DNA of 53,856 nucleotides from Candidatus Avispirillum sp. (GTDB taxonomy: Bacteria; Bacillota; Clostridia; Oscillospirales; CAG-272): positions 1 through 53,856 of the forward strand of contig JAZTXZ010000085.1 in NCBI GenBank assembly GCA_045636685.1. The letters are read 5' to 3'. This document shows, piece by piece, positions 1 to 53,856 of the stretch. The number at the start of each line of letters is the position of its first letter. The stretch's first letter is position 1. Both the position numbers and the translations under genes were made by a program. Below the pieces are notes generated by a model. The model did not search any database. It saw nothing but the letters and a program-made list of their open reading frames with translations, and was not told the DNA's origin.

Positions 1-55
1 CATATCAAGCAACAGTTAACAAATTAAGAACAGTCTAAAAAGTAAATCCCGCACA

Positions 56-84
56 GTATAAATCCCCACAAATCACAAATACTA
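56..84 (+). promoter_or_regulatory. SigG-type forespore promoter of spoVT
   Basis: GTATA-N17-AATACTA matches the SigG consensus (GHATA...CATACTA); spoVT is a known SigG target. Confidence 0.6.
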
Positions 85-105
85 ACATCACAATTTGAAA
101 ATTTA

Positions 106-170
106 TGTAGGGGCGAGCATTGCTCGTCCGCAATAAAAAGCTGAACGGACGACCAATGGTCGCCCCTACA
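106..170. repeat. GTAG-family REP doublet (REPIN-like)
   Basis: TGTAGGGGCGAGCATTGCTCGTCCG...CGGACGACCAATGGTCGCCCCTACA: two inverted GTAG-initiated imperfect palindromes. Confidence 0.75.
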
Positions 171-202
171 GGTTAGATGTAATTTACAAAGGAGATTTAT
201 AT

Positions 203-742
203 ATGAAAGCCACCGGAATAGTAAGAAGAATCGATGACCTCGGAAGAGTTGTTATACCTAAAGAAATCAGAAGAACCATGAGAATCCGCGAGGGTGACCC
301 TCTTGAAATATACACAGACCGTGACGGGGAGGTCATTTTTAAGAAATATTCACCCATCGGTGAGATCTCTCAATTTGCCGCCCAATATGCGGAGACTCTT
401 TACAAGACCTGCGGTATTGCCGTGGCTATCTGCGATCGCGACAGCGTTATCGCTTCTGCAGGACTTCCCAAGCGTGAATACGCCGACAGAAAGCTCTCAC
501 GGGAGCTTGAGGACATTATAGATTCCCGTTCCCTCTACACAGCATCGGGCAACGAGGAGATCCCCGTAATTGAAGGAGGACAGCATTATATCAACTGCTG
601 TATGCCCATTATTTCCGGCGGAGATATTACCGGCTGTGTTACCTCTGTCAGAACATCGGACTCCCCTTCCCTTCAGCCGGGACTTGAAACAAAGCTTATT
701 CAGACTGCCGCCGGCTTTTTCGGCCGCCAGCTTGAAGACTGA
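203..742 (+). CDS. spoVT: stage V sporulation protein T (AbrB-type N-terminus plus GAF-like C-terminus)
   Basis: MKATGIVRRIDDLGRVVIPKEIRRT...GDPLEIY...KKYSPIGE; 179 aa; AAGGAG RBS. Confidence 0.93.
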   Translation: MKATGIVRRIDDLGRVVIPKEIRRTMRIREGDPLEIYTDRDGEVIFKKYSPIGEISQFAAQYAETLYKTCGIAVAICDRDSVIASAGLPKREYADRKLSRELEDIIDSRSLYTASGNEEIPVIEGGQHYINCCMPIISGGDITGCVTSVRTSDSPSLQPGLETKLIQTAAGFFGRQLED

Positions 743-743
743 A

Positions 744-780
744 AAATGCCCCCGACCGATTTTATCGGTCGGAGGCATTT
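744..780. terminator. bidirectional intrinsic terminator between spoVT and capD
   Basis: AAATGCCCCCGACCGAT-TTT-ATCGGTCGGAGGCATTT hairpin between convergent genes. Confidence 0.8.
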
Positions 781-782
781 AT

Positions 783-2657
783 TTATACGTTTTTTGGATG
801 ATAAGTTGGAACGATGTCCATTACTATCTTTCTGATATCCTCAGAATTATTCTCGCAGGCATTTTCAAGCCAAGCAAGCTTTTCCTCAAACACTTCTTTA
901 TTGATATCCTCAAGGTGGCCTATGAAGATAAGCTCGTTTGCGGTTTTACCAAGTCCTTCTTCAGAAAGAAGAAGCTCTTCAAACAGCTTTTCTCCGGGTC
1001 TCAGGCCGGTATACTCAACGGCGATATCCACGTCAGGCTCAAAGCCTGAAAGGCGGATCATATTTCTCGCGAGATCATCTATCCTTACGGGCTCTCCCAT
1101 ATCAAGAACGAATATCTCGCCGTCATTAGCATATGCTCCTGCCTGAAGCACAAGGGACACGGCCTCGGGGATAGTCATAAAATATCTGATAATATCCTTA
1201 TGGGTAACCGTTACGGGGCCACCGGCCTCTATCTGCTTTTTGAATAAGGGGATAACGCTGCCGTTACTTCCGAGAACGTTACCGAAACGAACGCAAGCAT
1301 ATTTAGTATCGGAATGATTAGCAAAATTGCAGATTATCATTTCGCAAATACGCTTTGATGCGCCCATTATATTGGTAGGATTTACGGCTTTATCGGTACT
1401 GATAAGAATAAAGGTCTCTGTTTTATATTTATCCGCCGCATCGGCCACGTTCCACGTGCCGAATACGTTATTCTTGATAGATTCATTAGGGGACACTTCC
1501 ATCAAGGGCACATGCTTATGGGCTGCCGCATGGAACACAATACTGGGTCTGTATTCCTCAAACACCATATTGACACGGCGCTTATCTCTGACTGAACCGA
1601 TAAGAACTTCAAGATCAAGCTCGGGATATTTTCTCGAAAGCTCCTGCTGGATAGCATAGGCATTATTTTCATAAACATCAAAAATAATAAGCTTTCTGGG
1701 GCCGTGGGCCGCGATCTGACGGCAAAGCTCGCTACCTATAGATCCACCGCCGCCAGTTACAAGAACTACTCTGTCATTCAAGTATTCTACGATCTCGCTG
1801 ATATTTACGTTCAGGCTCTCGCGTGCAAGAAGGTCTTCGATCTGAACATTTCTGATCTTCTGAACATTTACCTCTCCGTTTACAAGCTGGAAGATGGCAG
1901 GAAGAGTTTTAAGCTTACATCCCGTTTCCTGAGAAATTTCCAGTATTTGCTTTCTCTTCTTTGAAGAAGCTGTTGGGATTGCGAAAATTATTTCATCAAC
2001 TCTATATTTTTCAGCACAAAAGCCAATATCATCTGTACTTCCCGCAATAGGAACACCGTACATAAACTTGCCTATCTTGTTTATATCATCATCAACAAGA
2101 CATACTACATGGTTTTTAGAGTTTCCGCTGCGCTGGAGTTCTCTCAGCACTGTTGCTCCTGCATCGCCAGCACCGATAATCATCGTTCTGAGGGATGATT
2201 TGGAATTATTCTTTTTTGAATCCTTCTGATGACGGATGAGCCTGTACGAAAATCTTATGACCAAGGTCATTATCAAAAACAGCAAAAAATTTATAAATAT
2301 AAAGCTTCTCGGCACATACATATCGAGAACAAATTGCAAAAGTGTCTGAATAGTTACAGCAGTGAGGGTGGCAAAAACCACATGAAGCATCTCTCGCTCT
2401 CCGGCAAACGCCCAAAGACTGCTGTACAATCCAAAAAGAGAGAAAATTATCAACGTTATGACTGCTGTTAACGGAAGAAGTTTCAGCACATTAAATAGAA
2501 AGTCATACTGCAAAAGATCTTCTATACTGAACTCAAATCTCAGCCACAGTGTCATAACAGACGATACTGAAAAAACCACAGCATCCATTACTGCAAGGCT
2601 CAGCTGTCTTATAAAGAGACTTTTATTAAACGGTATTTTTGGTTGGTTTTTTACCAT
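783..2657 (-). CDS. capD: membrane-bound nucleoside-diphosphate-sugar 4,6-dehydratase/epimerase (CapD/PglF family)
   Basis: 4 N-terminal TM helices, GAGDAG, TGGGGSIGSE, HAAAHKHVP, STDKAV, RFGNVLGS; start at 2657 chosen for its GGAG RBS (ORF is open to 2684). Confidence 0.9.
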   Translation of the reverse strand: MVKNQPKIPFNKSLFIRQLSLAVMDAVVFSVSSVMTLWLRFEFSIEDLLQYDFLFNVLKLLPLTAVITLIIFSLFGLYSSLWAFAGEREMLHVVFATLTAVTIQTLLQFVLDMYVPRSFIFINFLLFLIMTLVIRFSYRLIRHQKDSKKNNSKSSLRTMIIGAGDAGATVLRELQRSGNSKNHVVCLVDDDINKIGKFMYGVPIAGSTDDIGFCAEKYRVDEIIFAIPTASSKKRKQILEISQETGCKLKTLPAIFQLVNGEVNVQKIRNVQIEDLLARESLNVNISEIVEYLNDRVVLVTGGGGSIGSELCRQIAAHGPRKLIIFDVYENNAYAIQQELSRKYPELDLEVLIGSVRDKRRVNMVFEEYRPSIVFHAAAHKHVPLMEVSPNESIKNNVFGTWNVADAADKYKTETFILISTDKAVNPTNIMGASKRICEMIICNFANHSDTKYACVRFGNVLGSNGSVIPLFKKQIEAGGPVTVTHKDIIRYFMTIPEAVSLVLQAGAYANDGEIFVLDMGEPVRIDDLARNMIRLSGFEPDVDIAVEYTGLRPGEKLFEELLLSEEGLGKTANELIFIGHLEDINKEVFEEKLAWLENACENNSEDIRKIVMDIVPTYHPKNV

Positions 2658-2695
2658 AACAAACAACTCCGGAATTTTATACATTTAATCAGTTT

Positions 2696-2724
2696 ATTAT
2701 AACATCTTTAGCTAATTCTGTCAA
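2696..2724 (-). promoter_or_regulatory. consensus SigA promoter of capD
   Basis: minus strand TTGACA-17 nt-TATAAT with TG extended -10. Confidence 0.8.
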
Positions 2725-2776
2725 CGGAATTTGATTAATGTTTTATTATGTCATATAGGCCATATACATATAATAT

Positions 2777-2817
2777 AAAAAACAAGTGACTGTTTTGCAA
2801 CAGTCACTTGTTTTTTT
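2777..2817. terminator. intrinsic terminator after the LCP gene
   Basis: AAAAAACAAGTGACTGTT-TTGC-AACAGTCACTTGTTTTTT. Confidence 0.8.
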
Positions 2818-3805
2818 ACTTCATTTCCTCATAGAAAATGTCAATTACCAAATCCATTAAAGAATCCTCATCAAGATAATGCTCCATATACTTCGTTCCA
2901 AGCTTACTTTCGCCCTTAGGAATAATTATCTTTTCTACAGGATGATCTGTAACATATCCGGCCAGCTCTGCCAGCTCTGCAACCGTACAGTCTGTGACGA
3001 TATAGTCCTCAACCGCTTCAATTGCTTCTATTGCAAATGCTTTATCTGCTCTGCTTTTCAAAACAAAGCTTTCAACAAAGGCAGACATATACTGCTTCTG
3101 TCTTTCCATTCTCGAAACATTTGTCTGATCACCGACGCCGCCACGAGCTCTGACATATGTGAGAGCCTGCTCACCCGTGAGTCTGATGATCTTACCCTTT
3201 TCGAGAGTGGGATCAACTGCGGAAAAATCATTCTTGATCTCAAGCTCTACGCCGCCGACCTTATCATTAAGGATCGGGATAGCATCCATACGGACGGAGA
3301 CATAATTGTTTACGGGAATCTCATAAAAAAGCTCAGAAACTGCATCAGCCGTATTACGGCAGCTTTCATTCTTTCCGTTACCGTATGAATGGGCATATGC
3401 AATCTGCTGGTACTTCTCTCCTGCTTTATCACCGAGGATTCCTATTACAGGAACTTTGGTCATCGTATCTCTGTTTATCTGGATAACGGTACTCTTCTCT
3501 TCCACCTCATCAAAGACATACAGCGCTATAAAGTCTGACATAGGTGAGTCATCCTCAGATGTATTGCTATTATCCACACCAATTACCAGAGTTGTTGATA
3601 TTCTGACTTTTTGCTCATACTTTTTTCCGTTATACTCTACTCTGCCGAATTCATCAGCAGTCAGCCCAGAGAGAACTTCAGAATCTGCTCGGTCTACAAG
3701 ATACTTTTCAAGTGTATGAACACCAAAATACAATCCCACACCGAGGAGCAAAGCAAGACAAAGCGCTATGGCGAGTTTAAGATAAGATCTTCTTTGACTC
3801 TTCAT
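2816..3805 (-). CDS. LCP (LytR-CpsA-Psr) family glycopolymer transferase
   Basis: N-terminal TM, LVIGVD, INRDT, AYAHSYG, VGGV, ALTYVRAR, RMERQ. Confidence 0.88.
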   Translation of the reverse strand: MKSQRRSYLKLAIALCLALLLGVGLYFGVHTLEKYLVDRADSEVLSGLTADEFGRVEYNGKKYEQKVRISTTLVIGVDNSNTSEDDSPMSDFIALYVFDEVEEKSTVIQINRDTMTKVPVIGILGDKAGEKYQQIAYAHSYGNGKNESCRNTADAVSELFYEIPVNNYVSVRMDAIPILNDKVGGVELEIKNDFSAVDPTLEKGKIIRLTGEQALTYVRARGGVGDQTNVSRMERQKQYMSAFVESFVLKSRADKAFAIEAIEAVEDYIVTDCTVAELAELAGYVTDHPVEKIIIPKGESKLGTKYMEHYLDEDSLMDLVIDIFYEEMK

Positions 3806-3836
3806 AGCGCTTTACCACCTATTATTCAAATTCAAA

Positions 3837-4457
3837 TTACTTAGCTAACTTTCTTCTGCAGTATACTACTACAGCACCGGCAACACCTGCAGCTGCAAGA
3901 CATACAAGGATTGCAAACATAGGGTCAGATGTCTGGGGGCCATCGACTCCACCCTCAGCAGGAACTGTAAGGAATGCTACCTGTCCGAGATTTGTAAGAA
4001 CTACTGTAACAGATCCATCGGGGTTAAGAGTACCTGTGATGATCTCCCAACCGTTTTCTGTTCTCTGGATGATCTGGAAATTATCGTCTGTAAATCCGGT
4101 ATCAAATGTTACTGTGATCTTTCCGTTCTCTTCAAACTCTTTCTTTGCATCGTCAACAAGTGTGATGTCGTAAAGGTCACGCACTACCGCGCCATCCTTA
4201 ATATCCTCATTAAGATCCTTAAGATCATCTGCATTCTTGAGTTCATCGTATGCATCCTGAAAATCATCACGGTCTACTTCAGGATGAGCATCATCAATAT
4301 CATCATAATGTGTAATGATGATATCTTCATCAGTATCACCGGGCTTATGTCCGGGACTGACAATATAACCATCGTCTCCTACTTCTGTAGCAAAAGCAGC
4401 CACGCTCATGGACAGCATGATCATTACTGCCGCAAAAATTGCAAATATCTTCTTCAT
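3837..4457 (-). CDS. acidic secreted protein with sortase-type cell-wall sorting signal
   Basis: signal peptide ending AFA; C-terminal GPQTSD motif, hydrophobic helix and RRKLAK tail. Confidence 0.75.
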   Translation of the reverse strand: MKKIFAIFAAVMIMLSMSVAAFATEVGDDGYIVSPGHKPGDTDEDIIITHYDDIDDAHPEVDRDDFQDAYDELKNADDLKDLNEDIKDGAVVRDLYDITLVDDAKKEFEENGKITVTFDTGFTDDNFQIIQRTENGWEIITGTLNPDGSVTVVLTNLGQVAFLTVPAEGGVDGPQTSDPMFAILVCLAAAGVAGAVVVYCRRKLAK

Positions 4458-4593
4458 AATATTTGTATCTCCTATCTAAATGCCACGCACATGACAAAGA
4501 TTCCTATATACTATTTTATTACAAACACTACTGTTTGTCAATAGTTTGTTGATAAACTTTTTTGATTATTTATTTGTTATATCAAATTATTTA

Positions 4594-5325
4594 TTAGCTG
4601 TAAGCCGACTGAAGTATTTCTCTGTTTGTTCCCTGCAAAACGCTTTTTTCCGTTTCGGATATTCTCATTAAAGCGCCCTTGCCGTACTTCTTTTCTATTG
4701 CCTTTATGGCAATATCCATATCAGGAGGTCTCGTTGTCAAGTTATGACAGTCTGAGCCGATAAGATGGATCTTTCCATCGGCAAGCATCCTTAAAGCCAT
4801 TCTTGAATAACGAAAACCTTCAAAAAAGCTTGAATTTGCCTGAATGATCACCGGAAGACCTGCAAACCAATCAGCCATATCCTTTTTTGCGAAGATCTTT
4901 ATGTATCTGTCGATATGCGCGATTATAGGAACCAGTCTCCACTTTTCATATATATCGACTACTTCTGCGATCATTCTCTCATTCCAGGCAATCGCAGGCA
5001 TCTCTATAAGAATAGTATTGGAATCTCCGATTTTAAGAGAGCTGAGATTTTCACAATCGCTTATACCTTCAAAATACGCAACCTCAGCTCCTTGTATGAT
5101 CTGAGGAAGATCTTTTCCCTCAACCGCCAGGCTAAGCGCATCAAAAGCTTTTTTTCTTCTCTGGAGAAATCTTTCCGGAAAATCATGATCAGCATAAAAA
5201 TGCGGGGTGGCAACCACTGCACTGACGCCGCAATTTTTCGCCTTTTCCAGCATTTTCACAGATTCCTCAATGCTGCGGCTTCCGTCATCTATGCCGGGAA
5301 GAATGTGGGAATGAAAATCAATCAT
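4594..5325 (-). CDS. cpsB: PHP-family tyrosine-protein phosphatase (CpsB/CapC/YwqE)
   Basis: MIDFHSHILPGIDDG, ATPH, AHIDRY, GSDCHN. Confidence 0.9.
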   Translation of the reverse strand: MIDFHSHILPGIDDGSRSIEESVKMLEKAKNCGVSAVVATPHFYADHDFPERFLQRRKKAFDALSLAVEGKDLPQIIQGAEVAYFEGISDCENLSSLKIGDSNTILIEMPAIAWNERMIAEVVDIYEKWRLVPIIAHIDRYIKIFAKKDMADWFAGLPVIIQANSSFFEGFRYSRMALRMLADGKIHLIGSDCHNLTTRPPDMDIAIKAIEKKYGKGALMRISETEKSVLQGTNREILQSAYS

Positions 5326-6169
5326 TTTCTGAGTTATCTGTATTTACTTCAGGCTGATTTTCATAGGAAGAAGGATCAATATATTCCTTGCCGTAATATT
5401 TGGAATAGTACTTGGAGTATTTTCCGTAACGGTAACCGTATTTTCCGTATTTTCCGTACTTACTGTATTTTCTTCCGTAAATCTTACTACCTGTGGAAGC
5501 GCAGTTATAAACAAATCCGATAATATTGGCATTGGCAAACCTAAGCTGAGTTATAGTTTCCTTAAGTGCATCTGTTCTGCAGTAGTCCTGACGTACTACG
5601 AGCATCATTCCGTCTGCATACTTGGAGAAAATAACAGCATCCGCAACCGCACTTACAGGGGGAAGGTCAATAAAGATATAGTTGTAATGCTTTTTGAGTG
5701 TATCAAGAAGCATTTCCATTCTCTTTGATCCGAGAAGCTCGGAAGGGTTGGGAGGAAGTTCGCCTGCGCAAAGAATATCAAACTGCACGCCTGTCTTAGC
5801 ATACTTGATATGCTGAATGATCTCGTCTCTCCTGTCAACACCTACAAGAAGGTTGGAAAGACCGGCACCCTTACCGAGATCAAGCTTTTTTGCAACGGTA
5901 GGAATACGCATGTCTGCGTCTATAAGGAGAACTTTCTTGCCGCTCTGCGCCATTGTATATGCGGTATTTACCGCGGTTACACTTTTACCCTCGCCTCGAA
6001 GAGAGCTGGTTACGCCAACGACTCTGCACTGAGCATCGTCTGCAAAGGAGAAAAGAATATTTGTACGAAGCTTCTTATATGCCTCTCTTGAAGCAAAGCT
6101 TAGTTCATCACAAAGAGCGCTGGTATCGACTACGGGAGCCTGGTTTTTCTTATTCTTTTTCATTTTCAT
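5318..6169 (-). CDS. cpsD: BY-kinase, polysaccharide biosynthesis tyrosine autokinase (CpsD/CapB)
   Basis: EAYKKLRTN, GEGKS, LLIDADMR, PPNPSELL, FIDLPP, C-terminal Tyr cluster. Confidence 0.92.
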   Translation of the reverse strand: MKMKKNKKNQAPVVDTSALCDELSFASREAYKKLRTNILFSFADDAQCRVVGVTSSLRGEGKSVTAVNTAYTMAQSGKKVLLIDADMRIPTVAKKLDLGKGAGLSNLLVGVDRRDEIIQHIKYAKTGVQFDILCAGELPPNPSELLGSKRMEMLLDTLKKHYNYIFIDLPPVSAVADAVIFSKYADGMMLVVRQDYCRTDALKETITQLRFANANIIGFVYNCASTGSKIYGRKYSKYGKYGKYGYRYGKYSKYYSKYYGKEYIDPSSYENQPEVNTDNSEND

Positions 6170-6963
6170 TTGCTTTCCTTATCTCCCTTCTCTTCGTTTG
6201 ATGAATAATAGTATGATGATTTATACGAATATTTGTAATATTTACCGTACTTATATGATCCCTGTGTTCTCTCCGCTGTATTGGGGATAGCCGCAAGAAC
6301 GGGAATACCGTATGTTTCTGTCAGGTATTCCTCCTCGCGGATAAATACGTCATACATCTCTCTGATAACTATTACAAGCACACTTGCCGCAATGCCCGCA
6401 ATAACACCGAGTGCCGCATTTCTCGTATAGCTGGGACCTGAACGTGAAGAAGGAAGAACCGCATAATCAACGATTCGCACAGCACTTCCGTCAACTACCT
6501 CGGCAATTCTTTCGGGAAGCACCTTGGTTATAGCATTGGCAATAATCTCTGCCTCTTTAGGATCTGTACTTGTTACAACAACCTCAAAAATTTCTGTCTC
6601 ATTTACAGGAGCAGCCTCAACCATTCCCTTCACCTCCGAATAGGAACGGTCTACCTCGGCATACTCGATAACCTCATTAAGAGTGGTTCTTGCCTCAAGG
6701 ATTACAATATATGTGTTAACAAGCTCCTGCGCTGCCGCAAGACCTGAGCTGGAAATACTGAAGTCGGAACCTACATTTATTCCCCTGTTGTTTACATAAA
6801 GAAGAGCTCTTGACTGATATGTAGGGTCTACAGTAAAATATGTATACCCGAACACAGCCGCTCCTCCGATAACTGCAGCAAGGATAACTGCCCATATATT
6901 TCTGAGGACAGCTCTGACAAGCTTTAAAATATCTATTTCGACGGTTTCTTCTCTTTTTTTCAT
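6166..6963 (-). CDS. cpsC: polysaccharide chain-length determinant / BY-kinase activator (Wzz/CpsC)
   Basis: EIDIL N-terminus, 2 TM helices, PTYQS, GIPVLAAIP; GAGGTG RBS before ATG 6963; ATGA overlap with cpsD. Confidence 0.88.
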   Translation of the reverse strand: MKKREETVEIDILKLVRAVLRNIWAVILAAVIGGAAVFGYTYFTVDPTYQSRALLYVNNRGINVGSDFSISSSGLAAAQELVNTYIVILEARTTLNEVIEYAEVDRSYSEVKGMVEAAPVNETEIFEVVVTSTDPKEAEIIANAITKVLPERIAEVVDGSAVRIVDYAVLPSSRSGPSYTRNAALGVIAGIAASVLVIVIREMYDVFIREEEYLTETYGIPVLAAIPNTAERTQGSYKYGKYYKYSYKSSYYYSSNEEKGDKESK

Positions 6964-7183
6964 TACACACCTCAAAAATACACATGCTACCGCATTTTAT
7001 TCTTTGATAATTATAGTACATTTCCGTTTCAAATACAAGAACCAATACAACATTTCCGCCCAAAATATACAATAAAAATAACACGCAAATATTTATAAAA
7101 TATATGACTTTCCACCAAATCACGTAGCTTGATAATTGTTTTTTTACAAAATATAACTTACCTCTTCTTTTTGCATAATACTC

Positions 7184-7212
7184 TTGAAAAAAGAGGCAGC
7201 TTAGGATATAAT
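7184..7212 (+). promoter_or_regulatory. SigA promoter of upp
   Basis: TTGAAA-17 nt-TATAAT. Confidence 0.75.
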
Positions 7213-7238
7213 AAAGAAAAAAGCCGAAAGGATACAGT

Positions 7239-7868
7239 ATGGCAACACTTCACGTTATAGATCATCCCCTTATCACCCACAAGCTTTCCATTATGCGAGA
7301 TAAAAACACAGGAAGCAAGGATTTCCGTCAGCTTCTTGATGAGATCTCAATGCTTATGGGTTACGAGGTCACAAGAGACCTCCCTCTGGAAGATTTTGAA
7401 ATAGAAACACCCGTTACAAAAATGATCGCAAAACAAATTTCCGGCAGAAAACTTGCCATAGTTCCGATCCTTCGCGCAGGTCTCGGAATGGTTGACGGTC
7501 TTCTCGCCCTTGTTCCCGTTGCAAAGGTTGGTCATATCGGTCTTTACCGCGATCCCGACACACACCTTCCCGTCGAATACTACTCAAAGCTCCCTGCAGA
7601 TATTGAGGACCGCTTTGTTATCGTAGTTGACCCTATGCTTGCTACAGGCGGAAGCGCATCTGATGCTATCTCCATGCTCAAAGCAAAGGGTGTAAAGCAC
7701 ATCCGTCTTATGTGCCTCGTAGGTGCTCCCGAGGGCGCTGAAAAGGTTATGGCTGATCACCCCGATGTTGACATATACATTGCAGCTATGGACGAATGCC
7801 TCAACGACCATAAGTACATCGTGCCCGGCCTCGGAGATGCCGGCGACAGAATTTTCGGCACAAAATAA
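7239..7868 (+). CDS. upp: uracil phosphoribosyltransferase
   Basis: [42 protein letters not shown]. Confidence 0.97.
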
Positions 7869-7913
7869 ATCAAAAACGGGGACAGGCTCCGCCCTGTCCC
7901 CTCATCTTTTACT

Positions 7914-8891
7914 ATGCTTAAATTTGTACTGAACAAAAACGACGCAGGACAGCGCCTCGACAAATTTCTCACAAAGACTCTCAAGGGTATCCCCACTTCC
8001 CTGATGTATAAGTACATCAGAAAGAAAAGAGTCAAGGTCAACGGAAAGCGCGCTAAGGAAAATCAGATGCTTGAGGCAGGAGATGTGATCGAGCTCTATA
8101 TTCCGGACGAATTTTCAAAATCTGAGGCAGACACCTCGGAATACGACAAAATTAAAGCCTCACCCACAGTAGTATATGAAGATGAAAATATCATCATTTG
8201 CGATAAGCGCCCCGGTATGCTTTCCCACACGGGGGACAAGGGCGAAAACGGGGCTGCAGCCATTGCTGAAAGAGATACGCTTATCTTCATCATTTGCGCT
8301 TATCTCTATAAAAAAGGCGAATATGACCCTGGGGACGAGGCTTCTTTTGCACCTGCTCTTGCAAACCGACTCGACAGAAATACGGGCGGCCTTATTATTG
8401 CCGCAAAGAATGCTGAAGCTCTCAGAGCGGTCAACAGACTTATCCGCGAGGACTGCGTTGATAAGAGATATCTCTGCGCAGTTCACGGACGTCCCTCTCC
8501 CGCATCTGCAACTCTGCGTGGATTCCTTTTCAAAAACTCAAAAACAAAGACCGTTACGGTATATAACTCCCCCAGGCAGGGTGCCAAGGAAATAATTACT
8601 ACCTATAAAACCGAAAAATATTCCGCAAAGAATGATCTTTCTCTTCTTGAGGTTCATCTTGAAACAGGAAGAACTCATCAGATCCGCGCCCACCTGGCTT
8701 CCATCGGTCATCCCCTCCTCGGAGAGGGCAAATACGGCCACAACAAAGATGACCGTTCTATGGGATACAAGTATCAGGCGCTTTATTCCTACCGTCTTTC
8801 CTTTAGGGTAAAGGACGGCCCCCTTTCCTATCTTGACGGAAAAACAATTGAAGCCGACAGAAAAAACATCCATTTTCTTGAACTGTTCTGA
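7914..8891 (+). CDS. RluA-family pseudouridine synthase with S4 domain (RluC/RluD-like)
   Basis: GQRLDKFL, NRLDRNTGG, TGRTHQIRAH, GHPLLG. Confidence 0.92.
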   Translation: MLKFVLNKNDAGQRLDKFLTKTLKGIPTSLMYKYIRKKRVKVNGKRAKENQMLEAGDVIELYIPDEFSKSEADTSEYDKIKASPTVVYEDENIIICDKRPGMLSHTGDKGENGAAAIAERDTLIFIICAYLYKKGEYDPGDEASFAPALANRLDRNTGGLIIAAKNAEALRAVNRLIREDCVDKRYLCAVHGRPSPASATLRGFLFKNSKTKTVTVYNSPRQGAKEIITTYKTEKYSAKNDLSLLEVHLETGRTHQIRAHLASIGHPLLGEGKYGHNKDDRSMGYKYQALYSYRLSFRVKDGPLSYLDGKTIEADRKNIHFLELF

Positions 8892-8898
8892 GGTGCTT

Positions 8899-10539
8899 AT
8901 GACTGTGAAAAAGGAAAAAGCGAAAAAAGCTTTATCTGCGCTTTTGCGCTTTTTTCTTTATGCTTTTTCGGGCATGCTTACAGCCCTGCCACTTCTTCTG
9001 CCCTCCCTTTGGTTTATCGGCTGGATCGCACCTGGGGCAGTTTTGTATCTTGAGCTTTGCAAAAAGAGAGAAAAAGACTCATACCTTCGCGCATATCTGC
9101 GCGGTATGAGCTTTTTCTGGTTTTTTGCCTTTATTGTGTTCTACTGGTTCATAGAACTTTATCCCCTCGATTTTCTCGGTTTTGATAAAGCATCGGCAAT
9201 AGCAACAGTCCTTCTTGCCATCCTTGGCATACCGCTTTTGCAAAGCATCGTATCTTCCCTTGTTTTTGTGGGAATATGCTTTATCAGAAAAAGAGGATTT
9301 ACTTTCTCTCATCCCATTCTTTCCGCACTGTTCACAGCCGCCCTCTGGACTTTGAGCGAGTATTGCCACACACTCACTTGGCTCGGCGTTCCCTGGGGCC
9401 GCCTTGCCGTAGGACAGACAGGATTTCTCCCAGTTATTCAGTCTGCCTCCCTTTTCGGAAGCTATTTTATTACTTTCATAATGATATTGTTTTCATGTCT
9501 TATTGCCCTCTCGCAAAACAAGCTGAAAACGAAAGAGTATAAAAAAGGTGCTATATTTGCAGCTATTGCTGCTATTATATTTATTTGCAACATTTTATTC
9601 GGTTGTATAAAAATCTCCCTCCCTGAAGAAGGCGAGACTTTAACCATCGGTGCTGTACAAGGCAATATCCGTTTTGAGGACAAATGGGCCGAAAAGGCTT
9701 ACGATACGATGGACACCTACAAAGAGCTGACCTTATCCGCCGCCCTCGACGGCGCTGAGCTTATCATCTGGCCTGAAACCGCCATTCCGTACGATCTTAC
9801 GGAAAGTTATGATCTTTGGGGTTATTTTTCAGAAATCGGAGAAATGTGCGAAACAGAATATATTGCTACCGTCTTTGAATCTGATGATACGGGTGTTTAC
9901 AATACCGCACGCCTTGTCAAAAAAGACGGAACAATCGGAAACACGGTATATAAAAAGCAACACCTCGTTCCCTTCGGCGAATACGTCCCTATGGAGGATT
10001 TCATAAATGCCGTGATCCCTCCCCTCGGGAAGCTATGCTCGGCTATGGATCAGATATCCCCCGGTAGCACTCCGGAAATAATCGAAACAGAAAACGGAAA
10101 GCTTGGCTGTCTTATATGCTTTGACTCTATTTATGAGGAGCTTTGCCGCGAAAGTGTACGCGAGGGAGCTGAGCTTATCTGCATATGCACCAATGACTCG
10201 TGGTTTTCCGGAAGCGCCGCCCTCTCTCAGCATAACGCTCAGGCCCAGCTGAGAGCAGTTGAAAACGGAAGATTTGTTATAAGAGCGGCAAATACGGGAA
10301 TATCCTCTGTTATTTCCCCCTGCGGAAAAATACTTGCTTCTATACCCGACGGCGAAAAAGGATATATCACCGCCAACGTTAAATTATCAGAAAACATCAC
10401 TCTGTACACATATACAGGCAATCTTTTCATTGTATTGTCCTGCATATTTGCAGCCAGTATGATTTTTATATCCATCATTATCGAAAAAAGGAAAAATACA
10501 AGAAATGACTGTAGTCATAACTCAGGAAAACGAAGGTAA
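8899..10539 (+). CDS. lnt: apolipoprotein N-acyltransferase
   Basis: multi-TM N-terminus, GVPWG, VQGNI, WPETA (E), KQHLVPFGEYVP (K), ICFDS (C), NDSWF, RAVENGR, RAANTGIS; GAGGTG RBS before ATG 8899. Confidence 0.88.
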   Translation: MTVKKEKAKKALSALLRFFLYAFSGMLTALPLLLPSLWFIGWIAPGAVLYLELCKKREKDSYLRAYLRGMSFFWFFAFIVFYWFIELYPLDFLGFDKASAIATVLLAILGIPLLQSIVSSLVFVGICFIRKRGFTFSHPILSALFTAALWTLSEYCHTLTWLGVPWGRLAVGQTGFLPVIQSASLFGSYFITFIMILFSCLIALSQNKLKTKEYKKGAIFAAIAAIIFICNILFGCIKISLPEEGETLTIGAVQGNIRFEDKWAEKAYDTMDTYKELTLSAALDGAELIIWPETAIPYDLTESYDLWGYFSEIGEMCETEYIATVFESDDTGVYNTARLVKKDGTIGNTVYKKQHLVPFGEYVPMEDFINAVIPPLGKLCSAMDQISPGSTPEIIETENGKLGCLICFDSIYEELCRESVREGAELICICTNDSWFSGSAALSQHNAQAQLRAVENGRFVIRAANTGISSVISPCGKILASIPDGEKGYITANVKLSENITLYTYTGNLFIVLSCIFAASMIFISIIIEKRKNTRNDCSHNSGKRR

Positions 10540-11485
10540 AACAATAAGAGATTATCTCAAAAAGACTCTCGGTTTTTCCTCGGGACTTTTAAAAAAGCTC
10601 AAGGCAAGAGAAAACGGAATAACAATAAACGGAAACCACGTAACCGTAAGATATGTGCTGTCCGCCGGTGACACCCTTTGCCTTGCAGACGAAGACCGCG
10701 AGGAGGATACCTCTCCATACATCATCCCCGTAGATATTCCACTGAAGGTAGCATACGAGGACAGCGATGTCACAGTTGCTGACAAACCATGCGCTATGCC
10801 TGCCCACCCATCATACAGCCACAGAGACGATACTGTTGCAAACGCCCTCGCTTTCAGATATCAAGGCGCTCCTTACGTTTTTCGCCCTGTTAACCGCCTT
10901 GACGGAGACACAAGCGGCCTTATGATCACCGCAAACAATCATCTTGCGGCAGTAAAGCTTGGAAGAGCTATGATAAACGGCAAAATAGGCAAAATGTATA
11001 TAGCGGTACTGCAAAGCCCGCCTCCCGAGCAATACGGCATAATAGACCTTCATATGAAAAGATGCGCAGACAGCATAATCACAAGAAGAGTCTGCGATCC
11101 TGACGAAGAAGGTGCAAGAAGAGCCGTTACCGTATATAAGAAGATCTATACCGCAAGCAACGGCGAGTGCGTTGTTATCGCCTCACCCGTGACGGGAAGA
11201 ACACATCAGCTCAGAGTACACTTTACACATATAGGGTGCCCTCTTGTGGGCGACTCTCTTTACAGCATAGAAGACGAAAGAATCTCTCGTCACGCTCTTC
11301 ATGCCGCATACTGCTCCTTTCCCCACCCAAATGACGAAAGACGCGTTCACGTTTTTTCCTCACTGCCCGAGGATATCAGCTCCCTTCTTGAAAACGGCAT
11401 CTCCGAGCTTGCTCAGAAAGAGCTGAGAGAAGAAGCAGAGGGGAAACTCAAAGAAATCTACGATGAAATGAAAAAGACTATATGA
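10505..11485 (+). CDS. RluA-family pseudouridine synthase
   Basis: NRLDGDTSG, TGRTHQLRVH, GCPLVGD, ALHA. Confidence 0.92.
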   Translation: MTVVITQENEGKTIRDYLKKTLGFSSGLLKKLKARENGITINGNHVTVRYVLSAGDTLCLADEDREEDTSPYIIPVDIPLKVAYEDSDVTVADKPCAMPAHPSYSHRDDTVANALAFRYQGAPYVFRPVNRLDGDTSGLMITANNHLAAVKLGRAMINGKIGKMYIAVLQSPPPEQYGIIDLHMKRCADSIITRRVCDPDEEGARRAVTVYKKIYTASNGECVVIASPVTGRTHQLRVHFTHIGCPLVGDSLYSIEDERISRHALHAAYCSFPHPNDERRVHVFSSLPEDISSLLENGISELAQKELREEAEGKLKEIYDEMKKTI

Positions 11486-12585
11486 GAAATCACAAAAAAA
11501 GAGAAAAGAAAATATCTCCCGTTCATCCTGCGGCCGCAATACTTCTTTCAATGGGTATCTTCGGAGGTGCGGTAAATCTTTTATGCATAATGTCTCCGGG
11601 ATTTGCCGATTTTTTCGGTTCCACCGTCGGCGCAGCATTACGGTTTATCCTTGCAAAAATCTTTGATATTTTTCCTTTTTCTTTTATGGAATTTCTTCTT
11701 TACGCATCTCCTCTCATCATCGCAGTTACGGCATATTTTGCCGCAAAGTGCGCCAGAAGCGGAAAAAAATATATGATCCGTGCCATTAGTGCAGTCCTCT
11801 CAATTGCCGCCGGAGTATATTTCTGCTTTTCCATAGGCTTTGCTCCCGGATACAGGGGCACCTCCTTTGCAGAAAAAGCCGGACTTCAGGATCGCGAGAT
11901 CAGCGCTTCAGAGCTTCACACTGTCACTCTTACCGTTATTGAGGAGCTTAACCTTCTTTGCGAAAACATTGAATACGAAAGGGATGGCTCATCCCAACTT
12001 CCTATGGACATAAGCGAGCTTTCGCAGGCTCTTTGCAACTCTTATTCCGAGCTGGGCAAAAGCTACAGCTTTATAAAAAGCTTTTCATCAAATGTAAAGC
12101 CGCTGATAATCAGCCCGCTTATGACATACACTCATCTTTCCGGTATTTACTCCTTTTTCACGGGAGAAGCCAATATCAACACAAATTATCCCGATTTTGT
12201 AAATGTATACACAGCGGCACATGAAATGGCTCATCAACGAGGAATTTCACGAGAGGATGAGGCAAACTTTACTGCTTTTCTCGTTTGCAAGGCATCAGAT
12301 AGCGAATATATCAGATATTGTGCATATCTTAATATGTATCAGTACCTTTCAAATGCCCTTTACAGCGCAGACTACACCCTTTGGCTCGATGCCTATAATA
12401 CTCTCAATTCAAAAGCCAAGGGCGAGCTTTCTGCATATTCCCGATTTTTCGACAAATACCGCGACAGTACCGCAAGCGAAATCTCCGACTCTCTCAATGA
12501 CGCATATCTCGAAAGTCAGGGTACTGAGGGGACAAAGAGCTACGGCATGGTAGTTGATCTGACGGTTTCCTTTTATCTCGACTGA
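11482..12585 (+). CDS. DUF3810-like membrane protein with HExxH motif
   Basis: N-terminal TM helices, GIYSFFTGEANIN, HEMAHQRG, EDEANF. Confidence 0.75.
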   Translation: MRNHKKREKKISPVHPAAAILLSMGIFGGAVNLLCIMSPGFADFFGSTVGAALRFILAKIFDIFPFSFMEFLLYASPLIIAVTAYFAAKCARSGKKYMIRAISAVLSIAAGVYFCFSIGFAPGYRGTSFAEKAGLQDREISASELHTVTLTVIEELNLLCENIEYERDGSSQLPMDISELSQALCNSYSELGKSYSFIKSFSSNVKPLIISPLMTYTHLSGIYSFFTGEANINTNYPDFVNVYTAAHEMAHQRGISREDEANFTAFLVCKASDSEYIRYCAYLNMYQYLSNALYSADYTLWLDAYNTLNSKAKGELSAYSRFFDKYRDSTASEISDSLNDAYLESQGTEGTKSYGMVVDLTVSFYLD

Positions 12586-12904
12586 ACCCGATGACAATAA
12601 TATCATTTTCGGAATAGATTGATAATATAGCGCCTCTTGTTGCCCGATGTTATTACATATATTCCACAAACTTATACCTATTTAGTGGTATGAATTGCAC
12701 AACTTTTCACCGTCACGAAAAAAAAGGAGAAAAATGCTTCCTTTTTTGTTTTAAATCTGTTATAATAATGTGGATTATGGGGCGGTATGCCTGTATGATC
12801 TGTTCTTAAATTTGACTTTTTGCCGAAATTTGGCGTCTATATATCCCGTTTTGCCACCGGGCAATACTTTTTACTACCTTCTCAATGAAAGGAATCAACC
12901 GTTT

Positions 12905-14170
12905 ATGGATAAAATAGTAGTTAAGGGAGGAGCTTGTCTTCACGGAAGCGTAGAGATCAGCGGAATGAAAAATGCCGCTCTTCCTATTATCTATGCTTGT
13001 GTTCTTGTTGAAGATAAATGTACTATCGAAAACATTCCCGATGTTCGCGATGTTGCTCTTTCTTTGAAGATCCTTGAAGATATGGGTGCTACAGTCAACC
13101 GTATCGGAAAGAACACTGTTGAGATAGATTGCACAAATGTGAAGTACGGAACATCTAAGGCTGAGTTTGTTCAGAAGATCCGCGCTTCCTACTATCTTCT
13201 CGGAAGTGAGTTCGGCCGCTTCGGAAAAGCAAACGTAGCTTATCCCGGCGGATGCGACTTCGGAGGCAGACCTATCGATCAGCATATAAAAGGCTTCGAA
13301 TGTCTCGGAGGCTCTGTGAAAGCAGATTGCGCCCACGTTGAGATCAACTCTGAGTACGGTCCTGTTGGAACAAATATCTTCTTTGACATCGTTTCTGTTG
13401 GTGCCACCATTAACGTAATGCTGGCAGCAGCACTTGCTGAGGGTACAACTATCATCGAAAATGCGGCGCGTGAGCCTCATATCGTTGACCTTGCAAACTT
13501 CCTTAACACATGCGGTGCACGTATCAGCGGCGCAGGTACAGACGTTATCAAAATCAAGGGAGTTAACTCTCTCCACGGTTGCACCTATGCCATTATCCCC
13601 GATATGATCGAGGCCGGCACATATATGATAGCCGCAGCGGCTACCGGAGGATGCATCCAACTTACAAACGTTATCCCAAAGCACCTTGAATGCATCTCTT
13701 CAAAGATCGAGGAAACAGGTGCAACTGTTGACGAATACGATGATTCCGTCGTTGTTACAGGTAATGCAAATATCAGAAAAACAAATGTAAAGACCCACCC
13801 CTATCCCGGATTCCCTACAGATATGCAGCCTCAGATGGCTGTTCTCCTCTGCCTTGCAAACGGAGTCAGCTATGTTTCCGAAGGTGTATATGAAAAGCGT
13901 TTCCGTTATGTTGACGAGCTTATCAAAATGGGCGCGGCAATTAAAGTTGACGGAAGAACCGCCGTTATCGAGGGTGGAAGACCTCTTCACGGTGCTGATG
14001 TTGTTGCAGTAGACCTCAGAGCCGGCGTTGCCATGATCATTGCTGCTCTTTGCGCTGAGGGTACAACTGAGATCTCTCAGATACACCTTATTGAGCGCGG
14101 ATATGATGATGTTGTCGGCAAGCTCAGAAGCATGGGCGCTGACATCGAAAAGGTTAGCTATCCCGATTAA
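12905..14170 (+). CDS. murA: UDP-N-acetylglucosamine 1-carboxyvinyltransferase
   Basis: GMKNAALP, RASYY, PGGCDFGGRPIDQH (catalytic Cys), PGFPTDMQ, DLRAG, RGY; start MDKIVV at 12905. Confidence 0.95.
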   Translation: MDKIVVKGGACLHGSVEISGMKNAALPIIYACVLVEDKCTIENIPDVRDVALSLKILEDMGATVNRIGKNTVEIDCTNVKYGTSKAEFVQKIRASYYLLGSEFGRFGKANVAYPGGCDFGGRPIDQHIKGFECLGGSVKADCAHVEINSEYGPVGTNIFFDIVSVGATINVMLAAALAEGTTIIENAAREPHIVDLANFLNTCGARISGAGTDVIKIKGVNSLHGCTYAIIPDMIEAGTYMIAAAATGGCIQLTNVIPKHLECISSKIEETGATVDEYDDSVVVTGNANIRKTNVKTHPYPGFPTDMQPQMAVLLCLANGVSYVSEGVYEKRFRYVDELIKMGAAIKVDGRTAVIEGGRPLHGADVVAVDLRAGVAMIIAALCAEGTTEISQIHLIERGYDDVVGKLRSMGADIEKVSYPD

Positions 14171-14211
14171 TTTCGGAATAAACAATATACAAAATTAAAG
14201 GAGATACAAAA

Positions 14212-14415
14212 ATGGAAATTACAAAAGATTCAATTATCGGCGATGTACTCGACTACGATATCGATACAGCACAGTTCTTTTTTGAGATAGGCATGCACTG
14301 CCTCGGTTGCCCTCACTCCAGAGGCGAAAGCATTGAAGCAGCTTGCGAAGTTCACGGAACTGACTGCGACGAGCTTGTCAGCAAGATCAACGATTTTCTT
14401 GCATCCAAGAACTAA
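14212..14415 (+). CDS. DUF1858 domain protein (GMHCxGC redox motif)
   Basis: ITKDSIIGDVL, GMHCLGC, ESIEAAC.VHG. Confidence 0.85.
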   Translation: MEITKDSIIGDVLDYDIDTAQFFFEIGMHCLGCPHSRGESIEAACEVHGTDCDELVSKINDFLASKN

Positions 14416-14466
14416 TCTATAATCGGGCAGTCTCAGACCGCCCGATTTATTTTTAACTAAACGATT

Positions 14467-15159
14467 ATGAAAGATATTCCAATTCTTGACAGCCGACTTT
14501 CTCTTGCTGCAAGCTTTGTAAGAGACGGCAGCACAGTTGCCGACATCGGCACAGACCACGCTTATCTCCCCATTTATCTTTTGCTGACAGGAAAATCAAC
14601 GGAAGCTATCGCCGCCGACATTAACGAAGGACCTCTCGAAAGGGCAACTATTAACTGTGCTCGCTACGGTGTTCGCGACAAAATGACCCTCTGCCTCTCC
14701 GACGGACTTAAAGACCTTCCGCTTGAAGAAAAAGGTGTCAGTGATATAGTTATCTGCGGAATGGGCGGCGAGCTTATTGCATCTATACTATCCGCCTCCG
14801 ATTACATTAAAGACCCACAGGTGCGCCTCATCCTTCAGCCTATGTCCCACCCCGAAAAGCTTAGAGAATACCTTGCCAAAGAGGGATTTAAAACAGTTGA
14901 CGGCATGATGGCAAAGGCACAGGACAAGCTTTATCAGTGCATCGTTTGCGAGTATGACGGCATCTCTCGCACACTTTCTCCCGCCGCTCTTGAGCTTGGG
15001 GAGGAAAACATCAAAGGCGAGCATTCTCCCGTGTTTTTGGAAACACTCGATAATCTTATAAAAAAGACAGAGAGAGCTGTGGAAGGAAGAAAAAAAGGCG
15101 GCCTTGACAACACTGAACTTCTTATGCTTCTTTCGGAACTTAAAGAAATCAAAGGATAA
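14467..15159 (+). CDS. trmK: tRNA (adenine(22)-N1)-methyltransferase
   Basis: ADIGTDHAYLP, GPL, GMGGELI, LILQP; upstream of a Nif3 gene, as is typical. Confidence 0.9.
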   Translation: MKDIPILDSRLSLAASFVRDGSTVADIGTDHAYLPIYLLLTGKSTEAIAADINEGPLERATINCARYGVRDKMTLCLSDGLKDLPLEEKGVSDIVICGMGGELIASILSASDYIKDPQVRLILQPMSHPEKLREYLAKEGFKTVDGMMAKAQDKLYQCIVCEYDGISRTLSPAALELGEENIKGEHSPVFLETLDNLIKKTERAVEGRKKGGLDNTELLMLLSELKEIKG

Positions 15160-15163
15160 TACA

Positions 15164-15925
15164 ATGACTGTAATTGAATTTTATAATAAACTCTCAGAGC
15201 TTTATCCCTCTTCTCTTTCCTCAAGTTGGGATAATGACGGACTTATGCTCTGCCCTGACGGAAATAAAAAAATAAAAAAAGTTCTTGTTGCCCTTGACGC
15301 AACAATTGAAGCAATCGAATATGCTATTGAGGGCGGATTTGATCTGATCCTCACCCATCATCCTCTTATTTTCAAGGGGCTCCGAGCGCTCAACGAGTAC
15401 GATCTTACGGGAAAGAGAGTTCTCCTTGCTGTGAAGGCGGGGATTTCCGTCATCTCCCTCCATACACGTCTCGATGCGGGCAAGGGCGGAGTTAACGACA
15501 CTTTGGCATCTCTTCTCAATCTTTCCGATGTTGAAGTTTTCGGAGATATTGACAATCCTACTCTCGGACGTATGGGCACAACCGATATTTCCGATGCGGG
15601 AGCTTTTGCCGCAAAGATCAAGGAAGCAACAGGTGTCCCCTCCGTTATGGCATATGTTTGCCGACCCGTGTGTCGTGTTGCAGTTGTAGGCGGTGGCGGC
15701 GGTGACCTTATCGGTGACGCCGTGAAAGCAGGAGCCGACACTCTTATCACAGGAGAAAGCGGCTATAATAAAAGCCTTGATGCAGGCGAGAGCGGGCTTA
15801 ACGTATTTATTGCGGGACACTATTATACAGAAGCTCCAGTATTGAATATTCTCAAGGACCTTGCAGAGAATATTGCAGGAGCCGAGACCGAGCTTTATAC
15901 AAAAGCTCCTGAGATATTCTTTTGA
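15164..15925 (+). CDS. Nif3-like dinuclear metal centre protein
   Basis: WDNDGL, ALD, THHP, HTRLD, GVND, GHYYTE. Confidence 0.92.
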   Translation: MTVIEFYNKLSELYPSSLSSSWDNDGLMLCPDGNKKIKKVLVALDATIEAIEYAIEGGFDLILTHHPLIFKGLRALNEYDLTGKRVLLAVKAGISVISLHTRLDAGKGGVNDTLASLLNLSDVEVFGDIDNPTLGRMGTTDISDAGAFAAKIKEATGVPSVMAYVCRPVCRVAVVGGGGGDLIGDAVKAGADTLITGESGYNKSLDAGESGLNVFIAGHYYTEAPVLNILKDLAENIAGAETELYTKAPEIFF

Positions 15926-15947
15926 TTAAGACTGAATTATTATTGTT

Positions 15948-15981
15948 GAAATCCGCCCTTTGGCGGATTTCTTCTTTTTTT
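15948..15981 (+). terminator. intrinsic terminator
   Basis: GAAATCCGCC-CTTT-GGCGGATTTC followed by a T tract. Confidence 0.8.
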
Positions 15982-16275
15982 GTGATACTTCTGGGGCGGG
16001 GGTATTGTACTGAAGAAGCCTCCTGCAAGAGAGAGGCTCGGGCGGGGACCTACTCCCCTATGGCAGTGTTTATTGGTTCATTGGTTTGTGCATCAAATCC
16101 ATTGCCGCCTTGAAAAAGATTTTTCATAATCCTATTTACACCAATATAGAATATGTGGTATAATTTACATGTATTTAAATATTACAGACACTACTTATAA
16201 TATATTATCGAGCCTGATTTTTTAATTCGGGCACGGCTTGCACTCATGCAAGCAAAAAGAAAGGTCAGGTCTATA

Positions 16276-17067
16276 ATGGCTAAATTTACCTCTGCAGTTA
16301 TCCTTGCTGCAGGAAACGGAACACGTTTCGGCGGCAGTGTGAAAAAGCAGTTCGTAGACGTTCTCGGCATTCCCTGCCTTGTTCGAACTGTTAAAGCTTT
16401 TGAAGAATGCGATCTTATTGATGAAATTATCATAGTAGGCGATGCTGATACAATCAATGAGACTATTGCCGGATATAAATTCGAAAAAGTATCCATGATA
16501 GTTTCAGGAGGAGAAACAAGACAGGACTCTGCTCTTCTTGGCTTTGATTCTGTTTCCGATAAGTCCAAATTCGTTGCCATCCATGATGGCGCACGCTGTC
16601 TTGTCACCCCCGAAATGATAGAGGCTACCGTTAAAGAAGCCTACAAGTATCGTGCGGCAGCTGCTGCTCACAAGTCTGAGGATACAGTCAAGATTGCCGA
16701 TAAAAAGGGGTTCGTTGTTAAAACTACGGACCGCGATAAGATCTGGCTCGTTCAGACCCCTCAGGTATTCCAGAATGATGTTTACCGAGTCAGCGCTTAT
16801 ATGGCTAAGCGAGACGAAGAGACAGTTACCGACGATTGTATGCTCTGCGAAAACCTCGGCTTTGAGATAAAGCTCGTTGAATGCGGCCGCGAAAACCTGA
16901 AGCTCACAACCAAGGAAGACCTTCTTTTAGCTGAAGCAATCATTGCTTACAGAGAAAAGCTCGCAGAAGAAAAGGCCGAGCCTAAAAAGGCTGAAGCAAA
17001 GAAGACTGAACCTAAAAAAAATGAAGTTAAAAAGTCCGAAGCAAAGAAAGCGAAGGAAGAAAAATGA
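16276..17067 (+). CDS. ispD: 2-C-methyl-D-erythritol 4-phosphate cytidylyltransferase
   Basis: ILAAGNGTRF, KQF, GGETRQDS, IHDGAR, QTPQ, TDD, NLKLTT; ATGA overlap with ispF. Confidence 0.93.
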   Translation: MAKFTSAVILAAGNGTRFGGSVKKQFVDVLGIPCLVRTVKAFEECDLIDEIIIVGDADTINETIAGYKFEKVSMIVSGGETRQDSALLGFDSVSDKSKFVAIHDGARCLVTPEMIEATVKEAYKYRAAAAAHKSEDTVKIADKKGFVVKTTDRDKIWLVQTPQVFQNDVYRVSAYMAKRDEETVTDDCMLCENLGFEIKLVECGRENLKLTTKEDLLLAEAIIAYREKLAEEKAEPKKAEAKKTEPKKNEVKKSEAKKAKEEK

Positions 17068-17540
17068 GAATAGGCCACGGATATGATGCCCACCGTTTTG
17101 AGGAGGGCAAAAAAATGATTATCGGCGGAGTTACATTCGATGACTGCCCCTACGGTCTTATGGCTCACTCCGACGGAGATGTTCTGTGCCATGCTATCTG
17201 CGATGCTCTTCTCGGAGCCGCCGGACTTGGCGATATCGGTAATCTCTTCCCCGATAACGATATGACATATAAAAACATTTACTCAATGCTCCTCCTTGAA
17301 AAGGTTTGTGAAGAGATTCGCAAATCCGGCTTTGAAATAGATTATATAGATTCAACCATCGTTGCTCAGCAGCCCAAAATGGCACCTTATATTCAAGCGA
17401 TGAGAGAATGCATTGCAAAATACGTGGGCATTTCTGTATCACGCTTTAACGTTAAGGCTACCACCGAAGAAAAAATGGGCTTTACAGGCAGACGTGAAGG
17501 CATTTCCGCTCACGCAGTTTGCTTGCTTAAAGAGAATTAA
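17064..17540 (+). CDS. ispF: 2-C-methyl-D-erythritol 2,4-cyclodiphosphate synthase
   Basis: MRIGHGYDAH, HSDGDVLCHA, GDIG, VKATTEE. Confidence 0.96.
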   Translation: MRIGHGYDAHRFEEGKKMIIGGVTFDDCPYGLMAHSDGDVLCHAICDALLGAAGLGDIGNLFPDNDMTYKNIYSMLLLEKVCEEIRKSGFEIDYIDSTIVAQQPKMAPYIQAMRECIAKYVGISVSRFNVKATTEEKMGFTGRREGISAHAVCLLKEN

Positions 17541-17544
17541 AAAT

Positions 17545-17564
17545 GACCTTCCCGAAGGAAGGTC
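17545..17564 (-). terminator. intrinsic terminator, minus-strand oriented, probably bidirectional
   Basis: minus strand GACCUUCC-UUCG-GGAAGGUC (cUUCGg tetraloop) followed by AUUUUU. Confidence 0.75.
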
Positions 17565-17570
17565 TATATA

Positions 17571-17730
17571 AACCGAGAGCCACGGCGAAGTGCCCACATC
17601 CTTTATTTTTAAATTCCTTTTCGCCGCGTACTGTCGGGGGCACTGTTTAAGACGGCTTTGCCGTCAATACATCTTATGGAAAAAATCCTGAATGTGTCAC
17701 CGTGACGCAGTGCCGCACGAATCCTCAGTT
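17571..17730 (-). ncRNA. ssrS: probable 6S RNA (SsrS-like)
   Basis: ~160-170 nt whose ends pair on the minus strand via G-U wobbles (AACUGAG/CUCGGUU; UGCGGC/GCCGUG; UGC-UCAC/GUGGGCA) around a central unpaired bubble; has its own terminator. Confidence 0.55.
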
Positions 17731-17808
17731 TTGAATTAATCCTTAAAACGCGGATTTTTCGTCCGTATAAGAAAAAAATAAAACAGTATTTTAAACAGGT
17801 ACAAAATC

Positions 17809-18477
17809 ATGAAAATTTTAACCGCTCCCAGCCTTTTCGCATCTAATCTTCTTAACATTGAAAACGAAGTAAAGCGCACCGAAGAAGCAGGTGCAGAACT
17901 CATACATTTTGACGTCATGGACGGTGTTTACGTTCCCAATATCAGCATCGGATTTGAAATCCTTGCGGCGGTTCGCTCCATTACAAATCTCCCAATCGAT
18001 GCTCATATGATGACTGTGAACCCCGGAAAATATATTGAGCGCCTCGCAAATGCAGGAGCAGATATTATCACGGTACACAATGATATCGGAGAGGTTGACG
18101 AGATCAGAAAGATGATGGAAGAGATCCACAACTACGGTCTTATGGCTGCTATCGCTCTTAAGCCCCGCGTTCCCGCAGAGGCAGTTCTTCCCTTTATCGA
18201 TCTTTGCGATATGATCCTTGTTATGACTGTAGAGCCCGGTTTCTCCGGTCAGAGCTTTATGGATATGTCTGACAAGATCAGAAAAGTAAAGGAATATATC
18301 GGCAACAGAACTATAAACATTCAGGTAGACGGCGGAATCAACCCCGAAACAGCAGCAGTCTGCGCTGAGGCAGGCGCCAACGTCTTCGTTGTCGGAAGTG
18401 CCGCATACAGAGCCGATGATATGAAGGCAACCCTTGATGCCATTAAATGCGCGGCAAACGAGGCATATAATTTCTAA
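17809..18477 (+). CDS. rpe: ribulose-phosphate 3-epimerase
   Basis: APS, HFDVMDG.YVPN, DAHMM, MTVEPGFSGQ, VDGGI. Confidence 0.95.
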   Translation: MKILTAPSLFASNLLNIENEVKRTEEAGAELIHFDVMDGVYVPNISIGFEILAAVRSITNLPIDAHMMTVNPGKYIERLANAGADIITVHNDIGEVDEIRKMMEEIHNYGLMAAIALKPRVPAEAVLPFIDLCDMILVMTVEPGFSGQSFMDMSDKIRKVKEYIGNRTINIQVDGGINPETAAVCAEAGANVFVVGSAAYRADDMKATLDAIKCAANEAYNF

Positions 18478-18522
18478 TCTATTTACTAATTACTAAAAAA
18501 CAAACGAAAGCAGGTGAGGCAG

Positions 18523-19899
18523 ATGATAACAGAAGTAAGACGCCTTCTCGATGAGAAAAAATATCGCGAGCTGCGCGATCTTCTCTGCGAGGAAGAGCCT
18601 GCAGATATTGCACAGATATTTGACCAGTTTCCAAAAGATGAAGTTCCTCTGATGTTCCGAGTTCTTCATAAGGACTTTGCATCTGAGGTATTTGTCGAAA
18701 TGGACTCAGACCTTCAGCAGGCACTTATTGAAGGCTTCACCGATCAGGAGCTTTCCGATATTATGAATGACCTCTTTCTCGATGATACGGTTGACGTCAT
18801 TGAGGAAATGCCGGCAAGCGTTGTTAGAAGAATCCTGAAAGCTACTGACCATGAGCGTCGACGCCAGATCAACAAGCTTCTCAATTATCCGGAAGATTCT
18901 GCCGGCACTATTATGACAACAGAGTTTGTCCGTCTTAAGGCGCACTTCACTGTTGCCGATGCATTTAAGACTATCCGCCGTCAAGGCGTTGATAAGGAAA
19001 CTATCTATACCTGCTACGTTACGGATGACCACCGAGTCCTTCTCGGTGTTGTTACCGTAAAGCAGCTTCTTCTCGCCGAGGAGGATACGATCCTTGAAGA
19101 TATTATGATTGAGGATCCTATCTTTGCCCATACCGATGACGACAGAAAAGACGTTTCGCTGGCAATGTCCAAGTACGACTTCCTTGCAATGCCCATCGTT
19201 GACTCAGAGCAGAGACTTGTGGGTATCGTCACTGTCGACGACGCCCTCGACGTTATCCAGGAAGAGGACACAGAGGATATCGAAATGATGGCGGCGATCA
19301 CTCCTTCAGATAAACCTTATCTGAAAACAGGTGTGCTCGAAACATGGAAAAACCGTATTCCCTGTGTTCTTATCCTTATGATCTCAGCTACGTTCACTTC
19401 AAAGATACTCACCCATTTTGAAGGCTCTCTTGCTACACTGCCTATCCTCACTGACTTCGTTCCCCTGCTTATGGGTACGGGCGGTAATGCAGGTTCTCAG
19501 GCATCGGTATCTGTTATTCGTGCCCTGTCTCTCGGAGACGTGCAGATGAAGGACTTCGGAAAGGTACTTCTTAAAGAGTCTGTGGTTGCACTTCTATGCG
19601 GTATTTCCCTCGGTATAGTCAACTTCGGAAAGATGTATCTTTTTAATGACGTTAACAGAACCGAGCACGGACTTCAGGTTTCAATTGCAGTAAGCCTTGT
19701 TGTAAGCATTGCAATTGCAATCACCGTTATCATCGCAAAGGTATCCGGCGGTATGCTTCCCATTCTCGTAAAGCGTATCGGACTTGACCCTGCCGTTATG
19801 GCAAGCCCTCTCATTACTACAATCGTTGACGTGCTTTCACTCCTCGTATACCTCGGAATCGCACAGACGATACTCAAATATTTCGGAATTAATATTTAG
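18523..19899 (+). CDS. mgtE: magnesium transporter
   Basis: PADIA, YPEDSAGTIMT, CBS pair, GNAGSQ, DPAVMASPLITTIVD. Confidence 0.95.
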   Translation: MITEVRRLLDEKKYRELRDLLCEEEPADIAQIFDQFPKDEVPLMFRVLHKDFASEVFVEMDSDLQQALIEGFTDQELSDIMNDLFLDDTVDVIEEMPASVVRRILKATDHERRRQINKLLNYPEDSAGTIMTTEFVRLKAHFTVADAFKTIRRQGVDKETIYTCYVTDDHRVLLGVVTVKQLLLAEEDTILEDIMIEDPIFAHTDDDRKDVSLAMSKYDFLAMPIVDSEQRLVGIVTVDDALDVIQEEDTEDIEMMAAITPSDKPYLKTGVLETWKNRIPCVLILMISATFTSKILTHFEGSLATLPILTDFVPLLMGTGGNAGSQASVSVIRALSLGDVQMKDFGKVLLKESVVALLCGISLGIVNFGKMYLFNDVNRTEHGLQVSIAVSLVVSIAIAITVIIAKVSGGMLPILVKRIGLDPAVMASPLITTIVDVLSLLVYLGIAQTILKYFGINI

Positions 19900-19902
19900 C
19901 AG

Positions 19903-19938
19903 ATAAAAAGACCTTGCAAAAAAGCAAGGTCTTTTTAT
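19903..19938. terminator. bidirectional terminator
   Basis: ATAAAAAGACCTTGC-N6-GCAAGGTCTTTTTAT between convergent genes. Confidence 0.85.
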
Positions 19939-19940
19939 GT

Positions 19941-20498
19941 TTAAATATCAATATCAATTCCGAATCTGTTGTTCGGCTTTTTCTTTTCTCCTCGTAGCTT
20001 TTTAGTAGCCTCACTGCCCTCCTGCTTTTTCTTTGCGATAGAATAAATCACCAGGGAAACGGCCATATAAATTGCAAACTGAAGAACGGCAAATACGATC
20101 TTCGTGCCAAGGGGTGCGCCGTCAGGCCCGTATATACCGTTTACGATGAACATTTCACCGGGAAAGAAAAATAATACTCCCAAAGCTCTTCCCTTCATTA
20201 ACACATAAAGGACTACGTAAACGACACCGCAGATCAGCATATTGAAAACCGGAATACCTGTGGAAAACTCCTTTGAGCCGCGGTTAAGCTCTGTTCCCAG
20301 TTTATAAGACAACACTCCGAGGGCGGCACATATTATAGCCGTCAGTATCAAATATACAAGGATGTTTTGAATGCGCGAATTATCGGGGATAATAAATTTT
20401 ATTGCCATCTGCAGCACACCGCTGCCTAAGGACGTTACGATGGACGCGACTAAAAGAGTGGGAAACCATGAAATCAAAAAAGTAAAGTTGTTTCTCAT
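19941..20498 (-). CDS. hypothetical membrane protein (~4-5 TM)
   Basis: hydrophobic segments, AAGGAAAGG RBS, basic C-terminal tail. Confidence 0.7.
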   Translation of the reverse strand: MRNNFTFLISWFPTLLVASIVTSLGSGVLQMAIKFIIPDNSRIQNILVYLILTAIICAALGVLSYKLGTELNRGSKEFSTGIPVFNMLICGVVYVVLYVLMKGRALGVLFFFPGEMFIVNGIYGPDGAPLGTKIVFAVLQFAIYMAVSLVIYSIAKKKQEGSEATKKLRGEKKKPNNRFGIDIDI

Positions 20499-20536
20499 AG
20501 TTATTACATACCTTTCCTTGCATTTATTTTTGATTT

Positions 20537-20791
20537 TTACCGTTCATCATGAGTGACACTGCAGCTGTCTCTTTTATGACAGACGGGGCATTTAAGATAT
20601 GCTGTATTAAATGCATGGACAGAAAGGACCTTATACATCAATTGGTACCATTTCACGTTAAATTCAGCGCCGCAATTGGGACATACGAAAGTTTTTTCAT
20701 ATGCATTTGCGTGGAATATCTTTATAGACAGACACAGCTTTACAATTCCAAGTGCTAATCCGACGACAAGTATTATAATTAATTCTCTCAT
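20537..20791 (-). CDS. small membrane-anchored zinc-ribbon protein
   Basis: N-terminal TM plus CPNC...CPVC. Confidence 0.7.
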   Translation of the reverse strand: MRELIIILVVGLALGIVKLCLSIKIFHANAYEKTFVCPNCGAEFNVKWYQLMYKVLSVHAFNTAYLKCPVCHKRDSCSVTHDER

Positions 20792-20798
20792 TTATGTG

Positions 20799-21293
20799 TC
20801 AACCTTTCTTCCTTTTGAAAAAAGACTTAAAGGCTTTTATGAATTTCACTTCAATAATAAGCTGTTCCAAGACAGTTGCGGATAGTCCCATACCGAAAAG
20901 ACCTGCAAAAAGTCCCGTCTTTTCAAGGTCCTGCCTGAACCAGAATGCGAATGTCAGAAGAGAAAATGCAAAGAACAGAAACCAAAAGCTAAGCTGGGGG
21001 AAAGTTACGGTTAATATCTTCACTTTGCCCTTTTTATTGACAAAAAGCTTTCCTACAAATCTCATATGTATGGAATACCTTTTCCATTTATACTGTCCTT
21101 CCTTTTCGTTCCAGTCGTTGAGACGGTATATTCCCTTCAGCTTTCTTCCGTTGCGCACAAAATGGATGCCTTTATGGTACTGCTTATATTTCCCCCAGTC
21201 GGGCAGCTCAAGATCGGTATCGCTCCATATATGACCGTCTATCATTTTGATACATTCAGCCTCGGTTTTGCCGGTGTTTATAATTGAGATCAT
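20799..21293 (-). CDS. hypothetical protein with 2 C-terminal TM helices
   Basis: ORF with GAAGGTG RBS, co-oriented with the two downstream small genes. Confidence 0.65.
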   Translation of the reverse strand: MISIINTGKTEAECIKMIDGHIWSDTDLELPDWGKYKQYHKGIHFVRNGRKLKGIYRLNDWNEKEGQYKWKRYSIHMRFVGKLFVNKKGKVKILTVTFPQLSFWFLFFAFSLLTFAFWFRQDLEKTGLFAGLFGMGLSATVLEQLIIEVKFIKAFKSFFKRKKG

Positions 21294-21649
21294 TTATACA
21301 CCTTCTCTCTGTGCGGAAATTTATCTTGTTAATATAATTATATATTGTTTTAAATATAAAGTCTTTACCCAAAATAGGTCAATTGTCCAAAAACAGGTCA
21401 ATTTTAATAAGTTGTCATGATCTACAAAAGTTCGGAGAATGATTTTAATTCGGTTTTATCGGGGAGGGGACGGTATTGATATTTTGTAGGGGGCGATCCC
21501 CCCCTATAACCCCCAATTTATATCCTCAATATACATATACAATATTCTTATTACAATATTTTACCAAAATTTTATTTTGTTCATTAAATGTTCACATTTA
21601 TCGTCTATACTGTTATGGATAATGATTACAATTCAAAGGAGAAAAATAT

Positions 21650-23299
21650 ATGGCAAATCTTAACAAGCTCGCAAACCCCATCGGCGTTAAGGGTCCCGTT
21701 CTTACAATCGTTATGGACGGCGTTGGTATCGCAAAGGACTGCGCAGGTAATGCGGTTTGTCGCGCATACACTCCCACACTCGATTCTATCATGGCTAAGT
21801 ATCCCATGGTTTCTCTCAAGGCTCACGGTACAGCTGTAGGTCTTCCCTCCGACGACGACATGGGTAACTCCGAGGTTGGTCACAACGCTCTCGGCTCCGG
21901 TCAGGTTTTCGCTCAGGGTGCTAAGCTCGTTTCCAACTCCATCGAGTCCGGCAAGCTCTTCGCTTCCGACGCTTGGAAGGCTGAGATCGACAACGTTAAG
22001 GCTAATAACTCTACACTTCACTTCCTCGGTCTTTTCTCCGACGGCAACGTTCACTCTCACATCGATCACCTCAAGGCTCTTATCGCTCACGCTAAGGAAG
22101 ACGGCATTTCCCGTGTTCGCGTTCACATCCTTCTTGACGGACGTGACGTTGGTGAGACAAGCGCTCTTGACTACGTTCTTCCCTTCGAGGAATATATTGC
22201 ATCTCTTCGCGATGACAGCTTCGATATCATGATCGCTTCCGGCGGCGGCAGAATGGTTATCACAATGGACCGTTACGAGGCTAACTGGGCTATGGTTGAA
22301 AAGGGCTGGCAGACTCACGTTCTCGGCGAGGGCAGACAGTTTGCATCCGCTGAGGAGGCTATCAACACATACCGCGCTGAGACTAAGGCTATCGACCAGG
22401 ATCTCCCCCCCTTCGTTATCGCTAAGGACGGCGAGCCTGTTGGTACAATCAACGACGGCGACAGCGTTATCTTCTTCAACTTCCGCGGCGACCGCTCCAT
22501 CGAGATCTCCAAGACCTTCGAGGCTGGCGCAGACTTCGACAAGTTCGACAGAAAGAGAGTTCCCAACGTTGCTTTCGCAGGTATGCTTGAGTACGACGGC
22601 GACCTCCACATTCCTTCCCGCTACCTCGTTTCTCCCCCTGAGATCACAAACACAATGGGCGAGTACCTTGCAGACAGCGGTGTAGCTCAGTATGCAATCT
22701 CCGAGACACAGAAGTACGGTCACGTAACATACTTCTGGAACGGTAACAAGTCCGGTAAGTTCTCCGAGGAGCTTGAGACATACGTTGAGATCCTCTCCGA
22801 CGTTGTTCCATTCGAGCAGAGACCCTGGATGAAGTGCGCTGAGATCACAGACGAGCTTATCGAGGCTCTCAAGAGCGGCAAGTATCCCGCAATGAGAGTC
22901 AACTTCCCCAACGGCGACATGGTTGGCCACACAGGTAATATCCAGGCTACTATCTGCTCTATGGAAGCACTTGACCTTCAGCTTGCAAGAATCCTCAAGG
23001 TTATCGACGAGCTCGAGGGTGTAGCACTCATCACAGCTGACCACGGTAACGCAGACGAGATGTACGAGACAGACAAGAAGGGCGATCCCAAGCAGGGTAA
23101 GGACGGCTCCTACAAGGCTAAGACAAGCCACACTCTCAATCCCGTTCCCTTCATTATCTACGATAACTTCTATCAGGACAAGTATACTGTAAAGGCAGAC
23201 GACGGAAGCTTCGGTCTTTCCAACGTTGCTGCTACTGCAGTTAACTTCCTCGGCTACGAGGCTCCCGATATGTGGGATGAGTCTGTTATCAATGCATAA
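21650..23299 (+). CDS. gpmI: 2,3-bisphosphoglycerate-independent phosphoglycerate mutase
   Basis: MDGVG, MGNSEVGH (catalytic Ser), GNVHSH, DGRD, NFRGDR, DMVGH, TADHGN; strongly biased codon usage. Confidence 0.96.
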   Translation: MANLNKLANPIGVKGPVLTIVMDGVGIAKDCAGNAVCRAYTPTLDSIMAKYPMVSLKAHGTAVGLPSDDDMGNSEVGHNALGSGQVFAQGAKLVSNSIESGKLFASDAWKAEIDNVKANNSTLHFLGLFSDGNVHSHIDHLKALIAHAKEDGISRVRVHILLDGRDVGETSALDYVLPFEEYIASLRDDSFDIMIASGGGRMVITMDRYEANWAMVEKGWQTHVLGEGRQFASAEEAINTYRAETKAIDQDLPPFVIAKDGEPVGTINDGDSVIFFNFRGDRSIEISKTFEAGADFDKFDRKRVPNVAFAGMLEYDGDLHIPSRYLVSPPEITNTMGEYLADSGVAQYAISETQKYGHVTYFWNGNKSGKFSEELETYVEILSDVVPFEQRPWMKCAEITDELIEALKSGKYPAMRVNFPNGDMVGHTGNIQATICSMEALDLQLARILKVIDELEGVALITADHGNADEMYETDKKGDPKQGKDGSYKAKTSHTLNPVPFIIYDNFYQDKYTVKADDGSFGLSNVAATAVNFLGYEAPDMWDESVINA

Positions 23300-23311
23300 T
23301 TGAATAAAAGC

Positions 23312-23346
23312 AAAAGAGCTGTTGCAGTTGCAACAGCTCTTTTTTT
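23312..23346. terminator. bidirectional terminator
   Basis: AAAAGAGCTGTTGCA-GT-TGCAACAGCTCTTTT. Confidence 0.85.
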
Positions 23347-23350
23347 GACT

Positions 23351-26300
23351 TTACATTACATAATCACCTGCGAGAAGTCTTACCAGTATATTGGAGTCTA
23401 TACTGTTCAGCTTTCCATCGCCATTGAGATCGGCAACTATTCTTTCATAGGTGCCCACCGAAAGGGCGCCTTGCAGGAATCTCTTCATATAAGATGAATC
23501 CATGGAATTTACTTTACCGTCGGCGTTAATATCTCCGGGAATATATGCTCCATCAGCGCTTTCGGGCGGGACTACCTCCATTATCACAGCTCTACACAAC
23601 GTACACACAACGCGTATATACGTTTTCCCGTCCTCTCCTTCAATGAGGAGAGTATCCCGCTCATTATGGCTGCAGCCTGCCTTCACAGTGCTGCCTACGG
23701 TATCCGGGGTATACTTTACAAAAGTAGGCATACCGTTTTCATTCACGTATGCATTGATAACATCATCCTCGCCTGTATATACCCATATATCATAATTCTC
23801 GCCAAAGACTGCTTCAGATGTAAACTCAAAGGTGAGGTCTGCAAGCACACCGTTTCCAGATATGTTATTGCTGATGGAATCAGATTCGAAATACAGTGCG
23901 ACTGCACAGTAACCATCTTTAGGAATACCCTTTTTCTTTATCAGCTCCTTGAAGCTATCAACCTGACTGTCATCTGACACGGAAAGGTCAAACACTCCCT
24001 TCATCAGGCTTCCCTTTGGAAATACCGTACCGTTTTCCACACCCTTAAGACTAAAAGCATCGGGATAAACGATATAGCAACGAAGAGCCCATATTCCTGG
24101 ATTATTTTCTACGCGAAGCTCCGCCTTGAAGGGGGCCTCTATTGATACCTCAGCGTCTGTATAAATATCTATTGTAAACTCATCATAGTTTCCGCTACCG
24201 ACAGCTCTGTCACACACCGTACATACCCCGTCCACATAGGAGTGTCCCTTTATGGGAAGTAGTATCGTTCCCGAAAACTCTCCGCAAGCGGAACAGTATA
24301 TATTGGCATATCCCGTTGATGTGCAGGTTGCCTCAATTATATCCTCCCTGCCCCTTGCATCATGTCCCGCAGGAGGAGTGATATTTACGGTTACGGACTC
24401 TGAGCATCTATCGCAAACCTTTTCTGTATACCCACCCACAGTGCAAGTGGGATGGATAACGGTTATGCTTCCCTCTTTTTCGTAGCTATGACCAAGAGCC
24501 TCAATTACCTCTGACCTCAAAAGTGTTGCACAGCCCTGACAATAATAATTTCCCTGACCTTCATCGGTGCATGTAGGGAAAATCATAATAGCTTCCCCTT
24601 CACTGTGTCCGGTAGCGGGAGCCAGAACATATGAACACCACATACATATCTCATCCTCGGTACATGTAGCGCTCTTCTCTGACTTATGACCTGATAACGG
24701 GATAACTGTTTCCGAAAGCAAAGCGGAGCACACTTTACACCGTACAATTATTCTTCCATCTGACGTGCAGGTAGGCTCAATGGTTTCAGCAGCGCCCCCA
24801 GTATGGATATTTGTTGCAGGATAAATCTTTTCAAGCAACAGTGTATTACATACGGTACAGCTGACACTTCCGTAACCTGCATTTACACAGTCGGGCTCGT
24901 TTTTTATCTCATCTCCGGGAATATGAAGCCCCGTAGGTGGATATGCCTCGCTCTCAAGGATCGTATCGCAATATGAGCAAAGAATATTTTTATATCCTGC
25001 ATTTGCACAGGTAGGAGCCTTTTCTTCAACGTATACCTCACCATGACTGCAATAGCTTACTGCCCTCGTATTGAAAAACAAGGGAGTATGCTTTGTAAAC
25101 ACGGGCATTCCGTTGTCTGCGATATGCGCATCAATAATATCGCCCTCGGCACTGTAGACAGAGACTGGATAAGAACTGCCAAGCTGAGCGGTCTCTGTAG
25201 GTTTGAAATAAAGAGTAGCAAGAATGCCGTCGGCCGTTATATTATCTGAAACAGACGAACATTCAAAATACAGTGTAACAGACCTAAATCCCTCTTTGGG
25301 AATGCCTTCTTTAATAATAAGCTCCTGAAATTCCTTTACCTGGCTACTGTCTGTTAGGGGCAGATCTGTTTCTCCGATCACAAATCCTGAACGATTGAAA
25401 AGATTGCCGTTTTTGCAGGATACAAGGGTGAGAGCATCGGGATATACGATAAATACTCTCGCCGCCCATATGCCGGGATTATTACGAATGCTGAGATCAA
25501 CGGCAAAATCCTCTCCCGCATCGATTTTTTCTCCGCGAACAGGATCGAGACAGACAGCAAAATCGTTGACACCAAAATACCTTTCAAGTGAGCCGCAGAC
25601 GGAGCAGATACCGTCCACATAGCTGTGATCTTCAAGATATGTCCACTCTATTTTTGATATTTCGTTGCATTTCGAGCAGTAAAACGTCTTTTTTCCTGCG
25701 GCATCACAGGATGGCTCGCGTATCTCTGTATTTCCGTCAGTATCATGACCTTCGGGTTCGATAATATCAGAAACAAGGGTCTCGCGGCACACAATACAGG
25801 TCTTCTCCGTATAGCCTTCATTTATGCAGTCGGGCTCAATTACATTCCAGCATTCCTCAGGCTCATATATATGGCCGAGAGGCAGGATAACTTTAGAGGC
25901 AGCTATCTCTGAGCAAACTAAGCAATACACAGTAAGAATTCCCTCATTTGTGCAATTGGGCTCTTTTATCTCCTCGCGTCCGTAAGTATGCCCGAGAGGA
26001 GGAATAACAGTCTCACTGGCAACCTTTTCGCAAACAGAGCAATAAACGGTGCAGACTCCCTCATTCGTGCAGGTAGGTTCAATTATCTCCTCACGGCCGG
26101 GAGTATGGCGAAGAGGAGGGATCGCCTCTCTTGACAAAACCTTTCCGCATCTGAGACAATACGTTATATATGTTCCTCCCACGGCGCAGGTGGGTTCAAC
26201 CTTTATAATATCACTTTCATCGTGACCGAAGGGTTCCTCAAGAACAACACCACATACTGTACAGAAGGACTCCTCCGTACAGCTTGCAGCTCCCGAAGGG

Positions 26301-27262
26301 GTATGATCAAGAACGGGAAGTATTTCTGTCGATATCACTTCAAGACAGTTGGCACAGTATACGGTAATAGATCCCTCTGAGGTACAGGTAGGCTCAATTC
26401 TGATCTGATCCCCCTCTATGTGCTTTCCTGTGGGAAAAAGCTCTGTCCTAAAAATAAGCTCCTCACATACGAGGCAGTAGACGCGCTCCTCTCCACCTTT
26501 AACGCAAGTGGGTAGATCGGTCTCACTTCTTCCTTCTGTATGTATGCCTGTTGCATCAAGAACCGTTTCGAAAAAAATCTCACCGCAGTGAACACATACA
26601 GTTCTTTCGTATCCCGTATCACGACAGGTGGGCTCAAGACGGACATCCGTAATCTCCGGATGATCGCACGCAACAGTAACGGTAGCACTCTCTGTATCGG
26701 GAGCATACTTTGTGAAGCTTATCTTATCCGAAGCATCCACCTCTGCTCTGATAACATCATCCTTACAGGTATATACGCTGACCTCAAAGCGATCTGCTCT
26801 TTCCAGCTCTTCTGTAAAGCTAAAGGTGAAGGTAGCAACATCTCCGTCTTCTGTCATAAGACGGTCTATTGCAGGCATTTCAAAATAAACGGTTACAGAA
26901 CGATAGCCTTCAGTAGCAATGCCCTGTGATGAGATAAGCTCTTCAAAATCATCGGGCTGGCGGCTGTCAGAAAGAGGAAGATCAAAAATACCCTTCATAA
27001 GACTACCCTTACCAAAAAGGTCTCCGTTTTCGATTGCCTCAAGGCTCATACCTTCGGGATATACGATATAGCATCGCATAGCCCAGATACCGGGATTGCT
27101 CGATATATTGAGCTTGATGTCGATATCCCCGGTGGAAGGCAAGATCGTTTCCTTTTCCGGAACGAGGGAAAGTGTAAAACTATCATCTACAGCGGAAAAA
27201 ACCGGCATCGCACTGCCAATGGTAAGAACAAGCACTAGAATAATACAAACAAGCTTTTTCAT
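23351..27262 (-). CDS. secreted modular protein: 3 cohesin-like domains, 2 arrays of Cys/His repeats, C-terminal dockerin
   Basis: signal peptide; three NPGIWA.R..IVYP domains; 16 H...PTC...G.....CxxC-type repeats; GDINADGKVNSMD / ADLNGDGKLNSID dockerin duplication. Confidence 0.8.
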   Translation of the reverse strand: MKKLVCIILVLVLTIGSAMPVFSAVDDSFTLSLVPEKETILPSTGDIDIKLNISSNPGIWAMRCYIVYPEGMSLEAIENGDLFGKGSLMKGIFDLPLSDSRQPDDFEELISSQGIATEGYRSVTVYFEMPAIDRLMTEDGDVATFTFSFTEELERADRFEVSVYTCKDDVIRAEVDASDKISFTKYAPDTESATVTVACDHPEITDVRLEPTCRDTGYERTVCVHCGEIFFETVLDATGIHTEGRSETDLPTCVKGGEERVYCLVCEELIFRTELFPTGKHIEGDQIRIEPTCTSEGSITVYCANCLEVISTEILPVLDHTPSGAASCTEESFCTVCGVVLEEPFGHDESDIIKVEPTCAVGGTYITYCLRCGKVLSREAIPPLRHTPGREEIIEPTCTNEGVCTVYCSVCEKVASETVIPPLGHTYGREEIKEPNCTNEGILTVYCLVCSEIAASKVILPLGHIYEPEECWNVIEPDCINEGYTEKTCIVCRETLVSDIIEPEGHDTDGNTEIREPSCDAAGKKTFYCSKCNEISKIEWTYLEDHSYVDGICSVCGSLERYFGVNDFAVCLDPVRGEKIDAGEDFAVDLSIRNNPGIWAARVFIVYPDALTLVSCKNGNLFNRSGFVIGETDLPLTDSSQVKEFQELIIKEGIPKEGFRSVTLYFECSSVSDNITADGILATLYFKPTETAQLGSSYPVSVYSAEGDIIDAHIADNGMPVFTKHTPLFFNTRAVSYCSHGEVYVEEKAPTCANAGYKNILCSYCDTILESEAYPPTGLHIPGDEIKNEPDCVNAGYGSVSCTVCNTLLLEKIYPATNIHTGGAAETIEPTCTSDGRIIVRCKVCSALLSETVIPLSGHKSEKSATCTEDEICMWCSYVLAPATGHSEGEAIMIFPTCTDEGQGNYYCQGCATLLRSEVIEALGHSYEKEGSITVIHPTCTVGGYTEKVCDRCSESVTVNITPPAGHDARGREDIIEATCTSTGYANIYCSACGEFSGTILLPIKGHSYVDGVCTVCDRAVGSGNYDEFTIDIYTDAEVSIEAPFKAELRVENNPGIWALRCYIVYPDAFSLKGVENGTVFPKGSLMKGVFDLSVSDDSQVDSFKELIKKKGIPKDGYCAVALYFESDSISNNISGNGVLADLTFEFTSEAVFGENYDIWVYTGEDDVINAYVNENGMPTFVKYTPDTVGSTVKAGCSHNERDTLLIEGEDGKTYIRVVCTLCRAVIMEVVPPESADGAYIPGDINADGKVNSMDSSYMKRFLQGALSVGTYERIVADLNGDGKLNSIDSNILVRLLAGDYVM

Positions 27263-27307
27263 ATAGCCTCCTTATACAATAGTTTTATGTCACTTTTATC
27301 TGATAAT

Positions 27308-27336
27308 ATTGTAGCAGAGATGCATATCTCTGTCAA
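27308..27336 (-). promoter_or_regulatory. SigA promoter with palindromic candidate operator in the spacer
   Basis: minus strand TTGACA-17 nt-TACAAT; CAGAGAT-N4-ATCTCTG at 27315-27332. Confidence 0.7.
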
Positions 27337-27394
27337 TAGTATACAATTATGCCCTCTTCACACAAAAAACAAAAAAGGGCTTTGAAAGCCCTTT

Positions 27395-29293
27395 TTATCC
27401 TATTATAAAATCTATATTTCGGTCGAGTATCTTGATTTTTCTGCCGCCAAAGAAATATAAAACACTCTCTTCTCCCTCAGAGACTGTGAAGGAAACGCCG
27501 TGACCGCACTCTGTAAGGCTTTCTGCATTGACCTTATATGCCACGGGCTTTATTTCCCCGTCCTTCAGCATCATAAGAGTTCCGCTTCCTTCTCGCCAGT
27601 TGTAGTCACATATCCAATAAAGAGTATCATCAATTTCAAAAACATTTTCAGTACGTACTGCCTCATCGATTAGCTTATCTCCCACGTACATATCGCCTGA
27701 TTTATTATGGCTTCCGTAATTTTTGAAATACAATAGCTCACCGTTTTCAAGTACTCTCGTATTTATATTATAGACCTTTTCATAAACAAGCTCAGGCTCA
27801 GACATCACTCCGTCTTTCAACGTTGATTTATAAACGCTGTCATACGTTGTCTGAGTTCCCGACATAAAGTAAAAGGTATCTTCCGTGCTGTTTGAATATA
27901 CGTCCGTGAAGCTTATTTCATCGCATTTCACCGTATTCCCTTTATAGGCTATTATACTCTCCCGCTCCCCCATCAGCGCATCACGTTGATATTCCCACAT
28001 ATATTCGCTGAAGTTGTTATAATATAAAAGATCAGTAAAATATACCTTCTCTTTATTCTTTTGGAAAGCTCTGTTATAAAAAATGAGGGGAGTATCATCC
28101 TTTATATCTACTCTCGAGGAAATAACATCTACATATCCCCACTGAGAAGTGCTTATACCCGGCTCTGAAAGCTGTATCTCCTTTTCTCCATCATAATAAT
28201 ACACAGTTATTTTATAGAAATAATTGCCGGGATCTCCAGAAAGCCAATATCTGATCCGTGCCTCCTCAGTGCTTTGGGCACTGGGCTTTGAAGTACAATC
28301 GTCCTCTATGAAATCTATACATGGAGCAAAGAACTTTTCGTATCTTGAATAGTATATCTCCCCCGTATCGTAGACGGAATAGATATATCCTACGCCGTCT
28401 GCCACCTTTGTTTCCCCCTCCTTCGGAGAAACAAAGTAAAGCTCGCCGCTCTCATTCACGTATGCCATAGAGCCGAGAGTGTAGGACATTACCAGTGAAG
28501 GCACAGCGCTGTAAAAATCGTCATACTTCCATCCGATATCATATACGCTGTCCGTGTTTCCGAATAATATCTTCTCGTCCTCGGTGAAAACCATAAAGTT
28601 GCCGTTTTCTTCGTTCACGTTAAGGGTTTGTATATTTCCGCAAAGCTTTTTCTTGCTGTCTTCAGTTACGGAATATGAATAAAGCGAACTTCCTTCCCGA
28701 TAAAAGATATTACCCGTTTCAGCAATATAATAAAAGTCGAAAGCCTCTTCGCAGACTGTTCTTTTATTTCCGGAAAGATCGGACAATTTTATTTTGTATT
28801 TAAGCGAATATGTAATCACGTCATAATACGTAGAAGAACTGTATACGTCGGTATCAAGAATATCGGACATTTCATTGATAATTTCAAAATCCGTGGGGTA
28901 TATGATTATCTCTCTTTCTCTGTCAAAGAAAACATCTCTCTTGAATTTATTTTTAGCACCATCAAGAGTATCCTCAAAAAGGCCCTTGAAAATATCTTTT
29001 TCAATTACTGTAGGCTCATCTCCTGCGGTACATATATACAGATCGCCATCCTTCATGACCAGTGACTGCTCCGATGATGAAAGATTCATAAGTATAATAA
29101 CAACAGACACCACCAGCACAAGTGCAACAGCAAGTGCTGACAGAGTGATAACCACCGCTTTTTTCGGTATGTTTATGAGAGATATATTGGAGACTCGGGC
29201 TCTTGCATTTGTCTCTACAATATCACCGCCGCAAAGAGGGCATTTATCATGTTCTTTTTTACATTCTATATTGCATTTAGGGCAAAGACGCAT
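27395..29293 (-). CDS. membrane-anchored protein: cytoplasmic zinc ribbon, TM, large beta-rich (propeller-like) extracellular domain
   Basis: CPKC...CPLCG, hydrophobic helix, repeated short LYY/IYY beta motifs; AAGGAGG RBS before ATG 29293. Confidence 0.7.
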   Translation of the reverse strand: MRLCPKCNIECKKEHDKCPLCGGDIVETNARARVSNISLINIPKKAVVITLSALAVALVLVVSVVIILMNLSSSEQSLVMKDGDLYICTAGDEPTVIEKDIFKGLFEDTLDGAKNKFKRDVFFDREREIIIYPTDFEIINEMSDILDTDVYSSSTYYDVITYSLKYKIKLSDLSGNKRTVCEEAFDFYYIAETGNIFYREGSSLYSYSVTEDSKKKLCGNIQTLNVNEENGNFMVFTEDEKILFGNTDSVYDIGWKYDDFYSAVPSLVMSYTLGSMAYVNESGELYFVSPKEGETKVADGVGYIYSVYDTGEIYYSRYEKFFAPCIDFIEDDCTSKPSAQSTEEARIRYWLSGDPGNYFYKITVYYYDGEKEIQLSEPGISTSQWGYVDVISSRVDIKDDTPLIFYNRAFQKNKEKVYFTDLLYYNNFSEYMWEYQRDALMGERESIIAYKGNTVKCDEISFTDVYSNSTEDTFYFMSGTQTTYDSVYKSTLKDGVMSEPELVYEKVYNINTRVLENGELLYFKNYGSHNKSGDMYVGDKLIDEAVRTENVFEIDDTLYWICDYNWREGSGTLMMLKDGEIKPVAYKVNAESLTECGHGVSFTVSEGEESVLYFFGGRKIKILDRNIDFIIG

Positions 29294-29523
29294 ATGGGCC
29301 TCCTTTCTCAGAATCCTTTCCAAACTCTTTTGAAAAACTTCCGAAATTCCGGTAGTATATCCATTCGAAAATCCGGGACTTTTTATCACAAGTACTGCAG
29401 ACAGACGCGACAAAGAGCTTAGCCGCAGATTGTCTCCAGAATTTTAGTCATTTGTAGTTAATGCTGGATTTTTGCACGTTTTATGCGTTTGTATAAAACG
29501 TGCATCCCTTGATGCACAAGGGT

Positions 29524-30375
29524 TTATTGATAACATATGACCCTCACTGCCTTTACATCGAACCACTCATCGTCAGGGGTTGGGGGATACAATGACGGAA
29601 AATCTGCACACATTCTATACTTCAAAAGCTTTCCTTCAATGTCGGACACAAATTCATATGCAGTATGATGCACTTTTTTCGCTCCCCGGGCGAGCAACGA
29701 CGGCATCCGCACTTCGATAATATCACATTCAAGGAGAAATCCCTCTGGACTGTAAGAAAAGAGCTCATTATAAATCTCTCCGAATCCGTGATCATCATAA
29801 GAATCGTAACCTATGGTAAACTCTCTGATCCTTCCGTTTTCAAACACCTCTTCGCAAAGGGTAACAAGAGTTCCTTTCTCATCATAACTAAGTCCATAAC
29901 GCTTTTCACCGATCTCTGTGAAGTATTCAAAAAAGTCTCCTACGTCAGTATGAGTTATGGCAACTTTCATTTTTCCATCGGCGCCGTAACCGTATTCATA
30001 TGTTATTTTGCTCTTTGAAGACTTTCTTTTAAGAAGCTTTCCCCTTTTATTGTTGCCAACAACTATATCGGCACAAAGCGTCGGGTTATAATAACCTCGG
30101 TGAAGAACTTCTCCGCCGGTTGCCTGTTCCCATTTTACGATTTTTTCAATGCTGCCACGAAGCTTTTCAAACTGACCTATATATTCTGTTCTCATTTTCT
30201 CGAGGCGAAGGTGCGCATTTTCGATGGCAAAATATCTGTTCCTTGCTCTTTCGTTTTTTGAGAGATATTCTTCGCTGCTTTCTTCGTCCTTATTAATGAT
30301 ACCAAACATTGAAAGATCACCGCCCGTACCGCCTAAAAAGCCCGAAAAAAGATCCTTAATATCAAATCCGTCCAT
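29524..30375 (-). CDS. hypothetical protein
   Basis: 283-aa ORF with GAGGG RBS; no motif recognised. Confidence 0.65.
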   Translation of the reverse strand: MDGFDIKDLFSGFLGGTGGDLSMFGIINKDEESSEEYLSKNERARNRYFAIENAHLRLEKMRTEYIGQFEKLRGSIEKIVKWEQATGGEVLHRGYYNPTLCADIVVGNNKRGKLLKRKSSKSKITYEYGYGADGKMKVAITHTDVGDFFEYFTEIGEKRYGLSYDEKGTLVTLCEEVFENGRIREFTIGYDSYDDHGFGEIYNELFSYSPEGFLLECDIIEVRMPSLLARGAKKVHHTAYEFVSDIEGKLLKYRMCADFPSLYPPTPDDEWFDVKAVRVICYQ

Positions 30376-30527
30376 TTTCCCTCTGACCTTTACATTTTGT
30401 ATACATCAAGTATATCCTCATTTTCGTCCCTTGTCAACAAAAGTATTTTGATAATCCATTTGCTTTTCTTATTAAACAAGGGGCTGTTGCAACCGCACCA
30501 GCCCCTTATCAAGTATTTATTTATATG

Positions 30528-30854
30528 TCATTCCCAGTTTGAGTTATAGATATGAAGTCTTATTCCATCTTCGTCATATACCATATATGTTGAGCCAACG
30601 CCTTTGATTTCAACAAAAAGCTTTTTATCTACACCGAGCTCTTCATTTTTTACATGATATTCCGTTTTTTCGCCGTCCTCTGTCTTGCCTATATACTCAA
30701 TGCTGTTACGTGTCATATCAATGTCCATTCTCTCCACGTAATAATGCATTATTGCATCCACCTCATTTGCATCCTTTTTGGAGCAGCCTGCAAAAAGTGC
30801 GCAAAGTACAAATGCCGAGCAAACAGCAAGGACTATACTGATAATTCTTTTCAT
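30528..30854 (-). CDS. putative lipoprotein
   Basis: signal peptide with LFAGC lipobox. Confidence 0.75.
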   Translation of the reverse strand: MKRIISIVLAVCSAFVLCALFAGCSKKDANEVDAIMHYYVERMDIDMTRNSIEYIGKTEDGEKTEYHVKNEELGVDKKLFVEIKGVGSTYMVYDEDGIRLHIYNSNWE

Positions 30855-30937
30855 TTTAACACTCCGTTTGTTTTATTTTTACGAACAACAATAGTATAAA
30901 TCAATGAACTGAAATTGTCAAGCTTGAAACTGACCGA

Positions 30938-32176
30938 CTATTGCTTACTACTTTTCCTGCGATGCATGAACAGATAAAGAGGTATTGCTGCAAGAGGGAA
31001 AAGCATTCCCACAAGCAGACCCGCCTTCATTCCCAGCTGTTCCGTAGTGAGCCCTATGGAAGACGCAATACTTACCACATCATCAGACTCCATAACAAAA
31101 TCCGTTATTACACCAACAAGCTGAGGGCCGACGGAAGCACCCAGATCTCCTCCTGCCGCCATCATAGCAAATATAAATACTCCGCCCGCAGGAAATCTAT
31201 CGGTTGCAACCACCAGGTTTCCCGGCCAGAGCATTGAAACGCAAAAGCCGCAAAGCCCGCAGGCAACAAGGCCCACTGCCGCAATATTGAAGACGGATGC
31301 AGTAAGATAGCATAAAGTTGCTCCCACAGCACCGAAAACGAGAACTCTGCCCATATTCTTTCCGATTTTTGAATACAAAGTTCTGCCAAGTCCAAGCATC
31401 GCCGCAAAGAACGTGACTCCAAGAATATCTCCCCAGACCTTCTCAATTCCAAGGGCGGCTTCAAGATAGCCTGAGCTCCACTGAGCCATTGTACACTCAG
31501 CGGCGCCTCCGAGAAATATGGCAAAAACGCAGGCCCACAGTCTTTTGTCTTTAAGATATGCTAAAGCCCCCGAAGTCTTTTCTTCTGTGCGAAGTGTTGG
31601 TATTTCGCTTGATGCAAAAAGAAAAGCTGAAACAAGCGGTATCAGCGCAAAGAGTGCTGCAAGTATCTGCCACCTTTCTTTACCAAACAAAAGCAGGAAC
31701 ACAGTTGCAACAGGGATAACACCTACAACTCCCCATGCGTATATCGAGTGGAGCTTGCTCATCTCTCGGTCCGGATCCGGTGACGGAAGGGCCGCGATCA
31801 CAGGGCTTATCAGTACCTCCCCAAGACCTGCCGCCGCTGAGAATATAACCGTTCCGATCACAAGTCCTGCATATACAGCCCTCGGAAACAGTATGGGACT
31901 CACCGCATAAAAGGCAAGCCCCACAACTGTCAACACCGGCATCAGCTTTACTGTTTTCGTTATATTGAATTTATGAGAAAAAAAGGAAAATATAAGATCA
32001 ACTATAAGCTGAGTTACGAAATTGACAAGGACTAACAGTCCCAGCTTAGAATATGATATCCCGTAAAGCTCTCTGAAGGTCAAAAACAAAAGAGGCGGAA
32101 GATTTCCAACTATAGACATTGAAATATTGGAAAAATAGCAGGCAAGCTTCAGCATTCTCATCTTATTTCTTGTCAT
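30938..32176 (-). CDS. MFS transporter
   Basis: ~12 hydrophobic helices with MFS-like spacing; ATGA coupling to the upstream phosphodiesterase gene. Confidence 0.85.
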   Translation of the reverse strand: MTRNKMRMLKLACYFSNISMSIVGNLPPLLFLTFRELYGISYSKLGLLVLVNFVTQLIVDLIFSFFSHKFNITKTVKLMPVLTVVGLAFYAVSPILFPRAVYAGLVIGTVIFSAAAGLGEVLISPVIAALPSPDPDREMSKLHSIYAWGVVGVIPVATVFLLLFGKERWQILAALFALIPLVSAFLFASSEIPTLRTEEKTSGALAYLKDKRLWACVFAIFLGGAAECTMAQWSSGYLEAALGIEKVWGDILGVTFFAAMLGLGRTLYSKIGKNMGRVLVFGAVGATLCYLTASVFNIAAVGLVACGLCGFCVSMLWPGNLVVATDRFPAGGVFIFAMMAAGGDLGASVGPQLVGVITDFVMESDDVVSIASSIGLTTEQLGMKAGLLVGMLFPLAAIPLYLFMHRRKSSKQ

Positions 32177-32946
32177 ACAAGAGACTTTCCTTCCCAATCG
32201 CGTACAATGGGAACTCCCATTACGGTTGCAACGGTGGGAGCAATATCAAGAAGACCGATATCTGATATCTCTTTACCCTTTTCAAAGCTATCACCCACAA
32301 ACATCATGGGAATAATCATATCCTCGGGAATATCTGCTCCGTGTCCTCTTGCGTGTCCGCCATGGTCTGCAGTAATAATAACAGTGTATCTGTCGCCTGC
32401 CGCTTCGATTACCCTTTTCACATTATCAATAGCGACACTGATATATTCAAGATACGTATCTGTCATCCATCCGACATCGTGACCGCCCTTGCTGTCTGTC
32501 TCAACCATATAGAGAAACACAAAGTCCGGATCTTTCTCATTTATATAGGAAAGCGCTCTGTCTGTAAGGACTGTATCGCTTGAAGGCTCAGAGTATGACT
32601 CTATATATTCTGCTCTGTCAAGGCTTCCCGGGCGTGATAAATCTCTCAGTTCCTCCCAACCGTAAAACATTCCGCAAACAGCTCCCGCGCCTTTCAAAGC
32701 TTCAAAAAGACCTGTTACAGGTCTCACGGGAGGAGTGTATGTATTTGAAAGTATTCCGTGTCTCTCGGGGGGGACGGAAAGGAACAATGACATATGGCAC
32801 GGAAGCGTTACTGAGGGATAGCAGGCGCTTGCGTTCATAGAATATGTTGACATTTTCAAAAGTTCTTCAACATATGTGTTACCGCAAGAGAGAAGGCCAT
32901 CCGGTCTCATTCCGTCTATTGATATCAAAATAACTTTATTTTTCAT
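32173..32946 (-). CDS. alkaline phosphatase superfamily / type I phosphodiesterase-nucleotide pyrophosphatase
   Basis: ISIDGMRPD, PSVTLPCH (Thr nucleophile), D..GGH, ITADHGG; no signal peptide. Confidence 0.85.
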   Translation of the reverse strand: MKNKVILISIDGMRPDGLLSCGNTYVEELLKMSTYSMNASACYPSVTLPCHMSLFLSVPPERHGILSNTYTPPVRPVTGLFEALKGAGAVCGMFYGWEELRDLSRPGSLDRAEYIESYSEPSSDTVLTDRALSYINEKDPDFVFLYMVETDSKGGHDVGWMTDTYLEYISVAIDNVKRVIEAAGDRYTVIITADHGGHARGHGADIPEDMIIPMMFVGDSFEKGKEISDIGLLDIAPTVATVMGVPIVRDWEGKSLV

Positions 32947-33223
32947 TACGTTTACCGCCTATGTGTTATTATCTTTCTTATACCATACTTGAAAGAAAAA
33001 ATCAACACTAAAAACATATGAGACCTATATTTATTGATCTGGATGTTCTTATGTGACACACTCTCCTTAAAATATCCTGTCTGAAAAGAACATATAAAAT
33101 CCCGTCATCCATATCAGCTTTTTCATTCATACTGAATACGAGATCTGTTATATGACTCTTGCCGTTCTTTTTAATATTTGTCGTACAGTAAACGAAAAAA
33201 TAAAGATTCCTATTGAACATATC

Positions 33224-33256
33224 AAAAGGCTGTCGCAAATAATGCGACAGCCTTTT
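33224..33256. terminator. terminator closing the sigma-CARF-channel-protease operon
   Basis: AAAAGGCTGTCGCA-N5-TGCGACAGCCTTTT directly after the solo RyR stop codon. Confidence 0.8.
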
Positions 33257-33538
33257 TTATTTCTTCTCGATCTTATAACCAAGTGCTACAATAAGCTTCA
33301 ATGTCTCCATTGCTGTATTGCGGTCATATTCTTTTTCAGAATCCGAAAGCTCTCCGTAAGGAACGAGGCACGGTGTTGTCTTTTTTATATCGTCTCGAAC
33401 CTCTCCGTAAGTCCAGCCCTCCTTTATTCTTCCTGCTGCCCAGTTTTCATGAACATTCTCCGCTATCTTTTCTGTCAGCAAAAGAAGCTCCTCGGGAAGC
33501 TTTACTCCTGCAGTATCCACAGGCTCAGGTCTATACAT
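33257..33538 (-). CDS. solo RyR (ryanodine receptor repeat) domain protein
   Basis: YRPEPVDT...LPEEL..L.EKIAENVHENWA..RIKEGWTYG..RDD.KKT.PCLVPY.EL..EKEYDR; start at 33538 with AAAGGAA RBS. Confidence 0.9.
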   Translation of the reverse strand: MYRPEPVDTAGVKLPEELLLLTEKIAENVHENWAAGRIKEGWTYGEVRDDIKKTTPCLVPYGELSDSEKEYDRNTAMETLKLIVALGYKIEKK

Positions 33539-33596
33539 ATTATCATTCCTTTCTTTATTTGATCTCACAGCTACAGTATATGATGCAATATCTAAA

Positions 33597-35804
33597 TTAA
33601 TCCTTATACTTTTCAAGAAATTCAAGCTTATCCCACGACTTTATATCACAGTGACGCTTTGCTCGGTCGCATCTTGTATCTCCGTATTTATAGCCGATGG
33701 TACGCATATATGCATTCCAGCGCATATGCTCCGTCTCTCTTCTTATATTGCAATTTTCACAGTCGCAGACATGACTTTTTTTAATTGCCAGGCAAGGATA
33801 CTTTGCTTCCATGCGCTCCTTATGTACTGCTCTGGCAATTGAGGAAAATCTGAAATACTCATATTCCATATACTTTTCGATCTCTTTGACTATTCTCTCA
33901 AGCACCTGATCTTTATCAAATTTATCAAAATCAACATACTCGTCCTGGGGCTTACGCTTTTTAAGAGATTCTAACTGATCCTTATTACAATTTCTGTACA
34001 TTTCTTTAAGAATATACCAATCTGCATCTCCCCAGTAGGGAACCTTTCCGTCGTAGTTCTCAAGGACCAATGTTCTGAAACTCTTATCATCCATATAACA
34101 ATGTCTCAGCTGACGCTGCTTTGCTACCCATTCCACATGCTGAGCAAAGGCGCTCTTTTCGATCTCCAGCTCGTCCTTTATAACTTTATATGAATACTGG
34201 GCCGAAATATTGCCTATAAATCTCACGTTATAGGGCTGATTACGATAATTTTTAAGATTAGATCCGGCATTACCGACAGCACCAAGGTTCTTAGCTTTTT
34301 TCTCGTCAAACACCACCGCGCATATCATGGGAGCATCATCAATAGTGCTTCCCTTTGCATCATCAGCGCTGACATTATGGATATTATCAAATATCCTTCT
34401 CAGATTCATCGCAACCTCGATGTTTTTATCGTCATCACCGAGAGTTACAAAGGCAAGCTGGGTTTCGGCAAGTCTTTTACCGCTTTCACCTTCCCTGAAT
34501 GCTTTTTCAAACTCTTCGGAGTAGCAGTCTATTCCCGTATAAAACCTTATACTGTATTTCGAATCTCCGTCGATAGTCCTGTCGTTGTTCTCTATGATAT
34601 CGGGGCACTGCATATAAAGCTCGCCCTTTGCACGATCTCCCTCAGAATTATCGAATACGTTTACCTGAAGCTCATAGCCTTTTTCCTGGAAAAACCAGAG
34701 AGACGTTTTCAAAAACTCCTTTCCGTATTCGCCGAGGCCGATTATCATAATGGAAATCTTTTTCGTCTGCTTTGCCATTCTTTCGATCGGTCCGAGTATA
34801 TACGTCTGATCACGGAGAGTTTTCTGAACAAGAAGATTATAGCTGTTGAACCGCTTTACCCTGAAGCCCTTATCAAGATCAACTATTTCATGAAGCCCCT
34901 TTTCCAGATCAAAAATCATTCCGGGAGAATCTGTTATTTTCTTTTTGGTTCTCTTATTAAATCTAAAGGGATTCTTGCCGAACGAGTCCATAACGTAGGC
35001 TGCGCCGGGACTGCCTGCAAAAACATACAGACTAATGTTTCTCTTTTTTGTATATATTTCTTTGATGGCAATTGCCTGAGAAAGATTTTCCGATTCGTCG
35101 TCTCCCATAAGGAATATCTCCATCCTTCTGAATTTTCCCTTCAGATTCAGATGCGCTACATCCTTTTTAAGACAAACCGCTCTAATATTATAAGCACGAA
35201 GTATGAGCTCATAATTTTCTTCCTCGTTCTTTTTAAAAACATCGGTGAATACTATCAGCGGCTTGATTTTTCTTTCTTTTTTGTATTCATCGACTACGCT
35301 TTCAGCCAGAGCCATGGAGCGCTCATTAAGACAGGACATTATACATATCTTTCTGAAGATGCAAGAGGAAAAGCGAATCTCATCTCTCAGATTTCTGAAC
35401 AGCGCAAGTACGTTTGTAAAGGTCAGGATAGGGGCTGCCACATATATCGCACATACAGAAAAGAGATATGTAACATATAGCCATTCTGCCTTAATACAAG
35501 CAGAGCAAGCTTCCTTTACAAGTTCATAATTCGTATCGAGAATAAATATTCTCAATGCATTATGAAATGCAAGAAGGCAAGGGCGCACATAGTAATTATC
35601 ATCAATATATTCGTTATGATACAAATATACCGGTATCAGCAAACATACAGCAGATATAAAAATACCAACTGTCAATATCTGAACATATGTAAATACCTTA
35701 TGCGCACGTTTTTTGTTCTTGCTTCTGATTATCGCCCACACTGAAAAAAATATTGCGAAAAAAACAGCAATACAAAAGCACAGGTAAAATACCTTTTGTT
35801 CCAT
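33597..35804 (-). CDS. channel-like membrane protein: TM module, tandem RCK/TrkA-N-like domains, C-terminal RyR domain
   Basis: 3 TM helices with an intervening LAFHNALRIF helix, IIGLGEYG Rossmann motif, VTLGDDDKNI, EHMRWNAYMRTIGY.YG..R...AKRH.DI..W. Confidence 0.75.
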   Translation of the reverse strand: MEQKVFYLCFCIAVFFAIFFSVWAIIRSKNKKRAHKVFTYVQILTVGIFISAVCLLIPVYLYHNEYIDDNYYVRPCLLAFHNALRIFILDTNYELVKEACSACIKAEWLYVTYLFSVCAIYVAAPILTFTNVLALFRNLRDEIRFSSCIFRKICIMSCLNERSMALAESVVDEYKKERKIKPLIVFTDVFKKNEEENYELILRAYNIRAVCLKKDVAHLNLKGKFRRMEIFLMGDDESENLSQAIAIKEIYTKKRNISLYVFAGSPGAAYVMDSFGKNPFRFNKRTKKKITDSPGMIFDLEKGLHEIVDLDKGFRVKRFNSYNLLVQKTLRDQTYILGPIERMAKQTKKISIMIIGLGEYGKEFLKTSLWFFQEKGYELQVNVFDNSEGDRAKGELYMQCPDIIENNDRTIDGDSKYSIRFYTGIDCYSEEFEKAFREGESGKRLAETQLAFVTLGDDDKNIEVAMNLRRIFDNIHNVSADDAKGSTIDDAPMICAVVFDEKKAKNLGAVGNAGSNLKNYRNQPYNVRFIGNISAQYSYKVIKDELEIEKSAFAQHVEWVAKQRQLRHCYMDDKSFRTLVLENYDGKVPYWGDADWYILKEMYRNCNKDQLESLKKRKPQDEYVDFDKFDKDQVLERIVKEIEKYMEYEYFRFSSIARAVHKERMEAKYPCLAIKKSHVCDCENCNIRRETEHMRWNAYMRTIGYKYGDTRCDRAKRHCDIKSWDKLEFLEKYKD

Positions 35805-35889
35805 AACACTCTCCAATCAGCCGACAACACATCGGCAATAACATCAGGCTCATATCTGTATGATAAAAGCACCTTCATAGGGTATCTTC

Positions 35890-38800
35890 TTACAGAACAA
35901 CCTCACTTATCTCTTTTCTGGTAAGATGGGTTTTCTTTATGAGCAGTTCGGCAAGCCTGTCCAGCTTTTCTTCATTGCTTCTGATTTCGGAAACCGCAAG
36001 AGAAAGTTGCTCTGACAGTATTTTATTAACTGCCGCTCTTACTTCTTTATCTTCCCTGGCAGTATCACCAAGAACACAAAGTCCGATACTTGGGTCCATT
36101 CCGAAATAGCATATCATTTTGTATGCAAGATCCGTAGCTTCCAGAAGGTCTCCCGATGCACCTGTCGATAAACCTTCGCTATCTCCGTAACAGACTATTT
36201 CAGCGGCTCTTCCTCCAAGGGCAGTTCTTATGCGGGAAAGCAGCTCATTTTTTGTATAAAGTCCCTTTCCCTCTCGATCACCATACTGCATATATCCCCC
36301 ATTATCCCCTCTTGCAACGATAGTTATGTATGAGGGTATCTCACCTGAAAGGGTGCATATGAGTCCGTGTCCCGCTTCGTGTCTTGCTATTCTGAGCAGC
36401 TGATCATCGTCTGTCTTTTTTTCGTCTCCGCCGAAAAACGTCTCGTATGCTTCATCGAATATAGACTCTGTTACCTTATCTTCATTATACCTCACAGATA
36501 TCCTTGCCGCAAGCTCAAATATTGAGCTGAGCTCTGCAAGGCTTCTTCCGGTAGAACGAACGGCAATATTTTCTACATACTCATCAGACAGCTCGTAGCA
36601 AACTCTCATGCCAAGCTTCTTTTTTATAAATTTTATCCTATCGTCCTTGGAGGGCAGATCTATCTTGATCCTTCTGTCAAACCTTCGCAAGAACGCACGG
36701 TCGAGGCATCTGGGGCTATCGGGATCAGCACTGAAGTTTGTTGCCGCAAGGACAAAAACAGGACGCGACGCATCTTTTTTAAAGCCATCCATTTCAGTAA
36801 GTAAAGCCGTCAGAATGCTGTCGTTACTGTTTTGAGACTCACCTGATCCGCGCTCCTTCGCAATTGCATCAATTTCATCTATAAAAAGCACTGAAGGCGC
36901 ATATTTTCTTGCAGTTCTGAAAAGTTCATGAACAGCTTCGGCGCCTTCGCCGGAGTACTTTTTAAGAAACTGATTACCCTCCGCCGCAATAAATGTTGCA
37001 TCAGATTCACCTGCCAGCGCCTTTGCAAGCATTGTTTTACCGGTTCCGGGAGGTCCGTAAAGGAGAACTCCTCTTGGATTTTCAAGTCCTTTTTTTCTGT
37101 ATTTCTTAGGATCCTTCAGGAATGATTCGAAGTGACGAAGCTCGTCCTTCGCATCCTCACCTCCTATAATATCATCAAATACAGTATCAGGCTTTGATAC
37201 ACCGCTGAGAACATTTCCGATATCCTCTGCATCCACGGCAGTCTCAAGCTTGAAATCAAAAAGGCTGATCTCTGCACTCATTTTATCATCGTTCAGCTTT
37301 TGGGATGTCTCATAGCTTACAAGCTTATTTGCTCTTGCAAGTCCCGTCATACTGCGTACAAAATGAATACCATCGCAAATTTTGCACACTTCATTGCAAA
37401 AACCGTCTTTTGATGAAGCAAGTGAGATCATATCAAATATGCCCTGCTTTGAAAAAGACCTGATCTCTTCCTCGGAATAAATATGTTCTTCTGTCTGCAA
37501 AAGGCATATCTGAACACGAGGATACTCCTCTTTAATATGCGAAAATATAACTCTTGCATCTGACTGTGCATCCTCTATATTAAGAAGAACATCAGTACTT
37601 CTTATGCCAAAGCTCATATCCAAAAGGACTGCCTTGATATCCCTCTCTTCAAAAATCGCGTCAGCCTCTTCAATGCTTTTTGCACCGAAAAAAGTATAAA
37701 GACTACCTTCAGCATTTTGTTTGCAAGCATCCAGAGTATTATTATCGGAAACAACAAGTATTTCCGATGTTTCTTTATTTCTGAAAAGTGAAACTATATT
37801 ATCATCATCGGGAAGCTCTGTTCCGATCTTTACCATCCTGATATCTTTTACTTTACTGCCTACACGCTCTGATGAAGCTAGGCTGTAAAGCTCATACAGC
37901 TCATCATCAATGAATGATCCAGCTCTTGCACTTACAGTTCTTGCATCGGTGCCAGCACCCTCCTCAAACAAAAGTGCTGTATAGACATCCTCTTCTATTT
38001 CCACCTTCACTCCGCTTGCCGCCTCAAAGCCCTCAGCTCTTTTTTGCATCTCCATTTTTGCGATCTTTCGCAGATCATTTGCGCTGATATGGTTAAACAT
38101 GACAACATTTTCCGACGCAAATCTTGAGCAAAGAGCACTTGGAAAGTAGGGAATATTTGTAACGGGATTGATATCCTTCTGAAGCGTCCTGAGTATGACC
38201 TTTCTTGATACCTGTGCAAGGTTTTCTGACTCTGCGCCTTCATAAAGCTGTTTTCCCGCATTTGTTGTAAATATGATCACCGTATTAAGAAAGGACACCT
38301 TATGATCGGTATAATTATCACGGAGATACCCTCCGTCAAGGATCTGCAAAAACAGATTAATAACTACCGGATGAGCCTTTTCCACTTCATCAAACAAAAG
38401 AACACTGCGGGGATTATCCTCAACAAAGCCTGTTACATTACCGCGACCGCCTCCCTTATACACTTTATCTGAGCCGCAGAATTCAAGATTGGATTCCTTA
38501 TCTGCATATTCGCTCATATCAAAGCGTTTAAACCTTATTTCATTTGCATAATCAAGAGAAGAAAGCACGTTCATAGCTTGGGCAGTCATTTCTGCAAGAT
38601 AAGTCTTTCCAACTCCGGGAGGGCCTGCAAAAAGGAAAACTGCACCGGGCTTTTTTCTCTTTTTTTCAGTAAGCTTTAAAACCTGTGAACGGTAATATCC
38701 CTCCGCCACGGTTCTTACAGCATTATCCTGACCTACAACTAATGAGGAAAGCATGTTCTGAAGGCTTTTTGTATCCTGCACAATGCTCTCAAGCGCGTTT

Positions 38801-39363
38801 CTTACTTCATCTGCAGTTTTCTTCTCCTCGAGTTCATCCTCTGTGTCGCATTCAAATTCATCTTCAAAGCAGTAAAATTCAGATTCTTCATCAAAGAAAT
38901 CATCGATCGGCAATTCCTCACTTAAATCCTCTTCAACAACAGTATCAGCAGGTACCTCAATATCCAAAACATTTTTCAGCAACTCAGAAGGGTCCTCTGC
39001 TATTGCTTTAGCAAGATGAACGGCACTGATCTCCTCACTGCCCTCAGCTTCAGCCGTTTTTTTAGCCGCTTCAAGCAATTTTTCCATATATTCCGTATCT
39101 GCAATTTTATTTGAGTCGGCTTTCTCATATAAACAAGCTAACAGCTTATTCCTATAGCTGTTATGACTCTTTTTATTATCGAGAAGAAGACTCAACGCAC
39201 AAATAAGCTCCTTATCGTTTGCACGGAGCTCTTCGAGGGAAAGAGTATTGAAAAGATCTATCATCTTTACGATAACCTTTTCGACCATGGGAATGGGCAA
39301 ACCGTTTATGTCTTCCGGATTTCTAAATCCCAGCAGCTCCGAAAGCAACTTGGAATACTTCAT
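35890..39363 (-). CDS. soluble fusion protease: Clp-N repeat, ClpB-D2-type AAA+, receiver-like domain, FtsH-type AAA+, M41 zinc peptidase
   Basis: EISAVHLAKAI; FLFAGPPGVGKT, RFDMSEY, LLFDEVEKAHP; ILVVSD...EEA...VLLD; GVLLYGPPGTGKT, FIDEIDAI, LLTEMDGF, RFDR; HEAGH, LGGRAAE, GASGD; no TM helix. Confidence 0.85.
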   Translation of the reverse strand: MKYSKLLSELLGFRNPEDINGLPIPMVEKVIVKMIDLFNTLSLEELRANDKELICALSLLLDNKKSHNSYRNKLLACLYEKADSNKIADTEYMEKLLEAAKKTAEAEGSEEISAVHLAKAIAEDPSELLKNVLDIEVPADTVVEEDLSEELPIDDFFDEESEFYCFEDEFECDTEDELEEKKTADEVRNALESIVQDTKSLQNMLSSLVVGQDNAVRTVAEGYYRSQVLKLTEKKRKKPGAVFLFAGPPGVGKTYLAEMTAQAMNVLSSLDYANEIRFKRFDMSEYADKESNLEFCGSDKVYKGGGRGNVTGFVEDNPRSVLLFDEVEKAHPVVINLFLQILDGGYLRDNYTDHKVSFLNTVIIFTTNAGKQLYEGAESENLAQVSRKVILRTLQKDINPVTNIPYFPSALCSRFASENVVMFNHISANDLRKIAKMEMQKRAEGFEAASGVKVEIEEDVYTALLFEEGAGTDARTVSARAGSFIDDELYELYSLASSERVGSKVKDIRMVKIGTELPDDDNIVSLFRNKETSEILVVSDNNTLDACKQNAEGSLYTFFGAKSIEEADAIFEERDIKAVLLDMSFGIRSTDVLLNIEDAQSDARVIFSHIKEEYPRVQICLLQTEEHIYSEEEIRSFSKQGIFDMISLASSKDGFCNEVCKICDGIHFVRSMTGLARANKLVSYETSQKLNDDKMSAEISLFDFKLETAVDAEDIGNVLSGVSKPDTVFDDIIGGEDAKDELRHFESFLKDPKKYRKKGLENPRGVLLYGPPGTGKTMLAKALAGESDATFIAAEGNQFLKKYSGEGAEAVHELFRTARKYAPSVLFIDEIDAIAKERGSGESQNSNDSILTALLTEMDGFKKDASRPVFVLAATNFSADPDSPRCLDRAFLRRFDRRIKIDLPSKDDRIKFIKKKLGMRVCYELSDEYVENIAVRSTGRSLAELSSIFELAARISVRYNEDKVTESIFDEAYETFFGGDEKKTDDDQLLRIARHEAGHGLICTLSGEIPSYITIVARGDNGGYMQYGDREGKGLYTKNELLSRIRTALGGRAAEIVCYGDSEGLSTGASGDLLEATDLAYKMICYFGMDPSIGLCVLGDTAREDKEVRAAVNKILSEQLSLAVSEIRSNEEKLDRLAELLIKKTHLTRKEISEVVL

Positions 39364-39380
39364 GTTATTCTGGCTCCTTA

Positions 39381-41168
39381 TTATCTTGCTCCGACCTTTG
39401 AATCCTTACGTTTTTCATCCTCATCGAGGCCCGAAAACTCAACAAGGTCATGATGCATTTTGGCAAGGTCATTCCTTGATTCTTTGTTATGAGAACCGCT
39501 ATATATATATCCCTCTGATCTCATATAAGCATTCCATCTGCGGTGCTCCAGCTTCTCTATAATATCACGCTCACTGTCCGTCAGTTCTTCTTCCTTTTTG
39601 TATGCGCCGGGAATATTGCACTCTACCCTGGCCTTCATATGTACCGCAGATGCAACGGAAGAGCTGTAGTTATACTCATATCCCCAGAATTCCTCCTCCT
39701 TGCCCCACTTAAGATGGCGGGCAAGAGCCTCTGCCTCTACTTCGGAATCGATAATGACGTTCTCCGTTCTAACGTCGCAGATAAAATCAATATCATATGC
39801 CTGGCCTCTGTAATTTACGATCCCTTCAAGAGCTTCCCTTGCATCACGGCTATACACAACCGTTTGAATAACGGGTTTTGCTCCTATTCTCTCAAACAGC
39901 ATTCTCAGATTTACTGCAGTTTTAATATTATCCTTATCGTTGCCCAAGGTTACCATAACGTAGGTTGTATCCTTGAGCTTCATTATTTCATCGGCAAACT
40001 GCTTTGTATCAACAGAAATACCGGAATTTATGTTGATAGTATACTCAGCCTCATCCGGAATACTTACTCCGTTATATCTTTTAGACATAAGCTCAGGACA
40101 CAGAGCAGAAAATTTTTCCTTTGCCAAGGGATCTTTATCAAAGGCATCTATCTTTATTTTGTAACCGTCCATCTGGCAATACCATGAAAGAGATTTCACC
40201 ATCTCAGTTCCGTATCTGCCCATACCAACGACCACCGCGCCGATATGCTTCATATTATCCTCAGCCTCTTTGGCACTGCTGAAGATCTTTTGGCCGTCAT
40301 TATACAAAAGATGGGTTATGAGGCTTCTGACCTCATTTATGCGTCTTACCTTCAGGGCGCTTTCTTTATTGCCGTTAAGCAAAAGCTCGCTCTCTATCCT
40401 TGTCGTAAAAACATAAAGTCTTGTATTTTCACGATCCTTGTATATATTTCGCAATTTAAGTGCCTGAGATATATTTTCGGCTTCATCGCTTCCCATTACA
40501 AACAGATACATGGCAGTATTTTTTATTTTTCTTCTCAGATTAACAGTTAAAATATCGCCTTTGAAGCATACGGCACCAAGTGCTCTTGCACGCTGGATCA
40601 GCTCGTAGGTATCCTCTTCCTCTTTTTCAAAAACATCTGTAAATACAATGAGCACCTTTTTATGGTTTTTCTCAATATCCTCAGCAAGTGAAAGAGTTTT
40701 TTCGTTCAGCTCTGAGAAGATATAAGTATCCCTGAAAGGAAAGCACTTATATTTCAGATATGATGTTATATTCTTGAAAAAGGAAAGCAAAAATCCAAAT
40801 GTCAGAATGGGGGCAAGGAGGAGAAGCAAATATGCCAGTGCCGTATAAGGCTCACAGAGCCACTCAAGCCACTCAGGCATATTAGCAACACCGTCTCCGA
40901 TAATGCTATAATCATCATCAACAGAAAAAGCTCTGATAGCATGATGGAATGCAAGGATTAATGATTTTATAGTATCGAAGCTGTCGCCTCTGTATTTATC
41001 AACATATACAGGTAAATTGAGAAAAACGGAAGAGGCCGCCCATCCTCCAAACAGAACATTTACAGGATTAACTCTGACACGGACCTTCTTGAAAAACAGA
41101 ATAGCAGAAAAAACTATAGCTTCCAAAAAAAGGCATAATGCCAACACAAAACAAAAAAGCCAGATCAT
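39381..41168 (-). CDS. second channel-like TM-RCK-RCK-RyR protein (paralog of 33597-35804)
   Basis: 3 TM helices, LAFHHAIRAF, VVGMGRYG, VTLGNDKDNI, LEHRRWNAYMRSEGY...AKMHHDLV.F..L...EKRKD. Confidence 0.78.
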   Translation of the reverse strand: MIWLFCFVLALCLFLEAIVFSAILFFKKVRVRVNPVNVLFGGWAASSVFLNLPVYVDKYRGDSFDTIKSLILAFHHAIRAFSVDDDYSIIGDGVANMPEWLEWLCEPYTALAYLLLLLAPILTFGFLLSFFKNITSYLKYKCFPFRDTYIFSELNEKTLSLAEDIEKNHKKVLIVFTDVFEKEEEDTYELIQRARALGAVCFKGDILTVNLRRKIKNTAMYLFVMGSDEAENISQALKLRNIYKDRENTRLYVFTTRIESELLLNGNKESALKVRRINEVRSLITHLLYNDGQKIFSSAKEAEDNMKHIGAVVVGMGRYGTEMVKSLSWYCQMDGYKIKIDAFDKDPLAKEKFSALCPELMSKRYNGVSIPDEAEYTININSGISVDTKQFADEIMKLKDTTYVMVTLGNDKDNIKTAVNLRMLFERIGAKPVIQTVVYSRDAREALEGIVNYRGQAYDIDFICDVRTENVIIDSEVEAEALARHLKWGKEEEFWGYEYNYSSSVASAVHMKARVECNIPGAYKKEEELTDSERDIIEKLEHRRWNAYMRSEGYIYSGSHNKESRNDLAKMHHDLVEFSGLDEDEKRKDSKVGAR

Positions 41169-41233
41169 ATATCCTCCATTTATACAAATGCCAAAATGCG
41201 CCGATCAAGTTAAGCTGTCGGCGCATATGACTG

Positions 41234-42487
41234 TTATTTTTTATTCCAAAGATTATCCATCGCACGTCTGAACTCAGAATCATCCATGTGGCAGATATCA
41301 CTTATGACAGTGATTCCCATATCACTGGCCCTCTGCCTGATATGTCCTTCATTTGCGGCTCCGTTCAAGGCGCTTGCAACAAGTATTTTCTTTGCATATT
41401 CTGAACCGAACTTTTCTGCAACAGAATTAAGTTTAAACAGTTCTTCAACTTCAACATGTCCGTTTTTGCACGAAACAAATATAGGAATGATACCCTTCAT
41501 AAGAATGGCATCGACTTCATTTTTCGTATCTCCTCCAAGGAGGTCTGCCTCAGCATTTCCGTCCCAGTCAAGAGTAACGCCGGTCATTACATCGTTATAT
41601 ACAGGTTTATCCTCTTCATCGCACAGCTCTCTTGTAACGGCATATACCTTCATTTCAAGAGCCTGTCCCGACTTGATGAGACACTTCTTCACCTGCTCGT
41701 TTTTATATGTTACAGTGAGTTTTTCACTGTCTACGGAAAATGACTTAATAAGTCCCGCATTCAGAAGCTTATAGAATATCCATTTGTAGAACACGTAAAA
41801 GCCCTTTTGACCTTTGAGGTTTTCCGTTATCTTCTCGATTGATGCAGTAGTGGTAAGAGGATCGTCGTCATGTTCTCTGTAAAGCTCCGCTACATCAAGC
41901 ACTCTTGTCTGATAATTCCACTGCTTGCAGTTTGAGCTGCAGATATCCCACATAGCATGGATATCTCTGATAAAATACTTATCCATATTCCATATATGTG
42001 TTGTGCCTTCTACATCATCATCATATATTATATCGCCGCCATACATACGTATATTTTCGCGAACAGACATATAAGGAAGCTCATCACCCATAATGGTTTT
42101 TCCGTCTCCATCGCAGTCGATAAGCTTATTGTACTGGATATTGAAACGATGCACCTGTATTCCTCTGTCCTTATATCTTTCGCTGATGATGCCGACAGCG
42201 GCAATATAAAGCTCGTCACCGCCGGTGAGATCAAAGGCGCAGTCCTCATAAGTATCAAGTATCTCCTCAAGAACTTTGACAATGCCCTTGAGATCGTTTT
42301 TATTGACAGCTTTATGCAAAAATTCCGTATCGTATCCTCTGTCTCTCAGCACGCTCTCATATCTTTCTGCATGCTTTTTCAAAAGCTTGGACTTATCTCC
42401 TATCAGCACAACCCTCTCGGGTGGGTTGATAAGTGTCGCACAAACATTTTCTATGGTTACTTTATCAAAAAATTCAATATACGTCAT
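41234..42487 (-). CDS. CARF plus PD-(D/E)xK nuclease protein, DUF1887 / Card1-Can2-like
   Basis: N-terminal Rossmann-like fold with FDLTGG motif; C-terminal GQALE...NEVD.....IFVSCKNG...ELFKL. Confidence 0.78.
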   Translation of the reverse strand: MTYIEFFDKVTIENVCATLINPPERVVLIGDKSKLLKKHAERYESVLRDRGYDTEFLHKAVNKNDLKGIVKVLEEILDTYEDCAFDLTGGDELYIAAVGIISERYKDRGIQVHRFNIQYNKLIDCDGDGKTIMGDELPYMSVRENIRMYGGDIIYDDDVEGTTHIWNMDKYFIRDIHAMWDICSSNCKQWNYQTRVLDVAELYREHDDDPLTTTASIEKITENLKGQKGFYVFYKWIFYKLLNAGLIKSFSVDSEKLTVTYKNEQVKKCLIKSGQALEMKVYAVTRELCDEEDKPVYNDVMTGVTLDWDGNAEADLLGGDTKNEVDAILMKGIIPIFVSCKNGHVEVEELFKLNSVAEKFGSEYAKKILVASALNGAANEGHIRQRASDMGITVISDICHMDDSEFRRAMDNLWNKK

Positions 42488-42750
42488 CTTTTCAATCCCA
42501 TTTGATTAATTCTGTTTTCAACTTCTTCTGCAATTTCATCAGACATGATCTGCATAAAACGTTTTACATTCATTTTTTCAACAGAGAGATCTATCTCATC
42601 ATAGATATCCTGATATGCATTGACTTTATCAGTACACTTACGGCACACTCTCATATGTGTATTTACATCAGAAATAAGCTTCAGGCTTTGTTCATTAAGC
42701 TCTTCCACAGATACAAACTCAATGATCTCTTCAATGCTTAGATGCTTCAT
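42484..42750 (-). CDS. small zinc-binding anti-sigma (ZAS / zf-HC2) protein
   Basis: N-terminal HL..E.I..F plus HMRVCRKC (HxxxCxxC); overlaps the upstream sigma-like gene; no TM. Confidence 0.7.
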   Translation of the reverse strand: MKHLSIEEIIEFVSVEELNEQSLKLISDVNTHMRVCRKCTDKVNAYQDIYDEIDLSVEKMNVKRFMQIMSDEIAEEVENRINQMGLKR

Positions 42751-43579
42751 TATCAATTACCTGCCTGATCTTTTTGTTTATTTTGTTTAGCCAATCGCTT
42801 ATTGATGAAGTTGCACCCTTTTGCATAAAGCAATCCCGAAACAAAGTCTCCCCCAAAAGCATGCCGTCATCCTGCGTTTTTTTCAGACGCGCATCAATTT
42901 TTGTAAAGTTACCCTTTGTAAATCCGAGCCATGAATACTTTGTTTCATGTACAAGAAGGCGAAAGGCTTTGTTTCTCATGCTTACAAGAGGTCTGTCACC
43001 AAATGTATCTGCAAGCTTTTTTGTTGCATCTTTTCTCGTTGCACCTGTTTCCATCATGAGGTATGAATGGAGAATCCATGTAAGAGACTTGTACGGAGCC
43101 GTGCTCATGTCTGCCACTGTGAAAAAGCACTTTTTCAAAAGGTTTACCACATTTTCAGAGGGCTTCTCTATTCCGCGCAACAGTCTGAGATAATACCATA
43201 CATCACCCTGCAAAAACTTATTCTTATCCGTCAGTTCCCCTGTGAGCTTTCTTTTGTAATCGATAAGAGTTCTTACTCCAAGCGTTCTCAGCCAAGGTCT
43301 GAGACCGTCAACATCATCATTAACAGGACCGAAAGGTCCGTCCTTTTTCACATACCTGTTAAGGATCTTTTTAGCCACTTTGGAACGGATCTTCTGCATG
43401 ATTTCGTCAAAATGGTCGTTTGTCCTGAGCAGTCTGTCGTCATAGCATTTGAGCTTAATGTATTTATATAAAACTGCTTCCGCTATTCTCAGCGCAGTAT
43501 CTGTAACCGCCCCGTCGCTTTCCAGAAGCTCATTGACCATCATATAGTATTCTTCATCAGTATACTCTCTTTGTGTCAT
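42731..43579 (-). CDS. divergent ECF-type sigma factor-like protein
   Basis: sigma2-like DEIMQ...LRPWLRTLGVRTLIDYKRK; C-terminal sigma4-like SSISDWLNKINKKIR; coupled to a ZAS gene. Confidence 0.6.
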   Translation of the reverse strand: MTQREYTDEEYYMMVNELLESDGAVTDTALRIAEAVLYKYIKLKCYDDRLLRTNDHFDEIMQKIRSKVAKKILNRYVKKDGPFGPVNDDVDGLRPWLRTLGVRTLIDYKRKLTGELTDKNKFLQGDVWYYLRLLRGIEKPSENVVNLLKKCFFTVADMSTAPYKSLTWILHSYLMMETGATRKDATKKLADTFGDRPLVSMRNKAFRLLVHETKYSWLGFTKGNFTKIDARLKKTQDDGMLLGETLFRDCFMQKGATSSISDWLNKINKKIRQVIDNEASKH

Positions 43580-43612
43580 CTAACTGTCCTCATTATATAT
43601 TATAACAAATAT

Positions 43613-43641
43613 AATATACCATATTTCGACAGTTTCGTCAA
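43613..43641 (-). promoter_or_regulatory. SigA-type promoter of the sigma operon
   Basis: minus strand TTGACG-17 nt-TATATT with TG extension. Confidence 0.65.
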
Positions 43642-43697
43642 CAATGAGTATAAACGCTTTTCGCCTTTTCAAAATATCCTGATTATTTTTCTGCCGT

Positions 43698-43729
43698 ATA
43701 TAACGAGGGATTGATCTGCTTTTTCGCAA
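43698..43729 (-). promoter_or_regulatory. ECF-like promoter motif, copy 1
   Basis: TTGCGAAAAA-N14-CGTTATAT, repeated with identical spacing at 49433-49464. Confidence 0.6.
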
Positions 43730-43751
43730 TAACGTGAGCCTTTTTACTTCT

Positions 43752-44945
43752 TTAATCGGAATTTATTCTGATGCACTCACCGAAGGTAGCTGTTACCTCG
43801 CTATCCACAATTATCCATATCACAGGTACATTCAATGATACGCTCTCATCCGGAAATTCCGCATATCCATCTGTTATAATTATAATTCCCGCAGGCAGTT
43901 CATCTTCAAAGTACCCGTGCATACTGTCAAAAATCACAGAAAAACTTGTTCCTCCTCCGCCCACAGGCTCAATGGAAGAAAGCTTTTTTATACTGTCAAA
44001 TTCAACAGGCTCGGATACTTGAGTGTCGAAAAAGGAAATATAACCCGAAAGATTGCCTATCTGATCTATAGCAGATCCGATCTCGCTCATAGCCTCCGAT
44101 ATAGCTTTATTTGAAATTGATCCCGATGTATCAATAAGAAACCACAGTTTTTCTATCTTACCGCCATCCTTGTTTTCAGAAAAAGAAGGAAGGATCACAT
44201 CCCCGCCGAATCTGTTATCCGGAGGAATAAAATCATAATCGTACCTATCGTGCTGAATAAAATCGTGAAGCACCTGCCTCCAGTCGATCTTATTGCGCTT
44301 GGTTATCCCCTCTATAAATCTTTTGAGTCCGCAGGGGATGCCCGAGCCGTTTTTACCGGATGATTTTGACGCATTTGAAATATAAGTATTCCATGTTTCC
44401 TCAAGTATGCTTCCGTAAATATCGATGCTGCCCCAAACGCTGTGATCATCAAGAGAGTAATTCCCTTCGGCAGCATCCGGCAAACCCATAGTATTCCCCA
44501 CGCTTTTCTGATTGAGAAGCATAAGATATACCTGCTCAGCGCTATACTCTCTGCCCTCCTTGCCATCGGGAGCAAGGTGCATTACCTTCCACCCGTCTAT
44601 GAGCATCTCCTTTTCTCCCATGGCATCAAGGATCACTGAATTAACTACTATATCACATGCGATATTATAAAGCAGATGCATTTTCCCTTCCGCGCGTGTA
44701 CAATGCTTCAGCACACAGTGCATCAGCTCATGCAGCATTACGAAACTGAGCTCCCTGTCACTCAGCCGCGCAGCAAAATCAGGATCGAATACGATACGCC
44801 TCATATCCGTAAATGCAGTTTCACAATCGGCAAATCCGAAAGGCAGATGCATCAAAAGCCTACCGAAAAAGGGATACCTGTCCAGCATATCTGCCCTTAT
44901 TGTTATCAGACGATTTGATATTTTCCTCATGATATCGCGATTCAT
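43752..44945 (-). CDS. DUF2201-type metallopeptidase plus vWA domain protein
   Basis: PFFGRLL, TAFTD, HELMH, NIACD..VN, LIDTSGSI (MIDAS), GGGGTSF, IITDG. Confidence 0.88.
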   Translation of the reverse strand: MNRDIMRKISNRLITIRADMLDRYPFFGRLLMHLPFGFADCETAFTDMRRIVFDPDFAARLSDRELSFVMLHELMHCVLKHCTRAEGKMHLLYNIACDIVVNSVILDAMGEKEMLIDGWKVMHLAPDGKEGREYSAEQVYLMLLNQKSVGNTMGLPDAAEGNYSLDDHSVWGSIDIYGSILEETWNTYISNASKSSGKNGSGIPCGLKRFIEGITKRNKIDWRQVLHDFIQHDRYDYDFIPPDNRFGGDVILPSFSENKDGGKIEKLWFLIDTSGSISNKAISEAMSEIGSAIDQIGNLSGYISFFDTQVSEPVEFDSIKKLSSIEPVGGGGTSFSVIFDSMHGYFEDELPAGIIIITDGYAEFPDESVSLNVPVIWIIVDSEVTATFGECIRINSD

Positions 44946-46072
44946 ATTCCACCGCCTGCACTATATATATCGGAAATGCTGTCCTTATTTCTTGTTACCC
45001 ATGTCTGGAAGGTATAGCATTTCATCAGCTTTTCCGAAAGGCCCTCAATAAGGAGAACATCCCTGACAAAGACTACTGCAAAATCCTTCGGAAATCTGAA
45101 CACATAATCACATACATTTGTTATATTCTGAGGAGTTATACTGTTCTTCTTATCCCTCATAGCGCTGACAAGTCCCTGGGTCAACGCATACATTACATCA
45201 TGGGTTTTAGGGTACTCTCTGCAACGTCCGTTCATAATATCATTTACAGAGGGAATAGAAAGACAACCCTTACAAAATGCACAGAACTCTATAGCAGTAT
45301 CGTTCCCTACACAGGCTGCTATCAGCATCTGTTTTTCCGAGGTTATTATTGATTGATTTCTCAGTATCCTGCTGACATACTGCCATGATCTTGGAGTTGG
45401 ATATGCAAGATCAGAACTTTCAGGCTCAACGCAGAGACGGCTCTCGTCCATTCCGATAAAAGCGATGACCATTTCCGAAATTCCGTTTTTCACCGCCCAT
45501 TTCTTCCATGACGCAAAATCAGCCTTTACGTTAAAATGCATAAGTCGGTTACAAAGTGCTTTGGGCATCTTATAGCTGACGCTCATATCCGTTACTCTGT
45601 TACCTGCCGCAATAACAAAGCAATTATCGGGCAGGCTGTGCTCTCCGATTTTTCTGTCAAGGCATAACTGATATGCTGCCGCCTGTACCTGCTGGGGCGC
45701 AGCTGACAGCTCATCCAGAAACAGTAAGTTGATCACTCCGCGGGAAGGGTCCATTTCAAAGATACGGGGCTTCAGCCAATTTGCAAGCTTATGCTCCGTA
45801 TCTGCTACAGGTACCCCTCGCAGATCAATAGGCGAAAACAAAAGAAGCCTTACATCCGTGATATTCACCTTTACATCATATTCCTTTTCAAGCTTTTCGG
45901 CAAGCTGATAGATTGCCTGGGATTTTCCGATTCCCGGTGCGCCCCATAAAAACGGTGTGGTCAGCTCCTTCATGGGAATACGGTCCTCGATTGCCTCTCC
46001 TATCACGATTTTCAAAAGACTTATTACCTTCTCCACGGTCGTACCGGGAATATTTAACTCCATATCACTCAT
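44942..46072 (-). CDS. MoxR-clade AAA+ ATPase
   Basis: LWGAPGIGKS, DVRL, DLRGVP, LFLDEL, AAGNR, ALCNR, PTPRSW; ATGA-coupled on both sides. Confidence 0.9.
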   Translation of the reverse strand: MSDMELNIPGTTVEKVISLLKIVIGEAIEDRIPMKELTTPFLWGAPGIGKSQAIYQLAEKLEKEYDVKVNITDVRLLLFSPIDLRGVPVADTEHKLANWLKPRIFEMDPSRGVINLLFLDELSAAPQQVQAAAYQLCLDRKIGEHSLPDNCFVIAAGNRVTDMSVSYKMPKALCNRLMHFNVKADFASWKKWAVKNGISEMVIAFIGMDESRLCVEPESSDLAYPTPRSWQYVSRILRNQSIITSEKQMLIAACVGNDTAIEFCAFCKGCLSIPSVNDIMNGRCREYPKTHDVMYALTQGLVSAMRDKKNSITPQNITNVCDYVFRFPKDFAVVFVRDVLLIEGLSEKLMKCYTFQTWVTRNKDSISDIYSAGGGI

Positions 46073-49000
46073 GACGCTTTATTCTCCTTTGCATCCTCTT
46101 CAAGTTTTTTATCAATTGTTTCAAGCTCACGCATCAGGCCTTCGATCTTCTGCAAATAAGGATTTTCTCTTTCAATATCCTCCTCTGCTTCTTTCATCTG
46201 CTGTTTGAGACGTTCCATCTCATCTGAGTATCTTATTGCCCGTTCTGCAAGATGATCAAGAATATAGTCTATCGCCTTCGTACATCCAACAGGTGTTTTG
46301 TCCTGATCGATCTCGCAAACGTAGCTTCCTCCATGCGAGCTTTTTATTATAATATAGGGTGATTCCTCCCTCATCTTTGCAGGCAATACGATGGTAAAGC
46401 CTTGATAATCTGCAAATATCCTCTCATATACGATTCCGACATTTTCAGAAACGGCAAGAAGTAGCTCCTCTCCGAATGCCGTTCTCTCCTCATTGGGAAC
46501 AGGCTCCTTAAGCTTCGTATATACATTAAAATCCTTGCGTGCAATATCCGCAAGAGATCTCAGCTTTTCTATCTTTGTGGGAGTTTCGGTTATCACGCAC
46601 CTCAGATCCTGAAGCTGACGCTGCCTTTCTCTTGAAGCTATTTTTGTTCGCTCAAGCAAATTAGAGACCTCCACTCTCTTTTTAATCAGAGGATTGCCTA
46701 TTGCAAGTGCCTTTACCTCTGCATATGAAAGGACCGCATCGGCAATATCCGAAATATCTCTCGTAGCTGATGTTCCGCTGAGAAATGAGCTGATAAACTT
46801 CTGCTTATTTTCAAGGAGCTGCCAGGAATATGCATCAAAGCTACCTTCGGTTATATATCTGAAAATAAATACTTCTTCGGAAGTATTTCCCTTGCGAAGT
46901 ATTCGGCCCTCTCGCTGAACCATATCTGCAGGGCGCCACGGCACAGACAGATGATGAAGTGCCACAAGTCTCTCCTGCACGTTTACTCCCACACCAAGCT
47001 TTGCCGTTGATCCGATGACCACTTTAAGTTTCCCACTGTTCATATCTGCAAAAAGCTTTTCCCTTGCCTTTTCCGTTGTTGCATCGTGAACATATGCTAT
47101 TTCCTCGGTCGCAACACCGTATCTTTCAAGCTTTTCACTAAGGCAGTCGTATACATTAAAGCCCTCCTTAGGCGTACCGATATCACAAAACACTACCTGT
47201 GTTGACTGTGGAAATCTGCGATATATATCAACGACCTTTGATGCGCAGGCATCTATTTTGGTTGTTTCAAAAGCATAGACCGGGATCGAAGGATCAACAA
47301 GTCTTATATCAAGAGCCGCTTTTCTTCCGTCTGTTGTCACCTTTAAAAGGTTGTCCTCTGTGCGTTTGATCTTTTTCAGCCGTATAAGCTCTGTACGCTC
47401 TGACAGACTCTTAATATACTTATCCTGCTCCGCACTTTTCTTAACACAGACATCCGTATATCCTGAGAAAAAAGGAATACCTTCCTCATCTTCATCAATA
47501 CGATGAAAATCACAGATCTGAGCAAAAAGGCTCATAAGCTCACCGAGATTATGAAACGAAGAAAAGCGTGTTACTGTTCGAAGACTTGAGCTGTTTGCGT
47601 CCACATCACATTCAATTGCAGTTTCCCTTTTGCCAAAGGTATTCACCCATGAATCAAAAGAGTTTATTCTGTGGAGCTTAAGGGTCTCAGGCTGAAGATA
47701 CATCTGAAAAGCAAAGAGATCGGCAAGACTGTTTGTCAGCGGAGTACCTGTTGCAAAGATCACTCTGTCAACAAAATGTACCTTCTCAAGCATTTCACGA
47801 CACTTCTTGCTTGAATTACCTCCAAGTCCCACAATATTGTCAGTACGGGAGCCTATGGGGATATTCTTATAGTTATGGGCTTCATCCACAACAAGGGTAT
47901 TTATACCGAGAGAATCAAAAGTGATCCATTTTGATTCCTTAGCTTCAGATATAAACTTTGAAAGTTTTTTTGAGAGAGCACCTGCTTTATTATCAAGAGC
48001 TGCCTTTTCATATTTATCACTTGTATTGAAAGCTGCTCTTTTCAGCTCATCTATTTCTCGGGTATACTTATTAATATAATATTTTTTGCTCATGACGATC
48101 ATATCAAAGCTGCTGTATGCCATATATATGGCAACATAATCTCCGCAGGCGATCTTTGCCAGAACACTGTTCCTTCGCTCAGGAGTAAAATCCTTGGAAT
48201 ATACTGCAAGAATATTATCCTTGGGATAAAGATATGTATGGGCATCAACAGTTGCCTTGAGCACATTATTGGGCACAACCACAAGATTTTTTTGGCTCAG
48301 TCCAAGTCTTTTCAGCTCATGTACGGAGGATATCATCTCATAGGTCTTACCTGTGCCAACATCATGGGCAAACACAGTATTTGTTCCTGAAAGAAGAACT
48401 CTTGCGATGGCATTTCTCTGATGAGGATAGAATTTCACATCCGGATTAAGATCGGGGAGGGAAAGAAATCCACCGTCATATGCTGTGAAGGTATATCCAA
48501 CAAAAGCTTCGTTATAAAAGCTTTCAAAACGAAGCACACGGCTTCTGTCAGCATATACCCAATCGCGAAAGGCAGCTATGATCTCCTTTTGCCTATCCTG
48601 GGCTTCAACAGTTTTGGATTTGTTCAAGATCTGCTCATATTCAAAATATCCGTAAGCTCCTGTGTTTTTGGGAATATAGTCATATACCTTTACGGTTTTG
48701 GCATTCAATGTATCCTCAATTATATCAATAGCAGTGAGATACTGTTTTATTGTTCTTGTATTATAAGGATCGATATTTCCGCGAACACCGTATGTTATAG
48801 TATTGAGAACAGACTGCTTTGCGCTCTCGGTAGCAGTGATCTTCCAACGCCCAAGCTCCCTTGAAAATGTAACTGAGGGCGCCTTTGACAAACGGAGAAG
48901 GTATTTAATAAATTCTGAGTATTCCTTTTCGGGAATCCACGCAGCACCAAGACTGATATGAATATCGCCGATATTTATATATTCGGGAATGATCTTTCTC

Positions 49001-49365
49001 AATGCCTCAATATTGGACTCAAAATGTCCCCCAAATCTTACATTCGCTTTCTGTGCATTCATAAACTTTTCTCTGGCATTACCGTTGAGATATCTGGCAG
49101 ATACTACCCAACCGCGGGATATATCATATGGATCTCGCGGGCCAAATACTTCAGGTTCCTGAAAAATAACGCCCTGTAGCGCATCTCGCACACTCTCCAT
49201 AGTCATTCCCGTCGCTTTTGAAAGGTAGGGCATGTCGACAGTGCCGTATCTGTTAAGACAATCTATCAGCGCTTCATCAGGCCTCATAAGATCGACTATA
49301 TTAACTTCTTCTTCATCTTCATCCATTATTATCCCAAAAACATCTGTAACTTCGTAACTGTTCAT
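46069..49365 (-). CDS. SNF2/SF2 helicase of the DarB / ICE helicase-methylase type, without methyltransferase domain
   Basis: LGAAWIP, YPHQRNA, AHDVGTGKT, VVDEAHNYKN, FATGTP, GVGVNVQ, PWRPADM.QREGR, SFDAYSWQ. Confidence 0.87.
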   Translation of the reverse strand: MNSYEVTDVFGIIMDEDEEEVNIVDLMRPDEALIDCLNRYGTVDMPYLSKATGMTMESVRDALQGVIFQEPEVFGPRDPYDISRGWVVSARYLNGNAREKFMNAQKANVRFGGHFESNIEALRKIIPEYINIGDIHISLGAAWIPEKEYSEFIKYLLRLSKAPSVTFSRELGRWKITATESAKQSVLNTITYGVRGNIDPYNTRTIKQYLTAIDIIEDTLNAKTVKVYDYIPKNTGAYGYFEYEQILNKSKTVEAQDRQKEIIAAFRDWVYADRSRVLRFESFYNEAFVGYTFTAYDGGFLSLPDLNPDVKFYPHQRNAIARVLLSGTNTVFAHDVGTGKTYEMISSVHELKRLGLSQKNLVVVPNNVLKATVDAHTYLYPKDNILAVYSKDFTPERRNSVLAKIACGDYVAIYMAYSSFDMIVMSKKYYINKYTREIDELKRAAFNTSDKYEKAALDNKAGALSKKLSKFISEAKESKWITFDSLGINTLVVDEAHNYKNIPIGSRTDNIVGLGGNSSKKCREMLEKVHFVDRVIFATGTPLTNSLADLFAFQMYLQPETLKLHRINSFDSWVNTFGKRETAIECDVDANSSSLRTVTRFSSFHNLGELMSLFAQICDFHRIDEDEEGIPFFSGYTDVCVKKSAEQDKYIKSLSERTELIRLKKIKRTEDNLLKVTTDGRKAALDIRLVDPSIPVYAFETTKIDACASKVVDIYRRFPQSTQVVFCDIGTPKEGFNVYDCLSEKLERYGVATEEIAYVHDATTEKAREKLFADMNSGKLKVVIGSTAKLGVGVNVQERLVALHHLSVPWRPADMVQREGRILRKGNTSEEVFIFRYITEGSFDAYSWQLLENKQKFISSFLSGTSATRDISDIADAVLSYAEVKALAIGNPLIKKRVEVSNLLERTKIASRERQRQLQDLRCVITETPTKIEKLRSLADIARKDFNVYTKLKEPVPNEERTAFGEELLLAVSENVGIVYERIFADYQGFTIVLPAKMREESPYIIIKSSHGGSYVCEIDQDKTPVGCTKAIDYILDHLAERAIRYSDEMERLKQQMKEAEEDIERENPYLQKIEGLMRELETIDKKLEEDAKENKAS

Positions 49366-49432
49366 TTCCGTCTTTTCCTTTCACGATACCTTACTATTTT
49401 GTATCAGACAATTATTTATAGTTATTCTCTTA

Positions 49433-49464
49433 ATATAACGGTCACAGACGCGTTTTTTTCGCAA
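49433..49464 (-). promoter_or_regulatory. ECF-like promoter motif, copy 2
   Basis: TTGCGAAAAA-N14-CGTTATAT, 68 nt upstream of the helicase ATG and just downstream of a terminator. Confidence 0.6.
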
Positions 49465-49471
49465 AAAATAA

Positions 49472-49517
49472 AAAAGCCCGTGCAAAGCTGAAATCTTTCA
49501 GTTTTGCATGGGCTTTT
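49472..49517 (-). terminator. intrinsic terminator insulating the helicase operon from upstream genes
   Basis: long hairpin AAAAGCCCGTGCAAAGCTGAAA...TTTCAGTTTTGCATGGGCTTTT with a minus-strand U tract. Confidence 0.8.
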
Positions 49518-49522
49518 CATTA

Positions 49523-50239
49523 TCAAAAGCTCACATAATTTGATGGAATATCTTTTGTATAGAGATGAGCGCTGTCTGAAAGGGTGAGCACTTTGGGAAC
49601 ACAATACTTCCCCGCAGAATCCGGCGAAAACTCAATAAGTGTCAGTCCTGTATGGCACATATCAAAATGGGTACAGAACTGGGGATAAGGAATATCGAGA
49701 AGGCAGGATAAAAACAAAAGTCCGAAGCCCTGATGAGCAAAGAGAGCTACTCTTTTATCGTTATGCTCCTTGATCCTATACTTTCCGGTATAACGCTCGT
49801 GAATATAGCCGAGAGACTCAAAAAACTTATCCGCTTCTCTATATACCCTCTCTACTCCCTTTTCGTAGTTATACTTTGCAATCTCGGGATGATCAAACCA
49901 GCGGTCTCCCCTCTCTCTTATTTCTCTGCTTGTGAAAAGATCGATGATCTTTTCGTTATGGAAAAGCCAGGTGTTTCCGCTTCCGTCATCCTTGGGGATA
50001 GTCATATCGCACCAGGTATAGTGCTCGTTTGCAAAATCAAGAAGCTCTGCTTCCATTCCCAATTTTTCACAGGTGGGAGCGGCTGTCTGTCTTGCTCTCG
50101 TTGATGTGGAAACGTATATTTTGTCGAGTCCCGTTTTTGCTATTTTCTCGGAAAGAGCCTCTGCCTGAAGGTGACCGTGAGGGGTGAGGCTGTCGGGATC
50201 GTAAATGGGATCTCCGTGTCTGATATAATAAAATAACAT
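49523..50239 (-). CDS. histidine phosphatase family protein
   Basis: IRHG, LT..G..QA, R..QTA, AHQG. Confidence 0.9.
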   Translation of the reverse strand: MLFYYIRHGDPIYDPDSLTPHGHLQAEALSEKIAKTGLDKIYVSTSTRARQTAAPTCEKLGMEAELLDFANEHYTWCDMTIPKDDGSGNTWLFHNEKIIDLFTSREIRERGDRWFDHPEIAKYNYEKGVERVYREADKFFESLGYIHERYTGKYRIKEHNDKRVALFAHQGFGLLFLSCLLDIPYPQFCTHFDMCHTGLTLIEFSPDSAGKYCVPKVLTLSDSAHLYTKDIPSNYVSF

Positions 50240-50249
50240 ATTAACACCC

Positions 50250-51518
50250 TTATTTCAGCTTTGTCTTGAGTACTCCGTTCATAGCCGCAACGAAGTCTTC
50301 AACGGTCTTTTCTCTCCATTCAGTCTCTGTGGGATAGTAAAGCTCCATATAGTTCTCTTTTACTATCTCAGATGTAATCTTACTGTCGGAGGGATACTTG
50401 TGCTGTCGGTTTTCATCTACAGTATATTTAAGAGAAAGGATAGTATCAAAGAATTCATCGCCGATGGTTCCGAACTCAAAGCAAGTAGAGAAAAGCTCCT
50501 TATCGCTTTTCTTTGCATCACGGAGTCTGTAATAGAAATCGGTAGTATCGCCTGTTGTGGCATAGAAGGACTCGCTGTCATATGCAATAATATTGTCGTA
50601 TCCGAATGCCTTCGCCGTTTCCTTCTCCGTCATCTTATCGTATACGGAATTGAATATTACCATATTGTATCTGGGGCCGTAGCCTGAATGGATATCAACG
50701 TGGATAATATTTTCATACTCTCCGGAAAGAGTATCCTCAAAAACGCTCTTCAGATAAGTCGTTGACTTTTCGTCACCGTTACCGCCGTAGTAAACTCCCT
50801 CGGGATACTCGTACTGTCCCGTAAGAAGCGCATCGGAAACTGTATCTGCGCCAACTGTCAGCGCTTCCTTTGCAAGAGAGAGATAGAATCCCGCCTCGTG
50901 CCAGAGAGCATTACCGATCTTTCCCTCAGGCTGAAGGAAGTTCTTCACCTTGGGATATTCCTTATTTGATGAGAGATCGAAATTCTCCCAATCGATAATA
51001 AAGTTACGGTTAAGGTCGACGTTGTTTTCATTATATCTGCGATAATATTTCATGCCGTAGGGATTAACGTTTGCAACGACAAGGATTCCTGTATTTTCCT
51101 TATCAAGATCAGGATAGATCTCCTCGAAAAATACGTCAAGCATAGTAGAGCCGATATAGCCCTCCATACCGTGAACACCTGTTGTAAGAACGATAAGATT
51201 TGTTTTCTTATCCTTGGAGGAAAGATAAATATTGTCAATATAAAGGTCGTCCTCTTCGTCAACGGCATAGCTCTCTGTTTCAACAGTAGCGCCACTGTCT
51301 CGAAGCTTCTTTACACGGGACTCGAGATTTTTTCTGACCTCATCGTAGGTATTGAGAAAATACTCGCTGTAATTATACTCCTCTGCCACCTCAGGCTGAC
51401 GTACAGCGGCAAGGATAACGGGAGGGCCGATAAGGGTTGATAAAAGGATAACAGCAGCAAGTGTGAGACAGATTATAATTATAAGCTTTCTGAAAGAAGC
51501 CTTTTTCTTATTCTCCAT
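50250..51518 (-). CDS. membrane-anchored M14-family zinc carboxypeptidase-like protein (DUF2817-like)
   Basis: N-terminal TM, GVHGMEG, NPYG, NVDLNRNF, DIHSG, FEFGT. Confidence 0.8.
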   Translation of the reverse strand: MENKKKASFRKLIIIICLTLAAVILLSTLIGPPVILAAVRQPEVAEEYNYSEYFLNTYDEVRKNLESRVKKLRDSGATVETESYAVDEEDDLYIDNIYLSSKDKKTNLIVLTTGVHGMEGYIGSTMLDVFFEEIYPDLDKENTGILVVANVNPYGMKYYRRYNENNVDLNRNFIIDWENFDLSSNKEYPKVKNFLQPEGKIGNALWHEAGFYLSLAKEALTVGADTVSDALLTGQYEYPEGVYYGGNGDEKSTTYLKSVFEDTLSGEYENIIHVDIHSGYGPRYNMVIFNSVYDKMTEKETAKAFGYDNIIAYDSESFYATTGDTTDFYYRLRDAKKSDKELFSTCFEFGTIGDEFFDTILSLKYTVDENRQHKYPSDSKITSEIVKENYMELYYPTETEWREKTVEDFVAAMNGVLKTKLK

Positions 51519-52833
51519 GATTTTCTCCTTTTTTATCGGGGATTAAAAACATAAACACAAGTGAGCTTATAAGAAGCATTGCGGGATAAGTAAGATAACG
51601 GATAATTTCAAAGGCTGTAATCTCTCCGCCGAGGGTGCTGACAACGGACATGGCAACAAGTATCTGTGCGCCGTAAGGAAGCACTCCCTGGAAAATGCAG
51701 GAGAAGGTATCAAGAATAGATGCTGTCTTTCTACTGCTGATCCCGTATTTTTCGCTCATTTCACGAGCAATGGGGTTTGCCATAACGATTGCAACTGTGT
51801 TATTTGCTGTTGCAATATCCATAAGGCCAACAAGGAGACCGATACCAAGCTGACCGCCCTTCTTACCCTTGAATACTCGGAATATCCACGAAAGGAGAGC
51901 CTCAAAACCTCCGTTATATCGGATAAGGCCGCAAAGTGCAGAAACGAGAATTGCAACCATTGAGGTTTCAAACATGCCGGCAGCACCCGCTCCCATGCCG
52001 GAAAGGAGCTCATGGAAAGCAACTCCGCCTGTAAGCATCATAATAAGAGAACCTGAAAGAATACCGACAAAAAGAGTGATAAATACGTTGATTCCAATAA
52101 TTCCGCAAACAAGAACGAGAATATAAGGGATTATATTTATCAAATTGTAGTCGTGAAGGATTTTTTCAGGGATATCCGCGCCTAAGGAAAGAACAAGAAT
52201 TATTATGATTGAAACAATCGCCGCAGGAACAACTATTGCAAAGTTTGTCTTGAACTTATCCTTCATCTTACAGCCCTGACCGTTGCAGGCAGCAATTGTG
52301 GTATCGGAAATAAAGGAAAGATTATCTCCAAACATAGCACCGCCAACAACCGTACCAACGCAAAGAGGAAGAGAAAAACCGCTTCCCTCGCTGATTGCAA
52401 CAGCAATAGGAGCGATGAGGGTAATTGTACCAACGGAGGTGCCCATAGCGGTTGAAACAAAGCAGCTGACAAGAAAAAGAACAACAACCGCAAGTCTCGG
52501 AGGAGTTATGGAAAGCATAAAATATGCAACACTCTCAGCAGACTCTCTGCCAACAACTCCAACGAAAATACCTGCAAGCAGGAATATAAAGATCATGGTT
52601 ATAATATTCTTATCTCCGACTCCCTCACCCATGATCTCAAATTTTTTATCAAGGGAGACTCCTCTGGTTTGCAAAACTGCAACAAAAATAGATATGAGAA
52701 ATGCAACTACAACAGGAACTGAGTAAAATCCCATTGGAATTTTCATAACGTACTCGAAAATAATTCCGAGAGCCAAATAAAATACAACGAATACCCCTAC
52801 AGGTATAAGCGCAAAAGGATTTGATCTTTTCAT
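51508..52833 (-). CDS. Na+/H+ antiporter NhaC-family transporter (possible amino-acid carrier)
   Basis: MGTSVGT, GAMFGDNLSFISDTTIAA, ANNTVAI, LPYGAQ. Confidence 0.88.
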   Translation of the reverse strand: MKRSNPFALIPVGVFVVFYLALGIIFEYVMKIPMGFYSVPVVVAFLISIFVAVLQTRGVSLDKKFEIMGEGVGDKNIITMIFIFLLAGIFVGVVGRESAESVAYFMLSITPPRLAVVVLFLVSCFVSTAMGTSVGTITLIAPIAVAISEGSGFSLPLCVGTVVGGAMFGDNLSFISDTTIAACNGQGCKMKDKFKTNFAIVVPAAIVSIIIILVLSLGADIPEKILHDYNLINIIPYILVLVCGIIGINVFITLFVGILSGSLIMMLTGGVAFHELLSGMGAGAAGMFETSMVAILVSALCGLIRYNGGFEALLSWIFRVFKGKKGGQLGIGLLVGLMDIATANNTVAIVMANPIAREMSEKYGISSRKTASILDTFSCIFQGVLPYGAQILVAMSVVSTLGGEITAFEIIRYLTYPAMLLISSLVFMFLIPDKKGENHGE

Positions 52834-53160
52834 AAAACTCCACTTTCAATAGATTATTTTAAATATTATATCATACTTTTTCTCGCGTATCAAGATAGTT
52901 AATAAAGGACAACACAAGCTCTTTATCAAGATTATCCTGTAAAACAAGAAGTCATTATAGTGTATCATCAAAAAAACCTTCGCCTCTGATAGCGAAGGTT
53001 TTTTTCCATTTTCTGACTATAAATGTCATTAATTTAAAACAGACACAGAGGATTTTACCAAATCATGAAAAATGTCCTGCAATATAGTGAAAAACGCGCT
53101 AACTATGATCATCCACAAATAGTTTAAACGTTCTATATCTGTACTCAGACCCATTTCCGC

Positions 53161-53586
53161 TTATTGTAAATACTTTTCAGCCTCCCTGAGAACATGCTTT
53201 GCGCTGTCAAATCTCAGTTTTTCAACGGCAGACTCAAAATCAAGCAGATATATCTCGTCTATCTCACTTTCCTGAGGCTTAGGAACCTGGTTCTTATACT
53301 CACAAAGAAAATATACAACCTCTTTATCGATTCTTACCCCTTCTCTGACGAAGGTATAGGACTCCTCATGGCGAAATCCATCGATAAAATCAACTGAAAC
53401 GCCGGTTTCCTCAAGGATCTCACGCCGCGCAGTCTCCATCTCGGTTTCTCCGTTTTCAACGTGGCCCTTGGGAAAGCCGCAGAGCCCTTCAACGGATTTA
53501 ATTATCAGGCATTTTCTCGTGCCACCTTCATATGTGAAAACAACGGCACCGCAGGATTTTTCCTTTCTGCTTTTCAATCTTGTCAC
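53161..53586 (-). CDS. NUDIX hydrolase (Ap4A hydrolase-like)
   Basis: EKSCGAVVF, FPKGHVENGETEMETARREILEETG Nudix box. Confidence 0.9.
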   Translation of the reverse strand: MTRLKSRKEKSCGAVVFTYEGGTRKCLIIKSVEGLCGFPKGHVENGETEMETARREILEETGVSVDFIDGFRHEESYTFVREGVRIDKEVVYFLCEYKNQVPKPQESEIDEIYLLDFESAVEKLRFDSAKHVLREAEKYLQ

Positions 53587-53680
53587 ATAATCACCGCCTT
53601 TGTTTAATTATAACACATAATCATGGCTTTTTCAACAGTTTATATATCATTGAACATTAAATAGATAACATTAAAGCACA

Positions 53681-53710
53681 AAAAAACACACCCGATTGGG
53701 TGTGTTTTTT
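53681..53710. terminator. bidirectional terminator hairpin
   Basis: AAAAAACACACCC-GATT-GGGTGTGTTTTTT. Confidence 0.8.
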
Positions 53711-53715
53711 TGTGC

Positions 53716-53856
53716 CTCCCCCTGCTGGGTTAGGGCAGATAAAACGATTGAGTATCGTTTTATCAAGCGGTGTCTGACAAAGCACGATTTTTTCGAGCTG
53801 AGTGCATCGAAGCGATGAAAAAAAAGATGCGACTCAGACTGGTGCAAAGCAGAACC
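53716..53856 (-). other. tRNA-Asn-like 3' end with ~120-nt structured insertion in the T-loop (truncated by window edge)
   Basis: minus strand GGTTC-[120 nt]-AACCCAGCAGGGGGAG, then a terminator; resembles the end of Firmicute tRNA-Asn (GCTGGTTCGAACCCAGCAGGGGGAG). Confidence 0.5.

Follow-up and report, generated by a model that had tools for sequence, protein, structure and literature searches.

Two proteins encoded in the window (the whole analysed stretch of 53,856 nucleotides, from a gut or rumen Clostridia genome), here called TMA and TMB, resemble ligand-gated ion channels equipped with the ryanodine receptor's nucleotide pocket known from animals. They probably belong to a family of channels opened by NAD-derived alarm signals; this kind of signal is proposed because relatives of the two proteins often adjoin TIR immune enzymes. 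In its full form, in which TMA and TMB are RCK-family subunits of a ligand-gated cation channel that binds an NAD-derived nucleotide at a RyR pocket and acts as an immune-type effector, the proposal has about an even chance of being right. Each subunit would comprise an extra outer transmembrane (TM) helix, an M1/pore-helix/acidic-loop/M2 unit that lacks the K+ signature, a pair of RCK domains, and at its C-terminus a RyR-type pocket. The idea of a nucleotide-sensing membrane effector, put forward in an earlier note on this DNA, is supported.

Gene order and the paralogous pair

The three open reading frames described in the earlier note, those of TMA, TMB, and a stand-alone 93-aa RyR protein (solo RyR), are all present on the minus strand with the boundaries given in Table 1. 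As had been noted, the solo RyR gene is the last of the operon, which is closed directly behind it by a strong hairpin terminator. Promoter-like sites such as the one listed in Table 1 are not commoner than in shuffled sequence.

Table 1. Features of the locus (positions in the window) and of the TMA protein (residue numbers of TMA)
Feature	Position	Strand	Details
Hairpin, terminator-like	33224-33256		14-bp stem, flanked on either side by A and T tracts; immediately follows the solo RyR stop
Solo RyR	33257-33538	-	93 aa from ATG; a longer TTG ORF reaches 33625
TMB	33597-35816 (TTG start)	-	739 aa; 735 aa from ATG at 35804; TMA paralog with insertions
AAA+/M41 protease gene	35890-39363	-	1157 aa; between TMA and TMB
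TMA	39381-41168	-	595-aa ORF; large homolog family
TMA truncated RyR-type module, ~517-595	39384-39620	-	H542, W545, R565, K570, H572, K588, D589
TMA RCK2/KTN-like domain, ~305-475	39744-40256	-	G315-x-G317-x-x-G320 and D344
TMA RCK1-like domain, ~146-300	40269-40733	-	VIA alignments on the CASTOR, TrkA, and KtrA rings begin at model residue 146-150
TMA membrane domain, 1-141	40746-41168	-	helices 2-27, 35-58, 65-79 (pore-helix-like), 88-95, 99-141 (DSSP on models)
TMA candidate filter loop, 80-87	40908-40931	-	A-F-S-V-D-D-D-Y; putative selectivity filter
CARF + PD-(D/E)xK nuclease gene	41234-42487	-	Card1/Can2-like; 65 nt upstream of TMA
282-aa gene + 90-aa gene	42484-43579	-	ORFs; start of the same-strand run
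Promoter-like site	43641-43613	-	score 10/12

The AAA+/M41 gene, the CARF-nuclease gene, and the terminator had been left out of the earlier description. The soluble AAA+ protease consists of a ClpA/B-D2-like AAA module, a middle region, an FtsH-like AAA module, and an M41 peptidase with the H-E-A-G-H motif; Pfam reports AAA_2, AAA, and Peptidase_M41, and the NCBIfam FtsH_fam score of 330 bits lies under the equivalog cut-off. PADLOC assigns the nuclease to CARF4--CARF_PDDEXK (2.5e-29, residues 3-413), with a weak match to Pfam Card1_endonuc. Homologs of the protease are found downstream of TMA in 14 of 80 related loci and those of the nuclease upstream of it in 11 of 80; both enzymes may form additional arms of this accessory operon. 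The 282-aa protein has no Pfam match with an E value of 1 or below, and the 90-aa protein gives only chance-level Pfam matches (E 0.01 or worse, far under the cut-off); this gene pair is seen again in 4 of the 80 loci.

TMA and TMB are paralogs, as the earlier note had claimed. They align over their whole length in BLASTP (30% identity over 562 columns, E 4e-69; C-terminal block 41%, E 5e-14), every motif block listed in that note lies in the alignment, and the TMA-family profile (alignment A1, n=121) matches TMB with an E value of 1.2e-113. The family comprises ~1,900 clusters at 50% identity. Beyond the source genome, 5 of 24 genomes of the genus contain it; when only near-complete genomes are counted, the figure is 3 of 21 (the group of the source genome included), and there is one weak match among 16 genomes of families other than that of the source. 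Its distribution within the genus is patchy, i.e., the family is accessory.

A single channel gene is present in 71 of the 80 related loci, so the heteromeric TMA/TMB channel that had been envisaged is not required; a second, TMB-type copy follows TMA in seven loci, and two more are cut by contig ends.

Fold of the channel-like subunits

The AlphaFold2 model of TMA (pLDDT 95.2, pTM 0.90) resembles RCK proteins. In a Foldseek search, its top matches were TrkA, GsuK, hSlo1, and CASTOR (E 5e-6 to 1e-4). VIA-align gave the highest Z score to the CASTOR ring (Z 18.5, 327 aligned residues, rmsd 4.9), followed by DMI1 (17.8), TrkA (17.0, 254 aligned residues, rmsd 3.0), KtrA (16.7), GsuK (16.6, model residues 32-484 on chain residues 19-489), Slo1 (14.4), and full-length MthK (10.2, model residues 34-282 on chain residues 22-234); dehydrogenases scored about 10. 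The comparison with MthK, BK, and CASTOR thus bears out the tandem RCK assignment at the level of the fold. At the level of sequence, the A1 profile showed no significant similarity to RCK channels in the PDB, where only RyR entries were matched.

The RCK1-like domain is without the glycine-rich motif. RCK2 retains an intact dinucleotide-binding motif: in alignment A1, G315 is kept in 121, G317 in 109, G320 in 117, and D344 in 111 of the 121 sequences. Its Pfam TrkA_N score is 23.6 bits against a cut-off of 23.8, and single-RCK chains match TMA residues 306-481 with VIA Z scores of 11-13. NAD(H) or an adenine nucleotide bound at RCK2 may contribute to gating.

The domain order first read from the sequence, with a TM/pore-helix-like/TM unit, then two RCK domains, and finally a RyR-type tail, agrees with the TMA model, the fold matches, and the profiles. 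The membrane domain is collinear with those of GsuK and MthK in structural alignment, and the placement of basic residues, in loop 28-34 and beyond residue 130, agrees with the positive-inside rule. Neither TMA nor TMB has a GYG filter, as had been reported. In its place, the family carries the consensus F-x-[VIL]-D-[GAS]-[DE]-[FY]; F81 is kept in 116 of 121 sequences, position 84 is D in 79 and N in 18, and position 86 is D in 71 and E in 30. The collinearity, the topology, and the conserved acidic loop make a channel pore plausible, and by analogy with structural relatives four subunits could form a pore under an eight-RCK ring. When searched alone, the membrane domain had no Foldseek match at E <= 0.001; its VIA Z scores were 6-8 (~7 to pore domains), within the tool's stated noise range for helical proteins, and about half of the top 50 were cation-channel pore domains.

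Since the proteins of similar fold serve as physiological channels or regulate transporters, and the classical dinucleotide motif is kept in RCK2, TMA and TMB might instead form a housekeeping channel for cation homeostasis without an immune role, controlled, as are Ktr, Trk, and GsuK, by the NAD(H) or adenine nucleotides of the cell. This alternative is unlikely: the proteins have no K+ filter, and the family is patchily distributed in the genus. Its explanation of the TIR neighbours is considered below.

RyR-type modules and linkage to TIR genes

The C-terminal RyR repeat that the earlier note ascribed to both channels is real, as judged from strong profile evidence, but it is truncated and, in single-sequence searches, falls below the Pfam cut-off. 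The solo RyR and TMA profiles match each other in hhalign (97.65%, E 2.6e-12), and the 44 PDB sequences that the A1 profile retrieves at E <= 1 are without exception RyR-domain entries, including the Bacteroides thetaiotaomicron RyR protein (E 1.3e-7) and RyDEP (35tm, E 0.012). Individually, the channel tails score 12.9-17.8 bits against the cut-off of 27.4; one TMA-family member (P0266) exceeds it, with 28.3 bits. The module occupies the C-terminal 55-80 residues of the channels. About the last 15-20 Pfam positions are missing from TMA and TMB: TMB stops exactly at the RyR K-D pair and channel tails end there or six residues later, which removes most of the last RyR helix.

The statement that RyR-domain function is largely unknown is outdated, as two 2026 preprints, on RyDEP and RyR Tad, demonstrate binding or cleavage of 2'/3'cADPR by RyR domains of phages. 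The ligand residues of these proteins correspond to TMA E541, H542, W545, R565, K570, H572, K588, and D589, each of which is kept in 103-121 of the 121 sequences. Combined with the TIR linkage of the TMA family, the phage activities give the idea of a nucleotide-sensing effector a more specific reading.

Solo RyR, the only PF02026 match of the genome, is a complete RyR domain (Pfam RyR end-to-end, 1e-36, 125.5 bits against the same cut-off; PDB 6uhi 7e-75, with ~70% identity in the alignment; 3nrt 4e-37). In alignment A3, H30, W33, R48, and D72 are conserved, and Thr55 occupies the site of the phosphate-binding His of phage and animal RyR domains. It lies directly after TMB, and the order TMA ... 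TMB - solo RyR recurs: solo RyR follows a TMB-type gene in 5 of 7 assessable loci (L012, L021, L040, L043, and L047) and is present in only 7 of the 73 remaining ones. It had been proposed that TMA and TMB form a hetero-tetramer and that solo RyR, docked in trans on their RyR tails like the animal tandem repeat, gates or inhibits the channel. According to the 2026 preprints, solo RyR proteins of phages are dimers, and since a C4 channel could not pair its own RyR modules two-fold, an external partner would be geometrically sensible. Nevertheless, docking in trans seems distinctly unlikely, as the channel gene is mostly single in related loci and the fetched flanks of 68 of the 80 lack a solo RyR gene. 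Moreover, the dimer interface of RyDEP and RyR Tad consists of the last helix and helix 1 (2026 preprints), and the channel tails lack most of the former; each RyDEP ligand pocket lies inside one protomer (2026 preprint), so binding needs no partner.

Related loci are enriched in TIR genes. Of the 47 loci in which the TMA-family gene has 3 kb or more of sequence to either side, 16 have a TIR ORF within 3 kb and 31 do not. The flanks contain 19 TIR ORFs per 393,155 bp as compared with 13 per 2.15 Mb in the source genome (~8-fold), and a Poisson figure of 1.2e-11 overstates the significance because the loci are related to each other. All 19 lie on the strand of TMA and fall into 11 families, and Pfam confirmed TIR in 16 of 16 proteins examined. 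Further NAD-related neighbours are TNT NADase, NUDIX, NAD synthase, and TIR-STING. The housekeeping alternative would attribute the TIR neighbours to the abundance of TIR-LRR proteins in these Clostridia; TIR domains are indeed common in the source genome (13 TIR_2 matches), and many immediate neighbours in related loci are housekeeping or metabolic genes. The local excess, uniform strand, and variety of the TIR genes argue against it, as do recurrent CARF nuclease, TNT, TIR-STING, and conjugation coupling protein neighbours.

A role in counter-defence has also been considered, in which solo RyR, and perhaps the channel tails, would serve a mobile element as sponges or glycosidases for host TIR-made signals, in the manner of RyDEP and RyR Tad. 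Anti-Thoeris sequestration or cleavage is the sole experimentally known role of stand-alone RyR proteins, the His/Asp dyad positions (H30 and D72) are kept in solo RyR, and some related loci carry a type IV (conjugation) coupling protein or a transposase. This is very improbable, however: a sponge needs neither a membrane pore domain nor an RCK ring, the solo RyR subfamily has the Thr substitution, TIR genes are co-oriented as in a sensor-effector operon, and among candidate stretches of a viral contig collection, 1 of 21 was confirmed to encode a member of the solo RyR subfamily and 0 of 30 a member of the TMA family.

According to the preferred reading, that of a nucleotide-gated immune-type channel, a TIR protein or other NADase would produce an NAD-derived nucleotide that binds the RyR pocket; genes of such enzymes adjoin the channel gene in one-third of the well-flanked related loci, and the source genome encodes others elsewhere. 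Once the ligand is bound, the channel would open, and growth arrest or aborted infection would follow from the ion flux or depolarisation. Solo RyR could bind or hydrolyse the same ligand and thereby set the threshold or end the signal. The operon of TMA and TMB and its contig contain no TIR gene, so at this locus the link to TIR signals is one of family association only. Most TIR partners of TMA-family proteins are large and fused to sensors. TIR domains fused to STAND, LRR, or STING are often NAD-depleting effectors rather than signal makers; thus, the channel may sense NAD loss or linear ADPR instead of a cyclic signal.

Comparison with known systems

GsuK, MthK, BK, and CASTOR are members of the RCK-gated channel family. 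GsuK (PDB 4GX0/1/2/5; a K+ channel of Geobacter whose subunits each have two RCK domains), MthK, and BK (Slo1) have tandem RCK domains behind a pore-type membrane domain, collinear with TMA, and GsuK entries with bound NAD and ADP are among its structural matches. Unlike them, TMA has an acidic F-x-V-D-G-D-F loop in place of the TVGYG filter, an extra N-terminal TM helix, and a C-terminal RyR module. The plant nuclear Ca2+ channels CASTOR, POLLUX, and DMI1 (PDB 6O6J, 7VM8) are the best structural match of the cytoplasmic part of TMA, with only 10-12% identity (CASTOR/DMI1) in the structural alignment. They are described in PMC6697748 as tandem-RCK channels without the K+ signature and with an acidic filter residue, D265 in A-D-S-G-N-H-A, and in this the acidic TMA loop resembles them; in contrast to TMA, they are eukaryotic, Ca2+-gated, and devoid of a RyR module.

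For a nucleotide-gated immune-type channel, the closest known system is, on the best reading, type X Thoeris, described as a TIR protein (ThsB) with an ion-channel effector, ThsK (bioRxiv 10.64898/2025.12.03.692087). The main text of that preprint does not mention RyR and contains no description of ThsK domains. Type X Thoeris differs in that TMA and TMB have no adjacent TIR gene in the window and in that the TIR partners of the family are mostly not small, ThsB-type proteins.

RyDEP (PDB 35TM), RyR Tad, and the B. thetaiotaomicron RyR protein (PDB 3NRT, 6UAG) share their domain with solo RyR and with the TMA tail, which keeps the ligand-contact residues. The phage proteins are soluble dimers directed against host immunity, whereas the TMA module is part of a channel protein and is missing the last helix, and solo RyR has Thr at the phosphate-binding His position. 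The animal ryanodine receptor is a giant six-TM channel with unrelated pore and gating and with tandem repeats, as opposed to the 2TM unit, RCK ring, and single truncated repeat of TMA and TMB. With its Repeat12 and the cADPR-RyR axis it nevertheless shares with TMA and TMB the Pfam domain, the ligand-contact residues, and their placement on an ion channel, and products of TIR proteins and other NADases are candidate ligands for both.

Operon structure and neighbouring genes

TMA and TMB, the two paralogous membrane proteins of the window, are encoded in a run of minus-strand ORFs that are all co-oriented and separated by short gaps. The two proteins share 30% identity over 562 columns (E 4e-69), with a separate C-terminal block aligned at E 5e-14, and the paralogy proposed in an earlier note on this DNA is thereby borne out; all of the shared motif blocks listed there are found in the TMA-TMB alignment. 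The stand-alone RyR gene that the note had placed at the operon end is also present: the product of this gene, the solo RyR, is a complete domain that covers positions 1-91 of the Pfam RyR model, that is, the whole model, with 125.5 bits vs a cut-off of 27.4. The best promoter-like site on the minus strand lies just upstream of the gene for the 282-aa protein and belongs to a class of sites that are no commoner here than in shuffled sequence. Neither an Rfam family nor a CRISPR-like array was found in the window, and PADLOC and NCBIfam gave no match for TMA, TMB or the solo RyR. The flanking genes at 32173-32946 and 50250-51518 had no match at E<=1e-20 in five near-complete genomes of the genus.

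Genes of the operon and the hairpin that follows it
Feature	Position	Strand	Match or basis
282-aa protein gene	42731-43579	-	No Pfam family above threshold
90-aa protein gene	42484-42756	-	No Pfam family above threshold
CARF + PD-(D/E)xK nuclease, 417 aa	41234-42487	-	PADLOC CARF4--CARF_PDDEXK, 2.5e-29, residues 3-413
TMA, 595 aa	39381-41168	-	ORF
Soluble AAA+ protease, 1157 aa	35890-39363	-	ClpA/B-D2-type AAA, FtsH-type AAA, M41 peptidase
TMB, 739 aa	33597-35816	-	ORF
Solo RyR, 93 aa from ATG at 33538	33257-33538	-	Pfam RyR
Hairpin, 14-bp stem, flanking A and T runs	33224-33256		After last stop codon

Judged from profile matches, the gene upstream of TMA encodes a CARF sensor joined to a PD-(D/E)xK nuclease of the Card1/Can2 type; its Pfam Card1_endonuc score of 19.1 bits lies under the 26.4 cut-off. 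The CARF nuclease appears orphaned in this genome, the assembly of which is 87% complete: no match to Csm1 or Cmr2 (Cas10) above cut-off was found in it, and the one 37-bit Csm1 match covers Csm1 positions 7-103 only. The AAA+ protease, which has no membrane anchor, consists of a Clp_N-like start, a ClpA/B-D2-type AAA domain, a stretch of approx. 250 aa, an FtsH-type AAA domain and an M41 peptidase domain with the motif H-E-A-G-H. Its middle and N-terminal regions, like the 282-aa and 90-aa proteins, gave nothing above the Pfam threshold.

Upstream of the operon, a co-oriented minus-strand triad (43752-49365) encodes an SNF2-type helicase (1098 aa), a MoxR-like AAA_3 ATPase (376 aa) and a DUF2201 metallopeptidase/VWA-like protein (397 aa), which together look like a separate conflict-type or mobile-element module. 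The 1303-aa product of a minus-strand gene at 23351-27262 is a cellulosome component of the scaffoldin type, with cohesin and dockerin domains, in keeping with a Clostridia host that degrades fibre in the gut or rumen.

Predicted architecture of TMA and TMB

The earlier reading of TMA and TMB as channel-like RCK-RCK-RyR proteins was largely right, with an RCK fold recovered at Z scores of up to 18.5 and RyR homology at a profile E value of 2.6e-12. An AlphaFold2 model of TMA, for which an alignment of 121 family members served as input, has a mean pLDDT of 95.2 and a pTM of 0.90. When this model was used in Foldseek, the top ranks were taken by a TrkA ring, GsuK, human Slo1 and a CASTOR ring (E 5e-6 to 1e-4). 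VIA-align placed CASTOR first (Z 18.5, 327 residues aligned, rmsd 4.9, model 146-538), followed by DMI1 (Z 17.8), TrkA (Z 17.0, 254 residues, rmsd 3.0), KtrA (Z 16.7) and GsuK (Z 16.6, model 32-484 vs chain residues 19-489), and gave Z 10.2 for full-length MthK (model 34-282 vs 22-234). Single RCK/KTN chains align to TMA residues 306-481 with Z 11-13. Since channel and RCK relatives reach Z 18.5 whereas ordinary dehydrogenases score approx. 10, the assignment of tandem RCK domains holds. Pfam TrkA_N scores 23.6 bits on TMA, just under its cut-off of 23.8, and a single-sequence PDB search with TMA returned chance-level matches only. RCK2 has a classical dinucleotide motif that is conserved in the family (G315 in 121/121 sequences, G317 in 109/121, G320 in 117/121 and the acidic D344 in 111/121); RCK1 lacks such a motif. 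As modelled, TMA has the tandem cytoplasmic RCK domains, with a Rossmann N-lobe, of channels of the GsuK/MthK/BK/CASTOR type.

The membrane part of the model comprises five helices (2-27, 35-58, 65-79, 88-95 and 99-141). Basic residues in the loop 28-34 and after the last helix suggest that these segments lie inside the cell, which would place the region between helices 2 and 5 outside. The resulting topology fits an M1 / P-loop / M2 pore plus a single additional outer helix. The loop that follows the short helix reads A-F-S-V-D-D-D-Y in TMA, with the family consensus F-x-[VIL]-D-[GAS]-[DE]-[FY], and forms a candidate filter in which F81 is conserved in 116/121 sequences, D84 as D or N in 97/121 and D86 as D or E in 101/121. 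The K+ signature T-V-G-Y-G is absent from the TMA loop that follows the pore-helix-like helix; thus, these proteins are not canonical K+ channels. We take the loop to resemble filters of the non-selective or Ca2+ type, for example the one in NaK. CASTOR, the best structural relative, is likewise devoid of TVGYG and relies on an acidic filter residue (PMC6697748).

Folded alone from an alignment of 64 sequences, the membrane domain reached a pLDDT of 93.5. Compared with whole-PDB representatives it gave Z 6-8, values that are common for helical proteins and fall in the noise range. The same range applies to the top 50 matches, approximately half of which are tetrameric cation-channel pore domains, and to the alignment with the MthK pore (Z 7.0, 81/82 residues, rmsd 3.1). 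Foldseek with the lone domain found no match at E<=0.001. The whole-chain alignments to GsuK and MthK take in the membrane part of TMA, and atlas look-alikes with Ion_trans_2 reach scores of 0.75-0.80, to be taken as no more than a lead. Collinearity and topology make a pore likely. A tetramer with a central pore that conducts ions would be expected by analogy with the fold relatives. Helix order and topology of the model fit the proposed TM/pore-helix-like/TM arrangement, and the loop has no GYG filter, with the structural comparison of the lone domain remaining at noise level.

At the C-terminus, Pfam RyR scores under its 27.4-bit cut-off on TMA (12.9 bits for the whole protein and 17.8 for the fragment) and on the TMB fragment (15.3 bits); one family member, P0266, exceeds it with 28.3 bits. 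When the PDB was searched with the 121-sequence profile, all 44 sequences at E<=1 were RyR entries, among them the B. thetaiotaomicron RyR protein (1.3e-7), 6UHI (1.7e-16) and the phage enzyme RyDEP (35TM; 0.012). The profile also matches the solo RyR of the window at E 1.2e-5, and hhalign of 40 solo RyR proteins against it gave 97.65% (E 2.6e-12), with solo residues 25-76 paired with TMA 537-593. At the profile level, the TMA tail is thus homologous to bona fide RyR domains (PF02026, Repeat12 type). TMA ends six residues past a conserved K-D pair and TMB at the pair itself, and Pfam RyR alignments of the tails stop at profile positions 69-73 of 91. As the tails end at or near the K-D pair, approximately the last 15-20 Pfam positions, corresponding to most of the final helix, are missing. 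The C-terminal RyR repeat claimed earlier is confirmed as a homologous but truncated module.

Just before the RyR module, TMA 478-516 (window 39621-39737) contains a series of strongly conserved residues (E478, H485, W488, F494, W495, Y499, Y501, S503, S504 and H510), and the H-x-x-W ... F-W-x-Y pattern at 478-501 is reminiscent of half a RyR repeat. The tentative idea of a second RyR half-repeat at 478-501 was not borne out by hhalign, which gave one match only, at 537-593. Among 16 longer family members, no fusion to TIR, SLOG or another informative domain was found, the only matches being to RyR and TrkA_N.

Two 2026 preprints on phage RyR proteins change the possible meaning of a bacterial RyR domain. 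According to the RyDEP preprint (PDB 35TM), the ligand pocket of this anti-Thoeris protein lies inside one protomer, with contacts through H75, W78, H100 and D117; the dimer is built by helices 1 and 4, and other phage homologs bind cADPR-type signals at nanomolar affinity. RyR Tad is described as a sponge of 3'cADPR-type signals, with contacts H129/W132, K147/H154 and K170/D171 (10.64898/2026.06.04.730250). With the residue register taken from the profile/PDB and hhalign alignments, the equivalents of the ligand contacts in TMA are H542, W545, R565, H572, K588 and D589, present in 117, 120, 105, 121, 103 and 113 of the 121 sequences, respectively. Few columns of the family alignment are more strongly conserved than these.

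The solo RyR, approx. 70% identical to the sequence of PDB 6UHI and matching 3NRT (a Bacteroides thetaiotaomicron RyR protein) at E 4e-37, retains H30, W33, R48 and D72. Where RyDEP, RyR Tad and animal RyR have the phosphate-binding His, it carries Thr55, a residue that is near-invariant among 40 aligned relatives. The replacement of His by Thr hints at a different ligand or binding mode in this subfamily. The Clostridial 93-aa solo RyR subfamily comprises at least 7,999 clusters at E<=0.001 and is highly conserved (approx. 80% identity); in the genome of the window, the solo RyR, which directly follows TMB, is the sole PF02026 gene.

Distribution and genomic linkage of the family

The TMA family had 1,247 matches among the candidates scored in a 90%-identity database; a Pfam annotation is absent from all 120 of the closest relatives listed there. 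In a 50%-identity library, 1,903 representative clusters were matched at E<=0.001 and 717 at E<=1e-30. The hosts are mostly metagenome-assembled genomes of Oscillospiraceae, Lachnospiraceae, Christensenellaceae and other Clostridia. Profile searches detected the family in 5 of 24 other genomes of the same genus, and 16 genomes of the order's other families yielded one weak, RyR-only match; the TMA-type gene is an accessory gene. In a viral contig collection, the TMA family was confirmed in none of 30 candidate stretches and the solo-RyR subfamily in one of 21, on contig L094, on which a 1883-aa ORF directly precedes the solo RyR gene (L094:265-5916).

Eighty related loci from species-representative genomes were analyzed by tblastn with the proteins of the window, by ORF clustering and with Pfam, and presence was counted by tblastn. 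The neighbourhoods differ between loci, with several recurring partners. An AAA+ protease homolog lies directly downstream of the TMA-type gene in 14/80 loci, and a CARF nuclease lies upstream in 11/80, often preceded by two YbjN-like genes. The solo RyR is present in 12/80 loci and a second, TMB-type channel in 7/80, with two more cut by contig ends. Seven of the 80 loci (L005, L019, L048, L059, L060, L065 and L074) encode a transglutaminase-core protein of 1,300-1,900 aa. These giant proteins adjoin the CARF nuclease or TMA, often after a protein of approx. 750 aa, and have no other Pfam match. Three recurrent neighbour families gave nothing above the Pfam threshold.

These counts bear on an unproven idea from the earlier note, namely that the solo RyR pairs in trans with the RyR tails of the channels. 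In favour of pairing, a solo RyR gene comes after the TMB-type gene in 5 of 7 assessable loci vs 7 of 73 other loci; against it, a second channel and a solo RyR are both absent from most loci. Pairing is also disfavoured by the tails themselves, from which the greater part of the helix that makes the dimer interface of the phage proteins is missing, and by the ligand pocket, which, to judge from the RyDEP pocket as described in its preprint, needs no partner.

Among the neighbours of TMA-type genes, TIR is the strongest linkage signal. An HMM built from 12 neighbour TIR domains detected TIR ORFs in 21/80 loci, and Pfam confirmed the TIR domain in all 16 proteins checked. A TIR ORF lies within 3 kb of the TMA-type gene in 16 of the 47 loci that have at least 3 kb on both sides. 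The 3-kb flanks contain 19 TIR ORFs in 393,155 bp, all 19 on the TMA strand and forming 11 protein clusters, which corresponds to 48 per Mb vs 6 per Mb in the window's own genome (Poisson probability 1.2e-11, ignoring relatedness of the loci); one TIR-STING gene in this count was added by hand from Pfam. Fusion partners of the TIR domains include BspA-type LRR, LRR_4, NB-ARC/TPR, TPR, MORN, PASTA, HD, a second TIR and STING. In approximately two thirds of the well-flanked loci, the 3-kb flanks are free of TIR genes, and metabolic genes are numerous among the neighbours.

Other NAD-related neighbours include a TNT NADase domain, a NUDIX protein and NAD synthase. Such neighbours, the TIR-STING protein included, occur in loci L032, L034, L003, L004 and L070; the NUDIX protein adjoins a TIR-HD fusion, and NAD synthase was recognized in a Pfam scan in L034 and assigned by clustering only in L032. 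A TIR_2 search found no TIR gene in the window or on its contig. In the 2.15-Mb genome of the window, 13 TIR_2 matches were found, all on other contigs and in open frames of 200-962 aa, which is an unusually rich TIR complement.

Proposed mechanism and comparison with known systems

We propose that TMA and TMB are subunits of RCK-ring-gated cation channels that would not be K+-selective. The ligand of their RyR pocket would be an NAD-derived nucleotide that TIR or other NADase enzymes produce, and RCK2 might report the NAD(H) or adenine-nucleotide state. Opening of the channel would dissipate ion gradients and lead to cell arrest; buffering or destruction of the ligand would fall to the solo RyR, and the CARF nuclease and AAA+ protease would act as parallel arms. 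This full mechanism, in which the family consists of TIR/NAD-signal-linked channel effectors, has in our estimate an even chance of being correct. Its observed elements are the folds, motifs, distribution and gene linkage, to which it would add the tetramer, conduction, the ligand and an immune role.

A more far-reaching interpretation is put forward tentatively, as we consider it somewhat less probable than its opposite. The TMA family might be the host-side receptor that is imitated by phage RyR sponges, so that an NAD derivative made by TIR proteins gates a cation channel through its RyR pocket. Such a system could be the prokaryotic equivalent of the disputed cADPR-ryanodine-receptor axis of animals and, in its logic, perhaps a forerunner of it. 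In the window it might operate as a multi-effector module of two paralogous channels, an AAA+/M41 protease and a CARF nuclease, together with a solo RyR quencher, associated chiefly with the TMB-type channel, by which the signal is buffered or hydrolysed.

If the proposal is true, a large unannotated family would gain a function in the TIR/NADase immunity of gut and rumen Firmicutes, that of a nucleotide-gated channel effector, and a cellular receptor would be identified that has the same RyR pocket used by phages to neutralise cADPR-type signals. A shared receptor pocket would, in turn, explain why phages carry the RyR fold. The gating of animal ryanodine receptors by ADP-ribose-derived ligands is a long-standing open question, and the family would offer a small bacterial system, tractable through its soluble domains, in which to see whether a RyR Repeat12-type pocket on a channel can turn such ligands into gating. 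No published link of RyR domains to RCK channels, or to host-side Thoeris effectors, came up in the literature searches.

The closest structural relatives of TMA are GsuK, MthK, BK and CASTOR, and the RyR module of TMA and TMB is nearest to bacterial solo RyR proteins and to the phage proteins RyDEP and RyR Tad. Among described systems, the closest is type X Thoeris, which combines a TIR gene with the ion-channel effector ThsK and has been validated against phage, its signal being unknown (10.64898/2025.12.03.692087). The main text of that preprint neither mentions RyR nor describes the domains of ThsK. A Thoeris-type system has its TIR gene in the effector operon; the operon of the window has none, and in the TMA family 16 of the 47 well-flanked loci have one within 3 kb.

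Follow-up and report, generated by a model that had tools for sequence, protein, structure and literature searches.

The locus described here raises the question of whether one bacterial gene truly joins two AAA+ modules of different clades to a zinc peptidase, and what such a protein would do among the genes that surround it. We addressed both parts within the window (i.e., the whole 53,856-nucleotide stretch of Candidatus Avispirillum sp. DNA that was analysed) and across homologous loci.

A single chain with Clp-type and FtsH-type halves

We found that positions 35890..39363 of the minus strand form a single, uninterrupted open reading frame of 1157 amino acids (P0001), whose length and HMM scores taken together are far beyond chance. 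In the chain, a Clp N-domain and a D2-type AAA+ module of the Clp kind are followed by a domain with the receiver fold and then by an FtsH-type AAA+ module with an M41 zinc peptidase; each part was confirmed, either with HMMs or by fold searches on AlphaFold models. Its features, from the N-terminus onwards, are:

35890..39363, minus strand: whole gene, soluble ClpN / D2-type AAA / REC-like / FtsH-type AAA / M41 protease (reading frame, domain matches, homologues)
38956..39363, minus strand: Clp/Hsp100 N-domain, double four-helix repeat, residues 1-136 (AlphaFold model and VIA-align)
38806..38955, minus strand: acidic linker, residues 137-186 (24 D/E per 50 residues)
37864..38775, minus strand: Clp D2-type (HCLR clade) AAA+ module, residues ~197-500 (Pfam AAA_2, NCBIfam, invariant residues)
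37336..37773, minus strand: receiver-fold (beta-alpha)5 domain, residues 531-676 (AlphaFold model, Foldseek, VIA-align)
37240..37326, minus strand: conserved long beta-hairpin lying after the REC-like domain and before the second AAA module, residues 680-708 (AlphaFold model, strands 184-194 and 200-212)
36433..37194, minus strand: classical-clade FtsH-type AAA+ module, residues 724-977 (Pfam AAA, FtsH_fam, invariant columns)
35899..36399, minus strand: M41 zinc peptidase, residues 989-1155 (Pfam Peptidase_M41, invariant residues)

A preliminary description, made from the sequence alone, had made five domain calls (ClpN, acidic linker, D2-type AAA, pseudo-receiver, and FtsH AAA with M41), all of which held. 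Its motif positions held too: EISAVHLAKAI lies at residue 111, the first Walker A (GPPGVGKT) at residue 247 (nt 38625-38602, one base away from the range given earlier), RFDMSEY at 280, DEVEKAHP at 325 and VLLD at 579-582 (nt 37629-37618), while the second Walker A (GPPGTGKT; residue 770, nt 37056-37033) and HEAGH (residue 995, nt 36381-36367) had been placed exactly. By hydropathy, the 1157 residues include no membrane segment (no 19-residue window reaches a mean of 1.6), and all nucleotide-binding and zinc-site residues are kept as invariant columns across 38 sequences. From sequence and predicted structure, and without any experiment, we infer that the gene product is intact and works in the cytosol as an ATP-driven unfoldase-protease, one belonging to a family that has not been described before.

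At the N-terminus, the sequence signal for Pfam Clp_N was weak (E 0.055) but the fold match was clear. The AlphaFold model (pLDDT 89.6) has eight helices and aligned with the ClpB N-domain 1khy_A at Z 10.1 (rmsd 3.1 A, 109 residues aligned); the top 17 rows of the VIA-align search were all Clp/Hsp100 N domains, beyond which Z falls to 4.7. In the linker that follows, the D/E content has a median of 26% across 38 family members and is highest in the window's protease. The first AAA+ module matches Pfam AAA_2 over residues 239-387 (E 2.5e-36), and residues ~181-468 align with the D2 part of the NCBIfam ClpA, ClpB and ClpV profiles (E about 1e-41). Invariant in 38 sequences are its Walker A K253, Walker B D325-E326, the TTN at 366-368, the Y302 loop and the DAR at 473-475. 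There is no D1 module before it: the match at 239-387 is the sole AAA_2-type module, the ClpA and ClpB profiles cover D2 parts only, and the ClpB match leaves out the ClpB middle-domain region (NCBIfam).

In the FtsH-type half, residues 724-1152 align with positions 156-598 of FtsH_fam (NCBIfam, E 3.2e-98) and residues 766-902 with Pfam AAA (E 1.1e-48). The module carries Walker A K776, Walker B D829-E830, a pore-loop region (F799..G805) and the second region of homology (R893 R894 .. R897), with the GPPGTGKT, DEID and R893/R894/R897 columns invariant in 38 sequences. Pfam Peptidase_M41 is matched over positions 8-191 of 191 (E 4.1e-29); H995, E996, H999 (i.e., H995 E996 xx H999) and D1072, which by analogy with FtsH we take to be the third zinc ligand, are invariant in the same number of sequences. 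The matches covering both AAA module and peptidase were solved FtsH chains (e.g., 4ww0_A, residues 12-457, E 3.4e-69).

A receiver fold with an incomplete phosphorylation site

Residues 451-720 matched no Pfam family even at E<=10, and hence gave no Pfam REC signal. The AlphaFold model of the middle domain (pLDDT 88.5, pTM 0.80) nevertheless proved to be a receiver fold: the 43 rows listed by Foldseek (ranks to 50) were all receiver-domain entries, the best being 5m7n NtrX (E 2.3e-6), and all 50 top rows of VIA-align were receiver domains, with 129 of 130 residues aligned to 3cfy_A (Z 15.3, rmsd 2.6 A). The concern raised in the preliminary description that this region might not be a REC fold is thus not borne out, and its statement that the domain keeps the Asp and lacks the Lys also held. 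The beta3 Asp, D582, sits at the end of model strand 80-85 and does not vary among the 16 aligned family members, whereas the same 16 sequences show no column for a conserved Lys after beta5 or a Thr or Ser after beta4. A conserved acidic pair after beta1 is missing too: some of the 16 rows have an Asp there and others do not. What is conserved instead is a family-specific loop (L594 N595 .. D598 .. S601 .. R604), and instead of drawing in the response-regulator superfamily, the domain's profile picks out just 399 representative proteins (50% identity clusters) from 1.84 billion at E<=1e-3. The hairpin comes after an NK(L/V) motif whose K680 (K184 of the modelled fragment) is invariant in 16 of 16 sequences.

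We infer that canonical phosphorylation would be impossible in this domain and that it may instead serve as an allosteric or assembly coupler ahead of the second ring, a role modelled by analogy on the REC domains of NtrC-type AAA+ activators. Gating of the protease by this domain is inference only, with no known input, and the suggestion of a signal-gated double ring likewise remains an inference as regards both REC-like gating and the coaxial stacking of the two rings.

A recurrent architecture in a patchily distributed gene

The architecture recurs across hundreds of protein clusters, those with the middle domain mostly sharing it. We found 119 near-full-length homologues (1003-1314 aa, 46-54% identity, 84-100% coverage) and 25 near-identical copies out of separate metagenome assemblies. 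Among the best 150 of the 399 representatives, 86 were 1000-1350 aa long and 96 had two Walker A motifs together with HExGH; when five long family members were scanned, four had a Ser/Thr kinase fused at the N-terminus. No curated family or paper describing this architecture was found in NCBIfam, PADLOC or the literature searched, so that the possibility of an already characterised family gained no support there; PADLOC matches for the protease were to generic AAA only.

The gene is accessory and patchily distributed. Its middle domain was detected in 5 of 80 other genera sampled from the host's family and 4 of 399 other Clostridia sampled, and was not found in one other species of the same genus (97% complete). 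The host, a gut or rumen member of the Clostridia, also encodes a canonical FtsH (685-aa frame), Clp ATPases and a second paralogue of the protease, which has a YbjN-family neighbour.

Conserved neighbours of the protease

Six neighbouring genes in the window, all on the same strand as the protease, bear on its possible role:

33257..33625, minus strand: stand-alone RyR-domain protein (Pfam RyR PF02026, E 9.8e-37, full profile)
33597..35816, minus strand: downstream neighbour, 739 aa, second membrane RCK-like/RyR-like family member (same cluster and HMM as the 595-aa protein)
39381..41168, minus strand: upstream neighbour, 595-aa membrane protein with Rossmann/RCK-like middle and RyR-like C-terminus (hydropathy, TrkA_N, hhalign)
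41234..42487, minus strand: CARF + PD-(D/E)xK-like protein (Can2/Card1-like), 417 aa (PADLOC, Pfam, Can2 match)
42484..42756, minus strand: 90-aa anti-sigma-like protein containing H-x3-C-x2-C (motif seen in the translated sequence)
42731..43579, minus strand: 282-aa protein of unknown family, head of the array (no Pfam, NCBIfam or PADLOC match)

The 595-aa protein has hydrophobic segments at 1-19 and 104-122 and a TrkA_N match just under the cut-off (E 7.1e-5), and the 739-aa protein has three hydrophobic segments. When the RyR profile was compared with the C-termini of this RCK-like membrane family, hhalign gave a probability of 92.2% (E 5.9e-7). The stand-alone RyR protein likely starts at M30 (33257-33538, 93 aa), and homologues 61-73% identical to it adjoin the protease in five other loci. 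The CARF protein matched PADLOC CARF4--CARF_PDDEXK over its full length (E 2.5e-29) and Pfam Card1_endonuc (E 1e-3), and its CARF part matched Can2 (7bdv_A, E 0.022). Its own nuclease activity is uncertain because SxK stands where the (D/E)xK of a PD-(D/E)xK nuclease is expected, in 7 of 7 family members. The 90-aa protein has no Pfam match, and a sigma-like nature of the 282-aa protein is no more than a possible reading without database support; each has one homologue, in locus L137, where the 282-aa gene again lies just upstream of the 90-aa gene at the same operon position. AAA_3 (MoxR) and DUF2201/vWA-like genes lie at 43752-46072, 4.4 kb upstream of the protease.

No signal-making enzyme, and no TIR of the kind that a Thoeris-like system would link to its sensor-effector gene, was found in the window; its genome has 13 TIR_2 matches, none of them on the contig of the window. 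For the cyclase of a type III CRISPR (cyclic-oligoadenylate) module, a search of five carrier genomes gave no Cas10, although at 80-100% completeness its absence is not proven (TIGR02578 matched the HD part only, below cut-off, in 4 of the 5; PF22335 in none).

Across loci, the protease repeatedly adjoins genes for YbjN-type chaperones, RyR-domain proteins, membrane RCK-like/RyR-like proteins and Can2-like CARF proteins. Within its clade (25 dereplicated loci, 99% support in a quick IQ-TREE run rather than a careful search), at least one of these four partners lay in the fetched flank of 20 loci: YbjN in 10, the membrane RyR-like protein in 9, and stand-alone RyR and CARF in 6 each. The remaining five, including the commonest human-gut cluster, had none of the four families; that cluster carries a TIR-STAND-TPR gene upstream of the protease. 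Protease and neighbour genes are often less than 100 bp apart or overlapping. Membrane RyR-like genes flank the protease on both sides in the window and in L137 and on one side in seven further clade loci, while the partners in CARF-type loci are soluble only. RyR profile matches occurred in 6 of 6 protease-carrying genomes vs. 3 of 75 others in the same sample. TIR-STAND-TPR or TIR-TPR/TIR-MORN proteins adjoin the protease gene in the L108 cluster and L099, and in another clade it is flanked by Ser/Thr kinase-TPR-propeller proteins. Some flanking genes are ordinary (MFS transporters, FtsK, Hsp90), the Hsp90 gene being near the protease in locus L135.

Possible role and alternative explanations

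We propose that the protease carries out the proteolysis, as effector or reset device, in accessory conflict modules that sense nucleotide signals, a reading for which, in the absence of any experiment or expression data, the case is evenly poised. In this view, the protein would form a hexamer in which the D2-type ring feeds the FtsH-type ring and M41 chamber, giving a three-tier soluble machine, and the Clp N-domain would take substrates or adaptors, as in ClpA, ClpC and ClpV. The module in the window would have the 282-aa gene (43579) at one end and the RyR gene (33257) at the other, and either the targets of the protease or the proteins that recruit it would be the flanking RyR-type membrane proteins, the CARF protein or the anti-sigma-like protein. 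Conserved adjacency supports a link to the membrane proteins, which the preliminary description had suggested as anchor or substrates; which of the two applies remains inference. The trigger would be a bound adenine-nucleotide signal, either cADPR-like or a cyclic oligoadenylate. Binding or cleavage of 2'/3'cADPR has been described for phage RyR-domain proteins (PF02026; preprint PMC13232231), and YbjN/T3SS-type chaperones are predicted parts of ADP-ribose-linked conflict systems (PMC9503650).

Several alternatives need to be weighed against this. An assembly chimera, pseudogene or mis-joined reading frame, of which the first had been anticipated as a possible refutation, is all but excluded: the genome bin behind the window is indeed fragmented (138 contigs) and 86.7% complete, but the frame is uninterrupted, all catalytic motifs are intact, and full-length homologues align from residue 1 in many independent assemblies. 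A more serious, though still unlikely, possibility is stress proteostasis, i.e., that a cytosolic disaggregase-protease clears misfolded or damaged proteins with YbjN-type chaperones while the RyR/RCK membrane proteins report energy or ion status rather than serve immunity. This would suit the pairing of an FtsH-type protease with an N-domain and D2 module like those of ClpB, the YbjN family as the most widespread neighbours (also beside the second paralogue), the stress phenotypes tied to E. coli YbjN (PMC3181261) and the Hsp90 gene in L135. Against it stand the patchiness of the gene (5/80 genera, 4/399 Clostridia), the canonical FtsH and Clp ATPases already in the genome, the sensor-type partners (CARF, RyR), and the TIR or kinase-TPR proteins of some loci.

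It is less probable that the protease is a membrane-tethered FtsH substitute, docked by RCK-like/RyR-like proteins so that FtsH topology is restored in trans, with membrane proteins, possibly the docking proteins themselves, as substrates. Canonical FtsH is membrane-anchored, and the protease gene here and in L137 has a membrane RyR-like gene immediately on either side, but 16 of the 25 clade loci have no such gene and the CARF-type loci have soluble partners only. Least likely of these functional alternatives, and very doubtful, is an anti-sigma protease, in which a CARF-sensed signal would lead to degradation of the 90-aa protein, freeing the 282-aa protein and changing transcription. The CalpL-CalpT-CalpS system follows this logic and AAA+ proteases commonly degrade anti-sigma factors; moreover, the array begins with the 282-aa and 90-aa genes both here and in L137, and in the window the CARF gene comes next after the pair. 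The pair, however, is found in only two of the loci examined, neither protein has a match among the Pfam models for sigma or anti-sigma factors, and L137 has no CARF gene.

Returning to the conflict-module reading, a bolder and much less probable form of it is possible, in which these proteases are the effectors in bacterial immune modules of a new class. The adenine-nucleotide signal would be of the cADPR type, made by the many TIR proteins, or a cyclic oligoadenylate; RyR-domain or CARF partners would read it and then recruit or release the three-tier AAA+ protease, with the pseudo-receiver domain coupling partner binding to ring activation. If true, RyR domains would serve as immune sensors of the host besides acting in phage counter-defence, and immunity would have regulated FtsH-type proteolysis as one of its outputs.

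Comparison with known systems

The MoxR-vWA 'FtsH ternary' systems (Kaur et al. 2020, PMC7159879) resemble the present case in having an FtsH-type protein with two AAA+ modules in predicted conflict systems, and MoxR and vWA-like genes are present in the window. ClpN repeats also occur in some of them. In those systems, however, both modules are FtsH-type and the first is inactive, whereas the first module here is Clp D2-type with intact Walker A and B; they are reported from deltaproteobacteria, actinobacteria and planctomycetes, the protease from Clostridia. A phmmer search found no MoxR or vWA-like homologue near the protease in any other fetched locus. Some overlap with the lists of that study remains possible, as its source-data supplements were outside the comparison.

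Like RyDEP and other phage RyR binders (PMC13232231), the stand-alone RyR neighbours match the full PF02026 profile and keep the invariant H..W and a later Asp, at the spacing (+3, +42) of RyDEP H75/W78/D117 (judged from the residue numbers quoted there, not from an alignment). They differ in being chromosomal bacterial genes linked to the protease, not phage counter-defence, and there are no ligand-binding data for them.

With NtrC-type activators (NtrC1, NtrX, LuxO, HupR) the protease shares a receiver-fold domain directly N-terminal to an AAA+ module, and the NtrX, NtrC1, LuxO and HupR receivers are among the best structural matches of its middle domain. It nevertheless lacks the Pfam REC signal, the conserved phosphorylation-site Lys and Thr, a DNA-binding domain and a nearby histidine kinase gene, and its adjoining AAA+ module is FtsH-type, not sigma-54-type.

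The likeness to Clp/Hsp100 proteins (ClpA, ClpB, ClpC, ClpV) lies in the Clp-fold N-domain and in an AAA_2 module with Walker A/B and the DAR sensor-type motif. The protease has no D1, however, and the order of clades is reversed, with the HCLR-type ring first and the classical-clade ring second; no coiled-coil middle domain was detected (by the ClpB profile match only, without a dedicated search), and the peptidase is fused rather than a separate ClpP.

Correspondence with FtsH is found in the C-terminal 430 residues, which align end to end with its profiles and solved cytosolic regions, with the AAA module, second region of homology, HExxH and conserved Asp all present. The protease nevertheless scores 330 bits against a family cut-off of 600 (TIGR01241), and the profile match begins only at position 156 of 598. 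It has no N-terminal membrane helices or periplasmic domain, and ahead of its FtsH-type part it carries three extra units, namely the Clp N-domain, the D2-type AAA module and the domain with the receiver fold.

Domain architecture of the protease

A single unbroken minus-strand ORF (35890..39363, 1157 codons) encodes the protease; the following motifs were read in it:

38625-38602, minus strand: first Walker A, from residue 247
residue 280, minus strand: RFDMSEY
residue 325, minus strand: DEVEKAHP
residues 579-582, minus strand: VLLD
37056-37033, minus strand: second Walker A, from residue 770
36381-36367, minus strand: HEAGH, from residue 995

The preliminary description had placed these motifs from the sequence alone, and its positions held, apart from a first Walker A range that was off by one base. 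Pfam assigned AAA_2 to residues 239-387 (E 2.5e-36), AAA to residues 766-902 (E 1.1e-48) and Peptidase_M41 to residues 989-1155 (E 4.1e-29). In NCBIfam, residues ~181-468 aligned with the D2 halves of ClpA, ClpB and ClpV, and residues 724-1152 aligned with positions 156-598 of FtsH_fam (E 3.2e-98), the protease scoring 330 bits where the cut-off of that model is 600; the solved structures spanning both its AAA and peptidase parts were FtsH chains. No membrane segment was found in the protease by hydropathy scan. The linker at residues 137-186 carries 24 acidic residues out of 50, the highest acidity among 38 relatives, and an alignment of 38 family members shows no variation in either Walker A/B pair, the sensor motifs, HExxH or D1072. 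The domain order and the conservation of every catalytic residue are thereby established, and the parse proposed earlier (i.e., ClpN, D2-type AAA, receiver-like domain, FtsH-type AAA and M41 peptidase) was right for every domain.

Two of these domains were recognised by fold. Residues 1-136 matched Pfam Clp_N at E 0.055 only, while an AlphaFold model built from 60 aligned rows covering these residues, without the acidic linker, gave eight helices with a pLDDT of 89.6. Foldseek returned zero rows for this model at E<=0.001, most of its top rows being Clp N domains nonetheless. As Foldseek left the matter undecided, identity was settled by an exhaustive VIA-align search, in which the top match was the ClpB N domain 1khy_A (Z 10.1, rmsd 3.1 A, 109 residues), followed by 16 more Clp/Hsp100 N domains before a fall to Z 4.7. 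Judged by the fold of the predicted model, residues 1-136 are a complete Clp N-domain rather than a single repeat.

Pfam gave nothing for residues 451-720, even with the threshold relaxed to E<=10. A model of residues 497-726 (63 rows; pLDDT 88.5, pTM 0.80) showed a (beta-alpha)5 unit with a long beta-hairpin after it. All 43 rows given by Foldseek (ranks to 50) were receiver-domain entries, the best being NtrX 5m7n (E 2.3e-6), and the top 50 rows from VIA-align were likewise all receiver domains, led by the LuxO-type 3cfy_A (Z 15.3, rmsd 2.6 A, 129/130 residues). We found D582, the Asp ending beta3, to be identical in 16/16 family members from three clades; in the same 16 members there was no conservation of the Lys after beta5, the Thr/Ser after beta4 or the acidic pair after beta1. 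Past D582 lies a family-specific loop (L594 N595 .. D598 .. S601 .. R604), invariant within the closer clade. This region is a pseudo-receiver, i.e., a receiver fold without the canonical phosphorylation site, so that the earlier proposal of a receiver-like domain keeping its Asp and lacking its Lys held on the fold matches, the kept D582 and the unconserved Lys.

An undescribed protease family

A word-indexed search returned at least 119 other proteins (best 120 rows) of 1003-1314 aa, with 46-54% identity and 84-100% query coverage; they came from Clostridia bins and, where named, were called just "AAA family ATPase". When a profile of the receiver-like region was compared with 1.84 billion representatives, 399 proteins matched at E<=0.001, 302 at 1e-10 and 122 at 1e-30. 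Among the best 150 matches, 86 were 1000-1350 aa long, 17 were longer and 47 shorter, many of the last probably being fragments. Two Walker A motifs and HExGH were present in 96/150, and because the matches mostly have this combination, the receiver variant appears to be confined essentially to the protease architecture. In 4/5 long members scanned, an N-terminal Ser/Thr kinase was fused to the same core, in two cases together with a TPR repeat.

An assembly chimera, which would have refuted the fusion, can be excluded given the full-length relatives and the recovery of one 90%-identity protease cluster from 25 separate metagenome contigs. Neither NCBIfam nor PADLOC holds a model specific to the protease, and in the literature searched no paper described a ClpN/D2/receiver/FtsH/M41 protein. 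Searches on CARF with RyR domain and on Peptidase_M41 with AAA_2 gave nothing, and those on CARF with FtsH and cyclic oligoadenylate, on YbjN/FtsH/ClpB, and on an FtsH/ClpB fusion in Clostridia gave nothing relevant; the same was true of FtsH-like with anti-phage, where the match concerned ietA. We conclude that the protease is a new architectural variant among AAA+ proteases, and that it represents a family, so far undescribed, which numbers a few hundred clusters.

The gene is an accessory one with a patchy distribution. The receiver-like region was present in 5/80 other genera of the window's family and in 4/399 other Clostridia sampled; the 97%-complete genome of the genus's other species gave no match. 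Viral contigs scanned with the alignment of this domain gave 25 pattern matches and zero relatives. The window's own genome bin (2.15 Mb, 138 contigs, 86.7% complete) also encodes a canonical FtsH (685-aa frame) and ordinary Clp ATPases. A second, paralogous copy of the complete architecture lies in it too (contig C138:4323-7310, collected as locus L103 3954-7334; 1126-1132 aa at 34% identity), and a YbjN-family gene stands immediately upstream of this copy.

Two further observations concern gene structure in other homologue loci. L131 (107-7878) carries a tandem pair of full-length proteases (1155 and 1184 aa) separated by a HAD_SAK_2 phosphatase-type gene. In L001 (9641-13768) and L002 (7541-13096), the strand opposite the protease homologue holds a very long open frame (1375 and 1851 codons, respectively), which ORF calling chose over the true gene; this is probably an effect of composition.

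Recurrent partner genes

To characterise gene neighbourhoods, loci were gathered from genome contigs, whole genomes and metagenome contigs (the latter searched with an eight-row alignment), ORFs were called, and every locus was scanned with HMMs built from the window's neighbours. Dereplication at 90% identity removed 27 near-identical loci, and loci with a protease ORF below 900 aa were left out, including two (L012 and L138) that each have a membrane RyR-like neighbour. Clades were taken from a quick IQ-TREE tree of 38 rows, the careful search being unfinished; in it, the window falls in a clade of 25 loci (99% SH-aLRT). In 20/25 of these loci the fetched flank held one or more of the four partner families listed below, and 13/25 had a RyR-type partner of either kind.

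Partner families in the clade containing the window (loci with the family, of 25)
Membrane RCK-like/RyR-like proteins: 9/25
Stand-alone RyR proteins: 6/25
Can2-like CARF proteins: 6/25
YbjN-family proteins, often in tandem: 10/25

Recurrence of these partner genes is shown, and genes of the protease loci are closely packed, some overlapping. The stand-alone RyR proteins were identified by Pfam RyR (E about 1e-36), the CARF proteins by PADLOC CARF4--CARF_PDDEXK (E 2.5e-29) and the YbjN proteins by Pfam YbjN above its cut-off. For the C-terminal ~170 residues of both membrane proteins Pfam found nothing at E<=0.01, and their RyR likeness hence rests on hhalign against the RyR profile (probability 92.2%, E 5.9e-7) and an Atlas lead; the RCK-like/RyR-like label is further supported by a borderline TrkA_N match. 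RyR profile matches occurred in 6/6 protease-carrying genomes vs 3/75 others in the family sample, which we treat as a pattern and not a statistic because related genomes are not independent.

Outside this clade the company differs. In the paralogue clade a YbjN gene lies upstream in 5/6 rows (Pfam-checked only for the paralogue of the window's genome), and in a third clade the neighbours are large proteins, the single one scanned being a kinase-TPR-propeller protein. The commonest human-gut cluster is without the four partners and has TIR-STAND-TPR and DUF5640 proteins just upstream; at another locus (L099), TIR-TPR and TIR-MORN proteins adjoin the protease gene. The remaining flanking genes were ordinary (MFS transporters, FtsK, Hsp90).

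One recurrent kind of neighbour was given little weight. A phosphoesterase of a different superfamily each time adjoins the module in the window and in loci L100, L131 and L136: in the window it is a type I phosphodiesterase/nucleotide pyrophosphatase-type gene (32173-32946, minus strand, 257 aa) 310 bp downstream of the RyR gene, and elsewhere it is of calcineurin-like, HAD-type or histidine-phosphatase type. Separately, a protein of ~1730 aa whose core is transglutaminase-like occurs upstream of the protease module in loci from two genera (L094 5350-10557 and L097 1465-6654), where it is preceded by a 300-400-aa protein common to both.

In the window itself, the array is one packed minus-strand run:

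42731-43579, minus strand: 282-aa protein
42484-42756, minus strand: 90-aa H-x3-C-x2-C protein
41234-42487, minus strand: CARF protein
39381-41168, minus strand: membrane RyR-like protein, 595 aa
35890-39363, minus strand: protease
33597-35816, minus strand: membrane RyR-like protein, 739 aa
33257-33625, minus strand: stand-alone RyR protein

A related locus (L137) begins with homologues of the 282-aa and 90-aa proteins, after which two YbjN genes replace CARF and are followed by a membrane protein, the protease and a membrane protein. All 7/7 CARF proteins have SxK where the nuclease motif has (D/E)xK. Searches of five carrier genomes found no Cas10; TIR_2 matches in these genomes numbered 13 (the window's genome), 9, 9, 9 and 5; there is no TIR in the window's contig, all 13 lying on other contigs. 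Counts like these seem high for such small genomes, an impression with no non-carrier comparison behind it. Complex prediction of the N-domain and receiver region with the RyR protein scored 0.00, which gives no verdict and counts neither way.

Three adjacent genes at 43752-49365 (minus strand) encode a 1098-aa SNF2-type helicase (weak DrmD/BrxH-like PADLOC matches), a 376-aa MoxR-type AAA_3 ATPase and a 397-aa DUF2201 metallopeptidase/vWA-like protein. All three were rejected as parts of the protease system, since none of the other loci yielded a homologue, and were treated for that reason as a separate neighbour module, possibly a MoxR-vWA module beside the array. Further away, a 1303-aa cohesin and dockerin protein (23351-27262, minus strand) is a cellulosome-type scaffold, which fits a fibre-degrading Ruminococcus-like organism.

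Proposed working and alternative explanations

We propose that the protease would form a hexamer, with a Clp D2-type ring atop an FtsH-type ring and M41 chamber. By analogy, the Clp N-domain may receive adaptors or substrates: ClpS, MecA and phospho-arginine bind Clp N domains, and Clp N entries of these types occur among the Foldseek rows for the N-domain. The pseudo-receiver, by analogy with NtrC-type activators, may be an assembly or allosteric element ahead of the second ring, and the protease as a whole would be the proteolytic output or reset of modular signal-sensing systems. The function is inferred only, and we consider this joint package as likely to fail in some part as to hold. The gene company points to nucleotide-signal-based conflict systems, again by inference.

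The main rival is a role in stress proteostasis, in which the YbjN proteins would act as co-chaperones; it remains possible, and the frequent YbjN neighbours are the genes on which it would draw. Two narrower readings are special cases that could hold for the window's locus. Membrane tethering, in which the flanking membrane proteins would anchor the soluble chain (as the preliminary description had suggested they might), seems unlikely, and degradation of an anti-sigma protein is more doubtful still.

The repeated linkage to RyR-domain, CARF, YbjN, TIR and kinase-TPR genes offers a concrete and testable setting for learning what RyR domains detect inside the bacteria that encode them, and lets one ask whether nucleotide immune signals can drive regulated proteolysis. 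A structure of the protease would reveal how two unlike rings cooperate and what role the receiver fold plays between them. Members of the family are common in Clostridia metagenomes from the human gut and the rumen, a setting in which hardly anything of this kind has been tested.

Comparison with known systems

The anti-sigma reading of the protease array takes its logic from the CalpL-CalpT-CalpS system. The phage RyR-domain protein RyDEP has H75, W78, H100 and D117 named as ligand or catalytic residues (PMC13232231); six stand-alone RyR proteins have an invariant H..W and an Asp 42 residues past the His, and this H..W..D spacing equals that of RyDEP (by comparison of residue numbers, not alignment). 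YbjN/T3SS-type peptide-binding chaperones have been predicted in ADP-ribose-linked conflict systems (2022 survey, PMC9503650). The MoxR-vWA "FtsH ternary systems" of Kaur et al. 2020 (PMC7159879) include a third protein with two FtsH-type AAA+ modules, the first of them inactive, and this protein differs from the protease. AAA+ proteases as such are textbook machines, but none described joins an HCLR-clade Clp ring, a receiver fold, a classical-clade FtsH ring and a peptidase in one soluble chain, and the ring order in this chain is reversed relative to that of ClpA and ClpB.
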